Source: Patescibacteria group bacterium (GTDB taxonomy: Bacteria; Patescibacteriota; JABMPQ01; JAHIRA01). Taken from it: a stretch of DNA of 64,000 nt. Under the pieces are notes generated by a model that saw nothing but the letters and a program-made list of their open reading frames with translations, did no database searches and was not told the DNA's origin. The stretch's first letter is position 1. Every line of letters starts with the position of its first letter. Below are positions 1-64,000 of this stretch, piece by piece. The stretch lies in contig JAHISJ010000023.1 of the NCBI GenBank assembly GCA_018818205.1, positions 10,600 through 74,599 on the forward strand, in the 5' to 3' direction. A program made the translations under genes and the position numbers.

Positions 1-1943
1 TTGTAGTACTTACAGACGCGCAAAACAATACGGTTGATGTAAAGATAGGAGACACAGCAAACAAGACAATCCGTTCACCAAAAACGGTTGTCTTTGAAAG
101 TACATCAAAAACAAACGAGCTTAAAGAAAAAGCTCGAAGTGATGTGTCTGAAGTCTACACCGTGGATCAGTCTGCATACGCACGGCAAGAGGATACGGTA
201 AAAAAAGCGTTTGATACTATACAAGGTATTGCTTTAGATGAACAGATCTCGTTTTTTGAAAAAAAAGAAAAAATTGCACAGCTTCTTGAGTATACCATTG
301 AAGAAGACCACATTACTGCACTTATTCAAAAAGACGCACTAGCACTTCAAGAAACTGAGGATGATGTGCGCTCTGTGCTCCTTGATTTACAAAAATCTGA
401 GTTAATCTCTAAAGACACGCTTGTTGAAGTTAAAAAGCACGTTGGAAACAACATTAATTCTGATGTATCAATAAAGGAAAGAAGCCTTCGTGAGTCACTG
501 ATCAGACACTTCTTAATTACTAACACTCTTGTTGATCAAGAAAAAACTGGAGAAAGAGAAGGGAAGGCAGAAAGGGATGTGGAGCCGGTGTATTACCAAG
601 TGCAAAAGGATGAAATAATTGTTGCAAAGGGAAACGCTGTCGATGACGTAGCTATAGAAAAGCTCTCAGCAACAGGCTTACTTTCCCCAGACTTTGCCAT
701 GAAAGGGAAAATAGGGACGATCCTCCTTATTACGTTACTGAGCTTTCTTGCATGTATCTTTATCCTAAAAAATGTCTCACCTGAGAAGTATATCGTTGCA
801 GTTTCAAGCATCTTGTTCTTTGGGTCAATTATTTTAGTGTTTGTTTCTAAATACTTTTTTACAGAAAAACCTGTAGTCGCCTATATTATACCGCTTGCAG
901 CGTTTCCGGTGGTTATTAGCAAAATCGCAGGGGAGAGAGTTGGCTTTTTCTCGGTACTGTTTTTTTCCATTATTGTTTCCGTTGTTTCGGGAAACCTTAT
1001 GGATGTACTTATTATTCATTTGGTTGTTTCGTTTGTTGCACTCTTTCTCTTCCAGTCGCTTAAACAATTTTCTGACTTACTTAGGTCTGCGGTTATTCTG
1101 TTTTGTATTGACTTTGTGCTACTCCTTGCCTTTCATTTTCTTGCGGGAACATTGGATGTGGTAAAGATAACTGAACTTTTAGTAGTTGCTGCAGCATATT
1201 CATTTTCTACCGTTATCTTGCTCGTAGGGCTTCTTATTGTGCTGAGTGCGTTGTTCCATATTTCGACATTTCCAATACTTCTTGATTTGGCAAATCCCGC
1301 ATCGCCGCTTCTTAGAAGGTTATCAGTATCTGCTCCAGGAACGTATCATCACAGTCTTATTGTAAGTTCTCTTGCTGAACTAGCGGCAAAAAAAGTTGGT
1401 GCTGATGTATTGCTTTGTCGCGTTGCAGCGTACTATCATGATATTGGCAAATTAAAGAACCCGACTTTTTACATAGAGAATAGGAAAGAAAAACCAAAGG
1501 GGGAAATAGGTCCTCTAGAGGAGTCAGAAAAAATTATCAGTCACGTGAAGGAAGGAATAGCATTTGGAGAGAAATATAAGCTGCCAAATGAAATTATTGC
1601 TGCGATTTCTGAGCACCATGGTACGAGCGTAGTACTTTCTTCGTTTAATCGTGCAAAAAGTACCGACGATTCGGCATTCAGATATCCAGGTCCAAAGCCT
1701 CAAACGAGCGTATCCGCAATAATAATGCTTGCAGATTCTGTTGAAGCTTACGTTAGGGCGCAAGCTGATGATAAAAAATTTGATCTTGAGGTGGCAGTGT
1801 CAAAGATAATGTACGATAAACTTAATGATGGTCAGCTCGATAATTCTCCCCTTACTCTTCGCGATATAGAGAAAATTAAACGCTCATTTGTTAAAGTGTT
1901 AAAAGGGGTATATCATGACCGGATCTCATATGAAAAAGAATAA
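1..1943 (+). CDS. pgpH: 7TM receptor with intracellular HD phosphohydrolase domain (PgpH/YqfF-like, putative c-di-AMP phosphodiesterase). The 5' end runs off the window; the frame is open from nt 3 and the GTG at 144 is only the first in-window start.
   Basis: Multi-TM hydrophobic core (LLITLLSFLACIFIL..., VVISKIAGERVGFFSVLFF...). C-terminal HD motif HHSLIVSSLAELAAKKVGADVLLCRVAAYYHDIGK. No stop codon upstream in frame back to nt 3. Gene order pgpH-ybeY-dgkA as in Bacillus yqfF-ybeY-dgkA. Confidence 0.7.
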   Translation, partial: VVLTDAQNNTVDVKIGDTANKTIRSPKTVVFESTSKTNELKEKARSDVSEVYTVDQSAYARQEDTVKKAFDTIQGIALDEQISFFEKKEKIAQLLEYTIEEDHITALIQKDALALQETEDDVRSVLLDLQKSELISKDTLVEVKKHVGNNINSDVSIKERSLRESLIRHFLITNTLVDQEKTGEREGKAERDVEPVYYQVQKDEIIVAKGNAVDDVAIEKLSATGLLSPDFAMKGKIGTILLITLLSFLACIFILKNVSPEKYIVAVSSILFFGSIILVFVSKYFFTEKPVVAYIIPLAAFPVVISKIAGERVGFFSVLFFSIIVSVVSGNLMDVLIIHLVVSFVALFLFQSLKQFSDLLRSAVILFCIDFVLLLAFHFLAGTLDVVKITELLVVAAAYSFSTVILLVGLLIVLSALFHISTFPILLDLANPASPLLRRLSVSAPGTYHHSLIVSSLAELAAKKVGADVLLCRVAAYYHDIGKLKNPTFYIENRKEKPKGEIGPLEESEKIISHVKEGIAFGEKYKLPNEIIAAISEHHGTSVVLSSFNRAKSTDDSAFRYPGPKPQTSVSAIIMLADSVEAYVRAQADDKKFDLEVAVSKIMYDKLNDGQLDNSPLTLRDIEKIKRSFVKVLKGVYHDRISYEKE

Positions 1944-2391
1944 CTGTGTGCTAGAGTATTCCTGGGATAATGACTATTTTAAAAAGAGTTTTTTTGATAG
2001 AATAAATCAGGAGATTATCCTTGCAGAAGTGATAAACAAACCAGTGGAAGTATCACTTTCTCTCGTTGATGATGCTACTATTCGTCAGTATAATGCTCAG
2101 TTTCGCAACAAGGATACCGCAACAGACGTTCTGGCTTTCGCTGAAAAAGATAAAGAAGTTTCATGGCCGGATGAAAAAGAAAAAAACTACTTGGGTGAGA
2201 TCCTGATTTCAGTTGATACTGCAAAAAAACAGGCAAAAGAGCACAAACACAGTTTGTCAGATGAGGTCGCGTGGCTGTACATACATGGATTCTTGCATCT
2301 ATTGGGGTATGATCATGAAATAAGTAAAAAAGAAGCACAAAGAATGGGGGAAAAGACGCAAGAAATATTTTTGAACATTAAAGAGAAATAA
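1915..2391 (+). CDS. ybeY: endoribonuclease YbeY (rRNA maturation factor)
   Basis: Zinc-binding motif HGFLHLLGYDHE (H3xH5xH). About 150 aa. Sits between pgpH-like and dgkA. Confidence 0.8.
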   Translation: MTGSHMKKNNCVLEYSWDNDYFKKSFFDRINQEIILAEVINKPVEVSLSLVDDATIRQYNAQFRNKDTATDVLAFAEKDKEVSWPDEKEKNYLGEILISVDTAKKQAKEHKHSLSDEVAWLYIHGFLHLLGYDHEISKKEAQRMGEKTQEIFLNIKEK

Positions 2392-2771
2392 TGTCATTTC
2401 TTAATCCCGTACGTCTGTTAAAGAGTTTTAAATATGCTAGTACTGGTTTTTTTGAACTCGTAAAAACAGAGCAAAACATTAGAATCCATCTTATACTGAC
2501 TGCCATAGTAGTAGTGCTTATGTTCTATTTTAGGACCACTATTCTTGAAACGAGTGTCCTTATTATTTCGATTGTAATTGTGCTACTGGCAGAGATTATT
2601 AACTCAGTGTTAGAGCGTATTGTTGATATCATTAAACCAAGACTTACACCAGAGGCACGGACAATGAAGGATATTATGGCCGCAATGGTGCTTATGTCAT
2701 CGTTTGGCGCAGTTATTATTGGTCTTCTTATTTTTGTCCCCAAGATTATTGATAAAATTGATATGGTATAG
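2391..2771 (+). CDS. dgkA: diacylglycerol/undecaprenol kinase (DgkA family)
   Basis: 126 aa with 3 TM helices. Motif EIINSVLERIVD matches the DgkA E-x-NSAIE-x-vD signature. ATGA overlap with ybeY. Confidence 0.7.
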   Translation: MSFLNPVRLLKSFKYASTGFFELVKTEQNIRIHLILTAIVVVLMFYFRTTILETSVLIISIVIVLLAEIINSVLERIVDIIKPRLTPEARTMKDIMAAMVLMSSFGAVIIGLLIFVPKIIDKIDMV

Positions 2772-2864
2772 TAAACTATACTTGTATTCATTGTGGAATT
2801 CGATGAAGTCCTTTGAGCGTTGTTAAAACGAAAGGGCAAACTATAAAAAATAAAAAAACCTGAT

Positions 2865-4106
2865 ATGGCAAAAGAGGATATCATTGTTGGGATAGACGTC
2901 GGTTCGTATCATATTCGAACAGTGATTGCTCAATTAAATGTAGAACAGCAAGGTAAGCCACGTATCATTGGTGTTGGTGAGTCTCTTTCAAGTGGAATTA
3001 GAAAGGGAGTTATTGTTGACGTTGAAGAAGCGGTGAGCAGCATCTCAGCAGCTTTGGAAAAAGCTGAACGTACTGGCGGTGTTCCCGTTGAGCGTGCATT
3101 TGTGTCGGTAAGCGGCTCTCATATCCTTGCACAAAAGAGCAAGGGTGTCGTTGCAGTGTCCAGGGCAGATAGTGAGATCACTGAAGAAGATATAGGTAGG
3201 GCAATAGAAGCAGCGTCAGCAGTGTCTGTGCCGCCAAACCATGAGATTCTGCACGTACTTCCACAAAACTTCACCGTAGATGACCAATCAGGTATAAAAG
3301 ACCCCGTTGGAATGAATGGTATTCGGTTAGAGGTGGAAGCGCTTATTATTGAAGGATCTGTTTCATATCTTAAAAATCTTACTAAGTGTATCCATCGTGT
3401 TGGTGTTGATCTTGAATCATTTGTGGTTACCCCGCTTGCGGCAAGCATGTCAGTGCTTTCAAAAAGGCAACGTGAACTTGGCGTAGCACTTATTGATATT
3501 GGTGCAGGAACTACCGGTCTTTCTGTATACGAGGAAGGGGATGTGCTTCATGTGGCAATTCTTCCAGTGGGTTCTGAGCATATTACTAATGACCTAGCGA
3601 TTGGTCTGAGGACCTCTGTAGATATTGCTGAAAAGATTAAAATCTCATATGGAACTGCGCTCGCGTCAGAAATTGATAAGAAAGAAGAAATTAATCTTTC
3701 TAAACTAGACAAAGGTGAAGAAGCAGTTGTATCTCGTAAACGAGTTGCTGAAATAGTCGAGGCACGTCTTTCAGAAATTTTCTCACTTGTAGATAAAGAA
3801 CTTAAAAAAATTGGTAGGTCAGGCAAACTTCCTGGTGGGGTAGTCCTAGTTGGCGGTGGTGCAAAAATTGCCGGTATTGTTGATCTCGCTAAAGAAGAGC
3901 TTCGTCTTCCGGCGCAAGTTGGGTTTCCAGAAAACCTACCAGGTATCTCTGATAAGATGGATGATCCAGTATATGCTGTTGCACAAGGTCTTGCACTATG
4001 GGCTATTGAAAACAAAGATAGTGACTCTTCTTTTGGATCGACTATGGTGAATGCACAGCAAATGGCTGGTAGAGTAAAAAAATGGTTCAAGAATTTCCTT
4101 CCTTAA
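2865..4106 (+). CDS. ftsA: cell division protein FtsA (actin-like ATPase)
   Basis: IVGIDVGSYHIR (phosphate-1), LIDIGAGTTGLSVY (phosphate-2), VVLVGGGAKIAG (adenosine motif). Immediately upstream of ftsZ. Confidence 0.9.
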   Translation: MAKEDIIVGIDVGSYHIRTVIAQLNVEQQGKPRIIGVGESLSSGIRKGVIVDVEEAVSSISAALEKAERTGGVPVERAFVSVSGSHILAQKSKGVVAVSRADSEITEEDIGRAIEAASAVSVPPNHEILHVLPQNFTVDDQSGIKDPVGMNGIRLEVEALIIEGSVSYLKNLTKCIHRVGVDLESFVVTPLAASMSVLSKRQRELGVALIDIGAGTTGLSVYEEGDVLHVAILPVGSEHITNDLAIGLRTSVDIAEKIKISYGTALASEIDKKEEINLSKLDKGEEAVVSRKRVAEIVEARLSEIFSLVDKELKKIGRSGKLPGGVVLVGGGAKIAGIVDLAKEELRLPAQVGFPENLPGISDKMDDPVYAVAQGLALWAIENKDSDSSFGSTMVNAQQMAGRVKKWFKNFLP

Positions 4107-4149
4107 AGTAGACGAGTAACATATGTGTTCAATTTATCCACATGGGTGA

Positions 4150-4177
4150 TTGTGCCTTCGGATTCCTTTGGTATAAT
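4150..4177 (+). promoter_or_regulatory. sigma70-like promoter for ftsZ (TTGTGC-16 nt-TGgTATAAT, extended -10)
   Basis: -35 at 4150-4155, -10 at 4172-4177 with TG at -15/-14. Followed by hairpin AAGGTT..AACCTT plus U-run (4178-4206) in the leader. Confidence 0.45.
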
Positions 4178-4232
4178 AAGGTTGCTTTAAAACCTTATTT
4201 TTTATTATAAAAAGGGAAAGTAACCAAAAACT

Positions 4233-5369
4233 ATGGAAATTAAACCGGAACTAGAGACATTCGCAAAGATAAAAGTGTTGGGTGTCGGAGGCGGAGGAAA
4301 CTCAGCGGTAAGCAGAATGGCTGAGTCAGGAATGAGAGGTATAGAATTTATTGCGGTCAATTCTGATGCTCAAGCTCTTCATTCATCAGGTATAGAAAAA
4401 AAGATTCACATTGGGAAGGAACTCACCAAAGGGCTTGGTGCCGGTATGAATCCAGAGATAGGAAGACAAGCTGCAGAGGAAGATGAGACTGAAATCAGAG
4501 AGGCTTTAGATGGAGCCGACATGGTTTTTATTACGTGTGGTCTTGGCGGCGGTACCGGTACAGGTGCTGCGCCAGCTATTGCAGAAATTGCCCGTGATCT
4601 TGGTACGTTAACCTTGGGTGTAGTTACAAAGCCATTTAGTTTTGAAGGATCACAAAGACGAGAAATTGCAAATAAGGGGCATCTTGAGCTTGAAGATAAA
4701 GTGGACAGCCTTATCACTATTCCAAACGATAAATTGCTACAACTTATTGATAAAAAAACCAGTCTTGTTGACGCGTTTGAAGTTGTTGATGATGTCCTGA
4801 AACAAGGTGTTCAAGGAATATCCGATCTTATCACTATCCCCGGTATTGTTAATGTCGACTTTGCTGACGTTAAAGCTATTATGCAGGGAACGGGGTCAGC
4901 CTGGATGGGTATTGGAAGAGCATCAGGAGAAAATAGAGCCGTTGAAGCGGCTAAGGCAGCAATTGCGAGCCCACTTCTTGAACTCTCTATCGGTGGTGCA
5001 AAGGGTGTTCTCTTTAACATTGCAGGTGGCGAAGATCTAGGTATGTTTGAGATCGATGAGGCTGCACGAGTAGTAACAGAATCGGTTGATCCAGACGCAA
5101 AGATCATCTTTGGTGCGGTAAGAGACCAAGACCTAACCAATGAAATAAAGATAACTGTTATTGCTACAGGGTTTGCAGAAGCAGCAAGAGATAGGCAGGA
5201 AGACACAACAACAGAGGCAAAAACTGGCTTCTTTGGTAAAAAAGAAGAGAAGCCGCTTATGACCGCAACACCAGGGTTTTCCTATAAAAACTCTGATACT
5301 GAAAAAGAAGATACAACAGAAGAGGATGAGTTGGATATCCCTGCATTTATTCGTAAGAAAATGAAGTAG
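4233..5369 (+). CDS. ftsZ: cell division GTPase FtsZ
   Basis: Tubulin signature [12 protein letters not shown]; N-terminal [13 protein letters not shown]; acidic C-terminal tail with DIPAFIRKK. Confidence 0.95.
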
Positions 5370-5397
5370 TTTCGTAGTAAAGAAAATGCTATACTAA

Positions 5398-5423
5398 TAG
5401 GGTCAAAACTGACCCTATTTTTT
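5398..5423 (+). terminator. intrinsic terminator after ftsZ (TAGGGTC-AAAACT-GACCCTA + T6). The T-run abuts the ATG of the next gene.
   Basis: 7-bp perfect stem, 6-nt loop, TTTTTT. Seen directly. Confidence 0.6.
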
Positions 5424-5666
5424 ATGTCCAAAGACACCTCTGCATTAATCATTTCTGTCACGGTGATCCCTCGTGCTAAGAAACAAGAAGTAATTCCTTT
5501 GTCGGAGACCCAGTATAAAGTAAAAGTGCACGATGCTCCTGAAAAGGGTAAAGCGAACAAAGAAGTTGTACGGTTGTTAGCAGATTATTTTAAAGTGAAC
5601 AAAAGAAATGTTCGTATAGTAAAAGGGGAAACAGGGCGTAGTAAAATTGTAGAAGTTCATCAATAG
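5424..5666 (+). CDS. DUF167/YggU-family small protein (UPF0235)
   Basis: 80 aa. Contains KGKANKEVVRLLADYF...VRIVKGETGRSKIVEV, typical of the YggU fold. Confidence 0.55.
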   Translation: MSKDTSALIISVTVIPRAKKQEVIPLSETQYKVKVHDAPEKGKANKEVVRLLADYFKVNKRNVRIVKGETGRSKIVEVHQ

Positions 5667-5693
5667 AACGTTTGGGTAAAACCTATTTATAAA

Positions 5694-5718
5694 AAGCGGA
5701 GAAATAGCCGCTTTTTTT
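5694..5718 (+). terminator. intrinsic terminator (AAGCGG-loop-CCGCTT + T7) abutting the ComEC start
   Basis: 6-bp GC-rich stem, 8-nt loop, TTTTTTT running into ATG 5719. Confidence 0.55.
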
Positions 5719-7209
5719 ATGATTCAAACTATTTCAAAGTCGCAAATCTTTTTTTATTGCTTGGTGGCATGCATAGCCGGTAACATCTTTTTTGGAGTGA
5801 CTAAAAGTATTGAAGCAGTCTTTGCAGTATGTGTGCTTGGGATCATCTTGTATGTCCTATTTTTTCGCTTTTCTCCCTTTGTATTTTTACTTATAATAGT
5901 TTGCTTTTTTTGCAGTGCATTGTTTTTTTGGAGTACGCTTGAAGAGCGAACGACCCATCCACTCACACAAGTGTATGAGGAAGATATTTCATTTGAAGGA
6001 CGTATAGTAGGTGACGTAGAAAAAAATAGCGAGAAACAACGTTTGCGAGTACTCGTAGAGACAGTAAATGGAGAGCTTTTAGATCAACCAAAAACACGGA
6101 TTCTAGTAAACACTATGCTTTTTCCAGAATACAGGTATGGAGACCGGGTACAGGTTTCTGGGATACTCAAAGAAGGAGGAATAATTGAAGATTTTAATTA
6201 CGGAGACTATTTACTTAAAGACAATATCATTGGTGCTATCTATAGAGCAAAAGTTACAAAACTAAGCGAAGAAGGCGGTCCCTTAAGTAGTATTTACGTA
6301 ATAAAAGGTGCTTTTACACGTACCATTAATATCTTGCTCCCAGAGCCGGAGGCATCGTTTTTAGCAGGCCTACTCATTGGTGAACGTCGGTCAATTCCAG
6401 ATGAGGTGCTCGATGCGTTTAATAAAACGGGAACAACACACATCATAGCAATCTCCGGGTACAACATTACGCTCATTTCATCAATTATCCTCTCTATGCT
6501 GAAGGGACGGGTATCGAGACGTATGAGTACTCTCATTATTATTGCAAGCCTCACGGTGTTTGTGCTTATAACCGGAGCATCAGCATCGGTCGTTCGTGCT
6601 GCTGTTATGGGTTCAATTGTACTTATATCAAAAATGTCCGGACGTCTTTCAGACGTTAAGAATGTTCTTGCATTGAGCGCTGTGCTTATGTTGATACAAA
6701 ATCCGTTTGTCCTTACGTATGACATTGGGTTTCAGCTGTCATATGTATCTACCATTGGTCTTGTCTACTTTGCAAAGCCCTGTGAACGTCTCTGTTTTTT
6801 TGTCCCAAAGAAAGGAGGTCTGAGGGAGGCATTAGCTTTGACACTAGCTTCTCAAATCGCGACTCTTCCCATTGTTATTTTAAATTTCAAACGCATATCA
6901 CTTATTGCCCCGCTTGCAAATCTGCTCATTGCGCCATTTATTCCTCTGGGAATGGCAACGGGGTTTTTTGCAGTAGTGATTGGTTTTTTGAGTACCGATG
7001 TTGGCATGGTAGCTTCGTGGGTATCCTACCTTATTTTACATACCATCGTTGCCATTATTATGTATCTCTCAAAGCTTTCATATATTGTTATTGATATTCA
7101 AAAATCGCATGTACCACTTTCAGTGATGATCTGGTCACTCGGACTTACTTTGTGGTTTGGTATTAAACGGTTACACTATGCACGAGCAAAAATCAGCCCA
7201 AAAAACTAA
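5719..7209 (+). CDS. comEC: DNA internalization competence protein ComEC/Rec2, N-terminal DUF4131 plus Competence membrane domain (first of two overlapping ORFs)
   Basis: About 10 TM segments. Competence-domain motif TGTTHIIAISGYNITLISSIIL. C-terminal TM bundle. Confidence 0.75.
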   Translation: MIQTISKSQIFFYCLVACIAGNIFFGVTKSIEAVFAVCVLGIILYVLFFRFSPFVFLLIIVCFFCSALFFWSTLEERTTHPLTQVYEEDISFEGRIVGDVEKNSEKQRLRVLVETVNGELLDQPKTRILVNTMLFPEYRYGDRVQVSGILKEGGIIEDFNYGDYLLKDNIIGAIYRAKVTKLSEEGGPLSSIYVIKGAFTRTINILLPEPEASFLAGLLIGERRSIPDEVLDAFNKTGTTHIIAISGYNITLISSIILSMLKGRVSRRMSTLIIIASLTVFVLITGASASVVRAAVMGSIVLISKMSGRLSDVKNVLALSAVLMLIQNPFVLTYDIGFQLSYVSTIGLVYFAKPCERLCFFVPKKGGLREALALTLASQIATLPIVILNFKRISLIAPLANLLIAPFIPLGMATGFFAVVIGFLSTDVGMVASWVSYLILHTIVAIIMYLSKLSYIVIDIQKSHVPLSVMIWSLGLTLWFGIKRLHYARAKISPKN

Positions 7210-8074
7210 GCTCATCTGGGTACTAAAAGCATTGAGCATTCTACTGATCGCCGCATCAGTCATTTCGGTTATGATTGCGTATTCACGTTCAAAGAAGGAT
7301 GCGGTGGTTGCATTTCTTGATGTTGGACAGGGCGATGCCATCTATATCAGATCTTCTGATACTGATATTCTCATTGATGGCGGGGCAACTGCTGATGTTA
7401 TAGAGAAACTGTCAAAAGAAATGCCTTTTTTTGATAAAACGATTGAACTTATGGTCATGACACACGCTGATGCTGATCATGCCGTAGGACTTGTTGAAGT
7501 TATGAAGAGGTATGAGGTGCTTAAGGTTATAGAGAGTGGTATAACGTGCCATAAAGAGCTGTGCCAGGAATGGGAACGAATTATTGATGAAAAAGGAATA
7601 GATAGGGAATTTGTATATGCAGGAAAGGAATATGTACTCCCAGAGGGAAGGCTAACTGTAGTACATCCGATTGTATCACATGCGGGAATGACGGTAGACG
7701 ACATGAACGAAGCATCGGTTGTCACCTGTCTTACACTCCGTGGCAAAAGCTTCTTACTTACCGGAGACCTTGGGGTAGAAAATGAAAGAAAACTTGTTGA
7801 GCAGGATAATGGCGGGCTCTGCATGGATGCATTGGCTCTTAAGGCTGGGCATCATGGCTCAAAGCATTCAAGCAGCGAAGAAATAATCGAGTATACAAAC
7901 CCTGAATACACGATCATTTCAGCGGGAAAGGACAACAGTTTTGGCCATCCTCACTATGAGGTGATCACGCGCTTTTCCGAGTACACTATCCCCCTGATAG
8001 AAACAGCCAAAAGCGGCACAATCCGATTTGTGTTAGCTGAGGATGGGTCGTATGAAATTAAAACAGATCGTTAA
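7157..8074 (+). CDS. comEC: ComEC C-terminal metallo-beta-lactamase domain, in the +1 frame relative to the upstream ORF (split gene or frameshift)
   Basis: VAFLDVGQGDAIYI, MTHADADHAVGL (HxHxDH), GHHGSKHSS. Overlaps the upstream ComEC ORF by 53 nt in a different frame. Confidence 0.75.
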   Translation: MVLNGYTMHEQKSAQKTKLIWVLKALSILLIAASVISVMIAYSRSKKDAVVAFLDVGQGDAIYIRSSDTDILIDGGATADVIEKLSKEMPFFDKTIELMVMTHADADHAVGLVEVMKRYEVLKVIESGITCHKELCQEWERIIDEKGIDREFVYAGKEYVLPEGRLTVVHPIVSHAGMTVDDMNEASVVTCLTLRGKSFLLTGDLGVENERKLVEQDNGGLCMDALALKAGHHGSKHSSSEEIIEYTNPEYTIISAGKDNSFGHPHYEVITRFSEYTIPLIETAKSGTIRFVLAEDGSYEIKTDR

Positions 8075-9087
8075 ATACTTGCGTAAACCTCAATCAGCTT
8101 CTTTGCAAACGAATCCATATCATATTTCCTAGCAAGGGCATCCGATTCATCTTGCCACGTGTGTAAATAGTCAAGGTCCGTATGTAATTTTGAAATTTCT
8201 AACGTAAAAGAATCAACGTCTTTCCCTTTAAGGTAATGTGCAAAGAGGGAATTTCTATACTCTTTAATATCACGGAGGACTAGAGGAAGGTGGGTAGCGC
8301 TTGCCTCAATCGTTGCAAAAGAAAAGTTCTCATGATGAGAAGGCATAAAATACACATCAGCTGCGGCATAATACCCAGGCATGTCTGAGTATTCAACTGT
8401 TTCGGTAAAAATAACGTTTGAGGGATGGTTTTCGATGATCTCAGAAAGTTCAGCGTATCCTGCGGTTAATTTTCCATATGGCCTGCCACCAACCCACACA
8501 AACGTTGCGTTTGGAAGTTTTCTCGCAACAGCAACAAAGTCTCTAACCCCTTTTCTTGGTTGAATTTGACCCACACTGAGTATCACAAAAGCATCTTTAC
8601 TAATCTTCAGCCTACTTCTGATTAGATCCCTTTTTGTATTATCTGGCTTAAACGTTTCTCTATCAACACTGTTGCACAGCACCACAATAGAGCTCGTCAC
8701 GCCAAGAATCTCAAGTTCCTTTTTTACCTGCGGCGAAACGGCGATGACAGTTTGTGCACGATTATACGCTATCTTTAAATACCATTTGGCAAGTGGCTTC
8801 CAAATTGTGCTAAAAACAAGACTACCATCAAAGGAATCGGGGACCACATGGGCTGATACAATCATTTTGTGCTTGTGTCTTAACGAAGCAAGAATGTATT
8901 TGGGACCAATCGTTTCGGAATGGATGACGTCACAAGTTGAGTTGCTCCCGTTTACTGTGTACTGGATCTTTTTGTTTTTTAGTACCTGTAAAAGCTCAAC
9001 GTATGCGGTGTAGACGCCGTTTGCAGTGCCAACAAATTTTTCACTGATAATATTTATACGCATTTTCTTGGCAGTACAATACATCAA
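8071..9087 (-). CDS. glycosyltransferase family 4 (GT-B, group 1)
   Basis: N-terminal MRINIISEKFVGTANGVYTAYVEL (GT4 N-domain). C-terminal FMPSHHENFSFATIEASATHLPLVLRD (GT4 E-x7-E region). Confidence 0.7.
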   Translation of the reverse strand: MMYCTAKKMRINIISEKFVGTANGVYTAYVELLQVLKNKKIQYTVNGSNSTCDVIHSETIGPKYILASLRHKHKMIVSAHVVPDSFDGSLVFSTIWKPLAKWYLKIAYNRAQTVIAVSPQVKKELEILGVTSSIVVLCNSVDRETFKPDNTKRDLIRSRLKISKDAFVILSVGQIQPRKGVRDFVAVARKLPNATFVWVGGRPYGKLTAGYAELSEIIENHPSNVIFTETVEYSDMPGYYAAADVYFMPSHHENFSFATIEASATHLPLVLRDIKEYRNSLFAHYLKGKDVDSFTLEISKLHTDLDYLHTWQDESDALARKYDMDSFAKKLIEVYASI

Positions 9088-9172
9088 AAAAAGGTTTTTG
9101 TCCAGTTTTTAATCGATGTGAGAAATGTGAACCATTTTGAGATGACAGAACTCTCCTTTTCTATTATCATAG

Positions 9173-10516
9173 ATGCTATATGGAGAAGATTCAAATATGA
9201 ATATTGGTTTTTTTACCGACACCTATCAAAAAGGTTTTAGTGGTGTTGAGACATCAATAAACTCGTTTAAAAAAGAGCTTGAGGCTGAGGGACATACAGT
9301 CTATATCTTTGCGCCTCTTGATGGTGAAAAATGGAATACCAAGGAAGAAAACGACCAAGGTATCTTTAGGCTTCAGGCCATGAACCAAGACTTTTTTCCC
9401 GAGTTTAAATTGACGTTTCCACTGTCTGCAAAAGTGATTGCAAACTTTGGAGAATTTGAACTTGATCTTATTCATTCGCATACCCCGTTCATTATGGGTT
9501 TTTATGCAAACGTGGTTGGTTTCACACTCAACGTTCCTGTCATTCATACCTATCATACACTCTACGAAAAGTTTGCGGGGCATAGTTTTCTAAAAGGGAA
9601 AAAGACTGATAAATTGATTATGAATGTTGCTGCAAAGGTCTCAGTCTTGCATACTGCCAGGTGTAACCGAGTTATTGTTCCTTCAAGAAAAATGAAAAAT
9701 ATTCTCGCGGAGTATGGTATCACTGAGAATGTAACAGTGCTCCCGAGCGGGATCAATTTAGAAGCACTCAAGGACATTGATAAAGATGCGTTTAAGAAAA
9801 AGAACAAGATTTTACAAAAGAAAAAGACACTTCTGTTTGTGGGTAGAATAGGTCGTGAAAAAAACGTCTCATTTCTTTTTGATGCACTCGAAACTATTCG
9901 AAAAAAGAACAAGAATGTCTTACTCATTGTGATTGGCAGTGGTCCCGCAGAGGACGAACTAAAGGAAGAAGCAAAGAAAAGATCACTGGCTAAGAATGTT
10001 CTTTTTGCGGGACATAAAAAGAGAGAAGACGTGTACGAGGCATACGCGGGATCTGACATATTTGCGTTTGCATCACAAACCGATACTCAAAGTTTAGTTA
10101 TTGTTGAGGCTGCCGCATCGGGGCTTCCCATAGTTATGCTCAAGGATGAAGGATTGATAGATCTTGTTAAAGATGGTAAGAATGGGTTTGTGGTAGATAC
10201 TCCTGACGAGTTTGCTGACGCGACCTTAAGGCTACTTTCAAGCAAAAAACTACACGATGATTTTTCAAGAGAAGCAAAAGAGGCTGCAAGCAAGTATTCC
10301 ATTGAAAACCAAACAAGAAAGCTGATCAAAGTGTATCAGGAGACGCTTAAAGATTTTGATGCTGCATCGATTAGAAAGAAGATGCAAAAACAGCTTAAGA
10401 GAGAAGTTGAATTTAAAAAACTATTTGATGTAAAGAAGAATCGTGAATTTTTATCTACATTAAAGGGCAAGACTAAGGAATTACTTAAAAATCTTAATAA
10501 TAAAGTCAATGGATAA
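9173..10516 (+). CDS. glycosyltransferase family 4 with a Lys-rich C-terminal extension. The likely true start is ATG 9197 (MNIGFFTDTY).
   Basis: NIGFFTDTYQKGFSGVETSIN..GHTVYIFAP; FAFASQTDTQSLVIVEAAASGLPIVMLKDEGLIDLVKDGKNGF. Divergent from the other GT4. Confidence 0.7.
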   Translation: MLYGEDSNMNIGFFTDTYQKGFSGVETSINSFKKELEAEGHTVYIFAPLDGEKWNTKEENDQGIFRLQAMNQDFFPEFKLTFPLSAKVIANFGEFELDLIHSHTPFIMGFYANVVGFTLNVPVIHTYHTLYEKFAGHSFLKGKKTDKLIMNVAAKVSVLHTARCNRVIVPSRKMKNILAEYGITENVTVLPSGINLEALKDIDKDAFKKKNKILQKKKTLLFVGRIGREKNVSFLFDALETIRKKNKNVLLIVIGSGPAEDELKEEAKKRSLAKNVLFAGHKKREDVYEAYAGSDIFAFASQTDTQSLVIVEAAASGLPIVMLKDEGLIDLVKDGKNGFVVDTPDEFADATLRLLSSKKLHDDFSREAKEAASKYSIENQTRKLIKVYQETLKDFDAASIRKKMQKQLKREVEFKKLFDVKKNREFLSTLKGKTKELLKNLNNKVNG

Positions 10517-10970
10517 AGAGAGAACACTTATTTTGTGTAAACCCGATGCATTGCAGAGAAACCTGCTTGGTGCGGTTATTTCTCGTTTTGAGAGAAAAGG
10601 GTTAAAGCTTGTTGGGATCAAAATGGTTGGGTTAAGCGATACAGAACTTGACGAGCACTACGCTCATCTTAAAGATAAGCCATTTTTTGAAGGACTTAAA
10701 AAATACATGAAGCAAACGCCGGTTGTAGCCATGGTTCTTGAAGGCGAAGAATGTATTGATGCAGTGAGACTCATCACCGGCGCGACAAAAGGTGCTGAAG
10801 CGGATGCAGGAACCATTCGTGGTGATTTTGCTATGGCAACACCAGGGAACATTGTCCACGCTTCTGATTCAGTTGAGAATGCAAAGGAAGAGATCTATCG
10901 GTTCTTCAATGACGATGAGCTTTACGACTATGCAAAGATTGATGAGACATTCTTGTATTGGAAGGATTAG
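10509..10970 (+). CDS. ndk: nucleoside diphosphate kinase
   Basis: ERTLILCKPDALQRNLLGAVISRFERKGLKLVG. Active-site His in NIVHASDSVENA. Confidence 0.9.
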   Translation: MDKERTLILCKPDALQRNLLGAVISRFERKGLKLVGIKMVGLSDTELDEHYAHLKDKPFFEGLKKYMKQTPVVAMVLEGEECIDAVRLITGATKGAEADAGTIRGDFAMATPGNIVHASDSVENAKEEIYRFFNDDELYDYAKIDETFLYWKD

Positions 10971-10994
10971 AGGGGTACAAATTTTAAAAAAGAA

Positions 10995-11019
10995 GGTGAA
11001 AGATGATTCACCTTTTTTT
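10995..11019 (+). terminator. intrinsic terminator after ndk (GGTGAA-AGATGA-TTCACC + T7)
   Basis: Seen directly. The ATG at 11003 lies in the loop, so the 11003 ORF start is unlikely. Confidence 0.6.
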
Positions 11020-11020
11020 A

Positions 11021-11049
11021 TTGACCAAAAAATTGTTTTTCAGTACTAT
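11021..11049 (+). promoter_or_regulatory. near-consensus sigma70 promoter (TTGACC-17 nt-TACTAT)
   Basis: -35 at 11021-11026 and -10 at 11044-11049. Lies upstream of the Met at 11093. Confidence 0.55.
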
Positions 11050-11092
11050 TGATTTAGTTATTTGCACATTAGTTAGAATCAAAAGTACACAA

Positions 11093-11452
11093 ATGAAAGA
11101 GGAGTCTCCAGTGGTAAAGAAGGAATTTGAGATGGCAGTGTTGGCGATGCAGCAATACTTCCTGGATTTGAAGGAAGATGTCGATGCTCTACAGGCGTTT
11201 GAGGATGAGCTTCAAGATCCTCCGGAAGAATGTACATGCGGAGGAAAAATGGAGTGTGATAGGTGCACGTGGAAACATGTAGCACCTATGCAGTGTGGCA
11301 TTTTGTACTTGCTCCTTGAGGATGTGCGAAATGGTGCTTTTGAAGAAGAGGAGGACTCTTTAAACGGTTTAGAAGAAGGGGAGATTGAATCTCCTTCAGG
11401 TGAGTTTGATGAACCTCCCATTCTGTTGGATTTAGACACTTTATTTCAGTAG
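11093..11452 (+). CDS. small acidic protein with a Cys4 cluster (CTCGGKMECDRCTWKH), unknown function. Start placed at the internal Met downstream of the promoter.
   Basis: ORF 11003-11452 begins inside the ndk terminator. Met at 11093 follows the promoter. Highly acidic C-terminus (EEEEDSLNGLEEGEIESP). Confidence 0.4.
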   Translation: MKEESPVVKKEFEMAVLAMQQYFLDLKEDVDALQAFEDELQDPPEECTCGGKMECDRCTWKHVAPMQCGILYLLLEDVRNGAFEEEEDSLNGLEEGEIESPSGEFDEPPILLDLDTLFQ

Positions 11453-11545
11453 ACGCATACATTTATATTTTAATGAGCACAGGATTCCTCTTGATGCTCT
11501 TTTTGTTATTGAAAAAATAAAAAGCATATGAGAAAGTAACATACA

Positions 11546-11621
11546 CGGGCTGTGGCGCAGTTGGTAGCGCGCACGCATGGGGTGCGTGAGGTCGTCGGTT
11601 CAAATCCGGTCAGCCCGACCA
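11546..11621 (+). tRNA. tRNA-Pro (anticodon GGG), CCA encoded
   Basis: Cloverleaf folded by hand. Acceptor CGGGCUG/CAGCCCG. D-stem GCGC. Anticodon stem CACGC/GCGUG with loop AUGGGGU. T-arm GUCGG-UUCAAAU-CCGGU. Discriminator A then CCA. Confidence 0.85.
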
Positions 11622-11677
11622 TGTACCAGAATAGGAATTTTCGTACATGGCAGGGCCATTTTATTTATAATCTCAAA

Positions 11678-11732
11678 CCCTGTACCGAATTCCTATCCTG
11701 GTACAGGGTGGGGCGCCGGTTTTCAATTTTTT
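11678..11732 (+). terminator. hairpin (CCCTGTACC-13 nt-GGTACAGGG) plus GGCGCC/T-rich tract downstream of tRNA-Pro(GGG). Overlaps a second 17-bp inverted repeat (11624-11640 / 11688-11704).
   Basis: Seen directly; nested alternative stems. Confidence 0.5.
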
Positions 11733-11826
11733 ATGAAGCAAAAAAGCCCTTGCAAAGCTGAACCAACGCTTATACACTGACGGTGAAGCGAGAACGGTGA
11801 ATTCTGCAAAAAATTAACGTAAGCAT

Positions 11827-12213
11827 ATGAGTAAGACTCCCCATAATACAAAAAAGATTTTGATTGTTGAGGATGAGATTTTTCTCTTAGACATTTTAGA
11901 AAAAAGACTCGAGCAAAAAGGCTTCACAGTGCTTAAAGCAGATGATGGTGAAAAAGGGCTTGAGTTTGCGTTACGTGAGCATCCGGACTTAATCCTCCTT
12001 GATATACTTATGCCTAAAATGGATGGTCTCGAGATGACAAAGAAACTACGAGAAGATGCATGGGGAAAAAATGCGCATGTAGTTGTACTTTCAAACTTAA
12101 ATGAAACAGGAACGAGAAGAGAGTTTGAGGAGCTTGGTATAGATGAATACTATGTGAAGTCTGATTGGAAACTGGAAGATATTGGGAAAAAGGCTGAGCA
12201 GTGGCTTGCCTAG
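11827..12213 (+). CDS. orphan response-regulator receiver domain (CheY-like, no output domain)
   Basis: KILIVEDEIFLLDIL..DLILLDILMPKMDGLEM..VVVLSNL: DD pair, phospho-Asp, conserved Thr/Ser and Lys positions. Confidence 0.8.
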   Translation: MSKTPHNTKKILIVEDEIFLLDILEKRLEQKGFTVLKADDGEKGLEFALREHPDLILLDILMPKMDGLEMTKKLREDAWGKNAHVVVLSNLNETGTRREFEELGIDEYYVKSDWKLEDIGKKAEQWLA

Positions 12214-12238
12214 AGTTTGTATGTTTTTCGTATCATAA

Positions 12239-12259
12239 AGCTGGACTATCCGGCTTTTT
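12239..12259 (+). terminator. intrinsic terminator after the receiver gene (AGCTGG-ACTAT-CCGGCT + T4)
   Basis: 6-bp stem with one G.U pair, followed by TTTT. Confidence 0.45.
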
Positions 12260-12299
12260 GTTTGAATCTAATACAATAATACGATAGAGTAATAATTGA

Positions 12300-12371
12300 C
12301 GGGATATAGCGCAGTGGTAGCGCGCATCGTTCGGGACGATGAGGTCGCCGGTTCAAATCCGGCTATCCCGA
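12300..12371 (+). tRNA. tRNA-Pro (anticodon CGG), CCA not encoded
   Basis: Acceptor CGGGAUA/UAUCCCG. D-stem GCGC. Anticodon stem CAUCG/CGAUG with loop UUCGGGA. T-arm GCCGG-UUCAAAU-CCGGC. Discriminator A. Confidence 0.85.
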
Positions 12372-12457
12372 TTAGTTAACGATAATAGTCTGTCTATCCA
12401 AGAAAAAAAACAGTTATGCGAGCTCCTTGATAGCGGTGTATTTCCTGAAAACGTTAG

Positions 12458-12492
12458 AGACCTATGTACATTGTATGTGTAGGTCTTTTTTG
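12458..12492 (+). terminator. intrinsic terminator downstream of tRNA-Pro(CGG) (AGACCTA-15 nt-TAGGTCT + T6)
   Basis: Perfect 7-bp stem and T-run. Confidence 0.5.
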
Positions 12493-12514
12493 TTTATATT
12501 CATATCTTCTTTAT

Positions 12515-12554
12515 GAAAATAAAAAAGCCCCGAGAATTTCAAAGAATTCAGGGG
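12515..12554 (-). terminator. minus-strand intrinsic terminator for the 13432->12588 operon (CCCC..GAATTy hairpin followed by U-run when read on the minus strand)
   Basis: Read on the minus strand: CCCCTGAATTCTTTGAAATTCTCGGGGC then TTTTTTATTTTC. Confidence 0.45.
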
Positions 12555-12587
12555 ACCAAGAACCTAAGAATCAAAAAAAACCTAGAA

Positions 12588-13088
12588 TCAAAATGGCACT
12601 TTTGAAGCAATCGCTTGCTTTGGGACAATCGAATGGTGAAAGAAGCATGAATTTTTTTTCTTATCTTCGAATGGTACTGTTTCTATTGTTATATGTTGAT
12701 TTGCTTGCAAGAATGTGTTAGCTATCATAAAGTGTTGTTGGGCTGAAGTAAATAAAAATGAGTACTCTCTTTCACAATTTACTGGGAAAAGTAGGGGTAG
12801 ATAGTTGTATAAAAATCGTAAAATCTGTGCTTGAGTTAAACAAAGCTTATCAAGATCCTCTTTGAAGCAGCTAAATCTAGTTGATTCATACCAGAAAATG
12901 CGTTCTAAGTAACAGACACAAACCTCAACTTCTAGTGTGTCTGGTACAAGGAATGAGAATAAAGGGTTTAATCTTCTATTAGGAAATAATCTCAAAAATA
13001 GGTTATGCACTGACACGTCCTTGCAAGCTGGTATGATAAATGGCTCTTTTGACGAGTCCCATATAATTGGAGTGGTAGTATCCTTCAT
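12588..13088 (-). CDS. hypothetical protein (166 aa, Phe/Leu/Cys-rich, no recognisable domain). Second gene of a two-gene antisense operon.
   Basis: ORF with a 4-nt ATGA overlap to the upstream gene. AT-rich (about 35 % GC by eye). Followed by its own terminator. Confidence 0.35.
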   Translation of the reverse strand: MKDTTTPIIWDSSKEPFIIPACKDVSVHNLFLRLFPNRRLNPLFSFLVPDTLEVEVCVCYLERIFWYESTRFSCFKEDLDKLCLTQAQILRFLYNYLPLLFPVNCEREYSFLFTSAQQHFMIANTFLQANQHITIETVPFEDKKKNSCFFHHSIVPKQAIASKVPF

Positions 13089-13432
13089 GTTCTCTCCTTT
13101 GCACTTATTCTGTTAAAAACGTCATGTGTTGCATTTAATGTTCCCCACTGTTCATCGTGAATCATGAGAACAATACTCACGTCGAATGGCTTATCTGACG
13201 TGAGTCTAATACGCCGACGCGTTAAGGTATGTGGTCCATTAAAACATTGCTGCTCTCTGCACGTGATAGCTTCTTCACTAAGAACTTCTCTTTGTGCATT
13301 TCCGTGCACATAGTAAGAAATTTCAGCAAGCAGAGATATGATTCCTTTTTTATCATGAAAAAAAGCTTCACACACTTCTAAAATGTAGCTTAGTACCACT
13401 GTTTTCACACTTTCCTCCTCATAGAAGATCAA
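13085..13432 (-). CDS. hypothetical protein (115 aa). First gene of the antisense operon next to the tRNA-Pro genes.
   Basis: ORF. Divergent promoter region 13433-13550 shared with the + strand FMN-reductase gene. No motif recognised. Confidence 0.4.
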   Translation of the reverse strand: MIFYEEESVKTVVLSYILEVCEAFFHDKKGIISLLAEISYYVHGNAQREVLSEEAITCREQQCFNGPHTLTRRRIRLTSDKPFDVSIVLMIHDEQWGTLNATHDVFNRISAKERT

Positions 13433-13550
13433 ACACTTCGGCTTGCAATTTAACCATGTATTCTATGAAGGTACAAGAGATTATTACTGTCATCCAAAAG
13501 TAATCGTATAAAGGTATGCTATAATAACTCAAAGTAAATAACAAAAAAAT

Positions 13551-14114
13551 ATGGAAGAAAAAGTATCACTTGTTCTCATGTTGGGAACAAACAGACAAGA
13601 CAGCGAGAGTACCAAAGTAGCACAATTTCTCCTTAAAGAGCTTAAAAAAAGGGATGAAATAGAAACAACGTTTCTTGATCTCCATGACGTATCTATTCCA
13701 CAAGATAACTACGGGCAAGATTTAAAGGAGCATCTTAAGGAATATAAAGAGGCGATTACACAAGCAGATGGACTCATTATTGTGGTGCCAGAGTACAATC
13801 ACGGGTATCCGGGGATATTAAAATCGGTACTTGATTCACTATACCCTGAGTATGAGCGTAAGGCTGCTGGTCTTGTGGGCGTCTCAGCAGGCCCCTGGGG
13901 TGGAACACGGGTTATAGAAAACCTAATCCCTGTCCTCAAAATGCTCGGACTGGTGGTAACAGCTTCAGATCTTCAATTCCCCAATGTTAAGAATCTCTTT
14001 GATGAAGACGGTGATATTGTTGGCAAACAATATAACGAGCACACGGAGAAATTCATAGATACCGTTGTCTGGTTGAGTAAAACGTTAAAATGGGGACGAG
14101 AGAATCTTGATTAA
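13551..14114 (+). CDS. NADPH-dependent FMN reductase / flavodoxin-like fold oxidoreductase
   Basis: VSLVLMLGTNRQDSESTKVAQFL..ADGLIIVVPEYNHGYPGILKSVLD..GLVGVSAGPWGG, typical of SsuE/NAD(P)H-FMN reductases. Confidence 0.7.
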   Translation: MEEKVSLVLMLGTNRQDSESTKVAQFLLKELKKRDEIETTFLDLHDVSIPQDNYGQDLKEHLKEYKEAITQADGLIIVVPEYNHGYPGILKSVLDSLYPEYERKAAGLVGVSAGPWGGTRVIENLIPVLKMLGLVVTASDLQFPNVKNLFDEDGDIVGKQYNEHTEKFIDTVVWLSKTLKWGRENLD

Positions 14115-14166
14115 GCATTGCACGTGTGATACTATGTAATCCTGATTACTGAATAATACAATTTTT

Positions 14167-14799
14167 GTGCCGATTAATTTCCTTTTTTCACAACCGATTC
14201 TTTTTGTCGCATGGGCAGTAGCTCTGGTTATTGCTATTTCGTTTCATGAATTTTCTCATGCTCTTGCAGCGTATCTTCTGGGTGATATTACCGCAAAAGA
14301 AGAAGGAAGACTCACATTAAATCCAGCGGCCCATTTGAGCTTATGGGGCACCGTTATGCTTTTTTTAGCAGGATTTGGGTGGGGAAAGCCAGTGCCATTT
14401 AATCCATACAATCTCAAGCATCAGCGTTTGGGTCCAGTTATCATTGCACTTGCAGGACCACTCTCAAATCTACTCCTTATCGTTGTATTTGGACTCTTTT
14501 TTAAGTTTGTGTTTCCATTGTTTGGTCTTGATAAGGGCAATGCTTTATACTCTTTTCTAATGATTTTTTTGGTGTCAAACGCAATACTATTGCTTTTCAA
14601 CTTACTTCCCATTCCTCCCCTTGATGGCTCTAAACTACTTTTTGCAGTCATGCCTGACTCTTGGACCCCAGTAAAGGCTTTTCTTCAACAGTACGGCTTT
14701 TTTATTCTTATCGGGTTTATTCTTGTAGGATCACCTTTTCTTTGGGAGCTATTAGAGCTGTTTCAAAGATATTTCTTATCTTTATTTATCCCTTTTTAG
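14167..14799 (+). CDS. peptidase M50 family (site-2 protease-like membrane zinc metalloprotease), GTG start
   Basis: HExxH in FHEFSHALAAYLLGD; multiple TM helices; LLPIPPLDGSKLL (LDG motif). Confidence 0.7.
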   Translation: MPINFLFSQPILFVAWAVALVIAISFHEFSHALAAYLLGDITAKEEGRLTLNPAAHLSLWGTVMLFLAGFGWGKPVPFNPYNLKHQRLGPVIIALAGPLSNLLLIVVFGLFFKFVFPLFGLDKGNALYSFLMIFLVSNAILLLFNLLPIPPLDGSKLLFAVMPDSWTPVKAFLQQYGFFILIGFILVGSPFLWELLELFQRYFLSLFIPF

Positions 14800-14850
14800 T
14801 AATACTGCGATTATTCCTTGACGCGAGTAATAATTCCTGCAATACTTATC

Positions 14851-14878
14851 TTGTTATACATATCAAGAGACGTATAAT
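14851..14878 (+). promoter_or_regulatory. sigma70-like promoter for rpsL-rpsG (TTGTTA-16 nt-TATAAT)
   Basis: -35 at 14851-14856 and -10 at 14873-14878. The -10 lies about 30 nt upstream of the rpsL ATG. Confidence 0.5.
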
Positions 14879-14907
14879 TAATTTTCGTATAGTGTAAGTT
14901 ATTTTTT

Positions 14908-15333
14908 ATGCCTACGGTTAACCAACTGGTCAGAAAGAAGAGAAAGCAAGTAACCAAAAAGTCAAAAGCACCTGCACTTCAGAAGGTGTATAATAGTGTT
15001 ACTAAGCGATCAAAAACCCTTCCAAAGGGTAGCGCTTTTAAGCGTGGTGTCTGTGTTAAGGTTACGACGACAACGCCAAAAAAACCTAACTCAGCGCTCC
15101 GTAAAATTGCTCGTGTGCGGTTAACAAACGGTATTGAGGTGACTGCCTATATTCCGGGTGAAGGTCATAATCTACAGGAGCATTCAATCGTATTAATACG
15201 TGGTGGAAGAGTCAAAGATCTTCCTGGAGTGAAGTATCACATTGTGAGAGGTCCTCTTGATGCAGCAGGTGTAGACAACAGAAGGCAAGGACGCAGCAAA
15301 TACGGGGCAAAAATGCCCACCGGTAAAAAATAA
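14908..15333 (+). CDS. rpsL: 30S ribosomal protein S12
   Basis: [13 protein letters not shown].., [37 protein letters not shown]. Confidence 0.95.
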
Positions 15334-15350
15334 TAATTGTACTTAGAACT

Positions 15351-15821
15351 ATGTCAAGACGAGCAAGAGCGCCAAAGAAAAAAAGGATTCCAGATTACAA
15401 GTTTAAGAATGAACTTGTGGCAAAGTTTATCAACCACATCATGAAGGATGGTAAAAAAGGTGCAGCAGAGCGCGTGGTGTATGGATCTTTTGATATTATT
15501 TCAGAAAAAGCAAAAAAGGAACCTGTTGAGGTTTTTGATCAAGCATTAAGAAACGTCGGTCCGTCACTCGAAGTCAAGGGTAGAAGAATTGGTGGTGCAA
15601 ACTATCAAATTCCTTATGAAGTTCATGGCGACAGGCGAGACACGCTTGCTATGCGCTGGATTATTGAAGCGTGTAGAAGAAAAAAAGGTAAGCCTATGGC
15701 TGAGTTTCTTGCAACTGAACTGATCGATGCTTCTGAAAAGCAAGGTTCAGCATACAAAAAACGTGAAGATGTACAGAGAATGGCAGAAGCAAATAAAGCG
15801 TTTGCTCATTTTGCGAGATAA
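15351..15821 (+). CDS. rpsG: 30S ribosomal protein S7
   Basis: KFINHIMKDGKKGAAERVVY..EVKGRRIGGANYQIPYEV..AMRWII; immediately follows rpsL. Confidence 0.95.
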   Translation: MSRRARAPKKKRIPDYKFKNELVAKFINHIMKDGKKGAAERVVYGSFDIISEKAKKEPVEVFDQALRNVGPSLEVKGRRIGGANYQIPYEVHGDRRDTLAMRWIIEACRRKKGKPMAEFLATELIDASEKQGSAYKKREDVQRMAEANKAFAHFAR

Positions 15822-15839
15822 AAGTACAAATAAAATAGT

Positions 15840-16202
15840 ATGGAAAAGAGCTTAGTAAGATTTTTAGTAATGGTAGTAGCCATTGCTTTTTGTATTAGTG
15901 GTACCACTGTACATGCACAAGATGATACACTCGCAGGGCTTCTCGCTGTTGGTGGAATCAGCCTTGTATCAATCATATGGATGCTGTGGATGGGGTTTGT
16001 ATTTTTGATGATGCTTGTAAATATTGCAGGAATGGTTTTTTGGATTTTTATGATTATAGACGCGGCAAAAAGAAAGTATAAAACAGAAAATGACCAGTTA
16101 CTGTGGATTCTTGTGGTGGTACTCACTGGGTGGATAGGTGCGCTCATCTATTACTTTATGGTCAAAAGAAAAGAAGATAAGCTCAATGAAGACAACAAGT
16201 AG
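15840..16202 (+). CDS. small membrane protein with signal peptide and PLDc_N-like motif (WILVVVLTGWIGALIYYF)
   Basis: Signal peptide, then two TM helices. The W...P/G..G..YY motif resembles the cardiolipin-synthase N-terminal-domain (PLDc_N) family. Low certainty. Confidence 0.4.
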   Translation: MEKSLVRFLVMVVAIAFCISGTTVHAQDDTLAGLLAVGGISLVSIIWMLWMGFVFLMMLVNIAGMVFWIFMIIDAAKRKYKTENDQLLWILVVVLTGWIGALIYYFMVKRKEDKLNEDNK

Positions 16203-17397
16203 AGACACAAAAAATATATTCATTGTTTTTGCCCTTCTTTTGGTAGTTGGTCTCTCAACTACCTTTTATTTTGTATGGAGAAATAATAAAATCGACTCAT
16301 ATACAGAGCCGCAAGATATGGTAGAGATTGACAATATCAACATCGTTCCTGAAAGCTCACAAGGTAAGATTGGTGACTATCTTCCGACGCCAACTAAAGT
16401 ATTCATTAAAGAAGATCAATATATATTCCTCGGTACGATAAACGGAGAAACATATATTCAACTTCAAAAAAGAAAAAACGATGAGTTTGATATGAGTATA
16501 CTCATCCAAGATCCAAATATAACTAGTGCCGTCATTGACACATCAGATGAACACATATTGTATACAACCAGTAAATCAGAGAACAACCTAAGTGGAGGGC
16601 TTTACAATGTAACGCTCAAAACGCAAAAAAAAGAACTTATTGCTGAAAACGTAGCAGGCGTTCAAACATACAGTGATGCTTCATTTTCTAAAGATGGAAA
16701 CAGTCTTGCAGCATTGCAAGAAAAAGAAGGGACAAAAGAACTGGTATTGTATGATGTGAACAAAAAAGTGTTTCAACGAGTAAAGCATTCAGATGAGTTG
16801 CCACTTACGGTTTCTCAGTATGAGTGGCTTCTGGATAATAGTATTCTTTTAGTTGGATACGAGGATGAGAAGGGGAAAGTATACAGGCTACATGATGCAA
16901 GCAGCGATGGGTTTGCTGAAGAACTTTCCTTCAACCAGTTTTTTGCTGAAAACGAAACGCCGCTTCTTGCTAAGCAATCAGCAGATGGTGAGAAAATTGC
17001 AGTGCTGTTTGAGCGAGTAATAGATGAAAATAAAAAGGAGCTCGGGCTCGCCGTTTTTAGAGGTGATTCGTTTATGGAGAGGAAGGATATAGAGCTTCCT
17101 GAGGGAAAGCATGTTGAGTATGCATGGGGAGATGGTGCGGAGCTCTACGCAACACTGGGAACTGATTTTTACAAAATAGATACTACTGCTGAGGAGCTTG
17201 CATTGTCAGAGAAACCACTTGTAGAAAATAGGGGATACCTCTATGCAATTCTAGATGATGTATTTGTATTTAGAAAAACATATCAGTTTGAAGATGATAC
17301 CTTGACAAAACTCATCTTTTATGATAAACTGAGGGAAGATGAAGCAGCATATGAGACTGAATTCAATTCATATATTACCCTTTTAGATATAACCTAA
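16186..17397 (+). CDS. membrane-anchored protein with PD40/TolB-like beta-propeller repeats. Start placed at the Met just before the TM helix.
   Basis: TM IFIVFALLLVVGLSTTFYFVW. Repeated S-x-DG-x-x-hydrophobic motifs (SFSKDGNSLAAL, QSADGEKIAVLF, FLGTINGETYIQL). Confidence 0.45.
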   Translation: MKTTSRDTKNIFIVFALLLVVGLSTTFYFVWRNNKIDSYTEPQDMVEIDNINIVPESSQGKIGDYLPTPTKVFIKEDQYIFLGTINGETYIQLQKRKNDEFDMSILIQDPNITSAVIDTSDEHILYTTSKSENNLSGGLYNVTLKTQKKELIAENVAGVQTYSDASFSKDGNSLAALQEKEGTKELVLYDVNKKVFQRVKHSDELPLTVSQYEWLLDNSILLVGYEDEKGKVYRLHDASSDGFAEELSFNQFFAENETPLLAKQSADGEKIAVLFERVIDENKKELGLAVFRGDSFMERKDIELPEGKHVEYAWGDGAELYATLGTDFYKIDTTAEELALSEKPLVENRGYLYAILDDVFVFRKTYQFEDDTLTKLIFYDKLREDEAAYETEFNSYITLLDIT

Positions 17398-17402
17398 AAA
17401 TT

Positions 17403-19400
17403 ATGCAAGAGTTACAACAGCAACCCCCAAGTTCTGAGCGTGAACAGCCAATCGATCCTGAGGATGATTTTGAAGAGCTCACGGTAGAAGACGTGCTCCC
17501 GGATATGTCCTCTGAAGCGGGTGCTGCAATTTTTATGGAAGAATTAAAACAAAGAATCGAGGAGGATGAATATGAAGCGGCAAAGCTTATCGAGGAAGCC
17601 ATGGCTGGTATTAATGAGGGGTACAGTCCAGATGACCCTGGGAAAAGTGAGAGACCGCTTAAAGAAGTATATGATGAGTACACAAAACTACAAAAGGCTT
17701 TAAAAGAAGCGGGAGTGTCCGTGGAACTTGATTTTGATTCAGGAGGTGAAGATCGAGCACGTGCCAACATTCTTCCTTCTCTTGCACGTACAATAAACGT
17801 TGAACTGGGAAGTTTAGAGATATATCTGGAAGAAGAAGCAACTATGGATTTTAAACAATTCCAGGAAGATTTTGTTCCTTTAATGCAAGAATCTAATACT
17901 CTTCGTGCAGAGGGTGAGAAGGCAAGGCCGGATCAAGTTAAATCGTTTATTAACAAAACAAAAGCAAAATATACTCAGTGGAGAAACGCAGTAAACAGCA
18001 TGCCGGAAGGACAAAAACGTGGCGAGCTTCTTATGGAAATTGGCCATTTAAACTCGCTGGCTCAAGAAATGGAGATGTTTGCAGATTCACTCGTGGTTTT
18101 GGAAGAAACAGATGTTGACAATCAGCGTTCTGCCGGTAAACAAGAAGGTCAGAGAGATATTGGAGCTGAACAAGAAAGAAATAAAGCGCTTGTAGATCGT
18201 CAAAAGAATATTGCTGGAGGTATCGTTGAAACTGTGCAACAGATTGAAAGGCTGGAAGATGTTATTAAAATCGAAGAAGAAAAAGAAAATCCTGACAAAA
18301 CGCATTTGACTACTTTGCGTGGCGATCTTCGTATTCAACAAATTAGGATGAGTCAGGGTGAGCAGCAAATGTTCAATGCAGAGTTCGATTTTGCGTCAGA
18401 AGATGATAAAGAAAATTTGCGAGAAGATCTCAAAGAAGAGCTTGCAGAACAAGTGGATCTGTCGCGTGAGATTTTTCATAATGCACTTATTGTTACCGGA
18501 GATAAGAAAAATTTTTCAACTAAAGAACTGAGTAAACATATTGCGGTTCTTTCTGAATCAGTAAACGCGTTAAATCATGATGAGTCTCGTCTAAATATTC
18601 GTGGGATGGTCACGGTAGATAAAAAGAATACGGCGCAAATTCTTAAAGCAGAGCGAGAAATACAGCGTATGGCTATGCAGCTTGAGGAACGATTGAATCT
18701 TAGAGAAGAGAACAAAAAGCTTTTGGAAAGAGAGGAGGAACTCATTCCAAAAGAATACAAAGAACAACAGCTCGCGGAAGTGATAGATCTGTCAGAAAGG
18801 ATAGAACAAAAGGTGAGAGATACATATGGTGAAGATGAACGATTAGATTCACTGATACGGCATGAGATCAACAAGATAGATATGGATGCGCATTTTAAGT
18901 CAAAGGAATTGGAAAAAGAGGTTGCTGTGCTACAAGCGGAATTTCAAAAATATGAAGATTTTATGGAAGATGGAGACATTAAGCTTGATATGAACAATTT
19001 ATTTTCAAACAATACATTCACAGCAACTCGTGAAAGGATTAGGTTTTGGAGGAAGATTGGAAAATTAGAACCAGAACCAGAAACTGAAAGTAAAGCTGTT
19101 GAGAAAACAGAGGAAACAGCGCCAGAGACTGAAAGTGATGTTGGCGAGGAAACCGAGGAAACAATATCAGAAACTGAAAGTGAGGTTGGTGAGGAAACCG
19201 AGGAAACAGCGCCAGAACCTGAAAGTTACAGAGAGTTTTCTGGCCTATCTGTAGATGAATTTGCCACTCGTTTAATTGCTGCTGAAAGTGAAATGTACGC
19301 AAAAAAAACTGAGCTCGAAAAACTCAATCTAGCGCGCGATTTCTGGAAAATACAGTATAGAGGAGTGGGTGATAGAAGAAAGACGAAAAAAGCCGCATAA
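17403..19400 (+). CDS. large acidic coiled-coil protein (665 aa) with C-terminal ETEE tandem repeats. Unknown function.
   Basis: Glu/Lys-rich with heptad-like segments. No P-loop or catalytic motif seen. DNA-level 45-bp tandem repeat at 19076-19226. Confidence 0.5.
   Translation: MQELQQQPPSSEREQPIDPEDDFEELTVEDVLPDMSSEAGAAIFMEELKQRIEEDEYEAAKLIEEAMAGINEGYSPDDPGKSERPLKEVYDEYTKLQKALKEAGVSVELDFDSGGEDRARANILPSLARTINVELGSLEIYLEEEATMDFKQFQEDFVPLMQESNTLRAEGEKARPDQVKSFINKTKAKYTQWRNAVNSMPEGQKRGELLMEIGHLNSLAQEMEMFADSLVVLEETDVDNQRSAGKQEGQRDIGAEQERNKALVDRQKNIAGGIVETVQQIERLEDVIKIEEEKENPDKTHLTTLRGDLRIQQIRMSQGEQQMFNAEFDFASEDDKENLREDLKEELAEQVDLSREIFHNALIVTGDKKNFSTKELSKHIAVLSESVNALNHDESRLNIRGMVTVDKKNTAQILKAEREIQRMAMQLEERLNLREENKKLLEREEELIPKEYKEQQLAEVIDLSERIEQKVRDTYGEDERLDSLIRHEINKIDMDAHFKSKELEKEVAVLQAEFQKYEDFMEDGDIKLDMNNLFSNNTFTATRERIRFWRKIGKLEPEPETESKAVEKTEETAPETESDVGEETEETISETESEVGEETEETAPEPESYREFSGLSVDEFATRLIAAESEMYAKKTELEKLNLARDFWKIQYRGVGDRRKTKKAA
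19076..19226 (+). repeat. intragenic 45-bp tandem repeat (about 3 copies) encoding ET(A/I)(P/S)ETES(D/E)VGEETE
   Basis: Units beginning near 19112, 19157 and 19202 are nearly identical at the DNA level. Confidence 0.7.
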
Positions 19401-19415
19401 AACAAAAAAGCAGAG

Positions 19416-19886
19416 TTATTGTTTAAACATCTCTGCTATAAGTTCTTGGTCAGCACCTTCTTTAACAAAAAATGGTCCAATGCGTTCTAATGTGCCATTG
19501 CGTAAGGTCCTTAACAAGTATATAAATTGTTTCCAATTACCGTGAAGTATAATGATTATTCCTCCTTTTCCATCTGATTCACGTTCGCAAATAAGATGTA
19601 ATGCCTGATCAGCTCTTGGGATAATATCAACACAATTACTAATACTTCTTGGTGACACAGCACCCATAACTGCTTGTAAGTGGAGAACCCCATTTTCAAA
19701 GTCTTCTATGACTATGAAATGGTTCCAGAAGAGATGATCATTTTTTTCAATTCTTATACGTTCCAATGTGTGGTCTTCGGGGGTTGAATTATCTTTCATC
19801 ATGAAGATGTAGTCGCAGATGAAGAAGCCAATGGCAGTACCAATTTTTTTAATGAGTGTATTAATATGATTGAAAAACTTTTTCAT
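19416..19886 (-). CDS. hypothetical protein (about 156 aa). Start set at ATG 19886, preceded by GGGAGG.
   Basis: Strong SD (rc of cctccc at 19891-19896) 6 nt before ATG. No domain recognised. Confidence 0.4.
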   Translation of the reverse strand: MKKFFNHINTLIKKIGTAIGFFICDYIFMMKDNSTPEDHTLERIRIEKNDHLFWNHFIVIEDFENGVLHLQAVMGAVSPRSISNCVDIIPRADQALHLICERESDGKGGIIIILHGNWKQFIYLLRTLRNGTLERIGPFFVKEGADQELIAEMFKQ

Positions 19887-20009
19887 TTTTCCTCCCAAAA
19901 AATGTGTACATTGTAACAATCGATTATACCCCAAAATATTCGCACGGTCAATAGTTCCTCTCTATCCAAAAGAATGGTACAATGACGTTATAACATAGTT
20001 TCAAAAAAT

Positions 20010-22175
20010 ATGGTTGAACAGCAATCAAAAAAAGAACAAAAAGCCCCTTCAAACGAAGCGTTTGCCGATCTTATTGAAAGCAATCCTCGTTTTTCAGAAG
20101 GAAAAGATGATGAGCAAGTGCAGTTTATCATTGAGGCTCTAGACATGGTTTCAGATGATGTCCTTTCACCAAAAGAGGGGCAAGAACCAAAGAGCCCCGC
20201 GGAAGTACTCGCAGCGTATCAGCTCATTTTTAATAAGGTGGTAGAGAGTCCACAGCATGAAGCGTTTTTGAGTAGCGGGATCTCTGGAAATGCAGTCTAT
20301 CAAATTAAAGAGGCTCCACCTCATTATGCCAAAGCACTCCAATCACTTGAAGATAGAATAGAAGATCAAAGGAGACTTATGATTGCGCTTAGAACCGGTC
20401 AAGATTCCTCAGAATATGACAAAACCACAGCAACGCATAATCTAAAAGTGATTGTTAAAAACCTACGTACCCGAGCACATGCCAAGCAGCCTAAAGATCG
20501 TATACAAGCAGATTCTTACGAGGTTGTGCTTGAACGTGAATTAGTAGCGAAACAGTTGGAAGATGCGGGGTATGTAGAGGCTCTAGATGATTCACTCTCC
20601 GTGAATGTACAAAAGTCACCATATGAGTATACTGTTCCCGTCGCTGAGTTAAACGATCTTCGCCTGGAAGAAGAGATTTTGGAGACGGCTGAAAGTAGGC
20701 AAAAAAAGACTACAACTGATGAGGAGTGGGACTTAGTTATGGATAATGCTGAGGCGGTGAAAAGAAAAGAGAAACTGCAAGAAAAGAGTGATGAACTTAA
20801 GACTGAGGGCCTTTCTGAGAATGAGCAAAAACAGTTAGAATCTGAAACTCGATATCTTGAGTATCTTATGGCACTCGAGGACGCGCGAGTAGAAGGAAAC
20901 AAGACACGAGTGCTTGCCCGTAAGTATGAAGCGAAGCGTGCTCCAATAAGATTTGAAGCGGATACGCGAATGGCCCGGCGTAAAGAAGCGGAAGAGGAAG
21001 TTCACAAAGTTATCCCCGGCAAGCAAGCTGAGAGAGAAGACTTTGGAGGAGAAGAAGCGGATGCCGAGAAAAAAAAGCGAGAAGCTGAGAGTGATGAAAC
21101 ACTAACAATGCAGAGCCAGGATGCGTTAAAGCCAATCCGGGAACATGTAGAAGGTGTGTATTCACGTGCAGAAAAATTTGCGCTGGCAACGGAGCACTTG
21201 ATTAATCAGGGTATGTATGAGGAGGTAACGTTTACTGAAGATGTACCCATGTTAGATAGAGAAGGAAATAGTGTTTTGGGAGCGGAGGGTAAAGAACTTA
21301 CCAAGCAGGAAAAAAGAGTGGAGCAAGCATATAAAGTTGAGCTAACCCCAGATGAAATTAAAACAATGATTGATTCATTGTCAAGACTCAGGGAGCGCAT
21401 GGTAAATGAGAAGGTGCGGGCAGAAGCGGGACTGGAATCATCAGTAGGTATTGTCGAACTTAATTCAGCGTATACCTTTGCAACAATGAATTTGGAGACA
21501 TCTCTTGGGAGAGTTGAGTCTCGACTCAAAAACCTACGACAAGAACTTGGAGCTTTAGAAGAAATCAAAAAGCTTGAATCAGGTGAGAAGGCGCTAGCCT
21601 ACGTACATCCAGAAATTTACCGGGAACTTCACGGCAAAGTAGAACGGCTTGTAAATTTTGATGAACTAAAAGAACATTTTGCTGAGCGTCATGCAGAATT
21701 AGCAAAGCGACTGGGCAAAAAATCACTTGAATCGTTTGGCGATGCATTCATTTTTGAAGAAGTGAAAAAGGATTTACTTAAAGAATCCAGAGAGCTCAAG
21801 CATGAGCTTGGAAGGATGCATATGGAAGTAGGAAGTTTAGAAAATGATAATAATGATGTTGATGATGAGTTACAATCATATGGAATTCAAGATGAGCCAG
21901 GATTACTCATAAACGTGTGGAGAAGATTCACAAAAGCCGATAAAGGAAGGAAGGAAACGCTTGCTCAAAAAAGAGAGGCTTTGCTTAAAGTAAAGCAAAA
22001 AAATACAGAAAAAATAAACATGATACGTTCACAAGCAGGTGAAGTTGCAGAAAAGGTAGCAATAAATATTGTAACGAGAACCGTAATAGAAGAAAAACTG
22101 AAGGTGCTCAAAGCCACAGGTGAGAGAAGTGAACAACGTAAACTGGGCAGTCTCTTTAAGCCAATAGAAGCCTAA
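20010..22175 (+). CDS. large acidic coiled-coil protein (721 aa). Unknown function.
   Basis: Glu/Lys/Arg-rich helical sequence. No NTP-binding or catalytic motifs recognised. Confidence 0.5.
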   Translation: MVEQQSKKEQKAPSNEAFADLIESNPRFSEGKDDEQVQFIIEALDMVSDDVLSPKEGQEPKSPAEVLAAYQLIFNKVVESPQHEAFLSSGISGNAVYQIKEAPPHYAKALQSLEDRIEDQRRLMIALRTGQDSSEYDKTTATHNLKVIVKNLRTRAHAKQPKDRIQADSYEVVLERELVAKQLEDAGYVEALDDSLSVNVQKSPYEYTVPVAELNDLRLEEEILETAESRQKKTTTDEEWDLVMDNAEAVKRKEKLQEKSDELKTEGLSENEQKQLESETRYLEYLMALEDARVEGNKTRVLARKYEAKRAPIRFEADTRMARRKEAEEEVHKVIPGKQAEREDFGGEEADAEKKKREAESDETLTMQSQDALKPIREHVEGVYSRAEKFALATEHLINQGMYEEVTFTEDVPMLDREGNSVLGAEGKELTKQEKRVEQAYKVELTPDEIKTMIDSLSRLRERMVNEKVRAEAGLESSVGIVELNSAYTFATMNLETSLGRVESRLKNLRQELGALEEIKKLESGEKALAYVHPEIYRELHGKVERLVNFDELKEHFAERHAELAKRLGKKSLESFGDAFIFEEVKKDLLKESRELKHELGRMHMEVGSLENDNNDVDDELQSYGIQDEPGLLINVWRRFTKADKGRKETLAQKREALLKVKQKNTEKINMIRSQAGEVAEKVAINIVTRTVIEEKLKVLKATGERSEQRKLGSLFKPIEA

Positions 22176-22201
22176 AAACAAACAAAAAAAGCGCTTAGAA
22201 T

Positions 22202-22756
22202 TCATTCTAGCGCTTCATTAACGAGGTCATCGAGCTCAACTCGAGTACCGTTTTTAATATCAAAAACAATTTTTTCAGGAACGTATTTTTCTGACCCAAT
22301 AAGCATCAAAAGGTCTCTTGGAGGCTTTTTTATGATATGAAGTTTCAGTAGCACCTCATTTTGAGGATCTAGCGAAAGCATATAATCTGTATCTTTGGGT
22401 GGAAGTGCTTCAAAAAAGACGTTTATTGGACTTAAAAGATCCCCACCTCCAAATTGTAACAAGTGGATAGCGCTAAGTGGGCTTTGTACTACGCCCCCTT
22501 GATTTGATGAAAGTCGTAAAATAACATACCCATCACTATCATTGCCGGCATACTTAATGACGCAATGTTGAAAGAAGATGATCGATAATGCCTTTCTTTC
22601 TTCCTTAGAAAAATAAGGTTTAATCCACCAGGGTTTAAAAAAACCAATGGTGCGTGCAATCCAGAGCCAGATCTTCCAAAGAATCCGGTTCCTTTTCATA
22701 ATTTTGTTCCAATTCTGAAATGAATCGGTGTAGTGTTTTGGCATTTCAGCCATCAT
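22202..22756 (-). CDS. hypothetical protein (184 aa) with a Trp-rich amphipathic N-terminus. Possibly a membrane-associated PH-like protein.
   Basis: ORF convergent with the 721-aa gene. An imperfect palindrome at 22186-22213 may be a bidirectional terminator. Confidence 0.4.
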   Translation of the reverse strand: MMAEMPKHYTDSFQNWNKIMKRNRILWKIWLWIARTIGFFKPWWIKPYFSKEERKALSIIFFQHCVIKYAGNDSDGYVILRLSSNQGGVVQSPLSAIHLLQFGGGDLLSPINVFFEALPPKDTDYMLSLDPQNEVLLKLHIIKKPPRDLLMLIGSEKYVPEKIVFDIKNGTRVELDDLVNEALE

Positions 22757-22841
22757 TCCTCCTAATGCAATTTTCAGCTTGTAACTATACCGTTTTTTTG
22801 GTATTGTGTCTAGAGCAATTTACAAAAAGTAATATAAGTCT

Positions 22842-23534
22842 ATGAATGCTAAAGTATGGATTGTCATTATTATTGCAGTCGTGCTTGCAGGTGCACTGTG
22901 TGGTTCTGCTGTCTATTTCTGGCAGGGCAATACATGTCGGGTAGAAAAAAATGAGCTTATAGGTCAAATGCAAGATCTAAATGCTGATGTTCACGCATGT
23001 GAAAAAGAGATAGATGAGGTAGCGATGATTCCAAAGAAAATGGATGATGTAAAAGTAGATGAACCAGCCTACAAAGACATTACGGTTATGGGTGGCTATA
23101 CCGCAGAGGTCCCAGACACCTGGAGCGTAACCACTATTAGTGAGAGTATAGGCGAGAATTCTCTCCCTGACTTACCTACTCAGGCAATCAGTCCTAGCGA
23201 TGTAAGTTTTGGTGATATTCATGCCGGTCAAGTTGACTTTTTCTACGCGCAAAATGACATTGTAGATACATTAATAGAAGAAGAGAAGAATCAAGACGAC
23301 TCAGTAAAAACGACGTGGACTACAGAAGACATTGCTGGGTTTGAAGCGCAGGTTGTTGAATATGACCCCAACTCGGACATAAAAGGTGCTGGGAGTAAAA
23401 AATATTTTGTTACATTAGATGGCGTTGATGTTTCTGGGTTTGATGTTAAAACTATGATGATGTATGTTCATGGAGATGATGATCCAGAATATCAAGCTGA
23501 GCTAGAAAAGTTTTTTCAAAGCATTACCAAATAG
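22842..23534 (+). CDS. N-terminally membrane-anchored acidic protein (230 aa). Unknown function.
   Basis: TM WIVIIIAVVLAGALCGSAVYFW followed by an acidic soluble domain. Confidence 0.45.
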   Translation: MNAKVWIVIIIAVVLAGALCGSAVYFWQGNTCRVEKNELIGQMQDLNADVHACEKEIDEVAMIPKKMDDVKVDEPAYKDITVMGGYTAEVPDTWSVTTISESIGENSLPDLPTQAISPSDVSFGDIHAGQVDFFYAQNDIVDTLIEEEKNQDDSVKTTWTTEDIAGFEAQVVEYDPNSDIKGAGSKKYFVTLDGVDVSGFDVKTMMMYVHGDDDPEYQAELEKFFQSITK

Positions 23535-23680
23535 CACAGCGTTCTTGCTGATATTTAGGGAGTAGCTTTCCACTTGTCTGTTTTGGTGAGTCATGTTTTA
23601 ATGTAAGAAACAAACTTGCGTATGCGCAAGGTATGTTTGGATTACTTATTATATTTAAATACAATTTGAGGATCAAATAA

Positions 23681-25771
23681 ATGCCTAGAGAGTATTCACT
23701 AGAGAAAACCAGAAATATTGGAATTATCGCACACATCGATGCCGGTAAAACTACCGTAACCGAGCGTATTTTGTTCTACACGGGGATTTCACATAAAATT
23801 GGTGAGGTCCATGAGGGTGAAGCAGTTATGGACTGGATGGAGCAGGAACGTGAGAGAGGAATCACTATCACCTCAGCTGCAACAACGTGTTTTTGGAAGG
23901 ATCATAGAATCAATATTATTGATACCCCCGGACATGTTGACTTTACCGTAGAAGTTGAGCGGTCACTTCGTGTACTCGATGGCGGTGTGGTGGTTTTTGA
24001 TGGTGTCGCAGGCGTTGAACCGCAGTCAGAAACGGTATGGCATCAGGCCGATAAATACAAGGTTCCTCGTATTTGTTTTATCAATAAAATGGACAGAACC
24101 GGCGCCGATTTTTTTGCAGCGCTTGATTCTATTCATGAGAGACTTTCAAAAAGTGCAGTACCGATTCAGCTTCCCATTGGCGCAGAAGATCAGTTTGGTG
24201 GGGTGATTGACCTTATCAATGAGAAGAAATTGGTTTTTGAGGGGGAAATGGGTGCGATAATAAAAGAAGAAGAAGTCCCGGAAGACATGAAGGATCAAGT
24301 AAAAGAGTACCGGGACAAAATGGTAGAAAAGATTGTTGAGCAAGATGAAGCACTCATGGAGAAGTATCTTGAAGGAACTGAGGTAACACCAGAGGAGCTT
24401 ATAGAAGCACTAAGAAAAGGCGTTCTCTCGCTTGATATTATTCCTGTTATGTGCGGAACTGCGCTTAAAAATCAAGGTGTTCAACCGGTTTTGGATATGG
24501 TTATTAAACTGTTGCCGTCCCCGCTCGATGTACCTCCAGTTAAGGGCGAAGATCCAAAAGATCCGGAAAAAGAACTTGAGAGAAAAGCAGATGATAACGA
24601 GCCATTCGCTGGCCTCGCGTTTAAGGTTGCATCCGATCCATATGTGGGCAAACTTGTCTTCTTTAGAGTCTACTCAGGCATGCTTTCCTCTGGATCATAT
24701 GTTCTAAACAGCGCTACCGGAAACAAAGAGCGTGTTGGAAGAATCGTACGTATGCATGCAGATAAAAGAGAAGAAGTGACAGAAATGTACGCGGGTGATA
24801 TTGCAGCAATCGTAGGGCTTAAAGACACTACAACCGGTGACACATTATGTGATCAGGATAGTCCAATAATTCTTGAAAAAATAACCTTTCCAGAACCCGT
24901 TATCTCTATTGCCATTGAGCCAAAAACTAAAGCGGATCAAGAAAAGATGGGTAACGCGCTCAAAACACTTTCAGAAGAGGATCCAACATTTAGGGTCAGG
25001 TCAGATGAAGAGACTGGACAAACAATCATTGCCGGTATGGGAGAACTCCATCTGGATATCATTGTTGACAGAATGAGCAGAGAGTTTAAAGTTGAAGCAA
25101 ATATCGGAAAGCCTCAGGTTGCTTACAGAGAAACAATAAAGAAAAGTTCAGAAGCGGAAGGAAAGTACATCAAGCAGTCCGGTGGTCGTGGGCAATATGG
25201 CCATGTGTGGCTGAGAGTTGAGCCAAATGAGGTCGGTAAAGGATTTGAATTTGGAAATGAGATAAAAGGTGGTGCAATCCCACAGGAGTTTATTCCTCCG
25301 GTCGAGAAGGGTGTTAGAGAAACACTAGATAACGGTGTTCTCGCTGGGTATCCACTCGTAGACATCAAGGCAACGCTTTTTGATGGTTCGTTCCATGATG
25401 TTGACTCGTCCGAGGCAGCATTTAAAATCGCCGGTTCCATGGCGCTTAAAGCAGGCTGTCTTAAAGCAGATCCTGTTATACTCGAGCCGGTTATGAAAGT
25501 CGAGGTATTAACCCCAGAAACGTACATGGGTGATATCGTTGGCGACTTAAACTCCAAGCGCGCAAAAATTGACGAGATGACTGACAGAGGTCAAATGAAG
25601 GTCGTTAAGTGTATGGTGCCGCTTGCATCAATGTTTGGATATGCAACGTCACTCAGATCTATGACCCAAGGCCGTGGAAGCTATATCATGGAGTTTGATC
25701 ATTATGAAGAGGTGCCAAAGAACGTCGCAAAAGAGATCATCGAAGTTAAAACCGGCGTAGCTGCAAAATAA
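23681..25771 (+). CDS. fusA: translation elongation factor G
   Basis: G1 [10 protein letters not shown]3 [13 protein letters not shown]. 696 aa; domains II-V recognisable. Confidence 0.95.
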
Positions 25772-25785
25772 AACCATTTGATCTC

Positions 25786-25820
25786 TACGTAGGGGCGCCC
25801 CTTGTGGGCGCCCTTTTTTT
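25786..25820 (+). terminator. fusA terminator formed by copy 1 of a GC-rich palindrome (TACGTAGGGGCGCCCCTTGTGGGCGCCC + T7)
   Basis: 9-bp GC stem, 5-nt loop, TTTTTTT. Related copies at 26881-26917 and 30351-30380. Confidence 0.7.
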
Positions 25821-25880
25821 GTGCACGCAAAATCCCATAAAAACAATATATACGGGCGGAATTCATGCTATTTAAATCAC

Positions 25881-26315
25881 TCAATCTTTCTCAAACATCT
25901 CCAAAAACTCCACATACCCCTCTTTCTCCAAATCCTCTTTAGAAATAAATCGCAAAGCTGCAGAATTAACACAATAGCGCTTACCGTCTGGTTCTGGCCC
26001 ATCATCAAATACATGCCCCAAATGCGAGGCACCTTTTTTACTTTTCACTTCTGTTCGCTCCATACCGAGCTTCGTATCTTTTTTTTCGATAGCACATTCG
26101 CTACTTACCGTCTGAGAAAAACTGGGCCAACCGGTTCCAGAATCAAACTTATCTTTTGAACTAAATAATGGTTCACCGGTAGCCACATCAACATAAATAC
26201 CTTCTTGCTTGTTGTCCCAGTATTCATTGTTAAATGCAGGCTCCGTGCCTTCTTCCTGTGTCACTGAGTATTGGAGGGGAGTCAACTTCTTTCTTAAATC
26301 TTTTTTGTCATTCAT
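25881..26315 (-). CDS. msrB: peptide methionine (R)-S-oxide reductase MsrB
   Basis: GTGWPSF; the catalytic [11 protein letters not shown]; [10 protein letters not shown]. Confidence 0.9.
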
Positions 26316-26832
26316 GGCTTTTAATATATTCCTCTCTCCCTGATCCTTTTTTATATGCTAAATAGTGCTCTTGCCTCTTTTTGTAGTAATCTTGATGTTC
26401 TTCCTCAGCTTCATAAAACGGTTTTTCGGGAAGAATCTTTGTGACAATCGGACTATCATATTTACTTGAGCGTTCTAAATCGGCTTTAGATTCTTTTGCA
26501 TACTTTTTTTGTTCATCGTCAGTGTAAAAGATTACCGTCTCATACTGCGAGCCTCTATCAGCAAATTGCCCTCCTTTGTCAGTCGGATTAATGTTTCCCC
26601 AAAAACGATTCAGTAGTTCAGGATACATTATAACTTCTGGGTCGTAGATCACTTTAGTTGCTTCAATATGCCCGGTAGTTCCAGTGGAAACTTCTTCATA
26701 CGTTGGATTTTCTGTATTGCCACCGGTATACCCATTTATAGCTTCAATAACGCCATCAAGCTCTTCCATAGCGGCTTCAATACACCAAAAGCAGCCTCCG
26801 GCGAAGATTGCGTGTTTGTAGTTGTCTTTCAT
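26308..26832 (-). CDS. msrA: peptide methionine (S)-S-oxide reductase MsrA
   Basis: N-terminal [14 protein letters not shown] (GCFWG/C active site); [22 protein letters not shown]. Confidence 0.9.
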
Positions 26833-26880
26833 GTAACAATTTTACCATATCTACACGTACATGCATATTTGCACAAAACA

Positions 26881-26917
26881 CCACGTAGGGGCGCCCCTTG
26901 TGGGCGCCCCTACGTGG
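26881..26917. repeat. GC-rich perfect palindrome, copy 2 (CCACGTAGGGGCGCCCC-TTG-T-GGGCGCCCCTACGTGG)
   Basis: 16-bp arms. Located about 50 bp upstream of the msrA start, in an otherwise AT-rich intergenic region. Confidence 0.8.
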
Positions 26918-26967
26918 GGATGTTGTAGGCACAGTATAATAATGCTTTTTGATAAATATTTTTAACT

Positions 26968-26996
26968 GTCATCCCCGTGGAGGCGGGGATCCATCT
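26968..26996. repeat. left 29-bp terminal inverted repeat (GTCATCCCCGTGGAGGCGGGGATCCATCT). Itself contains a 7-bp hairpin.
   Basis: 28/29 match to the reverse complement of 28322-28350. Confidence 0.75.
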
Positions 26997-27096
26997 GCTT
27001 GTTGTGAATATTGGTGGTTTGACAGTACGATGTAAAATAGATATACTTACGTAGCAAAATTACATAAAAAACAAAAATAAGCAGCGCTGGCGCTGT

Positions 27097-28308
27097 TTGT
27101 TTTATTTGATACTAATAATGAACAAAACACGCGAAACATTTGGAGAAATTCTAATTATTTTAAGCTCAGCTTTAGTAGGATTGTCTTTTCAAGAAAATAA
27201 AATCCTTGCCATCTTTTTTTTGATTGCATTGATTTTTGGTTTATATTTGAAGGTCTTTTATAACAAAATAAATACATGCTTAGCTTCTCTTCGAAGGAGA
27301 ACAGACAAATCAATTGTTGTTGGAATCTTGAATGAAATTGATTGGAGCGAATTTAGTAAATTTGGAAGAAGCTGGTCTCCTTATTCCTATGAAGATTGGA
27401 AGGAAGGATTTGAAAGAAGGAATACAATTGTAAAACCGATTAACAAAATAACAGCTTTTCGTCTTAATCGTTGTGATATAGTTTTAAATCCATATAGTGG
27501 CGTATACCCCGAAAGTGATGCAGAATCATTGGAGAGCTTACATCTATTTTTTGATTATGTCTCTCGTGGTGGTGTATTTGTGAACGTTGGTGATATTCCC
27601 GGATATTATGAATACAGCAAACCCCTATATAAACCATACAATTCAGTGCTTATGCAAAATGGAAGATACGAAGTTAATCATGCTCCGTTTGTAAATAATT
27701 TAAAGATTAGAGTCCATCTTGTGGGCGAGAACGATCAATTTATAGTGCCTAGAGATAGTAATGACTATGAAGTAGAGCGATATATTGTGGTAAAAGAGGG
27801 AAAAGAACAGCAGGATTGTATTAGTGAAAACTATATCCCATGGGGGGAAGGTTGTTATGAAAGAAAAAAATATGATTTAGGTGTAAAAGAATTTCCTGAA
27901 GGAGAATATTCTTCTTGTTTTAGAAAAAAATATGGAGAGGGTTCTTTTATTATTTCATTAATGCATATGGGAAAAGCAGAACAAAAAGATGATGAGGATG
28001 CCAAAGATAAGCATCCAAACAAAAGTGTAAAAAATATTCTTATTATAAATGCCATTAGGAGTGTTATATCAAAAGAAAAAAATTTCTTTGGTAGTATTTA
28101 TCGTTATATTAAAGGTAAGATTAGTATTATATTTAAACATATAGGTATAGTCTCATTTTTTGGCAAGATGGCTTTTTTAGTAGTGATTACATGGCTCATT
28201 ATAGTAACATTTGTATTATTTTATTTTAGGTTTTATCAGTGTCCATATCAAAAAAATGGCAAAGAAAACAATTATTATATTGATTCAGTCACAATCAAGA
28301 TCAGGTAA
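27097..28308 (+). CDS. hypothetical membrane protein (403 aa), very AT-rich codon usage (K/N/I/Y/F-rich). N- and C-terminal TM segments flank a Tyr/Glu-rich soluble domain.
   Basis: ORF. TM helices ILIILSSALVGL, AIFFLIALIFGLYL, FLVVITWLIIVTFVLFYF. No catalytic motif recognised. Confidence 0.45.
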   Translation: MFYLILIMNKTRETFGEILIILSSALVGLSFQENKILAIFFLIALIFGLYLKVFYNKINTCLASLRRRTDKSIVVGILNEIDWSEFSKFGRSWSPYSYEDWKEGFERRNTIVKPINKITAFRLNRCDIVLNPYSGVYPESDAESLESLHLFFDYVSRGGVFVNVGDIPGYYEYSKPLYKPYNSVLMQNGRYEVNHAPFVNNLKIRVHLVGENDQFIVPRDSNDYEVERYIVVKEGKEQQDCISENYIPWGEGCYERKKYDLGVKEFPEGEYSSCFRKKYGEGSFIISLMHMGKAEQKDDEDAKDKHPNKSVKNILIINAIRSVISKEKNFFGSIYRYIKGKISIIFKHIGIVSFFGKMAFLVVITWLIIVTFVLFYFRFYQCPYQKNGKENNYYIDSVTIKIR

Positions 28309-28321
28309 TTTTGATTTGAGA

Positions 28322-28350
28322 AGATGGATCCCCGCCTCCACAGGGATGAC
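28322..28350. repeat. right 29-bp terminal inverted repeat (AGATGGATCCCCGCCTCCACAGGGATGAC)
   Basis: Reverse complement equals the left repeat with one mismatch. Confidence 0.75.
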
Positions 28351-28476
28351 AAAAACAAAGACAATCATAAATGAATCGTACCCGACTGCATGGTCATTCC
28401 ATATTCACAATACAAAAAACCCTCCACGCATACATGCACGGAGGGGATCTCGTTTTTAGCATTAATCTGAAAAAAA

Positions 28477-30249
28477 TCAGAAGGTGTAGAAGACGTTTAA
28501 GGAAAAGTAGGTAAGTTTCAAAGTGGCAAGAGGATTAGGATTCTCCAGGCTATAGTAGGTGTACATGCCTGGTTTCCATTTGAGCGAAAACCCAAATGTG
28601 CTCGGTCTCATATCAAACTTCTCAGAAAGATACCATCCTCCTCGCAGTTCAACATAGATGCCGTGCAAGGAATGCCCCATGGCTTGTGTCACAGACAGAT
28701 TATAATATTTTACTGTCTTTGATATGCCATAAAGGTTAGTATGCCATCCCATTGCGGCAACAAAGAAGAAGTCTGATTTATGTCGTTTGCCACTAAGGTA
28801 AAAATCCATGCCAAAGAGAATGTGCAAATCGAACCCATTTGGATTAAACATATTCATTCCAACGGTCACTTCAAGCGATCCACCAATAGGAGCAATTTTT
28901 CCTTTAACCCGTGTTATTCCACCAATAGTAAGGGAAGATTTCCTGGAAATCTTTGCAAAGTCAGTTGTAAATCCAAGCGTGGGCCCAAACTGTACAATGA
29001 CATTGCGGCTGGATTTCTTTTTTGAAGTCACTTTTCTCCATGTCACTTTCTTTGTTAGTGGCCATGGTGGCGGGTATCTGTTATACAGCTTTTCAGCAAT
29101 TTTTCTACCAGTTGGAAGTGGGTTTTTAACGAATTTTTTTCTACCTACTTTACTTAAAAAGCTTTTAACATGGCTTACAACACCGCCTCCAAATACTTGA
29201 TGACTAAGGCCAAGTTTGTAAACTATTTTTTGGTAGTCCTCTCTTCTTCTTGGGTAGGTTCCTGAGAAGGAAATTCCACCAGACAAACCTGAATGCGATC
29301 CAGTTGAGCTGAGTGTGCGCCTAACCTCGATACCATATGAGGCACCAAATCTTTTATCTGGCACACAAGATATCAAAAGGAAAAGCGGTATGTTTTTCTT
29401 GGAACATTCCGTATAAAACTTTCGAACTTCTGGATTACTTTTGTCAAAGCGACTTTGGCTATCCGAAGTCGCACGTATAGAAAGAGTAGATTGTATTTTA
29501 ACAACTGCACCAAGATTAAGCGATTCTTTAAGTGAAACAACAATAGCATCTCGAACGAGCTTACAAAATCGTCCCTTCATCTCATATGTACCAATGCCAA
29601 TCAGCTTTGTCACAGTTCGTGCAGCAGGCTTCCAAGGCAATGGATACCGCTTACGCAGAATATCTGCAACTTTTTTTGGCCAGGTAGTATTATTCTTCTT
29701 CCAAAGCTGTGCACGATTACTTTTGGCATAATACGCATTAATCTTGTATTGAAGTGAATCACTTTCGAAGCCAACCCCATATAATTGTACAAGCTTTAAG
29801 TAAGGGTCGTTATAATTCAAAGAAAACGTAATACCGCCTCCATTGTACGCACGAAGCCCGGTATTATTTACAGGATGATAATTTTGAATAACTTGTACAA
29901 ATTCGTAGTAGAAATGAACTGTACTTTGGCTATAAGGGGTACATCCAAGTAACAAGAAAAGCTTAACTTTCTTTTTTATAGCTTCTTTGTGAAACTTCTT
30001 TACAACATTGGGAGCAATCTTGTTATAATCAGGCACCAAACTTTTTGTCGTGTGACTAAGCGTAAGGTATGAATTGAATCTCACTACCGATCCCTTTTTA
30101 AGCATCGCTTTAAGTGATTCAACAACCAAGTCGCGACTCAGTTTGCACAATGTGCCCTTCATCGCATAACCACCAACGCCAATAACGGCGCTTCCAAATA
30201 CATTCTGTGGCAGCAGCAAAAGCGCTACCAAAAACAACATTTTTCTCAC
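28477..30249 (-). CDS. secreted protein (590 aa): signal peptide, two tandem copies of a roughly 90-aa domain, and a C-terminal beta-rich region ending in aromatic Phe (OMP-like beta-signal)
   Basis: Signal peptide MRKMLFLVALLLLPQNVFGSA. Duplicated GxGxY-MKG-x-CKL-x-RD-x-VV-SLK...LFLL-x-C-x-P blocks. C-terminus ...LKLTYFSLNVFYTF. Confidence 0.45.
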   Translation of the reverse strand: MRKMLFLVALLLLPQNVFGSAVIGVGGYAMKGTLCKLSRDLVVESLKAMLKKGSVVRFNSYLTLSHTTKSLVPDYNKIAPNVVKKFHKEAIKKKVKLFLLLGCTPYSQSTVHFYYEFVQVIQNYHPVNNTGLRAYNGGGITFSLNYNDPYLKLVQLYGVGFESDSLQYKINAYYAKSNRAQLWKKNNTTWPKKVADILRKRYPLPWKPAARTVTKLIGIGTYEMKGRFCKLVRDAIVVSLKESLNLGAVVKIQSTLSIRATSDSQSRFDKSNPEVRKFYTECSKKNIPLFLLISCVPDKRFGASYGIEVRRTLSSTGSHSGLSGGISFSGTYPRRREDYQKIVYKLGLSHQVFGGGVVSHVKSFLSKVGRKKFVKNPLPTGRKIAEKLYNRYPPPWPLTKKVTWRKVTSKKKSSRNVIVQFGPTLGFTTDFAKISRKSSLTIGGITRVKGKIAPIGGSLEVTVGMNMFNPNGFDLHILFGMDFYLSGKRHKSDFFFVAAMGWHTNLYGISKTVKYYNLSVTQAMGHSLHGIYVELRGGWYLSEKFDMRPSTFGFSLKWKPGMYTYYSLENPNPLATLKLTYFSLNVFYTF

Positions 30250-30350
30250 AATTTCCTCCTTTTGTGAATGAAAAAAAGACCATAAGAATGCGTGTCACCA
30301 TAGCATAAAACCCAGACCACGTCAACCCAAAAAGGACAATATTATGATTC

Positions 30351-30380
30351 GTAGGGGCGTCCCTTGTGGACGCCCTCTAT
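30351..30380. repeat. GC-rich palindrome, copy 3 (GTAGGGGCGTCCC-TTGT-GGACGCCCTCTA), degenerate
   Basis: Shares core GTAGGGGCGyCCCTTGTGGrCGCCC with copies 1 and 2. Located upstream of the start of the minus-strand 590-aa gene and upstream of tuf. Confidence 0.65.
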
Positions 30381-30612
30381 CCACACCCTCAAAAAATCCA
30401 ATGTAAGGGAATAACAGGCAATCGTGTCTATTTTTTCTTTTATCCAAGCCAAAAAAAAGTATCTCCAAGCTCAAAAGGGTATACGGAAATAAAATACTTG
30501 CATGATTTACAAGAACTTGTTATACTCATGCCTAGTGTTACGCTAGGTTGATTCTAGCGGGACTTAATGTTCAACATAATTTTATCTATCAATAGTATTA
30601 AATCAAAAAAAT

Positions 30613-31803
30613 ATGGCAGAAAAATTCGAACGTACAAAACCCCATCTCAACGTGGGTACCATTGGACACGTTGATCATGGTAAAACTACACTGACTGCGG
30701 CAATCCTTAAAGTTATTGGTGCTTCAGGCGTTGGTAAAGCACAAGATAAAGATGTCAGTCAAATCGATAATGCTCCAGAAGAAAAAGAGCGTGGTATTAC
30801 TATTGCGACTTCTCACTGTGAGTATGAGACAGAGAAGAGACACTATGCACATGTTGACTGCCCAGGACATGCTGATTATGTCAAGAACATGATCACCGGT
30901 GCTGCTCAAATGGACGGTGCTATTTTAGTGGTATCTGCAGCTGATGGCCCTATGCCACAAACACGTGAACACATTCTACTTGCTAAACAAATTGGTGTTC
31001 CCTCAATTGTTGTTTTCTTAAATAAGGTTGATCAGGTTGATGATCCAGAGCTTATTGAGCTAGTTGAAGAAGAAGTACGTGATCTTCTTAAAAAATATGA
31101 ATTCCCAGGTGATGAAATTCCTATCATTAAAGGGTCAGCACTCAAAGCACTTGAGAATCCTTCAGGTGATGATGCAAAGCCTGTTTTAGAACTTCTTGAG
31201 GCACTTGATACCTACATTCCTGAGCCTGAGAGAGATATTGACAAGCCATTCCTTATGCCAATTGAGGACATCTTCTCAATAGAAGGTCGAGGTACAGTGG
31301 TAACCGGTAGAATTGATCGTGGTGTAGTTAACGTTAATGACGAGGTAGAAATTGTCGGTCTGCGCCCAACGCAAAAGACGATTGTTACCGGAATTGAGAT
31401 GTTCAACAAGTCACTCGATGAAGGTAAGGCTGGCGATAACGCTGGTATACTCGTTAGAGGTACTAAAAAAGAAGAAGTTGAGCGTGGACAAGTTCTTGCA
31501 AAGCCAGGGACAATCACTCCTCACTCTGAGTTTGAAGCAGAGGTGTATATTCTTACTAAAGAAGAAGGTGGTAGACATACTGCATTTGCAAAGGGTTACA
31601 AGCCGCAGTTTTACGTCAGAACAACAGACGTAACTGGTGAAGTTGAGCTTCCAGAAGGTACAGAAATGGTTATGCCAGGTGACACTGCAAATCTAAAGGT
31701 TAAGCTGGCAAAAGAAGTTGCCATGGAAGACGGTATGCGCTTTGCTATTCGTGAAGGTGGTAGAACCGTTGGTGCGGGAGTTGTTTTAAAGATCATTAAA
31801 TAA
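30613..31803 (+). CDS. tuf: translation elongation factor Tu
   Basis: [51 protein letters not shown]. Confidence 0.95.
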
Positions 31804-31814
31804 TTAAACAATCA

Positions 31815-31852
31815 AAAGAGGAACGTAACGTACGTTCCTCTTTGATAGTTTT
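31815..31852 (+). terminator. intrinsic terminator/attenuator after tuf (AAAGAGGAACG-loop-CGTTCCTCTTT + T-rich)
   Basis: 11-bp perfect stem followed by GATAGTTTTT. Confidence 0.55.
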
Positions 31853-31863
31853 TGCAAACATAC

Positions 31864-32301
31864 ATGGTTAAAGCGAGTACTAAACAAGTGAAGAAAAAAG
31901 TGGAGAAGAAATCAGAGAAGAAATCTGATGCCAAAAAGGCCATTCGAGGCTCTGAGGAGCCTTCAGGCTCTCGAAAAGAGAAAAAGACTCCAGAAGAAAA
32001 GCAACGCATCAGAATAAAGATCAAAGCGTACGATCATAAGCTTATTGATCAATCTGCTGCACAAATTGTTGACACTGCAGAAAGAACAGGTGCACGAGTG
32101 TGTGGTCCTGTGCCGCTTCCGACAGAGAGACACAGAGAGACCGTTATCAGATCTCCCTTTGCTCATAAAGATTCGCGTGAACAGTATGAAATCCGCGTTC
32201 ACAAGCGTTTAGTAGACATTGTTGACTCTAATCAGAAGACAATCGAATCTTTAACAGAGCTAAATCTGCCAGCAGGGGTTGATATTGAAATAAAGATGTA
32301 G
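31864..32301 (+). CDS. rpsJ: 30S ribosomal protein S10 with an approximately 45-aa Lys-rich N-terminal extension. A TTG at 31852 is an alternative start.
   Basis: Core [54 protein letters not shown] matches the S10 fold. N-terminal [16 protein letters not shown] tail. Confidence 0.9.
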
Positions 32302-32381
32302 TATACTGCATTGTTACCCTGTTGAATCTGAATGCAGTAGTATCTGTACTTTCAGATTGGGTCGGGAGCTAAGAGTCCTCC

Positions 32382-32416
32382 GTAAGACTCATACATATAG
32401 GTCTTACTTTTTATTT
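32382..32416 (+). promoter_or_regulatory. terminator-like hairpin (GTAAGAC-12 nt-GTCTTAC + TTTTTATTT) inside the rpsJ-rplC spacer. Candidate attenuator.
   Basis: 7-bp stem plus U-run only about 20 nt upstream of the rplC ATG. Additional 9-bp stem at 32304-32339. Confidence 0.35.
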
Positions 32417-32437
32417 ACACTACCGTTGATTAATCAT

Positions 32438-33067
32438 ATGAAGGCGCTACTAGGTAAAAAAATTGGAATGTCACGAGTCTTTGACCAAAACGGCACCGCA
32501 GTGCCGGTGACGCTTGTTACGGCTGGTCCCTGCACAGTGACTGCCAGAAAGACAAATGATAAGGACGGCTATCTCGCAGTTCAGCTTGCGTATGGCTTAA
32601 AGAAGTCAAAAAAGGGAAAGAAAGAAAGTATCAAAGACTATGCATTTGTAAGAGAATGGAGAACAACACAGGTTGATGAAGCATACGAGCTTGGAAAAGA
32701 AGTCACCGCAGCAGTAATCAATAAAGGTGATCTTGTTACCGTAACCAGTACATCAAAAGGTAAAGGATTTATGGGTGTTGTTAAAAGATATGGGTTCAAG
32801 GGGTCACCAAAGACGCATGGTCACAAGCACGATTTAAGAAAACCGGGATCAATCGGGTGCGCGTTTCCTGAGCATGTTTTGAAGGGTAAAAAGATGGCAG
32901 GCCGGATGGGTGGTGGTACAGTAACAGTGCAAAATTTAGCGGTTATTGATGTAGATCCAGAAAAGAACCTGATAGCACTTAGTGGTTCAATACCAGGAGC
33001 CCGCAATACATATCTCAAACTTATTGTGACAAAGTCTTCAGAAGATAAAGAAGGTAAGAGTAAGTAA
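32438..33067 (+). CDS. rplC: 50S ribosomal protein L3. Start at the internal ATG; the ORF-track start at 32357 is unlikely.
   Basis: MKALLGKKIGMSRVFDQNGTAVPVT.., GKGFMGVVKRYGFKG.., HGHKH. Confidence 0.9.
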   Translation: MKALLGKKIGMSRVFDQNGTAVPVTLVTAGPCTVTARKTNDKDGYLAVQLAYGLKKSKKGKKESIKDYAFVREWRTTQVDEAYELGKEVTAAVINKGDLVTVTSTSKGKGFMGVVKRYGFKGSPKTHGHKHDLRKPGSIGCAFPEHVLKGKKMAGRMGGGTVTVQNLAVIDVDPEKNLIALSGSIPGARNTYLKLIVTKSSEDKEGKSK

Positions 33068-33708
33068 TGTCAAAAGTAACACTTTATAGTCAAGATGGAT
33101 CCAAGCAAAAAGAGGTAGAACTTCCTCCTGAGGTTTTTGAAGTTGCGGTAAAAGAAGAGCTTATCACCCGTGTATTAAATGCTTTTTTGGCAAACAGACG
33201 GGAAGCTATTGCACATACAAAAACACGTTCAGAAAGACGTGGTGGTGGTGCAAAGCCGTGGAAGCAAAAAGGGACCGGTCGTGCGCGTCACGGGTCAAAC
33301 CGTTCTCCGATTTGGAAAAAGGGTGGTGTTACGTTCGGACCAAGAAACGACAGAAATTTTTCAAAGAAGATCAACAAGAAGGAGAAGAAATCAGCATTAC
33401 TTATGACTTTTTCACTTAAGGCACAAGATAAGAACATTCGTGTTCTTGATGATATTAAGTTCGAAGCTGTTAAAACGAAGAAGATGGCAGAAATGCTTAA
33501 GGGGCTTGATCTTTCAGAAAAGAAATCGCTTATTGTTCTTCCTAAAAAAGATGATATAGTTGTAAAATCTGCACGAAACATTCCGATTGCTAAAGTGGCT
33601 ACCGTTGAAACAGTCAATCTGTATGACGTATTGAATGCAGAGGTGTGTGTAATGCCATATGAGTCATGCGCAAAGCTTAAAGAGCGTTTTATTAAGTCAG
33701 AAAAATAA
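33067..33708 (+). CDS. rplD: 50S ribosomal protein L4
   Basis: ERRGGGAKPWKQKGTGRARHGSNRSPIWKKGGVTFGP; position after L3. Confidence 0.9.
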   Translation: MSKVTLYSQDGSKQKEVELPPEVFEVAVKEELITRVLNAFLANRREAIAHTKTRSERRGGGAKPWKQKGTGRARHGSNRSPIWKKGGVTFGPRNDRNFSKKINKKEKKSALLMTFSLKAQDKNIRVLDDIKFEAVKTKKMAEMLKGLDLSEKKSLIVLPKKDDIVVKSARNIPIAKVATVETVNLYDVLNAEVCVMPYESCAKLKERFIKSEK

Positions 33709-33713
33709 GCATC

Positions 33714-34127
33714 ATGGGACTTCTAGATACCATTTCAAAAAAGGATAAGAAGACTGCAAAGCCTGTAAAAAAGGCTAAGAAGTCTGCGTCTAAAAAGGCT
33801 ACTTCTAAATCTTCAAAGAAGGTAAAGAAGGTACGTGTACACTCGAGTGCCAATCGAGTGCTTAATAAACCCTTAGTTTCAGAAAAAGCTGCATGTATGG
33901 AAACAGAGGGTAAATATGTATTCAGTGTTGCAAAAGATGCTTCAAAAAGCGATGTAAAGCGAGCAGTTAGTGCTCTTTACAATGTAACACCAGTTAAAGT
34001 AAACGTAGTAAACGTTCTGGGAAACAAGAGTAGAAGTGGACACAAAATGCGTAAATCGAGTACGTACAAGAAGGCGATTGTGACTCTTGCACAGGGTGAA
34101 AAGATTCAATTATACGAAGGAGTATAA
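33714..34127 (+). CDS. rplW: 50S ribosomal protein L23 with an approximately 45-aa Lys-rich N-terminal extension
   Basis: Core VLNKPLVSEKAACMETEGKYVFSVAKDASKSDVKRAV..LYNVTPVKVNV. N-terminal KKTAKPVKKAKKSASKK tail. Confidence 0.85.
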   Translation: MGLLDTISKKDKKTAKPVKKAKKSASKKATSKSSKKVKKVRVHSSANRVLNKPLVSEKAACMETEGKYVFSVAKDASKSDVKRAVSALYNVTPVKVNVVNVLGNKSRSGHKMRKSSTYKKAIVTLAQGEKIQLYEGV

Positions 34128-34131
34128 AGCT

Positions 34132-34977
34132 ATGCCAATTAAAACATACAAACCGACAACTCCTGCAAGACGGTATATGTCAAATACTGATTTTTCAGAA
34201 ATCGATAAAAAGAGGCCGGAAAAGAGTCTCGCAAGTAATATCAAGAAGAAGGCAGGAAGAAACAACACAGGGACTATCACAGTCAGAAGACGTGGCGGTG
34301 GATCAAAGAGACAGTATCGTGCAATTGATTTTAAAAGAACACGTTTTGATGAGAAAGCGACAGTTACTTCTATAGAATACGATCCAAACCGAACCTCCTT
34401 TATTATGCTTGTAGAATATCCAGACGGCACTAAGTCATATATTCTTGCACCAAAAGAGTTAGAAAAAGGTGCTACAGTGGTTTCGAGTGATAAGAAAATA
34501 GAGCCGGAAACAGGGAGCAGAATGCCCCTTAAATTTGTCCCGGATGGAAGTTTTGTATACAATATTGAACTGACGCCAAAGTGTGGTGGATGCATTGTGA
34601 GATCAGCAGGTGGGACAGCAACACTCATGGGTAAAGAAGGAGGCTTTGCACAACTCAAGTTGCCGTCAGGAGAAATCAGACTTGTTAAAGATGGTTGTGC
34701 AGCATCAATTGGGCAGCTCAGTAATGTTGTTCATGAGAAAACGGTCATTGGTAAAGCGGGACGTGTTAGACATATGAGAAAGCGTCCGTCAGTGCGTGGT
34801 AAAGCTATGAATCCGGTTGACCATCCACATGGTGGTGGTGAAGGACGTTCACCTATTGGCCTTACTCATCCTAAGACTAAATGGGGAAAACCAGCACTCG
34901 GTGTAAGGACAAGGAAAAAGAACAAGAAGTCAGGTAAGTATATTGTACGCGATAGACGAGCGAATAAGCGTAAATAG
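34132..34977 (+). CDS. rplB: 50S ribosomal protein L2. Start at ATG 34132; the ORF-track start at 34087 overlaps the rplW end.
   Basis: MPIKTYKPTTPARR, TVRRRGGGSKRQYR, MNPVDHPHGGGEGRS. Confidence 0.95.
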   Translation: MPIKTYKPTTPARRYMSNTDFSEIDKKRPEKSLASNIKKKAGRNNTGTITVRRRGGGSKRQYRAIDFKRTRFDEKATVTSIEYDPNRTSFIMLVEYPDGTKSYILAPKELEKGATVVSSDKKIEPETGSRMPLKFVPDGSFVYNIELTPKCGGCIVRSAGGTATLMGKEGGFAQLKLPSGEIRLVKDGCAASIGQLSNVVHEKTVIGKAGRVRHMRKRPSVRGKAMNPVDHPHGGGEGRSPIGLTHPKTKWGKPALGVRTRKKNKKSGKYIVRDRRANKRK

Positions 34978-35056
34978 CGAATAAAGTTGTTGACGGCCCT
35001 TTTTAAAAGGGGTATACTACCAAATTAATTGGATACTAATTTTTTGAAGAACGCTC

Positions 35057-35404
35057 ATGTCACGAAGTCTTAAAAAAGGGTTGTATGTAGATGAAAAGCT
35101 TTTGAAGAAAATTCAAAATCTTAGAGCAGGCGATAAAACCGTTATTAAAACCTGGGCACGTGCATCATCAATTGCACCGGAGATGGTTGGGTTTACTATT
35201 GGTGTTCATAACGGTAGAGATCATATTCCTGTATTTATATCCGAGGATATGGTCGGACATAAGCTTGGTGAATTCTCACCAACAAGAACGTTTAGAGGGC
35301 ACGGTGGTAGAAAAGCTAAAGAAGAGGCAATTGCTGCAGCAACAGCTGAGAAGGCAAAACAGGCACAGGCAGAAACAACACTTTCATCTGATAAAAAAGA
35401 GTAA
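35057..35404 (+). CDS. rpsS: 30S ribosomal protein S19 with an Ala/Lys-rich C-terminal extension
   Basis: [19 protein letters not shown].., [37 protein letters not shown]. Confidence 0.9.
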
Positions 35405-35409
35405 ATAGT

Positions 35410-35859
35410 ATGGAATCCAGAGCAATATTAAGACATGCACGAGTAGCACCACGCAAGGCGAGATTAGTCGCAGATTTGGTGCGCGGAAAAGAAGTTGATG
35501 AAGCATTAAAGCAGCTTGCATTTTTGAATAAGAAGAGTGCGTATTTTTTTACAAAGCTGGTAAATTCCGCAGCAGCAAACGCGGTTCATAACCATGATTT
35601 AAACAGATCAAGTCTTAAAGTTTCAACAGTGCTTGTAAATGAAGGCCCAGTTTTCAAAAGGTGGCAGCCACGCGCATTTGGTCGTGCATTCCCGATTTTA
35701 AAGAAGACAAGTCATATTACTATAGGGTTAAGCGGGGAAAAAGTAAGAAAGAAAGTTGAGCAAGAGAAGGAAAAGAAAGCTGTAGAAGGCTCCCGAGGGG
35801 AAGGTACTACTGGAAAAGAAGCACAGAAGAAATCTGTTCGTTCTAAGAAAGATAATTAA
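35410..35859 (+). CDS. rplV: 50S ribosomal protein L22 with a Lys/Glu-rich C-terminal extension
   Basis: ARVAPRKARLVADLVRGKEVDEALKQLAF, GPVFKRWQPRAFGRAFPILKKTSHITI. Confidence 0.9.
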   Translation: MESRAILRHARVAPRKARLVADLVRGKEVDEALKQLAFLNKKSAYFFTKLVNSAAANAVHNHDLNRSSLKVSTVLVNEGPVFKRWQPRAFGRAFPILKKTSHITIGLSGEKVRKKVEQEKEKKAVEGSRGEGTTGKEAQKKSVRSKKDN

Positions 35860-35871
35860 TAAGGCGCAAAA

Positions 35872-36549
35872 GTGGGACAAAAAGTTAATCCAATAAGTTT
35901 CAGATTAGGTGTACTCAAGGACTGGAGATCAAAGTGGTTTGCGCCAAAGCGAAACTACAGACATCTTCTCAAAAGAGATATTGAGCTCAGGTCTTTTCTA
36001 CGCAAAAGGCTAAAAAATGCTGCTGTGTCTCGTATTGACATTGAGCGGTCTCCCCGCGTGGTATCTATTATTATCTATTCCTCACGTCCCGGTATAATTA
36101 TTGGTAGAGGGGGGTCAGGAATTGAAGAATTAAAAAAGGAAATTTTCACTATTATTCAAGAGAATATTAAGATCGATATTAATATTAAAGAAATAAGACG
36201 TCCAGAGACAGATGCAGCTATTGTTGGATTCCTCATTGCTGAACAGATTGAAAAGCGTATTCCGTTCAGGCGAGTTATTAAGCAGTCACTCGACAGGATT
36301 CAGCAGAACAAAGAGATCCAAGGTGCGCGTATTATGGTTGCAGGTAGACTCGACGGTTCAGAAATGTCCAGACGAGAATGGGTCAGCTTTGGTAAAATTC
36401 CGCTTCATACAATTCGAGCAGATATTGATTTTTCTCAGACTCTTGCACACACTACGTATGGCGTGATTGGTATTAAAGTATGGCTTTATAAAGGTGAAAT
36501 TTTTGAAGAAAAGAAGGCTAAAGAAGAAGTTAAGAATGATAAGGAATAG
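35872..36549 (+). CDS. rpsC: 30S ribosomal protein S3 (GTG start)
   Basis: GQKVNPISFRLGVLKDWRSKWFA (KH domain), IIIGRGGSGIEELKKE. Confidence 0.9.
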   Translation: MGQKVNPISFRLGVLKDWRSKWFAPKRNYRHLLKRDIELRSFLRKRLKNAAVSRIDIERSPRVVSIIIYSSRPGIIIGRGGSGIEELKKEIFTIIQENIKIDINIKEIRRPETDAAIVGFLIAEQIEKRIPFRRVIKQSLDRIQQNKEIQGARIMVAGRLDGSEMSRREWVSFGKIPLHTIRADIDFSQTLAHTTYGVIGIKVWLYKGEIFEEKKAKEEVKNDKE

Positions 36550-36558
36550 GATACGCAT

Positions 36559-36972
36559 ATGTTGATGCCAAAGAAGGTAAAACACAGAAAGTGGCAAAAG
36601 GGACGCAATAAATTGCGCAACGTTTCTAAAAGTGGAAACGAGCTTGCTTTTGGTACCTATGCTCTTAAATCTTTGGAAAGTAAATGGATTACCTCACGTC
36701 AGATAGAAGCATCAAGGCGTGCTATGACCAGATTTGTGCAACGCGGCGGTAAGATATGGATCCGTATTTTTCCAGACAAGCCTGTGACTCAAAAAGGCGC
36801 AGAAATGCCTATGGGTAAAGGAAAGGGCGCAGTAGACCATTTTGTATTTAATTGTAGACCAGGAAGAATAATTTTTGAAATTGACGGTGTCCCAAGAGAT
36901 GTTGCTGAAGAAGCAATGCAACTTGCAGCACACAAACTTCCGGTCAAGACTAAGTTTATAGAGAAGCAATAA
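36559..36972 (+). CDS. rplP: 50S ribosomal protein L16
   Basis: [15 protein letters not shown].., [31 protein letters not shown]. Confidence 0.9.
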
Positions 36973-37190
36973 TGAAGCTTAAGGAAATTAGAGCAAAGTC
37001 AGTAAGTGATTTGCAGAAACTCTTAGCAGAAAAAAGAGAAACGCTAAGAGATATTCGTTTTAAGGTGTCTCAAAACCAGCATAAGAATTACAATGAGCTG
37101 GGAGTGCTTAAAAGTGATATCGCACAGATTTTAACAGTAATGAAAGAAATGAAGCTTGTAGATGAACTATCTAATAAGGATTCTAAATAG
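36972..37190 (+). CDS. rpmC: 50S ribosomal protein L29
   Basis: [36 protein letters not shown]; ATGA overlap with rplP. Confidence 0.85.
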
Positions 37191-37192
37191 AG

Positions 37193-37465
37193 ATGAGCAT
37201 GCATAAGTCTACAGAAAAGGTGATAAAAAAACGAATTACCGGTGAGGTTATTAGTGACGGTATGGATAAGACTATTGTTGTTGCAGTAAAAACGTTAAAG
37301 ACCCATCCGCTTTACAAGAAGCGCTACAGATCAACCAGGAAGTACAAGGCTCATGATCCAAAGAATACGTGTAAGGTAGGTGACACAGTAACTATGGTTC
37401 ACTGTCGTCCACTTTCTGCAGAAAAAAGATGGCGTGTAGAATATGATAATAAGGCTAATAAGTAA
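37193..37465 (+). CDS. rpsQ: 30S ribosomal protein S17
   Basis: [43 protein letters not shown]. Confidence 0.85.
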
Positions 37466-37467
37466 TC

Positions 37468-37833
37468 ATGATTAGAGAAGAAACAGTTCTCCAAGTTGCA
37501 GACAACTCAGGCGCCAAGAGGGTGCGCTGTATTAAGGTGCTCGGTCCCACGAAAAAAAAGATTGCTCAAATTGGTGATGTTATTACTGTTGTTGTTGCAG
37601 AAGCAGTTCCAGGTGGAGCTTTAAAGAAAAAATCAGTAGAAAAGGCGGTTATTGTGAGGCAAAGAAAAGAGTTTGGTAGAAAAGACGGTTCATTTATTAG
37701 ATTCGATGAGAACGCAGTTGTTATGTTAGATGGAACCGAACCAAGAGGAACTCGTATTTTTGGGCCAGTTGCACGGGAGCTGAGAGCTCGGGGGTATCAA
37801 AAAATCATTTCTCTAGCTCCGGAGGTCATATAG
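37468..37833 (+). CDS. rplN: 50S ribosomal protein L14
   Basis: [26 protein letters not shown].., [23 protein letters not shown]. Confidence 0.95.
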
Positions 37834-37843
37834 AAGTAACCAT

Positions 37844-38167
37844 ATGAAGAAGATGAGAATTAAAAAGAATGATCACGTTTTAGTAATTGCAGGTAAAAAC
37901 CGCGGTAAAAAAGGAAAGGTACTTGAAGTACTTCCAGAAAAAAACCGTATTGTTGTTGATAAAGTAAACAAGTCATTCAGAAATGTACGTCCAAAGAAAG
38001 AGGGAGAAAAGGGACAACGCATTGAGTATTTTGCGCCCCTGCATGTATCAAACGTTATGATCATTGATCCCAAGTCAAATAAGCAGACACGAATTGGAAT
38101 TAAGAAGCTTGAAAATGGTGAGAAGGTGCGCGTAAGTAAGAAAACTGGTGAAAATTTAGATAAATAG
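37844..38167 (+). CDS. rplX: 50S ribosomal protein L24
   Basis: MRIKKNDHVLVIAGKNRGKKGKVLEVLPEKNRIVVDKVN (KOW motif). Confidence 0.85.
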   Translation: MKKMRIKKNDHVLVIAGKNRGKKGKVLEVLPEKNRIVVDKVNKSFRNVRPKKEGEKGQRIEYFAPLHVSNVMIIDPKSNKQTRIGIKKLENGEKVRVSKKTGENLDK

Positions 38168-38168
38168 T

Positions 38169-38720
38169 ATGTCAAGACTTAGAAAACAATACAATAAAAC
38201 GGTCGTTAAGGATCTTCAAAAGGAACTATCTATTGCAAATGTGATGTCAGTTCCAAAAATTGAGAAGGTCGTTGTTACTATTGGTACCGGAAAAGCCTTG
38301 AAAGATGCAAAGTTTCTTGATACGATGATTGAAAATTTACGGCGCATTACTGGTCTTCAGCCGGTGAAGACACGTGCAAAAGAATCTATTTCAAATTTTG
38401 GTATTAGAGAAGGAATGACAGTAGGACTTCAAGTAACACTGAGAAAAGAAAAGATGTATGATTTTGTTGATAAGCTTGTTAATATTACCCTTCCTCGCGT
38501 ACGTGATTTTCAGGGTCTAAGCACTTCCTCATTTGATGGTAAGGGCAGCTACACAATTGGTTTTAAAGAGCATGTAGTGTTTCCGGAAATCAAAAGCAGT
38601 GATGTAGCACGTATTCATGGACTTGGCGTGACGATTTCGACAACAGCTTCTTCAAAGGAAGAAACGTATGCACTTCTAAAGGCACTCGGTTTCCCATTTA
38701 AGAAAGAGGATAGAGAATAG
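38169..38720 (+). CDS. rplE: 50S ribosomal protein L5
   Basis: PKIEKVVVTIGTG.., GIREGMTVGLQVTLRKEKMYDFVDKLVNITLPRVRDFQGL. Confidence 0.9.
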   Translation: MSRLRKQYNKTVVKDLQKELSIANVMSVPKIEKVVVTIGTGKALKDAKFLDTMIENLRRITGLQPVKTRAKESISNFGIREGMTVGLQVTLRKEKMYDFVDKLVNITLPRVRDFQGLSTSSFDGKGSYTIGFKEHVVFPEIKSSDVARIHGLGVTISTTASSKEETYALLKALGFPFKKEDRE

Positions 38721-38732
38721 ATATTAAATTTT

Positions 38733-38918
38733 ATGGCAAGAAAAGCACTTATTGCAAAAGCTAAGAAAACTCCAAAATACTCAACACGCATCGTGAGACG
38801 TTGTTCAGTGTGCGGTAGATCTCGTGCGTATATGAGACGTTTTGGTTTATGCCGGATCTGTTTTAGAGAGCTTGCAAGCAAGGGTGAAGTTCCTGGCGTA
38901 AGAAAATCAAGTTGGTAA
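38733..38918 (+). CDS. rpsN: 30S ribosomal protein S14, Zn-ribbon type Z (61 aa)
   Basis: [38 protein letters not shown] (C-x2-C...C-x2-C). Confidence 0.85.
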
Positions 38919-38940
38919 ATCACACTATTAATTTTTCATT

Positions 38941-39339
38941 ATGACCGATCCAATCGCTGACATGCTTACAAGAATTCGAAACGCTCAACTCACAAGGAAG
39001 AACGAGGTTTGCATGCCTTATTCAAATCTCAAATTTGAGCTAGCAAAAATTCTGGAAAAGGAAGGATATATTTCTAGCGTAAAAAAGAGGAAAGAAAGAG
39101 AGAGCGTTAGGAAGAACATTATTGTGACGCTCAAAAGAGATGAGGACGGAACAGGAGCTATTAAACATATTGCACGGGTTAGTAAGCCTGGCCAAAGGAT
39201 TTATGTAAAAAGTACAGAAATCCAGAAAGTGCTTCAGGGGCTAGGCATTGCTGTTATATCAACGTCTCAGGGTCTTATGACCTCATATGGAGCAAAGGCA
39301 AGAAAGCTTGGGGGAGAAATAATTTGTAACGTTTGGTAA
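38941..39339 (+). CDS. rpsH: 30S ribosomal protein S8
   Basis: MTDPIADMLTRIRNAQLTRKNEV..; ..GIAVISTSQGLMTSYGAKARKLGGEIICNVW. Confidence 0.9.
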   Translation: MTDPIADMLTRIRNAQLTRKNEVCMPYSNLKFELAKILEKEGYISSVKKRKERESVRKNIIVTLKRDEDGTGAIKHIARVSKPGQRIYVKSTEIQKVLQGLGIAVISTSQGLMTSYGAKARKLGGEIICNVW

Positions 39340-39343
39340 TATC

Positions 39344-39880
39344 ATGTCACGATTAGCACGAAAACCATTAGAGATCCCAGAAAATGTCGAAGTTCAAGTA
39401 ACTGACGGCACGGTTTTAGTTAAAGGTCCAAAAGGTGAGCTTAAAGTTGTCCTTGCCCCCGCTGTTACAGTAAAGAGGGAAGAAAACGAACTTCTAGTCT
39501 CTGTTTCTTCCGATGAGGAGCATGCAGTGTGGGGAACAATGTGGTCACTGCTTAGAAATGCACTGATTGGTGTGTCTAAGGGATTTGAGAGAAAACTCGA
39601 GATCAACGGTGTTGGCTATAGAGCACAGGTGCAGGGAAAAAAGATTGTACTAAATCTTGGCTTCTCTCATCCTGTTGAGATTGAAGCTCTCGAGGGAGTA
39701 GAGTTTAAGGTCGAAGATAACATTATTGTGGTAAGTGGTATTGATAAAGAAAAGGTTGGTAGACTAGCTGCAAAGATTAGAGCTCAAAAAAAACCTGAAC
39801 CATACAAGGGTAAAGGGATCAAGTATATTGAAGAGCATGTAAGAAGAAAAGCAGGCAAGAAGGCAGCTGCCGCAGAATAA
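39344..39880 (+). CDS. rplF: 50S ribosomal protein L6
   Basis: MSRLARKPLEIPENVEVQVTDGTVLVKGPKGEL.., PEPYKGKGIKYIEEHVRRKAGK. Confidence 0.9.
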   Translation: MSRLARKPLEIPENVEVQVTDGTVLVKGPKGELKVVLAPAVTVKREENELLVSVSSDEEHAVWGTMWSLLRNALIGVSKGFERKLEINGVGYRAQVQGKKIVLNLGFSHPVEIEALEGVEFKVEDNIIVVSGIDKEKVGRLAAKIRAQKKPEPYKGKGIKYIEEHVRRKAGKKAAAAE

Positions 39881-39893
39881 TTAATATAGATCA

Positions 39894-40241
39894 ATGAAGA
39901 GTAGAGACAAGAGACGTATACATAGGCATAAGCGAGTGCGTGCAAAGGTGTACGGAACAAAAGAAGTTCCGAGGCTTTCAGTATACAAAAGTTTGAATCA
40001 TCTGTACGTTCAAATTATTAACGATGACAAGCAGCAAACACTTCTTGGGCTTTCTGATACAGTGCTTAAGGAAGAATCACTAAAGAAGAGTGAAAAAGCT
40101 GCAAAACTTGGTGAAGAGATAGCTAAGAAAGCCAAAGAAAAGAAGATCACGTCAGTTGTTTTTGATCGTGGTGGCTATGCGTATTTAGGACGCGTGAAAG
40201 CTCTTGCTGACGGTGCAAGAAAAGGCGGTTTACAATTTTAA
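39894..40241 (+). CDS. rplR: 50S ribosomal protein L18
   Basis: RLSVYKSLNHLYVQIINDDKQQTL.., VVFDRGGYAYLGRVKALADGARKGGLQF. Confidence 0.85.
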   Translation: MKSRDKRRIHRHKRVRAKVYGTKEVPRLSVYKSLNHLYVQIINDDKQQTLLGLSDTVLKEESLKKSEKAAKLGEEIAKKAKEKKITSVVFDRGGYAYLGRVKALADGARKGGLQF

Positions 40242-40258
40242 TTAACGAGTAAAAGAAA

Positions 40259-40948
40259 ATGGCAGATAGACGACGAAAATTTAGACGGAAGCCAAAATCT
40301 GAGTTTGATCAGAAGCTTGTTGATATTCGCCGCGTTACCCGCGTTGTCGCAGGTGGTAGACGTATGCGTTTTAGAGTGACCATTGTTCTTGGTGATAAGA
40401 AAAGACGCGTAGGTGCTGGAACTGCAAAGGGTAATGATGTCAGCTCAGCAATCGAAAAGGCAATTAAACAAGCAAAGAAGAACATGGTAACGGTGCCAGT
40501 TACAGAAAATGGCACTATCCCTCACGAGGTAATGGTAGAAGAAGGATCAGCCAGACTCTTTTTGAAGCCGGCGTTTCCTGGAACTGGTATTATTGCCGGT
40601 GGTTCTGTCCGTTCAGTCCTTGAACTCGCGGGTGTACGAAACGTGTTTAGTAAGATTTATGGCACGAACAATAAGCTCAATAATGTTAACGCAACAGTTA
40701 AGGCTCTTTCTGAAATGAGAAGTAAAGAGAAAGTATTTAAACTTAGAGGGAAAGAGTTTAAAGAAAAAACCGATGCTTCTGTAAAAGAAGAAGTAAAGAA
40801 AGTTCCTGAGGAAGAGAAGAAGCAGGTGTTAAAGAAACCATCAACAGTAGAAAAGAAGCCAGCTGTTCAAGGTTCTGTCCTCGACTCCGAGGTCGCTCAG
40901 ACTCGAGGAGAGGAGCCTGCCCCTAAGGCAAAAGATAAGCAGAAATAA
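40259..40948 (+). CDS. rpsE: 30S ribosomal protein S5 with an approximately 60-aa Lys/Glu-rich C-terminal extension
   Basis: VDIRRVTRVVAGGRRMRFRVTIVLGDKKRRVGAGTAKGNDVSSAIEKA.., GTGIIAGGSVRSVLELAGV. Confidence 0.9.
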   Translation: MADRRRKFRRKPKSEFDQKLVDIRRVTRVVAGGRRMRFRVTIVLGDKKRRVGAGTAKGNDVSSAIEKAIKQAKKNMVTVPVTENGTIPHEVMVEEGSARLFLKPAFPGTGIIAGGSVRSVLELAGVRNVFSKIYGTNNKLNNVNATVKALSEMRSKEKVFKLRGKEFKEKTDASVKEEVKKVPEEEKKQVLKKPSTVEKKPAVQGSVLDSEVAQTRGEEPAPKAKDKQK

Positions 40949-40955
40949 GAATACT

Positions 40956-41402
40956 ATGGTTAAGCTTCATTCATTAAAAAAGGATTCAGGTTCTGCTAAA
41001 AAGAGAAAACGTGTTGGGCGTGGTGGCGCTACCGGTACCTTTTGTGGAAAAGGGTGTAAAGGACAAAAAGCTCGTTCAGGCTATTCACGTAGGCGGGGTT
41101 TTGAAGGTGGCAGAACAAGTCTCTCAAAGCAATTACCTAAGCTTAAAGGGTTTAAAAGCTTTAAAAAACAAGCAGTTCCTATTTCTTTAGATATCTTAAG
41201 CAAACAGTATAAAGATGGAGAATTAGTCACATCAACGTCGCTAAAAAAGCACAATCTTATCCCATCAATGAGCACCCCCTGGAAGATATTGAATAGTGGG
41301 GAGATTTCAAAGAAGGTAGTGGTAAAAAATGGACTAGTCTCTAAAGAGGCACAAAAAGCAATAGAGGCTCAAGGAGGAGAGGTAACTCTTTCAAAAAAAT
41401 AA
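40956..41402 (+). CDS. rplO: 50S ribosomal protein L15. No rpmD (L30) lies between rpsE and rplO.
   Basis: MVKLHSLKKDSGSAKKRKRVGRGGATG..GKGCKGQKARSGYSRRRGFEGG. Confidence 0.85.
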   Translation: MVKLHSLKKDSGSAKKRKRVGRGGATGTFCGKGCKGQKARSGYSRRRGFEGGRTSLSKQLPKLKGFKSFKKQAVPISLDILSKQYKDGELVTSTSLKKHNLIPSMSTPWKILNSGEISKKVVVKNGLVSKEAQKAIEAQGGEVTLSKK

Positions 41403-41410
41403 ATCTGCAC

Positions 41411-42049
41411 ATGGACGAGCAATCAGAAAAAGATCTTGGGGAATTAGAAAAAACGTTACAATCAGTAAAAGAAAGCATTATTAAAGTACAGAAAGATGAT
41501 GCTAAAATTAGTGATTGTTTTGTAAGTGCGCAGACCTTTGACAATCAAAAACGGTATATGAGAGACTTGTATGAAGAAGATCCTGATCCAGAAATATTAA
41601 AAAAGGTTGATGAGCTAGAGCAGGCAGCGCAGGAAGAGTATAAAAAAATGTTTTCCGTATATGATAGACTCTCTGACAAGGAAGTGATAGATGACCTTCA
41701 CATGGAGCTTGAGAAGCTCTACGAGGATTACGCAGAAAAAATGAACTATATTGGCGAGGTGTCAGATGATAAACTTATTGCTATCCTTGAAGCTAGGGAT
41801 AGAATAAAAATAGTGTTCGATGAAATGGAGATGTGGCTTGATCGATTCACTGAAGCAGACCAGCGTGCGTATGAACGTAAAAATGAGCTTTTTGAGAAAA
41901 TTAAAAAGCGTGATGACAAGCTTCAGAATGAACTAGTTGTTAAGTCCCAATTCCATCAAAGGATTTACGATACTGCACGGGAAAAACTTATTAAGCCGCC
42001 TAAAGGCTCAGAGCGATTCAACTTCTGGTGGTGGCATATTGGAAGGTAA
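41411..42049 (+). CDS. hypothetical acidic helical protein (212 aa) inserted between rplO and secY
   Basis: ORF with a start 8 nt after the rplO stop. Overlaps the secY start region. Glu/Asp/Lys-rich with no recognised domain. W-rich C-terminus FNFWWWHIGR. Confidence 0.45.
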   Translation: MDEQSEKDLGELEKTLQSVKESIIKVQKDDAKISDCFVSAQTFDNQKRYMRDLYEEDPDPEILKKVDELEQAAQEEYKKMFSVYDRLSDKEVIDDLHMELEKLYEDYAEKMNYIGEVSDDKLIAILEARDRIKIVFDEMEMWLDRFTEADQRAYERKNELFEKIKKRDDKLQNELVVKSQFHQRIYDTAREKLIKPPKGSERFNFWWWHIGR

Positions 42050-42054
42050 TATAC

Positions 42055-43335
42055 GTGTTAGAGAAGATTGTACAGATTTTTAGGATAAAAGAACTAAGAA
42101 ACAAGATATTATTTGTCTTGGCGCTTCTTGGTGTTTTTAGATTACTTGCCACTATTCCAGTTCCTGCCGTGGATCCTGCTGGGCTTAAGAGTCTATTTGA
42201 AAGCAACCAGCTTTTTGGTCTCTTGAATCTCTTTTCCGGTGGTGGCATGGAGAACTTTTCTTTGGTTGCACTTGGTGTTGGACCATATATTACCGCATCG
42301 ATTATTATGCAGCTTTTGACTATGGTAATCCCGAGTTTAGAGCGAATGCAAAAGGAAGAAGGTGAGGAAGGACGACGTAAAATAAATAAGATTACGCGGT
42401 ATTTGACGATCCCCCTTGCATTAATGCAAGGCTATGCAATGATTTCATTTTTACAAAGGTCAGGAGTAAATCTTCTTTCGGATGACTCACTCTGGACAAT
42501 CATTTCAACGGTGATGATTGTAGCTACTGGTACGGTACTTCTTATGTGGATTGGAGAGCTTATTAGTGAAAAGGGTATTGGCAATGGTATTTCGCTTATT
42601 ATCTTTGCGGGTATCGTTTCTGCTATACCTACGGCATTAAAGCAAACAATTGTAAGTTTTGATTCATCAAAAGTAATTGATATAGTCGTCTTTGCTGTTG
42701 TGGCCGTTGTGGTAATTGCAGCTATTGTCTTTATTACAGAGGGGCAGCGCAATATTCCTATCTCGTACGCGCGTCGTGTGCGTGGGAACAGAATGTACGG
42801 AGGTACTGCATCACACTTGCCACTTCGCGTAAATCAAGCAGGTGTTATCCCAATCATCTTTGCTATGTCAATAATGCTTGCTCCGGGGCTTGTAGCGAGT
42901 TTCTTTGTGAATACCCAAAATCAACTTGTTTCAGATATTTCTCAAAACATTGTTGATCTGTTCCAAAATCAGCTCTTTTATGGACTTCTGTATTTTGTAT
43001 TAGTGGTTGCGTTTACCTATTTTTATACTGCGGTTACGTTTGATCCCAAACAGATTGCAGAAAATGTACAAAAAAACGGTGGATTTATCCCGGGTATTAG
43101 ACCAGGAAAGCCCACTGCTGATTATTTACACAAAACACTCAACAGAATTACTTTGACCGGTGCACTCTTCCTTGGTTCTGTTGCTGTGCTACCGTTTGTT
43201 TTAAAATTAGTCATAGATATCCCATCGCTTGTTATTGGTGGCACAGGAATATTAATTGTGGTGAGTGTGGTTATTGAAACGGTCAAACAGGTTGAATCGC
43301 AGCTCGTTATGCGTGATTATGAGTCATTCTATTAA
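42055..43335 (+). CDS. secY: preprotein translocase subunit SecY. Start set at an in-frame GTG 42055; the ORF-track start is ATG 42028.
   Basis: IKELRNKILFVLALLGVFRLLATIPVPAVD.., GIGNGISLIIFAGIVS.., 10 TM segments. Confidence 0.9.
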   Translation: MLEKIVQIFRIKELRNKILFVLALLGVFRLLATIPVPAVDPAGLKSLFESNQLFGLLNLFSGGGMENFSLVALGVGPYITASIIMQLLTMVIPSLERMQKEEGEEGRRKINKITRYLTIPLALMQGYAMISFLQRSGVNLLSDDSLWTIISTVMIVATGTVLLMWIGELISEKGIGNGISLIIFAGIVSAIPTALKQTIVSFDSSKVIDIVVFAVVAVVVIAAIVFITEGQRNIPISYARRVRGNRMYGGTASHLPLRVNQAGVIPIIFAMSIMLAPGLVASFFVNTQNQLVSDISQNIVDLFQNQLFYGLLYFVLVVAFTYFYTAVTFDPKQIAENVQKNGGFIPGIRPGKPTADYLHKTLNRITLTGALFLGSVAVLPFVLKLVIDIPSLVIGGTGILIVVSVVIETVKQVESQLVMRDYESFY

Positions 43336-43341
43336 AGAGGC

Positions 43342-43983
43342 ATGAAACACTACGACGCACTTATCTTTATGGGTATTCAGGGATCTGGCAAAGGGACACA
43401 GGCACGTCTCCTTGCGGATGAATTTGGATATTCTATTTTGGAAGCAGGGAAAATTTTACGTGAAGAAGCAGCAAGTGGCTCTAGTCTCGGAAAGAAAATA
43501 GACGAAATCATTCATGGTAAAGGTGAACTTGTGCCGGATGAAATTACCAAAGAGCTTGTTAAAAATTTTTTAAATGACATCCAGGAGGGCACTCCAGTAA
43601 TTTTTGATGCGTATCCGCGCACTCTTGTACAACTGCATGATCTTGAGGAAATTCTAAAAGAACACAATATAGCAAATTATCGTGTAGTCTACTTCACCCT
43701 TACTGATGATGAAGCTATGAAGCGTTTGTTAAGTCGAAGAGAATGCGAATCGTGTAAAGCACCAACAAGTGATAGTGCTGAGGAAGCATGCAAGAAATGC
43801 GGAGGCACATTAGTTCGAAGAAAAGATGATGAACCTGAAAAGATTCAAAAACGACTCGCATGGAGTCATAAGGAAACACAACCGGTCGTTGATGCATACG
43901 AAGAAAAAGGTGTTCTTATTGTCGTTGATGGCAATGAATCAATTGACCAAGTGTATGAAGAGTTAAAGCAAAAACTTGCCTGA
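43342..43983 (+). CDS. adk: adenylate kinase with a Cys4 zinc LID
   Basis: IFMGIQGSGKGTQA (P-loop), LID CESCKAPTSDSAEEACKKCGG, RKDDEPEKIQKRL. Confidence 0.9.
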   Translation: MKHYDALIFMGIQGSGKGTQARLLADEFGYSILEAGKILREEAASGSSLGKKIDEIIHGKGELVPDEITKELVKNFLNDIQEGTPVIFDAYPRTLVQLHDLEEILKEHNIANYRVVYFTLTDDEAMKRLLSRRECESCKAPTSDSAEEACKKCGGTLVRRKDDEPEKIQKRLAWSHKETQPVVDAYEEKGVLIVVDGNESIDQVYEELKQKLA

Positions 43984-44752
43984 ACCAAAAGAAGCAATGG
44001 CTCACGCAGTACTTAAGACAAAAGAAGAGATACATACGATGCGCGAAGGAGGTAAGCGCCTTTTTTATATATTACAGTGTTTAAAAGAACTTGTTGTGCA
44101 CGGTGAGCGCAGTGGAGCAGTTCTTGATGAAAAAGCGAAAGAGCTTGCAAAAAAGTATGACGGAGCCCCTTCGTTTAAAGGCTATAAAGGGTATCCTGCC
44201 AATCTCTGTGTTTCAGTCAACGATGAGGTGGTGCACGGGGTGCCGCATGACAAGGTCATTAATGAAGGTGATTTGCTCAAGCTTGATTTTGGGTTCTGGT
44301 ATAACGGACTGTGTACTGACAGTGCAGTAACTCTACCTGCCGGTAGATGCTTAAAACGTGATATGAAACTTATTGCCGTAACTGAGAAAGCATTATACGC
44401 TGGAATTAATAAGGCATGGGAGAGGAACCAAATGGGAGATATTGGCTATGCGATTCAATCCTACGTTGAGGGAGAAGGGTTTTCTGTAGTACGAGAACTG
44501 GTTGGGCATGGTGTGGGAAGGGATATCCATGAGCCGCCGCAGATTCCAAATTACGGTTCAAAAAAGCAGGGAATCGCTCTAAAAAAAGGTATGACGCTTG
44601 CGCTTGAACCGATGGTAAATAGTGGAGGATCAAAAGTCTTTTTTGAAGAAGATGGTTGGACCGTTAAGACGGTAGATGGTGGTCACTCTGCTCATTTTGA
44701 ACACACTATTGCAATTACTGAAGGAGGCCCGATTATTTTAACAAAGGAGTAG
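43976..44752 (+). CDS. map: methionine aminopeptidase type I
   Basis: GYKGYPANLCVSVNDEVVHGVP, HGVGRDIHEPPQIPNYG, GMTLALEPMV, HFEHTIAIT (metal-ligand residues). Confidence 0.9.
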   Translation: MPEPKEAMAHAVLKTKEEIHTMREGGKRLFYILQCLKELVVHGERSGAVLDEKAKELAKKYDGAPSFKGYKGYPANLCVSVNDEVVHGVPHDKVINEGDLLKLDFGFWYNGLCTDSAVTLPAGRCLKRDMKLIAVTEKALYAGINKAWERNQMGDIGYAIQSYVEGEGFSVVRELVGHGVGRDIHEPPQIPNYGSKKQGIALKKGMTLALEPMVNSGGSKVFFEEDGWTVKTVDGGHSAHFEHTIAITEGGPIILTKE

Positions 44753-44759
44753 GTATACT

Positions 44760-45155
44760 ATGATTCTAGGAATCGATTACGGAGAAAAAAAGACTGGACT
44801 CGCTGTTTGGTATCCAGAAAATGATATAGTGCTTCCAAGAAAAACTATTCACCACACATCAGACAAGCAGCTTATTTCTTTTCTAAAAAAAACAGTAGAG
44901 GAGGACGATATTCAAGAAATCGTGCTTGGAAAACCTATCGGTCTTTCAGGAAATGAAACCGATCAAACCAGAAAGACACTCGAATTTAAGAAAGAGTTAG
45001 AAAAAAGTATTTCTATTCCAGTACATCTCACCGATGAGCGGTTAAGCACAAAACAAGCTCAAGTTTTTTTTGATGAAAAACAGACTGCAGATGAGGACAG
45101 TCTTGCTGCATGTGTTATACTAGAGACATATATAGACAAAAAAAGTCACCAATAG
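44760..45155 (+). CDS. ruvX: YqgF/RuvX-family putative pre-16S rRNA nuclease / Holliday-junction resolvase-like
   Basis: MILGIDYGEKKTGLAVW.., EIVLGKPIGLSGNETDQTRKTLEFKKEL.., LTDERLST. Confidence 0.75.
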   Translation: MILGIDYGEKKTGLAVWYPENDIVLPRKTIHHTSDKQLISFLKKTVEEDDIQEIVLGKPIGLSGNETDQTRKTLEFKKELEKSISIPVHLTDERLSTKQAQVFFDEKQTADEDSLAACVILETYIDKKSHQ

Positions 45156-45167
45156 TAATGAATTTTT

Positions 45168-45914
45168 ATGAAACTATCAGTCATCATTCCCGCTTACAAT
45201 GAAAGTAAGCGGATTATCCCAACATTAGAGTCAGTACAAAACTATCTTCAAAACCAAGAGTATGAATCAGAAGTCATTGTTGTGGCTAATGGGTGCAGCG
45301 ATGATACGGTGGAAGTTGCAAACTTGTTCCAGGGTAAAATCAATAATCTTAATGTGCTAAACATTGAAGCAAAAGGGGGTAAGGGCTGGGCGGTCAAAGA
45401 GGGAATGGCTAAAGCCAAAGGAGAAGTTGCCGTATTTATGGATGCCGACAATGCAACCAAGCTTAGTGAAATGGATCATTTCTGGAAATACTTCAATCAA
45501 GGGTATGATGTTGTTATTGGATCCAGAGCGCTTGCTCAGTCTAAAATTACACAAAAACAACCTTTCTATAGACGCTGGCTTGGCAAAAGCGGAAACCTGC
45601 TTATTCGTATGGTACTCATTCCAGGCATTCATGATACGCAATGTGGCTTTAAGGCATTTACGAGTAAGGCTTACGATGATATTTTTTCCAGACTTACTAT
45701 CTTTGGGTGGGGATTTGATATGGAGGTACTCGCAATTGCGAGGCACAAAGGATACAATGTAAAGGAGGAGCCGGTGACGTGGCATGACATTGGAGAAAGT
45801 CGAGTTGAACCCATTAAAGCCGCATTAAATACGTTAAAAGAACTCTATATTATTAGAAAGAATTTAATAAAAGGAACATATGGCAGAGCTGCTAAAAAAA
45901 GAGAACACAAGTAG
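45168..45914 (+). CDS. glycosyltransferase family 2 (polyprenol-phosphate sugar transferase, DPM/GtrB-like)
   Basis: LSVIIPAYNESKRI.., VVANGCSDDT.., FMDADNAT (DxD), CGFKAF. Confidence 0.75.
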   Translation: MKLSVIIPAYNESKRIIPTLESVQNYLQNQEYESEVIVVANGCSDDTVEVANLFQGKINNLNVLNIEAKGGKGWAVKEGMAKAKGEVAVFMDADNATKLSEMDHFWKYFNQGYDVVIGSRALAQSKITQKQPFYRRWLGKSGNLLIRMVLIPGIHDTQCGFKAFTSKAYDDIFSRLTIFGWGFDMEVLAIARHKGYNVKEEPVTWHDIGESRVEPIKAALNTLKELYIIRKNLIKGTYGRAAKKREHK

Positions 45915-46920
45915 TTTTGCGGAGTTTAGACAAAGCCCGGTTACTAAGAGGTGGGTACTTGTTAACCCTGGACGTGCGAGACGTCCAGAGGAGTTTGATC
46001 AATCAAAGAAAAGGAGACAGGGGAAGGCGTCAAAAGAAAGTTGTCCGTTTTGTCATGGGAATGAGGCAAAATTTACTCCAAAAAGCCTTTTAGAACTCTA
46101 CATGCCTGGCCAAAAGGAATGGGCAGTTAGAGTGGTTCCCAATAAATACCCGGCAGTGCTTGAGGAAGAGGTAGACTTAGAGCCAAGCCTTATTGACACG
46201 TATCACAAGAGAAAAGCAGCGACAGGGACACATGAAGTGCTCATAACAGGTGATCACGATAAGTACACGGCAAAAATGCCGGTTCCTCTTGTTGATAAAA
46301 TGCTTGAGACGTATCAGCTTCGTATTCAGGAGCTTTCAAGAAACAAGCATATAGAGTATGTGATTATTTTCCAGAACCAAGGAGATGAGGCAGGGGCATC
46401 TGTGGTGCATCCTCATTCGCAGCTTATTTCTATGAACCATGTACCGTCTCACCCGCTTGGAGAAATAAAAAATTCAAAGGTGTATTTTAAGAAGCACAAG
46501 CGGTGTCTTATCTGTGATATATTAAAGCTGGAACGCGATTTGCAAAAACGGGTGGTAATGGAGTCTGACAATTTTATTGTCTATATGCCGTATGCAGCAC
46601 GGTTTCCCTTCAAAGTATGGTTGCTTCCAAAGGATCATCATTCAATGTTTGAATCTCTTGAGCCAGCACTCAGAAGAGAACTTGCGGAAGTTTTAAAAGA
46701 GTATTTAAGCATTCTTGATAAGAAGCTCGGTGAGCCGGCATACAACTATTATTTACATACGTTGCCGGTAAATGGGGCATACAGTGATGAGCAAGACTCA
46801 TACCATTGGCATTTTTCTATCTTCCCAAGAATAAACATCTTGGCTGGTTTTGAGTTTGGTGCAGGAATTGCAATCAATGAAATGCCACCGGAGATGGCGT
46901 GTGAGTTTTTGAAGAAGTAA
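45880..46920 (+). CDS. galT: galactose-1-phosphate uridylyltransferase (HIT superfamily, class I GalT-like)
   Basis: RWVLVNPGRARRPEE, zinc CPFCHGNE, active-site HPHSQLISM (H-P-H), second half-domain present. Confidence 0.8.
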   Translation: MAELLKKENTSSFAEFRQSPVTKRWVLVNPGRARRPEEFDQSKKRRQGKASKESCPFCHGNEAKFTPKSLLELYMPGQKEWAVRVVPNKYPAVLEEEVDLEPSLIDTYHKRKAATGTHEVLITGDHDKYTAKMPVPLVDKMLETYQLRIQELSRNKHIEYVIIFQNQGDEAGASVVHPHSQLISMNHVPSHPLGEIKNSKVYFKKHKRCLICDILKLERDLQKRVVMESDNFIVYMPYAARFPFKVWLLPKDHHSMFESLEPALRRELAEVLKEYLSILDKKLGEPAYNYYLHTLPVNGAYSDEQDSYHWHFSIFPRINILAGFEFGAGIAINEMPPEMACEFLKK

Positions 46921-46932
46921 TTATCTACAAAT

Positions 46933-47418
46933 ATGGACTTCGTCCACCTCTTCCAAAACATTCCGCACTGGCTTGCAACAATGATGACGGCAATGCTTCC
47001 AATCGGAGAACTGAGAGCTGCTCTGCCAATAGCACTTACCGTCTATAATATGCCTTTTTGGGAGGCATACTTGTTTAGTGTTGCTGGAAACTTGATCCCT
47101 GTAGCGTTTATTCTATGGTTTCTTGACCCTGTCTCAAAGTGGCTCATGAAGCACTCAAAGCTTATGAATCGCTTTTTTACGTGGCTTTTTGACAGAACTC
47201 AAAAAAAGCATACTAAAAAGTTTGAAAAGTGGGGAGTAATAGCTCTTATCACTTTTGTCGCAATTCCTCTTCCAATAACAGGTGCATGGACAGGATCAGT
47301 AGCTGCATTTGTCTTTGGTATTCCCTTTAAAAAAGCGTTTCCACTTATTGCAATTGGCGTATTAATTGCAGGGATTATTGTTGGCGCAATGACACTTGGA
47401 GTAGCTTCAGTATTTTAA
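46933..47418 (+). CDS. small polytopic membrane protein (COG2426-like, function unknown)
   Basis: 161 aa with about 4 TM helices (MMTAMLPIGELRAALPIAL.., IPLPITGAWTGSVAAFVFGIPF). Confidence 0.45.
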   Translation: MDFVHLFQNIPHWLATMMTAMLPIGELRAALPIALTVYNMPFWEAYLFSVAGNLIPVAFILWFLDPVSKWLMKHSKLMNRFFTWLFDRTQKKHTKKFEKWGVIALITFVAIPLPITGAWTGSVAAFVFGIPFKKAFPLIAIGVLIAGIIVGAMTLGVASVF

Positions 47419-47436
47419 ATTATTAACCATTGTATC

Positions 47437-48189
47437 ATGGAACCAAAAACAATTATTGCCGCGAATTGGAAGATGAATCTAGCGCTCGATGAAGCGGTCA
47501 TATTAGCTCGAGATATTGAAAAGTACGTAGAGGAAAACAAGGTTCAAAATGAAGTGGTTTTATGCCCTACGTTTATGCAGTTGCCGCTGGTTAAAGATGA
47601 GGTAGTTAAGGTTATCCTTGGTGCACAAGATGTCTACTATGAAGATAATGGCGCTTTTACTGGTGAGATCTCAACAGAAATGCTTAAAGAAATACAGACG
47701 TCATATGTTATTGTTGGCCATTCTGAGAGACGGCATGTCTTAGGTGAGACAGATGAAATCGTTAATAAGAAGAATAAAAAAGTGCTTGATTCTGGCATGA
47801 AGTCAATCTTTTGTGTAGGAGAGACAGAAGAGCAAAGAGAGAATGGTGAGACTGATGATGTGCTTATAACCCAAGTAGTCGCAGGCCTCGAAGGAGCAAC
47901 ACCTGAGCAAATGAAGGACGTTGTTATCGCCTACGAGCCGGTATGGGCAATCGGGACAGGAAATAACGCAACTCTAGAGGATGCAGAAGCCGCGATCAAA
48001 ACAATTAGAAAAACAATTGCAGAAAAGTATTCTGTAGAGACAGCTCAGGAATTGTCTGTCTTGTATGGTGGAAGCGTAAAGCCAGATAATATTGACGATT
48101 TTGCAAATAGTGATGAAATAAATGGTGTATTGGTTGGCGGTGCAAGCTTAAAGAAAGACGACTTTATTCAACTCATTCAAGCGTTTTAG
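47437..48189 (+). CDS. tpiA: triosephosphate isomerase
   Basis: IAANWKMN, VIVGHSERR, FCVGETEEQRE, AYEPVWAIGTG, YGGSV. Confidence 0.9.
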   Translation: MEPKTIIAANWKMNLALDEAVILARDIEKYVEENKVQNEVVLCPTFMQLPLVKDEVVKVILGAQDVYYEDNGAFTGEISTEMLKEIQTSYVIVGHSERRHVLGETDEIVNKKNKKVLDSGMKSIFCVGETEEQRENGETDDVLITQVVAGLEGATPEQMKDVVIAYEPVWAIGTGNNATLEDAEAAIKTIRKTIAEKYSVETAQELSVLYGGSVKPDNIDDFANSDEINGVLVGGASLKKDDFIQLIQAF

Positions 48190-48190
48190 T

Positions 48191-50509
48191 ATGAGAGGAG
48201 AACAGGAAAAAATAGCGTACATAGAAAGCCAAGCTGAATCAGATCCAGCTATTTTAGAGTTCCTAGAAAGATTAGATGCAGACGAACTTAAAGAGTATGA
48301 CGACAGAAAATGGATGGGGCAGCACGAAGAGCTTAGAAATGGTGTTCGTGAAATGTGCTCTCTACCAGTGAATGAAGAAACATGGGGGAAAATAGTGAGT
48401 AAGCTTCATGAAATAGATTTTCTTGGAGCGCTGTCTTCCCCAGAAGTGGTTAGGAATCCCGCTGTGGATAAACAAGACTTAATGCATAGGCTAATAGAGA
48501 AACAAAGTCCCTGGATTGATGAGATGTTTGAGAGTTGCAGAGATCAACTCACCAACCTTGACGAAATTTTTGACTATTTTTGGAAATACGGTCATTACTA
48601 CATGATTTTAGGGCATTTAGAAGACTTTGAGCAATACGTTTCCGATCATCAAAGATTAGTTGATAGAGCATTAAAGCATGGTGTTACCGGCAACTGGGAA
48701 GCGGTTATTGAAAATTTAGACAAACTAAAAGGAGTAGATAAAGAAGAAGTATTTGACGAGGCGTATGAGAGGCTTTGGGTATATGCAGAAAAAAATAAAG
48801 ATCAGAAAGAATTTAATGAACTCTATGCCATTGTAGGGGAGAATATACATAAGCTTCCAGAAATAGGTTCAGATCGAGCGGATGAAGTTATTGCAGGACT
48901 TATAAATATGGATAGGCTTGATTTAGCTGAGAGAGTAAATCAAAAAACTGGAATACCTGACAAGCTCTTACATGAAGTTTCTAAGAAATATAAAGGAAGA
49001 GTGGATTTAAGGTTGTTTGTGCTTGCTCAGCAAATATATGAAGAAGAACCCGCAGAAGACTTTCGTGCACTCGGCGTGCAAGAGACAGGAGAAAAAGGAC
49101 TGCAAGAGTTGATTGAGGTGTATCAAAGGGAAAGGAGCCGCATAATCAGTGGTGATTTTTCTTTGGAGGACTTCCAAAATAGTGTTTTTGATACTATGTT
49201 TAAGTCTATTGTTCGTTTTGGGTATGCAGAATATGGTGATCAAAATGAAGCTGTCTTTAGAGCAAAAGTAGAGCTGTATTATAGTAATGAATCTCAGTAT
49301 GTATCCCTTAATGAAGCATATGTAGCCAGTGAGCCAGTACGCGTTTTCCGGTATGACGGAAAAGCTCAAGACGAGTTCCAATTCCCTGAACCAGTACAAC
49401 ACAGACTCAACGTTCTACTACATTCCATTGAAGAAGCGAGAAGGTTCGCTGGACAAGACGAGGGTGCCAATCTTCTTTTAGAGAGGATTCGTGAGAAACG
49501 AAGTAAAGCTGTACTAGAACTTGCAGAGCGTATAGAATCACAAGAAAACGAAAAGGCTAAAATTGCATTTAGTGATCTCCAAGCAAATTTAGAGGCGCTT
49601 GATTTAGAAGAGCTCAAAAATCCTCAGGAAATGTTTGTTACTCTCAGAAAAAGCAATTTTTTTGAAGAAGAACTCAGGCAAGCCATGTTTTATTTTGCAT
49701 TTCTTAATCATCCGAACTTCTTAGAAAAAAGAGTAGGTGAATTTAATAGGGAAAACTCCTCCATAGATGAACTGAGCTGGGTGCACAATTTTACTGGTCA
49801 TGTAGCTTTACAAGCAACACTTCTTCCCTATTTTAAAAATAATAAAGCTCGCAAAGAACTAAAAAGTCTCTTAAATACTTCAGCACTTAAACAAGGGATT
49901 TCTCAATATTCCAACTTGCCTACAAAAGGCAGCAAGTCCATGCGTTTTGATCCGCACAGAGATCTCCTTACCGAATTTTCTGGATATATTGCCGATGCGT
50001 GTTGGACAGAGGGAGACGTGGATGATGAAGAGAATATTTTTGAAGGTGAAGTAGTAAGCATTCTTGATGAATTTCCTAATGTTGTCTCAGAAAATTTTGT
50101 TATTAACCCTGACACCGAGAATGAAAAATTTGGTGGTGCAACCTTGCTTATAGAAACAGAAAGCAAAGATAATGAGAAGCTACTTGTCATTACAGGAATA
50201 AATCCTCTAGAAAACGTTATTAATCAGCTTTCTCCTAGAGATTTTCTAAAACAGTATCTCATTCATCTCGACAAGGCGGCAAAGAGGTTAGAAAGAAAAA
50301 CTGCCATTACGATTGATGATCACTCTGGCGGCTCTGCAACCAATCGTCCAACCTTTTTCGCTTATTTGAGTAAAATTAAACCGTATTTAAAAAAAGTCAC
50401 ACTCAAGTCTAAAGAAGACACTGAGTTTAATGGCTATGATATTCGAGAGGACACCTATTTAATTTCCGTAGAGGATTTAGAAAGAATAGAAAAGGAATTA
50501 AATCTATGA
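48191..50509 (+). CDS. large acidic alpha-helical hypothetical protein (772 aa). The start lies 1 nt after the tpiA stop.
   Basis: ORF. No catalytic or NTP-binding motif recognised. ATGA-type overlap with the downstream DUF1801 gene. Confidence 0.5.
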   Translation: MRGEQEKIAYIESQAESDPAILEFLERLDADELKEYDDRKWMGQHEELRNGVREMCSLPVNEETWGKIVSKLHEIDFLGALSSPEVVRNPAVDKQDLMHRLIEKQSPWIDEMFESCRDQLTNLDEIFDYFWKYGHYYMILGHLEDFEQYVSDHQRLVDRALKHGVTGNWEAVIENLDKLKGVDKEEVFDEAYERLWVYAEKNKDQKEFNELYAIVGENIHKLPEIGSDRADEVIAGLINMDRLDLAERVNQKTGIPDKLLHEVSKKYKGRVDLRLFVLAQQIYEEEPAEDFRALGVQETGEKGLQELIEVYQRERSRIISGDFSLEDFQNSVFDTMFKSIVRFGYAEYGDQNEAVFRAKVELYYSNESQYVSLNEAYVASEPVRVFRYDGKAQDEFQFPEPVQHRLNVLLHSIEEARRFAGQDEGANLLLERIREKRSKAVLELAERIESQENEKAKIAFSDLQANLEALDLEELKNPQEMFVTLRKSNFFEEELRQAMFYFAFLNHPNFLEKRVGEFNRENSSIDELSWVHNFTGHVALQATLLPYFKNNKARKELKSLLNTSALKQGISQYSNLPTKGSKSMRFDPHRDLLTEFSGYIADACWTEGDVDDEENIFEGEVVSILDEFPNVVSENFVINPDTENEKFGGATLLIETESKDNEKLLVITGINPLENVINQLSPRDFLKQYLIHLDKAAKRLERKTAITIDDHSGGSATNRPTFFAYLSKIKPYLKKVTLKSKEDTEFNGYDIREDTYLISVEDLERIEKELNL

Positions 50510-50832
50510 ACACTGATGTAGGCAATTATTTTAATAACCAAAAATCCCCCCAAAAAGAGGTAGCTCTGGCTCTCAGAAAAATCATCAAAAAAACCTTTCC
50601 AAAAATCAAAGAAGAAATGAAGTACGGCGTACCCTACTATGAGGATAAATTTTACATTGTTGCCCTAAAAGATCACGTAAATCTAGGCTTTTCAATAATA
50701 GGATTAAGTAAAGATGAGATAGTATTGTTTGACGGTGGCGGAAAAACGACCAAATACATTGCCGTTGATTCTCCTAAAAAAATTGATGAGAAGAAAATAG
50801 TTAAGTTATTGAAACTAGTTTGGAATAAGTAA
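50506..50832 (+). CDS. DUF1801 (YdhG-like) small protein
   Basis: 108 aa; KEVALALRKIIKKTFPKIKEEMKYGVPYYEDKFYIVALKDHVNLGFS, typical of DUF1801. Confidence 0.5.
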   Translation: MNTDVGNYFNNQKSPQKEVALALRKIIKKTFPKIKEEMKYGVPYYEDKFYIVALKDHVNLGFSIIGLSKDEIVLFDGGGKTTKYIAVDSPKKIDEKKIVKLLKLVWNK

Positions 50833-50838
50833 TGTCCT

Positions 50839-53800
50839 ATGAGCAGATCAAGAGAAGAATTTTCTAGAGAGAGTCAGCGTGCAGAAATTCGTGAGTATGT
50901 CAAGACGGAGATTCTTAGATGTGAGCAAGAAGTGCTTTCCCAAGAAATGCGAGATACAAATAAGTATAACGTTAAAGCGTGTTTTGAAGAAATCTCTGAG
51001 ACACTAGGAAAAGAGCCCTATATAGATCACATACTGACGGCAGAGGACGCAAAACGCTTTTTAAATGGCATGGTAGGTGTTCTAAAATCATTTAGAACAT
51101 ACGAGGAAGGAAACGGTATTATTGATGTAACACAAAATACCATGAAAACGGCACTAACTGACGTAACATCACTGCTGAGAGATGATGTACAAGGTGATTT
51201 TGAAAGAGTAACCGGCTTTATAAAAGATAATCCACGTCGTGTTACAAATCACCAGCCCGAACTAAACGCACTAACAGAAATTGCCAATGTAAGCGCGCTT
51301 ATTCGCTCAAGTGAGGATCTTCGGAGACTGTTGAAATTTGCGCATATTCTTGGACGCTCAAAAGTAGAAAAATGTATTGGTAGAGAAGACTATTCTCCAA
51401 AGAAAAAGAGGCTTCTTGAGTCAATCACTGATCCCAAAAAAAGAGAAAAATTAATACAGGGCGTATATGGGCAAGAAACAGAGCAGATAGAGCGATTTTC
51501 GCAAATGCGTGAGCTTCTTCAAGACTCTCATGATTTGAGCAATTACTTACGGATTGTTGAAATAGATACATCGTATCGACCAGATGGGCATAGATTCCCA
51601 GGAGATTCCGGGAGAAAAACACATTTTTTAAGTGATGCACTAAGTAAAAGTCCCGATGATGCGCGGGCATTCATTGCTCTTGCCGGTAGATTTGCAAAGA
51701 GAGGCATTGATCCTCAGTTTGTATACGACCATGAAGATGTTCTTGCCACTGAAGAAATCTCAGAAGATGGCGAAGGACTTTTAGCGCTACCTTTTGAACT
51801 TAGAGGTAAATGGCTTAGTGAGTGTGAGAAAATCGTTGCTAGAAACACTGGAGCATTAGAAAATATAGCACCATTCATTAGTGAGGGGCTCGTTTCTGAT
51901 GCTGATGTTCAAGCTGACGCTCGGAAAGCGTTAGACACTATTGTTCAAATGCTTGTAAGAAATGTTAATGGATCTGATATAAAAGTATTGTGTAGATTAA
52001 TCCCTGAGGCTTTGACTTATCTCAAAAAAATTGATAGAGAAGATACCCTGAGTCTTGAAGAAAAAACGAATGAGTATTTAACGAGCCTTGGTACATTCTC
52101 AAAAATTAATAGAGAGTCCGGGCATAGTAGAAGAGTAACTCAGCAGTATGCGCATCAATTTTTTTCTGATGACGTGCAGGAGGTGTTGCCGCATCTTACA
52201 GAGCTCATGCGTTCATTACTCATTGATAGAATGAGAGATGATAGAGACATGGCACGTATTGTTATTGAAAAACTCGATTCCTTTTACCAAGATTCTATTG
52301 CAGCAAGCGCTGTAAGAATAGCATTAGAACATCCAAAGGTTGCAGAGTTATTTGTGCAAATGTACGACGAATCTCCTGTTTGGAAGGATGAACCATGGGT
52401 TCCTTATGCATTGAAGGTCGCACAAAATAGAATAGAAAAAACTGGCGAGACAGAGGCATTGGAAAAAACTTTTGAGGAATATAATGACTTAGGTGAGAAG
52501 GGTGGTTTACAAGAGAAAGATGGATATGAGGATCATTTTTATCGTCTAAATAAAGAAAAAATTCTCTTTGCGCGTGGAGTTGCTGCTCTTTTAAGAAATC
52601 CTGAGCAAGCCCAAAAAGAGGGTGAAATGAGTTTAAATCAAGAAGGAAGAGAGGCCTTGCAGCAGATCAAAGACATTTTAGCAAAAGAATACGAGATGTT
52701 CAAAGAAGAGCTCCTTGCTGAAGAATTTGTGCCAACCGAGGACACTGATGCATTGTTTTCACCTGAAAACAGTGATGTTAAGATGAACAATCTTATGCCC
52801 AATGTGGAGAATTTTGTTGGGAGATATGTATCACTTCTTGCGGAAGGAAACCCGGAGGATCTAAATCGAATTTTAATTGAAAATAGGGAGGCAATTAAAA
52901 GCCTTGTAAAAGAGGGGTTTAGAAAGTACAGAAAGGCTTACATTATAGATATTCCTCTGTATGACAAGCTTTACAAAGAGCTTGATCTAATGCGCGAGTC
53001 TGGAAGGGACCCAATGGAAGTGTACATTGGGAGGGCGTTTGTTCAGGCATATGTTGGGAGGCGAGCACAAGAAATGGCCAGAAAAGGGTCACTTGATGAT
53101 AATCAAAGAGAAGCATTAGAGAAGAGCGGTGAAATAATCAGTATTAGACCACAGTATATTGTGTATCCACGCTACTTTGCACTCAATATAAAGCAAGAGG
53201 TACTTACCGAGTATTTAAAACAAGAGCAAATCAGTCATGAGCAAGATCCTGTTTTTTGTGATGTTGGACATCATGGTCTTGTGCCAGAGCATATGATGCG
53301 CATAATGGGATTTGATGATACTGAGATTGATGCACGTATCCACATGCTTCTTGCGGATGATAAAAAGAGGCAAGTAATTGGTGTCCCATACTATTACAGT
53401 ATGTCTGAGACTGAAGAAATTGAGGCAGAGGCAACTGCAGAAGAGATGTCTTTTGGGCTCTATAGAAATCCAAAAACAGGAAAGATTCAAAATGTAGCCC
53501 GTCCAGCATCGCCTGAAGATCAGTTTCATTTTGAGATGGTAAAACAAGCAATTACCCGACATTATTGGGTGAGAGAGAAGCGTCACTTTAATCCTTTCAA
53601 GACAGTTAACCACGAATCAGAGAAGTACCGAATACGCATTAAGCAGGAATGTGATGAAAATATCCCTCTTGGGTTTCTTGACGATCCGGAGGAATATATT
53701 GCAACGCACGCAAAAGGTATTCAAGGCGATGTTGATGTAAGTGAACAAAGAACATCGCATTTTTCACTTTCCAACGGAGATCACGTAGTCGCAAAAAAAT

Positions 53801-54207
53801 TTGGCACTACTGATAACAAGAAAGCACAAAGAGAATATATGACTCTTTTGCGAGCAAAGGAAGAAAATTTCCCCGTCCCCGCTCCTATTGGAATAGTAAA
53901 TGGAAAAGAAGGATCTGAAAATTCGTACGTTCTTTTAGAGTATACAGATGGTGTTCAAGCTAGTGAGTTTGAGAGTTATTTGAGGGGCTTGGGATTGCCT
54001 GGTGAAGATATTACTCAGTTACTTACAACGCTAGAGGGAATGAGCATTAAACTGAGAAACACATTTGCAGAAGATTTGGCCATCACAAAAGACTGGACGT
54101 ACGATGACCTCATAGTTGATTTTGATGAAGACCAGGGTATAATCAGGAGTATTACATCGGTTGATTGGGAGGATGCTGAGCCCTATAGTTTTCAGTTTGA
54201 AATATAA
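50839..54207 (+). CDS. giant hypothetical protein (1122 aa). Mostly alpha-helical and acidic. The C-terminal 190 aa or so has an atypical protein-kinase-like / Kdo-kinase-like motif arrangement.
   Basis: C-terminal order resembles a protein-kinase-like fold: VAKKF (beta3 Lys), REYMTLL (alphaC Glu), LLEYTDG (hinge), DDLIVDFDED (catalytic loop), SVDWED (DFG-equivalent). Stop overlaps the epmA ATG (TAATG). Confidence 0.5.
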   Translation: MSRSREEFSRESQRAEIREYVKTEILRCEQEVLSQEMRDTNKYNVKACFEEISETLGKEPYIDHILTAEDAKRFLNGMVGVLKSFRTYEEGNGIIDVTQNTMKTALTDVTSLLRDDVQGDFERVTGFIKDNPRRVTNHQPELNALTEIANVSALIRSSEDLRRLLKFAHILGRSKVEKCIGREDYSPKKKRLLESITDPKKREKLIQGVYGQETEQIERFSQMRELLQDSHDLSNYLRIVEIDTSYRPDGHRFPGDSGRKTHFLSDALSKSPDDARAFIALAGRFAKRGIDPQFVYDHEDVLATEEISEDGEGLLALPFELRGKWLSECEKIVARNTGALENIAPFISEGLVSDADVQADARKALDTIVQMLVRNVNGSDIKVLCRLIPEALTYLKKIDREDTLSLEEKTNEYLTSLGTFSKINRESGHSRRVTQQYAHQFFSDDVQEVLPHLTELMRSLLIDRMRDDRDMARIVIEKLDSFYQDSIAASAVRIALEHPKVAELFVQMYDESPVWKDEPWVPYALKVAQNRIEKTGETEALEKTFEEYNDLGEKGGLQEKDGYEDHFYRLNKEKILFARGVAALLRNPEQAQKEGEMSLNQEGREALQQIKDILAKEYEMFKEELLAEEFVPTEDTDALFSPENSDVKMNNLMPNVENFVGRYVSLLAEGNPEDLNRILIENREAIKSLVKEGFRKYRKAYIIDIPLYDKLYKELDLMRESGRDPMEVYIGRAFVQAYVGRRAQEMARKGSLDDNQREALEKSGEIISIRPQYIVYPRYFALNIKQEVLTEYLKQEQISHEQDPVFCDVGHHGLVPEHMMRIMGFDDTEIDARIHMLLADDKKRQVIGVPYYYSMSETEEIEAEATAEEMSFGLYRNPKTGKIQNVARPASPEDQFHFEMVKQAITRHYWVREKRHFNPFKTVNHESEKYRIRIKQECDENIPLGFLDDPEEYIATHAKGIQGDVDVSEQRTSHFSLSNGDHVVAKKFGTTDNKKAQREYMTLLRAKEENFPVPAPIGIVNGKEGSENSYVLLEYTDGVQASEFESYLRGLGLPGEDITQLLTTLEGMSIKLRNTFAEDLAITKDWTYDDLIVDFDEDQGIIRSITSVDWEDAEPYSFQFEI

Positions 54208-55214
54208 TGGGCGTTTCAGTGAATACAAGCTTTTCTCCACTTTCAAAAAAAAAGAAAGAAATTCTAAAAAAGCGAATGCAGATTCAAAAATCCATTCGTT
54301 GTTTTTTTGATCAAAAAGGTTTTATGGAAGTCGAGACTCCAAAACTTGTGAGTCTCCCTGGCATGGAACCAAATCTAACTCCATTTAGGACCTCACTGTT
54401 AAGAAACAAAAAAAACCACGATGCCTATCTCATAACATCCCCTGAATACCACATGAAAAAGATTTTGTGTTCTGGCATGAAAAAGATTTGGCAAATGTGC
54501 CCGGTTTTTAGAAACGCTGAAGAAAAAAGTCCCTATCACAACCCGGAATTTACCATGATCGAATGGTACATTACTGGTGGTAATTACAAAAGTATGGCCG
54601 ATTTTACCGAAGAGCTTGTTTTGTATATTTCTCAAGGATTTGCAAAACTACAAAAACCATTTGAACACATAACCTGCAGAGAAGCTTTTTTAGCATATAC
54701 TGGATTGCATCTTGAAGAGTTGTATCAAGACAAAGACACGTTTATAAAAAAAGCTCAAGGGATCGGATATGCGGTTACTGTGAGAGACGAAACAGCAGAT
54801 ATTTTTTATAAGATATTTCTAAAAGACATTGAACCTCATCTCGGGAAAAAGAAACCGACTTTTCTCTTTGACTATCCTGCAGAATTTGCAGCTCTATCTA
54901 AAATTAAGAAGGATAACCCATTATTTTGTGAGCGGTTTGAGCTGTATATTGACGGCATAGAAATCGCTAATGCATTCTCAGAACTTACCTATCCAAAAGA
55001 GCAGAAAGAAAGACTGCAAAAGGAGAGACAGGAGCGCAAGGAGCTAGGCAAAGAAGTATACGACGTTGACACGGGCTTTATTGACGCGTTAGAATATGGT
55101 ATGCCCAAATCGAGCGGCATTGCACTTGGATTTGATAGATTAGTTATGGTACTTACCGGGACAAAGTCAATTTCTGAAGTGATGTGGTTTTCGGGCGAAG
55201 AAGTGTTTGAGTGA
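54207..55214 (+). CDS. epmA: EF-P--(R)-beta-lysine ligase EpmA (PoxA/GenX; class II LysRS catalytic-core paralog lacking the anticodon-binding domain)
   Basis: Motif-by-motif match to E. coli EpmA: TSPEYHMKK, FRNAEEKSPYHNPEFTMIEWY, KKKPTFLFDYPA, ERFELYIDGIEIANAFSELT, GMPKSSGIALGFDRLVMVLTG. 335 aa. Confidence 0.85.
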   Translation: MGVSVNTSFSPLSKKKKEILKKRMQIQKSIRCFFDQKGFMEVETPKLVSLPGMEPNLTPFRTSLLRNKKNHDAYLITSPEYHMKKILCSGMKKIWQMCPVFRNAEEKSPYHNPEFTMIEWYITGGNYKSMADFTEELVLYISQGFAKLQKPFEHITCREAFLAYTGLHLEELYQDKDTFIKKAQGIGYAVTVRDETADIFYKIFLKDIEPHLGKKKPTFLFDYPAEFAALSKIKKDNPLFCERFELYIDGIEIANAFSELTYPKEQKERLQKERQERKELGKEVYDVDTGFIDALEYGMPKSSGIALGFDRLVMVLTGTKSISEVMWFSGEEVFE

Positions 55215-55237
55215 ATTTTGCAAATTAAAAAACGAAC

Positions 55238-55795
55238 ATGTCTGCAAACGATCTAAAAAAAGGCTCAGCGATTATTTTTAAAGGCGAACCTCACTCAGTG
55301 GTTGAGGCTAAATTTGTATTTCCTGGAAAAGGTCAAGCCTTTGTTAAATCAAAACTCAAAAATCTAAAAACAGGCAATGCTCTTGAACATGTATTTAAAT
55401 CGAATGATTCAGTTGAGGAGGCCGATGTAACGCTCAGAAAAACCACCTATCTCTATGCAGATGACGAGAACTTTTACTTTATGGATCCCGAAACGTACGA
55501 TCAGCAACCAATTCCTCGTGATATTATTGGTAACAGATACGCGTTTATGAAGGAAAACAGTGAAGTAAAAGGCGTCTATCTTGAGGGAACTATATTTGAT
55601 ATTGAGCTGCCGCCAAAGCTCGTCTTTAAAGTCGTTGAAGCACCACCGGGAGTAAAAGGTGACAGTTCAACAAATGTGACCAAAAAAGTCACTATAGAAA
55701 CAGGCGGCAAAGTAGCTGTACCTCTTTTTATCAATGAGGGCGATAAGATTAGAGTTAAGACTGATACAGGGGAGTACGTTGAGAGAGTGAAGTAA
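55238..55795 (+). CDS. efp: translation elongation factor P
   Basis: MSANDLKKGSAIIFKGEPH.., modification loop FPGKGQAFVKSKL (Lys in PGKGQ equals E. coli K34 position). Three OB/KOW domains. Confidence 0.9.
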   Translation: MSANDLKKGSAIIFKGEPHSVVEAKFVFPGKGQAFVKSKLKNLKTGNALEHVFKSNDSVEEADVTLRKTTYLYADDENFYFMDPETYDQQPIPRDIIGNRYAFMKENSEVKGVYLEGTIFDIELPPKLVFKVVEAPPGVKGDSSTNVTKKVTIETGGKVAVPLFINEGDKIRVKTDTGEYVERVK

Positions 55796-55912
55796 ATATT
55801 CGGGAAGACGCTCTTCATGTAATGAAAATTGAAAATTATTCTGATTGCTTAACCACGTCACTATTGCTATAATAAACGTGGTTTTTTAGCTGTGCAAAAA
55901 TAATTAAAACAT

Positions 55913-56941
55913 ATGCCGATAAAATTTGCTATCAATGGATTTGGCCGTATTGGTCGTCCTACCTTTAAAGTTGCGATTGAAAATCCTGATATTGACATTG
56001 TCGCAATTAATGATTTGACCGACAACAAGATGCTTGCGCATCTGTTAAAATATGACACCAATTATGGCACACTCGATAAAACAGTTGAGGCACAAGATGA
56101 CAAGCTTATAGTCGACGGCAAAGAATATCATGCTTTTTCTGAGCCTGATCCTGCCAAGCTTCCTTGGAAGGAGCTTGGTGTTGATGTTGTATTAGAATGT
56201 ACCGGTGTTTTTAGAAAGTATGAGGACGCAAAAAAACATCTTGATGCTGGTGCAAAGCTGGTTATTATCTCTGCGCCGGGAAAAGGCGGTCCAATAAAAA
56301 CGTTTGTTCGTGGTGTTAATGACAATGAGTTTGATCCCAAGGAAAACACAGTGATTGACAATGCATCCTGTACCACGAACAGTATTGCCCCGGTCATTAA
56401 AGTATTGCAAGAGAGTGTAGGAATAGAAAAAGCATTCTTAACAACAATCCATTCATATACCGCGGATCAAAACTTAGTTGACGGTCCACACAAAAAAGAC
56501 TTAAGACGCGCTCGTGCCGCTGCCGTAAACTTAATTCCAACATCAACGGGAGCCGCAACGGCAACGTGTGATGTCGTAAATGGCATTGAGCCTGCCGTCT
56601 TTGATGGCCTCTCTATCCGTGTACCTACCCCGGTTGTTTCTCTCTCAGACGTTACCGCGGTAACAAAAGAAGACGTAACGGTAGAGAAAGTAAATGAGCT
56701 AATAAAGAATGCAGCGGGGACCGATGAATACAAAGGGATTATCCGGTATACGGAAGAAGAGCTCGTTTCATCTGATATAAAGGGAACTACCTATTCAGGC
56801 GTATTTGATTCAAAATTAACAAACGTTGTTGGTGGTAATTTGCTTAAAGTGATTATTTGGTATGACAATGAGTGGGCATATTCAGTGAGACTGGTGGATC
56901 AGGCTATTGAGTATGGGAAAAAGATAGTTAGTGGTGTTTAA
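55913..56941 (+). CDS. gap: glyceraldehyde-3-phosphate dehydrogenase
   Basis: INGFGRIGR (NAD), ASCTTNSIAP (catalytic Cys), WYDNEWAYS. Confidence 0.95.
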   Translation: MPIKFAINGFGRIGRPTFKVAIENPDIDIVAINDLTDNKMLAHLLKYDTNYGTLDKTVEAQDDKLIVDGKEYHAFSEPDPAKLPWKELGVDVVLECTGVFRKYEDAKKHLDAGAKLVIISAPGKGGPIKTFVRGVNDNEFDPKENTVIDNASCTTNSIAPVIKVLQESVGIEKAFLTTIHSYTADQNLVDGPHKKDLRRARAAAVNLIPTSTGAATATCDVVNGIEPAVFDGLSIRVPTPVVSLSDVTAVTKEDVTVEKVNELIKNAAGTDEYKGIIRYTEEELVSSDIKGTTYSGVFDSKLTNVVGGNLLKVIIWYDNEWAYSVRLVDQAIEYGKKIVSGV

Positions 56942-56968
56942 GTAAAAATTATAGCTAAATCGATAACA

Positions 56969-58432
56969 ATGGTAAGAGAAGCTCCTGGACCAGAAATAGA
57001 AGGATATAACAAGGAAATACAAAAAGGAACAAAGGAACAAATAGTTCTTATAGAAGGTCCTGAATATAAATACTGGGAAATTCCTGAAGAAATAGAGAGG
57101 ACTGGAGAAATCGCCGTATCTCAGGATGGGAGTCAGCTTATGCTTGGTAAGCTTAAAGAAGGGGGAGAAGCAGTATTTGTGAACTTCAGAAAGGGAAGTG
57201 TCTTTGAAAGGGTTAAGGATTTACAGTGGGCGCAAGATTCAAGTGATTTTGTTTATATCGGAAAAAGATATCACATTGATGAGGAGGTGCCGTCAGGCGG
57301 AGAGATTGCCGAGGAAGGAGACTTAGATGATCTTGAAGTGTTAATATGCAACGGAGAGGAGGTTTTTCAGAGCAAATCGTTGTCCTTTCCCGCGATTAAT
57401 CCAAACGGAGAAACTTTTTCTTGTGTTAAAAATCAGAAAGGAGACAAGGGAGATTGGTCTTTGTGGGGAGGAGCGTTAATTATTAATGGGAAACGTCGAA
57501 CAAGTCCTGAACGTTCAGTAACACTTATGCATCGAGGTATACAGTATTCTCTTGATGGTAAAAAAATTGCTGTAGACTATTCTTCTCGTCTTGACAGGGA
57601 AGATGAGAGAACAAGAGAAAATATGACAGCAATTTTGGATGAGGAGAATCAATATCATATTATTCCCGCTCGTGATACAAGAAACTCGCAATTTTCCCCA
57701 GATAGCAACGATTTTTACTGCACGGGAATAGATTTCCGTACAGAGATTCCCACCATTTACAAAAATGAAGAAGGGATTTTCGAAGGAGACCCCGATGAAC
57801 AAGGGTATTATTCAAATCTCAAAGTTGCACCGGATTCAACACATTGTGCGTATACGCATGTAATTGCAAGAGAGAATGCAGCAGAAAGTTCACGTTTTCA
57901 ATGCATGATAAATGGGGAAAGACGGGGTGAGCCGGTGAACGATATGGGTGCTTTTGTATGGTCACGCGATTCATCTAAAGTTGCCATAGAGACAAAATCA
58001 TGGAAAGGGGATACAAAAGATTCTAAGAATATAAGAGAATCTATACGAGAGTACTCGGTTAAATCTAACGATGAGCATCGAGGAAAGGAATATGACTCAG
58101 TAAGTTTGCCAACATATTCGTCAGATGGCAAGCATCTCGCCTATTTTGCTTCAAATGACAGTACAGGATTTATGCTAGTATTTAATGATGAGGAATATCC
58201 ACTATATGATAACGAAACAATGTCCACAAAAACTGATCAAGTAGGAAACAGGCCCCTAGATTTACGTTTTGAGGAAGAAACCGTACAAGGAACTGCAGTA
58301 AGTCTTGAAGCAACATTTAAAATTGATGGGAGAATTGCAGTGCGAACATTTATGTTCAGCGAAGCGGTTGATCCAGTAAAAAGAGAACAATTAGAACTTG
58401 AAGATGGGCTCTTTTCACTTGATAGTGATTAA
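56969..58432 (+). CDS. cytoplasmic PD40/TolB-like beta-propeller repeat protein (487 aa), unknown function
   Basis: No signal peptide. Repeated S-x-DG/PD-x-x-hydrophobic blades: SQDGSQLML, NPNGETFSCV, SLDGKKIAVD, SPDSNDFYCTG, APDSTHCAYT, SRDSSKVAIE, SSDGKHLAYFA. Confidence 0.5.
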   Translation: MVREAPGPEIEGYNKEIQKGTKEQIVLIEGPEYKYWEIPEEIERTGEIAVSQDGSQLMLGKLKEGGEAVFVNFRKGSVFERVKDLQWAQDSSDFVYIGKRYHIDEEVPSGGEIAEEGDLDDLEVLICNGEEVFQSKSLSFPAINPNGETFSCVKNQKGDKGDWSLWGGALIINGKRRTSPERSVTLMHRGIQYSLDGKKIAVDYSSRLDREDERTRENMTAILDEENQYHIIPARDTRNSQFSPDSNDFYCTGIDFRTEIPTIYKNEEGIFEGDPDEQGYYSNLKVAPDSTHCAYTHVIARENAAESSRFQCMINGERRGEPVNDMGAFVWSRDSSKVAIETKSWKGDTKDSKNIRESIREYSVKSNDEHRGKEYDSVSLPTYSSDGKHLAYFASNDSTGFMLVFNDEEYPLYDNETMSTKTDQVGNRPLDLRFEEETVQGTAVSLEATFKIDGRIAVRTFMFSEAVDPVKREQLELEDGLFSLDSD

Positions 58433-58453
58433 TTTTATAATTCCAGAAGTGCT

Positions 58454-59629
58454 ATGATAAAAAAAACAATCAAAGATATAGGTGTTAAGGATAAAAGTGT
58501 TCTTGTCCGAGTGGATTACAATGTTCCCCTTGATGATGAGGGCATTATTGTTGATGATAATAGAATCAAAGCATCGCTGCCCACACTGACGTACTTAATT
58601 GATCATGGAGCAAAAGTAATAGTGGTTACTCACGTAGGTCGTCCCAAGGGTATTGTTGAAGAAAAGTTAAAGACAGACAATGCAGCAAAGGAACTCTCCA
58701 CATTGCTTGGCAGAGAAGTAAAAAAAGTAAATGACTGCGTTGGCCCGGAGGTAAAAGAAGCTGTTTCCCAGATGAAAGAGGGTGACGTGCTCATGCTTGA
58801 AAACGTTAGGTTTAATAAGCAAGAAAAAGAAAACGATCCGGATTTTGCCAGAGAGCTTGCTTCGCTTGCTGATATTTTTGTACTTGATGGATTTGGTGTT
58901 TCTCATAGAGACCAAACCTCTGTAACGGGCGTGACGCACTATTTGCCCTCTGTTTTGGGGCTACTTATGGAAAAAGAGGTAGAAACACTTACCAAGGTTC
59001 GTGAAAATCCAGAAAAGCCACTTATCGTTGTTATGGGAGGAGTCAAGCTGGAAACCAGGATTCCCATGATCGATGAATTTGTGGAAAAAGCAGACAAGAT
59101 TCTTTTTGGCGGTGCCATGATTTTTACCTTTTTTAAAGCAATGGGCAAGGAAATTGGTAGTTCACTTGTTGATGAGAACTTTGTAGATGCTGCAAAAAAA
59201 ATTCTAGAAAAATACCCAGATAAGCTGGTGTTTCCTCAAGATGTGGTTGTTGCACTAAAGCTAGAAGAAGGAGTAGAGTCGCAAATAGTTTCTATTGATG
59301 ATATCCCACCAGATATGATGGGGCTTGATGTTGGCCCAAAGACGGTAGATAGCTTTTACAATGAATGTAGGGACGCAAAAACGATTATTTGGAATGGCCC
59401 GCTCGGTGCCTTTGAGATACCCCCATTTGATAAAGGAACCAAGGAATTTGCTGAAAAAATAGCTACCCTTTCAGCATTTACGCTCATTGGTGGTGGAGAT
59501 ACTGCTGCCGCTTTAGAAAAGGACGGTCTTGATCAAAAAATGGATTTTGTGTCGACCGGAGGCGGTGCATCGCTTACTCTTCTTGAAGGTAAAAGTCTCC
59601 CTGGATTTGAAGCGCTAAATGATGCATAA
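58454..59629 (+). CDS. pgk: phosphoglycerate kinase
   Basis: VLVRVDYNVPLDD, VGRPKG, LENVRFNKQE, WNGPLGAFE, STGGGASLTLLEGK. Confidence 0.95.
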   Translation: MIKKTIKDIGVKDKSVLVRVDYNVPLDDEGIIVDDNRIKASLPTLTYLIDHGAKVIVVTHVGRPKGIVEEKLKTDNAAKELSTLLGREVKKVNDCVGPEVKEAVSQMKEGDVLMLENVRFNKQEKENDPDFARELASLADIFVLDGFGVSHRDQTSVTGVTHYLPSVLGLLMEKEVETLTKVRENPEKPLIVVMGGVKLETRIPMIDEFVEKADKILFGGAMIFTFFKAMGKEIGSSLVDENFVDAAKKILEKYPDKLVFPQDVVVALKLEEGVESQIVSIDDIPPDMMGLDVGPKTVDSFYNECRDAKTIIWNGPLGAFEIPPFDKGTKEFAEKIATLSAFTLIGGGDTAAALEKDGLDQKMDFVSTGGGASLTLLEGKSLPGFEALNDA

Positions 59630-59682
59630 TCACTATGAGTTCATCAGTGTAATTTATTTTAGAGTGTAATTAACCAGGTACT

Positions 59683-60297
59683 ATGCCAGATATAACTAAA
59701 GCAAACATTCAAGCGTACGATAAAACAGCAAAGGAGTATGACGAGTGGGCAAACTCCTATAATATGCAATCGGCATATGAGCAGTTTAGGGAGTATATGG
59801 ATAAGACTGAGGGAGTCATTATTGATGTCGGCTCAGGAACGGGAAGAGATGCAAGAGCACTTACTGATAGTGGATACGAGGTACATGGCGTTGATCTTTC
59901 AGATAACATGCTTCAAATCGCAAAGATTAAAGCCAGAAACGCTACGTTCCATAAAATGGACTTTAGGCACCTGGAATTTGATGACAACCATTTTGATGGT
60001 TTTTGGGCAAATGCGAGTTTATTTTTGGTCGTAAGACCTGAGCTCGAGGAGTCAATAAAAGAACTCTACCGTGTAACCAGGAAGGGTGGCACCGGATATT
60101 TGTCATTTGAAGAGGGGGAAGGTCTAAAAATAAAAGAAGTAGATAAAGAGACAAAAAAGCAGCAGGAGCTGTATTCATATTCTGAAGTGAGAGATTTGCT
60201 GAAAGAAGTAGGTTTTAGGGTTCTTATGACAGAGAGAAAAGAAGATCAAAAGCGAAAGGGCCTCTTTTGGCTCAGATATTTTGTAAGAAAAGTATAA
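59683..60297 (+). CDS. class I SAM-dependent methyltransferase
   Basis: Motif I VIIDVGSGTGRDARAL, motif post-I GVDLSDNML, DGFWANASL. Confidence 0.7.
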   Translation: MPDITKANIQAYDKTAKEYDEWANSYNMQSAYEQFREYMDKTEGVIIDVGSGTGRDARALTDSGYEVHGVDLSDNMLQIAKIKARNATFHKMDFRHLEFDDNHFDGFWANASLFLVVRPELEESIKELYRVTRKGGTGYLSFEEGEGLKIKEVDKETKKQQELYSYSEVRDLLKEVGFRVLMTERKEDQKRKGLFWLRYFVRKV

Positions 60298-60314
60298 AAA
60301 ATAACATCAGAGAA

Positions 60315-61559
60315 ATGTCGACAAAAATAACAGAACTAAAGGCAGTAGAGATCCTTGATTCAAGGGGAAATCCTACGCTAAAGGTTAAAGCGCTTCTTGC
60401 AAATGGAAGCTTTGGTTTTGCCTCAGTCCCTTCTGGCGCGTCAACAGGTGTGTTTGAAGCAGTTGAGCTTCGCGATGGCGATGAATCGCGGTATGGTGGC
60501 AAGGGAGTTACTAAAGCGGTAGAGCATGTTAACTCCATTCTCAATGATGAGCTTAGGGGGTTTGATGCTGAAAATCAAGAAGCACTTGATACAAAAATGA
60601 TAGAGATTGATGGCACGGAGAATAAAGGGCGACTCGGTGCTAATGCTATTCTTGGGGTGTCACTTGCAGCAGCAAAGGCAATAGCATGGTCACATAACAT
60701 GCAACTGTATGAATACATTAAGAAGCTTACCGGCAATGATTCATTTTCTTTCCCTCGTCCAATGATGAACATCATTAATGGAGGTAAACATGCAGACTCA
60801 GGGCTTGATATTCAGGAATTTATGATTATGCCAAAAAAGCAAGAGATGTCAGAAATGGTAAGGATTGGTGCTGAGGTTTTCCATACATTAAAGAAAGTGC
60901 TTCAAGAAAAAGGAGAATCAACCGGTGTTGGCGATGAGGGTGGTTTTGCGCCAAAGCTCAGTGAAAACAAAGAAGCACTTGAGTTGATTATGACCGCTAT
61001 AGAAAAAGCAGGCTATACGCCAGGTGAGGATATTACTATTGCGCTTGATTCTGCTGCAGCCTCATTTTACAACAAGAATGAAAATATTTATGAGATGAGC
61101 TCCGGTAAACGCTCAACAGAGGAACTCCTTGATTACTACAGTGAACTTACTGAAAGCTTTCCAATAATCTCCATTGAAGATCCGTTTGACGAAAACGATT
61201 GGGATGGATTTATAATGATGACAGAAAAGTACGGCGATACTCTTCAGATCGTGGGGGATGATCTCTTTGTAACCAATCCTAAAATACTCAAACGGGGTAT
61301 AGAAGAAAAAGCAGCGAACGCAGTGCTCATAAAGCTCAACCAAATCGGAACATTAACTGAGACGATTCAAACTATTAATCTTGCAAAAGAAGCTGATTTC
61401 AAGACTATTATTTCTCATAGATCGGGTGAAACATGCGATACGACAATCGCAGATCTTGCATACGGTTCAGCAGCAGGGCAGATAAAGACAGGGTCGCTTT
61501 CCAGAAGTGAGCGTATCTCAAAGTATAATCGGTTGCTTGAAATTCAATACCGGTTTTAA
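60315..61559 (+). CDS. eno: enolase. Start at internal ATG 60315; the ORF-track start at 60267 overlaps the methyltransferase.
   Basis: ILDSRGNPTL, GASTGVFEAVELRDGD, IEDPFDENDWDGF, ISHRSGETCDTTIADLA, IKTGSLSRSERISKYN. Confidence 0.95.
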   Translation: MSTKITELKAVEILDSRGNPTLKVKALLANGSFGFASVPSGASTGVFEAVELRDGDESRYGGKGVTKAVEHVNSILNDELRGFDAENQEALDTKMIEIDGTENKGRLGANAILGVSLAAAKAIAWSHNMQLYEYIKKLTGNDSFSFPRPMMNIINGGKHADSGLDIQEFMIMPKKQEMSEMVRIGAEVFHTLKKVLQEKGESTGVGDEGGFAPKLSENKEALELIMTAIEKAGYTPGEDITIALDSAAASFYNKNENIYEMSSGKRSTEELLDYYSELTESFPIISIEDPFDENDWDGFIMMTEKYGDTLQIVGDDLFVTNPKILKRGIEEKAANAVLIKLNQIGTLTETIQTINLAKEADFKTIISHRSGETCDTTIADLAYGSAAGQIKTGSLSRSERISKYNRLLEIQYRF

Positions 61560-61588
61560 TACTATTTGAAGAGTAGGAATGAACGAGA

Positions 61589-63172
61589 ATGGATAAAAAA
61601 AAGCCGGTAGTACTTGTAATACTTGATGGCTGGGGCGTTGCCCCACCTTCTCCAGGGAACGCAATAACTATTGCACGTACCCCCGTTTTTGATGCGCTCA
61701 TAAACGAGTATCCTCGTGCAACCATTCAAGCTGCTGGTGAGGCAGTTGGGCTACCCTGGCAGAATATGGGCAACTCTGAGGTGGGCCATATGAACATTGG
61801 TTCCGGACGTATTATGTATCAGGAGTTACCGCTTATAAATAAGGCTATTCGTGATGGTTCGTTTTTTGAAAACCAGTCGTTTAAGAATGCTGTTCGTCAT
61901 GTAAAACGATTTCACTCAAAATTGCATCTTATGGGACTTTTGAGTAAAGGGGGTGTGCATGCCCAGATTAATCACATTTATGCGCTCCTTGAACTTGCAA
62001 AGAGGCAGGGGCTTAGAAAGGTGTACTTACATCTATTTCTTGATGGGAGAGATGCGCCAAAGGATTCTGCGCTAGACTACTTGACTGAACTTACGCAGAA
62101 AATGAAAGAACTTGGCATAGGTGAGATTGCGAGCATCACTGGAAGATTTTACGCAATGGATCGAGACAGAAGATGGGATAGGGTTCAAAAGGCGTATGAC
62201 GTACTCATTTTTAGTAAAGGGAAGAAGGCAGGAAACCCAATATATGCAGTAAAAAAGGCCTATCAACAAAACGTATTTGACGAGGAATTTCCACCAACAG
62301 TTGTTACAAAAAAAGGTGAACCTGTCGCAAGAATTGACACTAACGATGCTCTCATCTTCTTTAATTTTAGGGCAGACAGGGCGCGACAACTATCTGAGGC
62401 ACTCACAGATAAGAATTTCAATGCGTTTAAGCCAGTTAAGCGGCTAGACAATCTCTACATGGTGACTATGACTAAGTATAATCAAGAGTCTGCTTGTCAC
62501 CCAGCGTATGTTAGAGAAGAAATAAAAAATACATTAGGCGAAGTGATTTCAAGAAAGTCGCTTAAGCAAGTACGCATTGCAGAGACAGAAAAGTATGCTC
62601 ACGTCACGTATTTTTTTAATTGTGGGCGTATTGATCCGTACAAAAATGAAATGAGGGAGCTCGTGTCATCGCCACCCATTTCTAGCTATGCAAGAAAGCC
62701 TGAGATGAGCGCCCCAGAGGTAACAAAAAAGGCATGTGATGCACTCAAAAAAAATGTGTACGATTTTTATTGCATAAATATTGCAAATCCAGATATGGTT
62801 GGTCATACAGGAGAACTTAAAGCAGCTATTTTGGCTGTTGAATCCGCAGATAGGTGCCTTGGAAAGATTGTAAATGAAGTTATAAAAAAAGATGGTCTAC
62901 TAGTTGTTACTGCAGATCATGGAAATGCCGAGGTTATGATTGATTTGATATCAGGAGATGAAGACAAAGAACATACTGCGTTTCCTGTGCCATTTATTTT
63001 TATGACAAAAGATGCACAAGGCAAACCAATCACTTCAATAGAAAAAAAGAATCTTCACTCGCTTGCACCGATCGGTGTTCTTGCAGATGTCGCACCGACC
63101 ATATTAGAATCGCTGGCGCTTGATATTCCAGAGGAGATGACCGGTATCAGCTTAATAAATACTATTCTTTAA
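61589..63172 (+). CDS. gpmI: 2,3-bisphosphoglycerate-independent phosphoglycerate mutase
   Basis: PVVLVILDGWGV, GNSEVGHMNIGSGR, TADHGNAE, ADVAPTIL (iPGM metal-binding and catalytic Ser region). Confidence 0.9.
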   Translation: MDKKKPVVLVILDGWGVAPPSPGNAITIARTPVFDALINEYPRATIQAAGEAVGLPWQNMGNSEVGHMNIGSGRIMYQELPLINKAIRDGSFFENQSFKNAVRHVKRFHSKLHLMGLLSKGGVHAQINHIYALLELAKRQGLRKVYLHLFLDGRDAPKDSALDYLTELTQKMKELGIGEIASITGRFYAMDRDRRWDRVQKAYDVLIFSKGKKAGNPIYAVKKAYQQNVFDEEFPPTVVTKKGEPVARIDTNDALIFFNFRADRARQLSEALTDKNFNAFKPVKRLDNLYMVTMTKYNQESACHPAYVREEIKNTLGEVISRKSLKQVRIAETEKYAHVTYFFNCGRIDPYKNEMRELVSSPPISSYARKPEMSAPEVTKKACDALKKNVYDFYCINIANPDMVGHTGELKAAILAVESADRCLGKIVNEVIKKDGLLVVTADHGNAEVMIDLISGDEDKEHTAFPVPFIFMTKDAQGKPITSIEKKNLHSLAPIGVLADVAPTILESLALDIPEEMTGISLINTIL

Positions 63173-63183
63173 CTACACTTTCA

Positions 63184-64000
63184 TGGCAGAAAAGAAATAT
63201 GAAGTCATAACTATAGGCGGGTCAACACTCGATATTTTTATGAAGGACGGTGAGTTTGAAATCTCAAAAAAGGTGGATGATACAGAGCAGCTTTGTATGA
63301 CGTTTGGCGATAAAATTATTGTTGACGATGTACATTTTACTTACGGTGGAGGCGGCATGAACACAGCGGTATCTTTTGCGTACCTCGGTCTAAGTACTGC
63401 ATTTATTGGTATTGTTGGCGATGATGAAATAGGAAAAGGTATTTTAAAGAGGGTAGAGGAAAGAGGTATTGCACATGAATACATTACGGAAAGCAATGAA
63501 GGTAAAAGCGGGCTTTCTGTTGCATTGCATGCAGGTAAGCGTGAGAGAACACTTTTATTGTTCAGAGGTGTAAATGATCAGCTAAAGCCTACATACTTAA
63601 AAGAAGAGGTATTAAATAGTTCTAAATGGCTATACCTTTCACATCTTTCCGGGGACAGTGATACCTGTATTGAGAAATTTGCATCGTTTCTGGGAGATCA
63701 CCCAGAAACATTCCTTGCGTGGAATCCAGGATCAACACAACTTAAAAAAGGCATTGAGCATCTCTCTTCACTACTCGCACATACGACTATTTTAAACATC
63801 AATAAAGAAGAAGCGGAATTGTTGTCAGGGCTAAGTATTGCGCGTGATCCAAATCTCAAGGAATTTCAAATAGACGATCTTACCCCAATTCATGAAAAAC
63901 TAAGCGCGCTCGGTCCAAAAATTGTTGTTATAACCGATGGCAAAAAAGGAGCGAGTGTGTATGAGGATGGAAACACTAGTACGTCAGAAAATCATGAAAT
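63184..64000 (+). CDS. PfkB-family carbohydrate kinase (ribokinase-like), 3' end beyond the window
   Basis: VITIGGSTLDIF.., GGGGMNTAVSFAYLG (GG motif). The open frame continues to the window end. Confidence 0.7.

Follow-up and report, generated by a model that had tools for sequence, protein, structure and literature searches.

Does a bacterium of the CPR, a group thought to be monoderm, encode a secreted protein that ends in the manner of an outer membrane protein (OMP), and if so, would such a protein be inserted into a membrane? This question is raised by a gene located in a 64-kb stretch of DNA (in the following referred to as the window) that is part of a contig of 318,406 nt labeled 'Patescibacteria group bacterium' in the NCBI record. 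It touches on nutrient extraction from hosts, which for CPR bacteria is an open question. Should the protein prove to be a true barrel with a BAM-like signal, some CPR bacteria would either possess an unrecognized outer lipid layer or target the outer membrane (OM) or the BAM machinery of their hosts. Should it end in a soluble beta domain instead, it would represent one more lineage-specific surface protein, and the 'terminal Phe' rule would have to be regarded as a strong yet insufficient OMP indicator. The results described below confirm the observation and provide partial support for its interpretation. The protein is a family-less variant of the secreted multi-domain surface type with an unusually OMP-like terminus that is unexpected in this lineage, but it does not amount to a demonstrated anomaly.

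The open reading frame is a genuine, separately transcribed (monocistronic) gene. It comprises 590 codons with a GTG start and occupies, including the stop codon, positions 28477..30249 on the minus strand, exactly as described in the initial annotation for a secreted protein of 590 aa. The deposited version, NCBI MBU1119019.1, is a hypothetical protein of 587 aa that starts with ATG 30240, three codons after the GTG. A Shine-Dalgarno sequence, AGGAGG (30255..30260, minus strand), which can be read directly from the DNA, is spaced 5 nt from the GTG vs. 14 nt from the deposited ATG, and a start at the ATG would drop the basic MRK n-region of the signal peptide. For these two reasons GTG 30249 is preferred here over ATG 30240. 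A promoter-like site, TTGACG-17 nt-TATGGT with a TG before the -10 hexamer (30297..30325, minus strand), was detected by consensus scan some 50 nt ahead of the GTG; this is no more than a match to a pattern, and similar sites are not more frequent in the region than expected from shuffling. An intrinsic terminator consisting of an 11-bp stem with seven G-C pairs, a 4-nt loop and a T-run (about 28410..28445, minus strand) begins 32 nt past the stop codon. The gene is situated between fusA and tuf on the 318-kb contig, in an orientation opposite to that of most of its neighbors. Since it diverges from tuf and converges with the open reading frame upstream, it constitutes a monocistronic unit. 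Across the window, GC skew has positive values, but it is slightly negative in the bin containing the gene, a flip in sign that is expected for coding on the minus strand. The GC3 value of the gene, 0.36, lies within one standard deviation of the window mean (0.34+/-0.04), and there is no competing long open reading frame on the opposite strand of the locus.

Among the genes residing in the window are those for FtsA, FtsZ, ComEC, EF-G, EF-Tu, the S10-spc ribosomal operon and SecY as well as glycolytic genes. The gene for S5 (40259-40948) is directly followed, 8 nt on, by that for L15 (40956-41402), with no L30 gene in between, so that L30 is absent, a hallmark of the CPR. A neighbor-joining tree of 14 concatenated ribosomal proteins, which is rough and was calculated without bootstrap, groups the window with all CPR-labeled loci. 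Identities amount to just 52-54%, the lineage therefore being a deep one. The CPR-type host considered in the initial annotation is therefore borne out by the NCBI label, the absence of L30 and the ribosomal protein tree. The literature regards the CPR clade as monoderm, and OmpM systems have been reported as lost in the clade comprising Chloroflexi, CPR and Dormibacteraeota. Cryo-TEM of groundwater CPR bacteria revealed an S-layer, no outer membrane, and cells attached to Gram-negative hosts (He et al., preprint), while knowledge about CPR envelopes in general rests on few lineages. Genes for Omp85, Lpt, Lpx or Tol proteins did not occur in the approximately 74 kb examined (64 kb plus 10 kb of the 318-kb contig), and an LCP-family wall-polymer ligase is encoded in the 10-kb flank.

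Sequence features combined with a heuristic identified a Sec-type signal peptide at aa 1-19/21 (30187..30249, minus strand). It reads MRKMLFLVALLLLPQNVFG, followed by SA after the predicted cleavage site, and consists of a basic n-region (MRK), a 10-residue h-region (MLFLVALLLL) and the stretch PQNVFG with small residues at positions -3 and -1. The N-terminal signal peptide proposed earlier is thus supported by its n- and h-regions and by the -3/-1 residues, on a heuristic predictor. A gene for signal peptidase I (Peptidase_S26) is present in the 10-kb flank of the same contig and, taken together with the features of the signal peptide, renders export plausible. The mature protein is strongly basic with a pI of about 10.1, in contrast to the acidic nature of the window's other family-less proteins. 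Such proteins are numerous in the window, and the protein studied here is the only one of them to carry a cleavable signal peptide, to have a basic pI, to contain an internal duplication and to end in OMP style.

The first part of the mature protein arose by internal duplication. Residues 22-214 align with residues 216-403 at 33% identity (92.8 bits, E=3e-28), and a Smith-Waterman comparison of repeat vs. repeat yielded a score of 236 as compared to 31+/-5 for shuffled sequences (z=41). A duplication had been noticed before and is real, but its length had been given as 90 aa, while each copy spans about 195 aa, i.e., about double that length. At the nucleotide level, identity between the repeats amounts to 0.55, 0.60, and 0.34 at codon positions 1, 2, and 3, respectively. 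Conservation of the first two positions and not of the third argues for an old duplication under selection at the protein level and, hence, for a real gene. Module 1 (aa 22-215; 29605..30186, minus strand) starts with a beta-alpha-beta-alpha-beta part (aa 22-105) that contains Cys35 and Cys103; after aa 105 follow a Gly/aromatic beta-rich part, a helix and a RYPxPW motif, with all secondary structure of the modules stemming solely from a low-confidence AlphaFold2 model. Module 2 (aa 216-405; 29035..29604, minus strand) is paralogous to module 1, with Cys229 and Cys295 as the aligned counterparts of Cys35 and Cys103. The conserved Cys pair suggests one disulfide per module. Inspection by eye had provided a lead toward a domain of the CsgG/LpoB/TolB-N type for the N-terminal part of the repeats. 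This lead was abandoned, since hhalign probabilities stayed below 1% against E. coli CsgG, LpoB, and TolB, the sole match of the repeat profile to this set being a trivial LLxGC string.

The repeats are followed by a C-terminal all-beta domain (aa 406-590; 28480..29034, minus strand) that is unrelated to the repeat modules. It is devoid of Cys and contains 10.6% Gly and 16.7% Phe/Trp/Tyr. The difference between lag-2 and lag-1 hydrophobic autocorrelation corresponds to z=3.1-3.2, a value reached by 3 out of 2000 shuffles. The 180-degree moment gave z=3.2 and the 100-degree (helical) moment z=-0.9. Alternation at the level of z~3.1 was found in no other protein segment, and the beta-type patterning that had been ascribed to the last 200 aa or so is thereby statistically substantiated for aa 406-590. 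Long amphipathic runs cover aa 453-467, 473-487, 494-506, 531-541, and 582-590. Three alternation runs of 13-15 residues exceed typical sandwich strands in length and have their like in only about 1% of the controls; the number of runs of >=13 aa, a measure chosen post hoc, is not specific for OMPs, E. coli OMPs usually featuring one or two of them. AlphaFold2, run without an alignment, returned a pLDDT of 31 for the full-length protein and of 34 for aa 405-590, the latter in the form of a low-confidence all-beta model. Structure prediction, recommended in the initial annotation as a means to tell a barrel from a soluble beta-sandwich, was thus uninformative, giving neither a trustworthy barrel nor a trustworthy sandwich. 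Foldseek TM-scores ranged from 0.1 to 0.2 and carry no meaning. Two generic barrel scores were dropped. One, based on strand count, rated helical membrane proteins and fimbrial subunits as high as OMPs; the other, alternation-run coverage with a filter for TM helices, showed modest enrichment of OMPs and placed the protein in the overlap zone.

The last ten residues, YFSLNVFYTF (28480..28509, minus strand), constitute an OMP-style C-terminus with a terminal Phe and a Y-x-F dyad. F590 is the final residue, and hydrophobic residues occupy positions -3 (Y588), -5 (V586), -7 (L584), and -9 (F582). The published beta-signal motif is zeta-x-G-x-x-[arom/hyd]-x-[arom/hyd], from which many real OMPs depart, and the consensus for OMP C-termini has been given as LGLGYRF; according to the survey paper on this consensus, partial matches may merely reflect strand alternation. 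When SLNVFYTF is compared with the motif, the polar and both aromatic/hydrophobic positions fit, while Asn takes the place of Gly and Thr that of the basic residue at -2. The terminus had been called canonical for recognition by BAM, and this description, while appropriate for the aromatic end and the hydrophobic residues at -3, -5, -7, and -9, is an overstatement with respect to the missing Gly and the missing basic penultimate residue.

The information content of this terminus was assessed with control sets. Seven regions of E. coli K-12 contributed 12 known OM barrels, and to these were added 160 loci of diverse bacterial origin as well as pSOL1, an AT-rich plasmid from Clostridium. The signature was defined as an aromatic last residue plus hydrophobic residues at -3, -5, -7, and -9. 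In its bare form it is present in 12 of 1585 control proteins, half of which (6) are E. coli OMPs. When a heuristic signal peptide is demanded in addition, 7 of approximately 2,700 control proteins are selected, and six of these are confirmed OM barrels, namely OmpX, OmpF, OmpW, PagP, an Alginate_exp barrel and a TonB-dependent receptor, the seventh being an unannotated protein encoded in a diderm (Aminicenantes) locus. None of the 36 signal peptide-bearing (SP-like) proteins from pSOL1, none of the 15 from CPR-labeled loci and none of about 120 from pSOL1 or CPR-like loci carries the signature. With zero confirmed false positives among approximately 245 SP-like controls, the 95% upper bound is about 1-2% per secreted protein, so that a match by chance may occur but would be uncommon. 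In conjunction with a signal peptide, the terminal signature is statistically informative as an OMP cue. Within the window, the bare C-terminal signature is also carried by an M50 peptidase.

Relatives of the protein were sought in sequence, profile and genome collections. A word-indexed search of 5.8 billion clusters was empty for the whole protein, the two-repeat profile and the C-terminal domain (E<=10), and an exhaustive phmmer search against 1.84 billion representatives yielded no homolog. Neither the whole protein nor its individual domains matched any Pfam or NCBIfam family at E<=10, OMP families included. The C-terminal domain had no match among PDB sequences; for the two-repeat profile, a PDB match to Homer EVH1 with an E-value of about 0.1 was dismissed as noise. 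PHROGs, PADLOC, IMG/VR, and PLSDB were all empty for the protein. No counterpart was detected by tblastn in 160 related loci, for which EF-Tu and EF-G served as anchors, nor downstream of fusA in the nearest genomes at hand (EF-G 73-74% identical), and a search for paralogs within the window found none. The 90% cluster to which the protein belongs has an unrelated fragment of 53 aa as its representative. This accounts for the missing self-hit and illustrates that libraries based on representatives can hide sequences. As judged from these searches, the gene is lineage-restricted, i.e., an orphan. The distribution of homologs, another of the suggested checks, accordingly includes neither diderm nor monoderm relatives.

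With moderate confidence, we interpret the gene product as a cationic protein of the envelope or surface that is specific to this CPR lineage and whose C-terminal all-beta domain is not embedded in a membrane. The protein would be exported by Sec and cleaved by signal peptidase I, and each module would be held together by one disulfide formed by the conserved Cys pair. Being cationic (pI about 10), the mature protein may be retained at the surface by anionic wall or S-layer polymers, or it may bind to the surface of host cells. The C-terminal domain would adopt a non-membrane beta structure, either a sandwich or a small closed barrel, that could serve in anchoring, oligomerization or binding, and the OMP-like ending would reflect the generic appearance of an amphipathic strand at the terminus, with Phe as its last residue by chance, and would not function as a BAM tag for the CPR cell. 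The putative binding function is deduced from charge, the more general role from charge, export and architecture. Conservation of the Cys pairs between the repeats, with no Cys in the C-terminal domain, is in line with this interpretation, as are the basic pI, the CPR host with imaged relatives that show an S-layer and no outer membrane, the LCP ligase encoded nearby, the lack of a match to OMPs or any other family and the beta-signal without Gly and basic -2 residue. The rarity of chance matches to the signature, the alternation runs of 13-15 residues and the fact that the two uninformative AlphaFold models (pLDDT 31-34) offer nothing in favor of a soluble fold count against it. Alternatively, the C-terminal 185 aa or so may form a transmembrane beta-barrel of about 8-10 strands, with soluble modules ahead of it in the manner of many outer membrane proteins, located in an unrecognized outer lipid layer of the CPR cell or in the outer membrane of a Gram-negative host. 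The high specificity of signal peptide plus terminal signature for OMPs in the controls, the significant period-2 alternation without any helical signal, the long amphipathic runs in a Gly- and aromatic-rich, Cys-free domain and the all-beta character of the low-confidence model all speak for such a barrel, as do the attachment of CPR cells to Gram-negative hosts and the small number of lineages from which envelope knowledge derives. These arguments have to be set against imaged CPR cells without outer membrane, the absence of genes for Omp85, Lpt or Lpx proteins from the 74 kb covered, the lack of an OMP family match even at E<=10, a beta-signal without Gly and basic -2 residue, the shortness that every loop would have and two generic barrel scores that could not tell the protein from non-OMPs. 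On weighing, the signature was credited with a likelihood ratio of roughly 15-40, discounted for the missing Gly and the missing OMP-family match, and combined with a prior of about 1-2% that a secreted CPR protein is a membrane barrel; a true membrane barrel is therefore unlikely, though its probability is appreciable.

Further readings center on the host, on a foreign source of the gene or on whether it is a gene at all. That a CPR episymbiont without an outer membrane exports a porin-like barrel with a BAM-type signal, which is placed into the outer membrane of the host or jams its assembly machinery, appears quite improbable; if true, such a host-directed barrel would open a conduit, or inflict a lesion, where the two cells are attached. 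Somewhat less probable still is a secreted effector that would mimic the beta-signal, with its Y-x-F strand docking on strand 1 of host BamA and thereby blocking BAM or becoming assembled itself. This idea draws on the analogy with darobactin and with lectin-like protein antibiotics (Llps), which are secreted, consist of one or two tandem domains, bind BamA strand 1 via an [arom/hyd]-x-[arom/hyd] dyad and, like the protein studied here, usually do without the beta-signal Gly, as well as on the attachment of CPR cells to Gram-negative hosts. It conflicts with the absence of a lectin or any other Llp domain from the protein and with a dyad that closes a structured beta domain of 185 aa, and nothing supports a particular host or delivery across its outer membrane. 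Foreign diderm origin, named as an alternative in the initial annotation, would make the gene a horizontally acquired relic that once encoded an outer membrane protein and is functionless in the CPR cell. We assign only a slight chance to this unsupported scenario, for which just the OMP-like terminus and the orientation opposite to most neighbors can be put forward, while homologs are missing from 1.84 billion representatives, 5.8 billion clusters, plasmids and viral contigs, GC3 is native-like (0.36 vs. 0.34+/-0.04), the frame is intact with good expression signals and repeats under protein-level selection, and fusA and tuf flank the gene on the 318-kb contig. The notion that the open reading frame is not a real gene at all, to which absent homologs and location on the minority strand might lead, is practically dismissed by the strong ribosome binding site and terminator, the canonical signal peptide, a duplication at the protein level with asymmetry between codon positions, the local reversal of GC skew and the lack of a competing long open reading frame.

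Compared with known systems, the protein shares several traits with BAM-dependent barrels such as OmpX, OmpW, OmpF, and PagP: a Sec signal peptide; a Cys-free all-beta domain that is rich in Gly and aromatic residues and alternates in hydrophobicity with period 2; and a terminal Phe with a Y-x-F dyad, the same signature having been recovered for OmpX, OmpF, OmpW, and PagP in the controls. It differs from them in that it matches no OMP-family HMM, has neither the Gly nor the basic residue at -2 and shows a basic pI of about 10; furthermore, its lineage is considered outer membrane-free, and AlphaFold2 and Foldseek gave no trustworthy barrel. A signal peptide, repeated modules and a C-terminal beta domain with an aromatic end are likewise encountered in Omp85/TpsB proteins, autotransporters and SLH-porins of the OmpM type. 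TpsB proteins are also similar in total size (about 590 aa). In contrast to the members of these families, the protein does not match POTRA, Bac_surface_Ag, ShlB, autotransporter or SLH models (Pfam, E<=10). Its repeats of about 195 aa differ from the POTRA units of about 75 aa in Omp85/TpsB, and a 16-stranded barrel would require a longer beta domain than the one of about 185 aa present here.

With LlpA/LlpB and L-type pyocins, the protein has in common that it is secreted, contains tandem duplicated domains and ends with a C-terminal dyad without the beta-signal Gly. Llps are known only in Pseudomonas. Unlike these, the protein has no lectin domain, and its dyad closes a large beta domain instead of a short tail; moreover, the aromatic residue of the dyad, F590, ends the chain, a position it never takes in Llps, where a cap residue follows the dyad. 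Lineage-specific surface orphans of the CPR, finally, resemble the protein in the absence of a detectable family, in the presence of an export signal and in the location of the gene among core genes, while signal peptide, basic pI, duplication and OMP-style terminus set it apart from the other family-less proteins of the window.

For the orphan protein gene, located on the minus strand at window positions 28477-30249, the deposited annotation (MBU1119019.1) places the start at the ATG at 30240 and thus describes a protein of 587 aa. On the basis of Shine-Dalgarno spacing and the requirement for a basic n-region, we favour the GTG at 30249, which would yield a protein of 590 aa. The divergent intergenic region separating the gene from tuf spans 364 nt and contains a GC-rich hairpin with an 8-bp stem at about 30355-30375 (minus-strand reading GGGCGTCC-ACAAG-GGACGCCC), for which neither an adjacent T-run nor a match in Rfam was found. 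The 90%-identity cluster to which the protein records (P0001/P0002) belong is represented by an unrelated ENA fragment of 53 aa (MCISDFENFAEEFLPKNAWDYYSSGANEE...), so that the protein itself is not seen as a representative in large protein libraries and a self-hit is absent.

Around the target, family-less genes interrupt the str operon (15351-31803). The order is S7 (15351-15821), four acidic ORFs (pI 4-5) without a Pfam family (16138-17397, 17403-19400, 20010-22175 and 22842-23534), fusA (23681-25771), msrB/msrA on the minus strand, a membrane ORF (27097-28308), the target and tuf (30613-31803). The membrane ORF is convergent with the target and encodes 403 aa with hydrophobic segments at the N- and C-terminal ends. 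It is another orphan beside the target, because searches against Pfam, PHROGs and PADLOC all remained empty and a relative was present in none of the 160 related loci. Directly following S7, a small ORF of 120 aa (15840-16202) features a clearly signal-peptide-like N-terminus (MEKSLVRFLVMVVAIAFCISGTTVHA|QDD).

With regard to the C-terminus, the bare outer-membrane-protein-style signature, i.e., an aromatic last residue preceded by hydrophobic residues at positions -3, -5, -7 and -9, is also carried by an M50-family peptidase (14167-14799), an inner-membrane protein ending in ...YFLSLFIPF. Applied without the demand for a signal peptide, the terminal-Phe rule thus yields a false positive within the window itself. 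Two tRNA-Pro genes with the anticodons GGG and CGG (11546-11621 and 12300-12371) lie about 700 nt apart. The S10 ORF (31852-32301, 149 aa) encodes a Lys-rich N-terminal extension of about 45 residues preceding the conserved core, near which this ORF offers no alternative start codon.

The flank immediately upstream of the window encodes signal peptidase I and a protein of the LCP family (LytR_cpsA_psr), at positions 4071-6278 of L169, a flanking locus of about 10 kb on the same contig (contig 78.9-81.1 kb); their presence is consistent with a Gram-positive-type wall with attached anionic polymers. Within the window, L15 begins 8 nt after S5 (40948-40956), a gap that leaves no L30 gene between the two, and a missing L30 is a hallmark of CPR bacteria.
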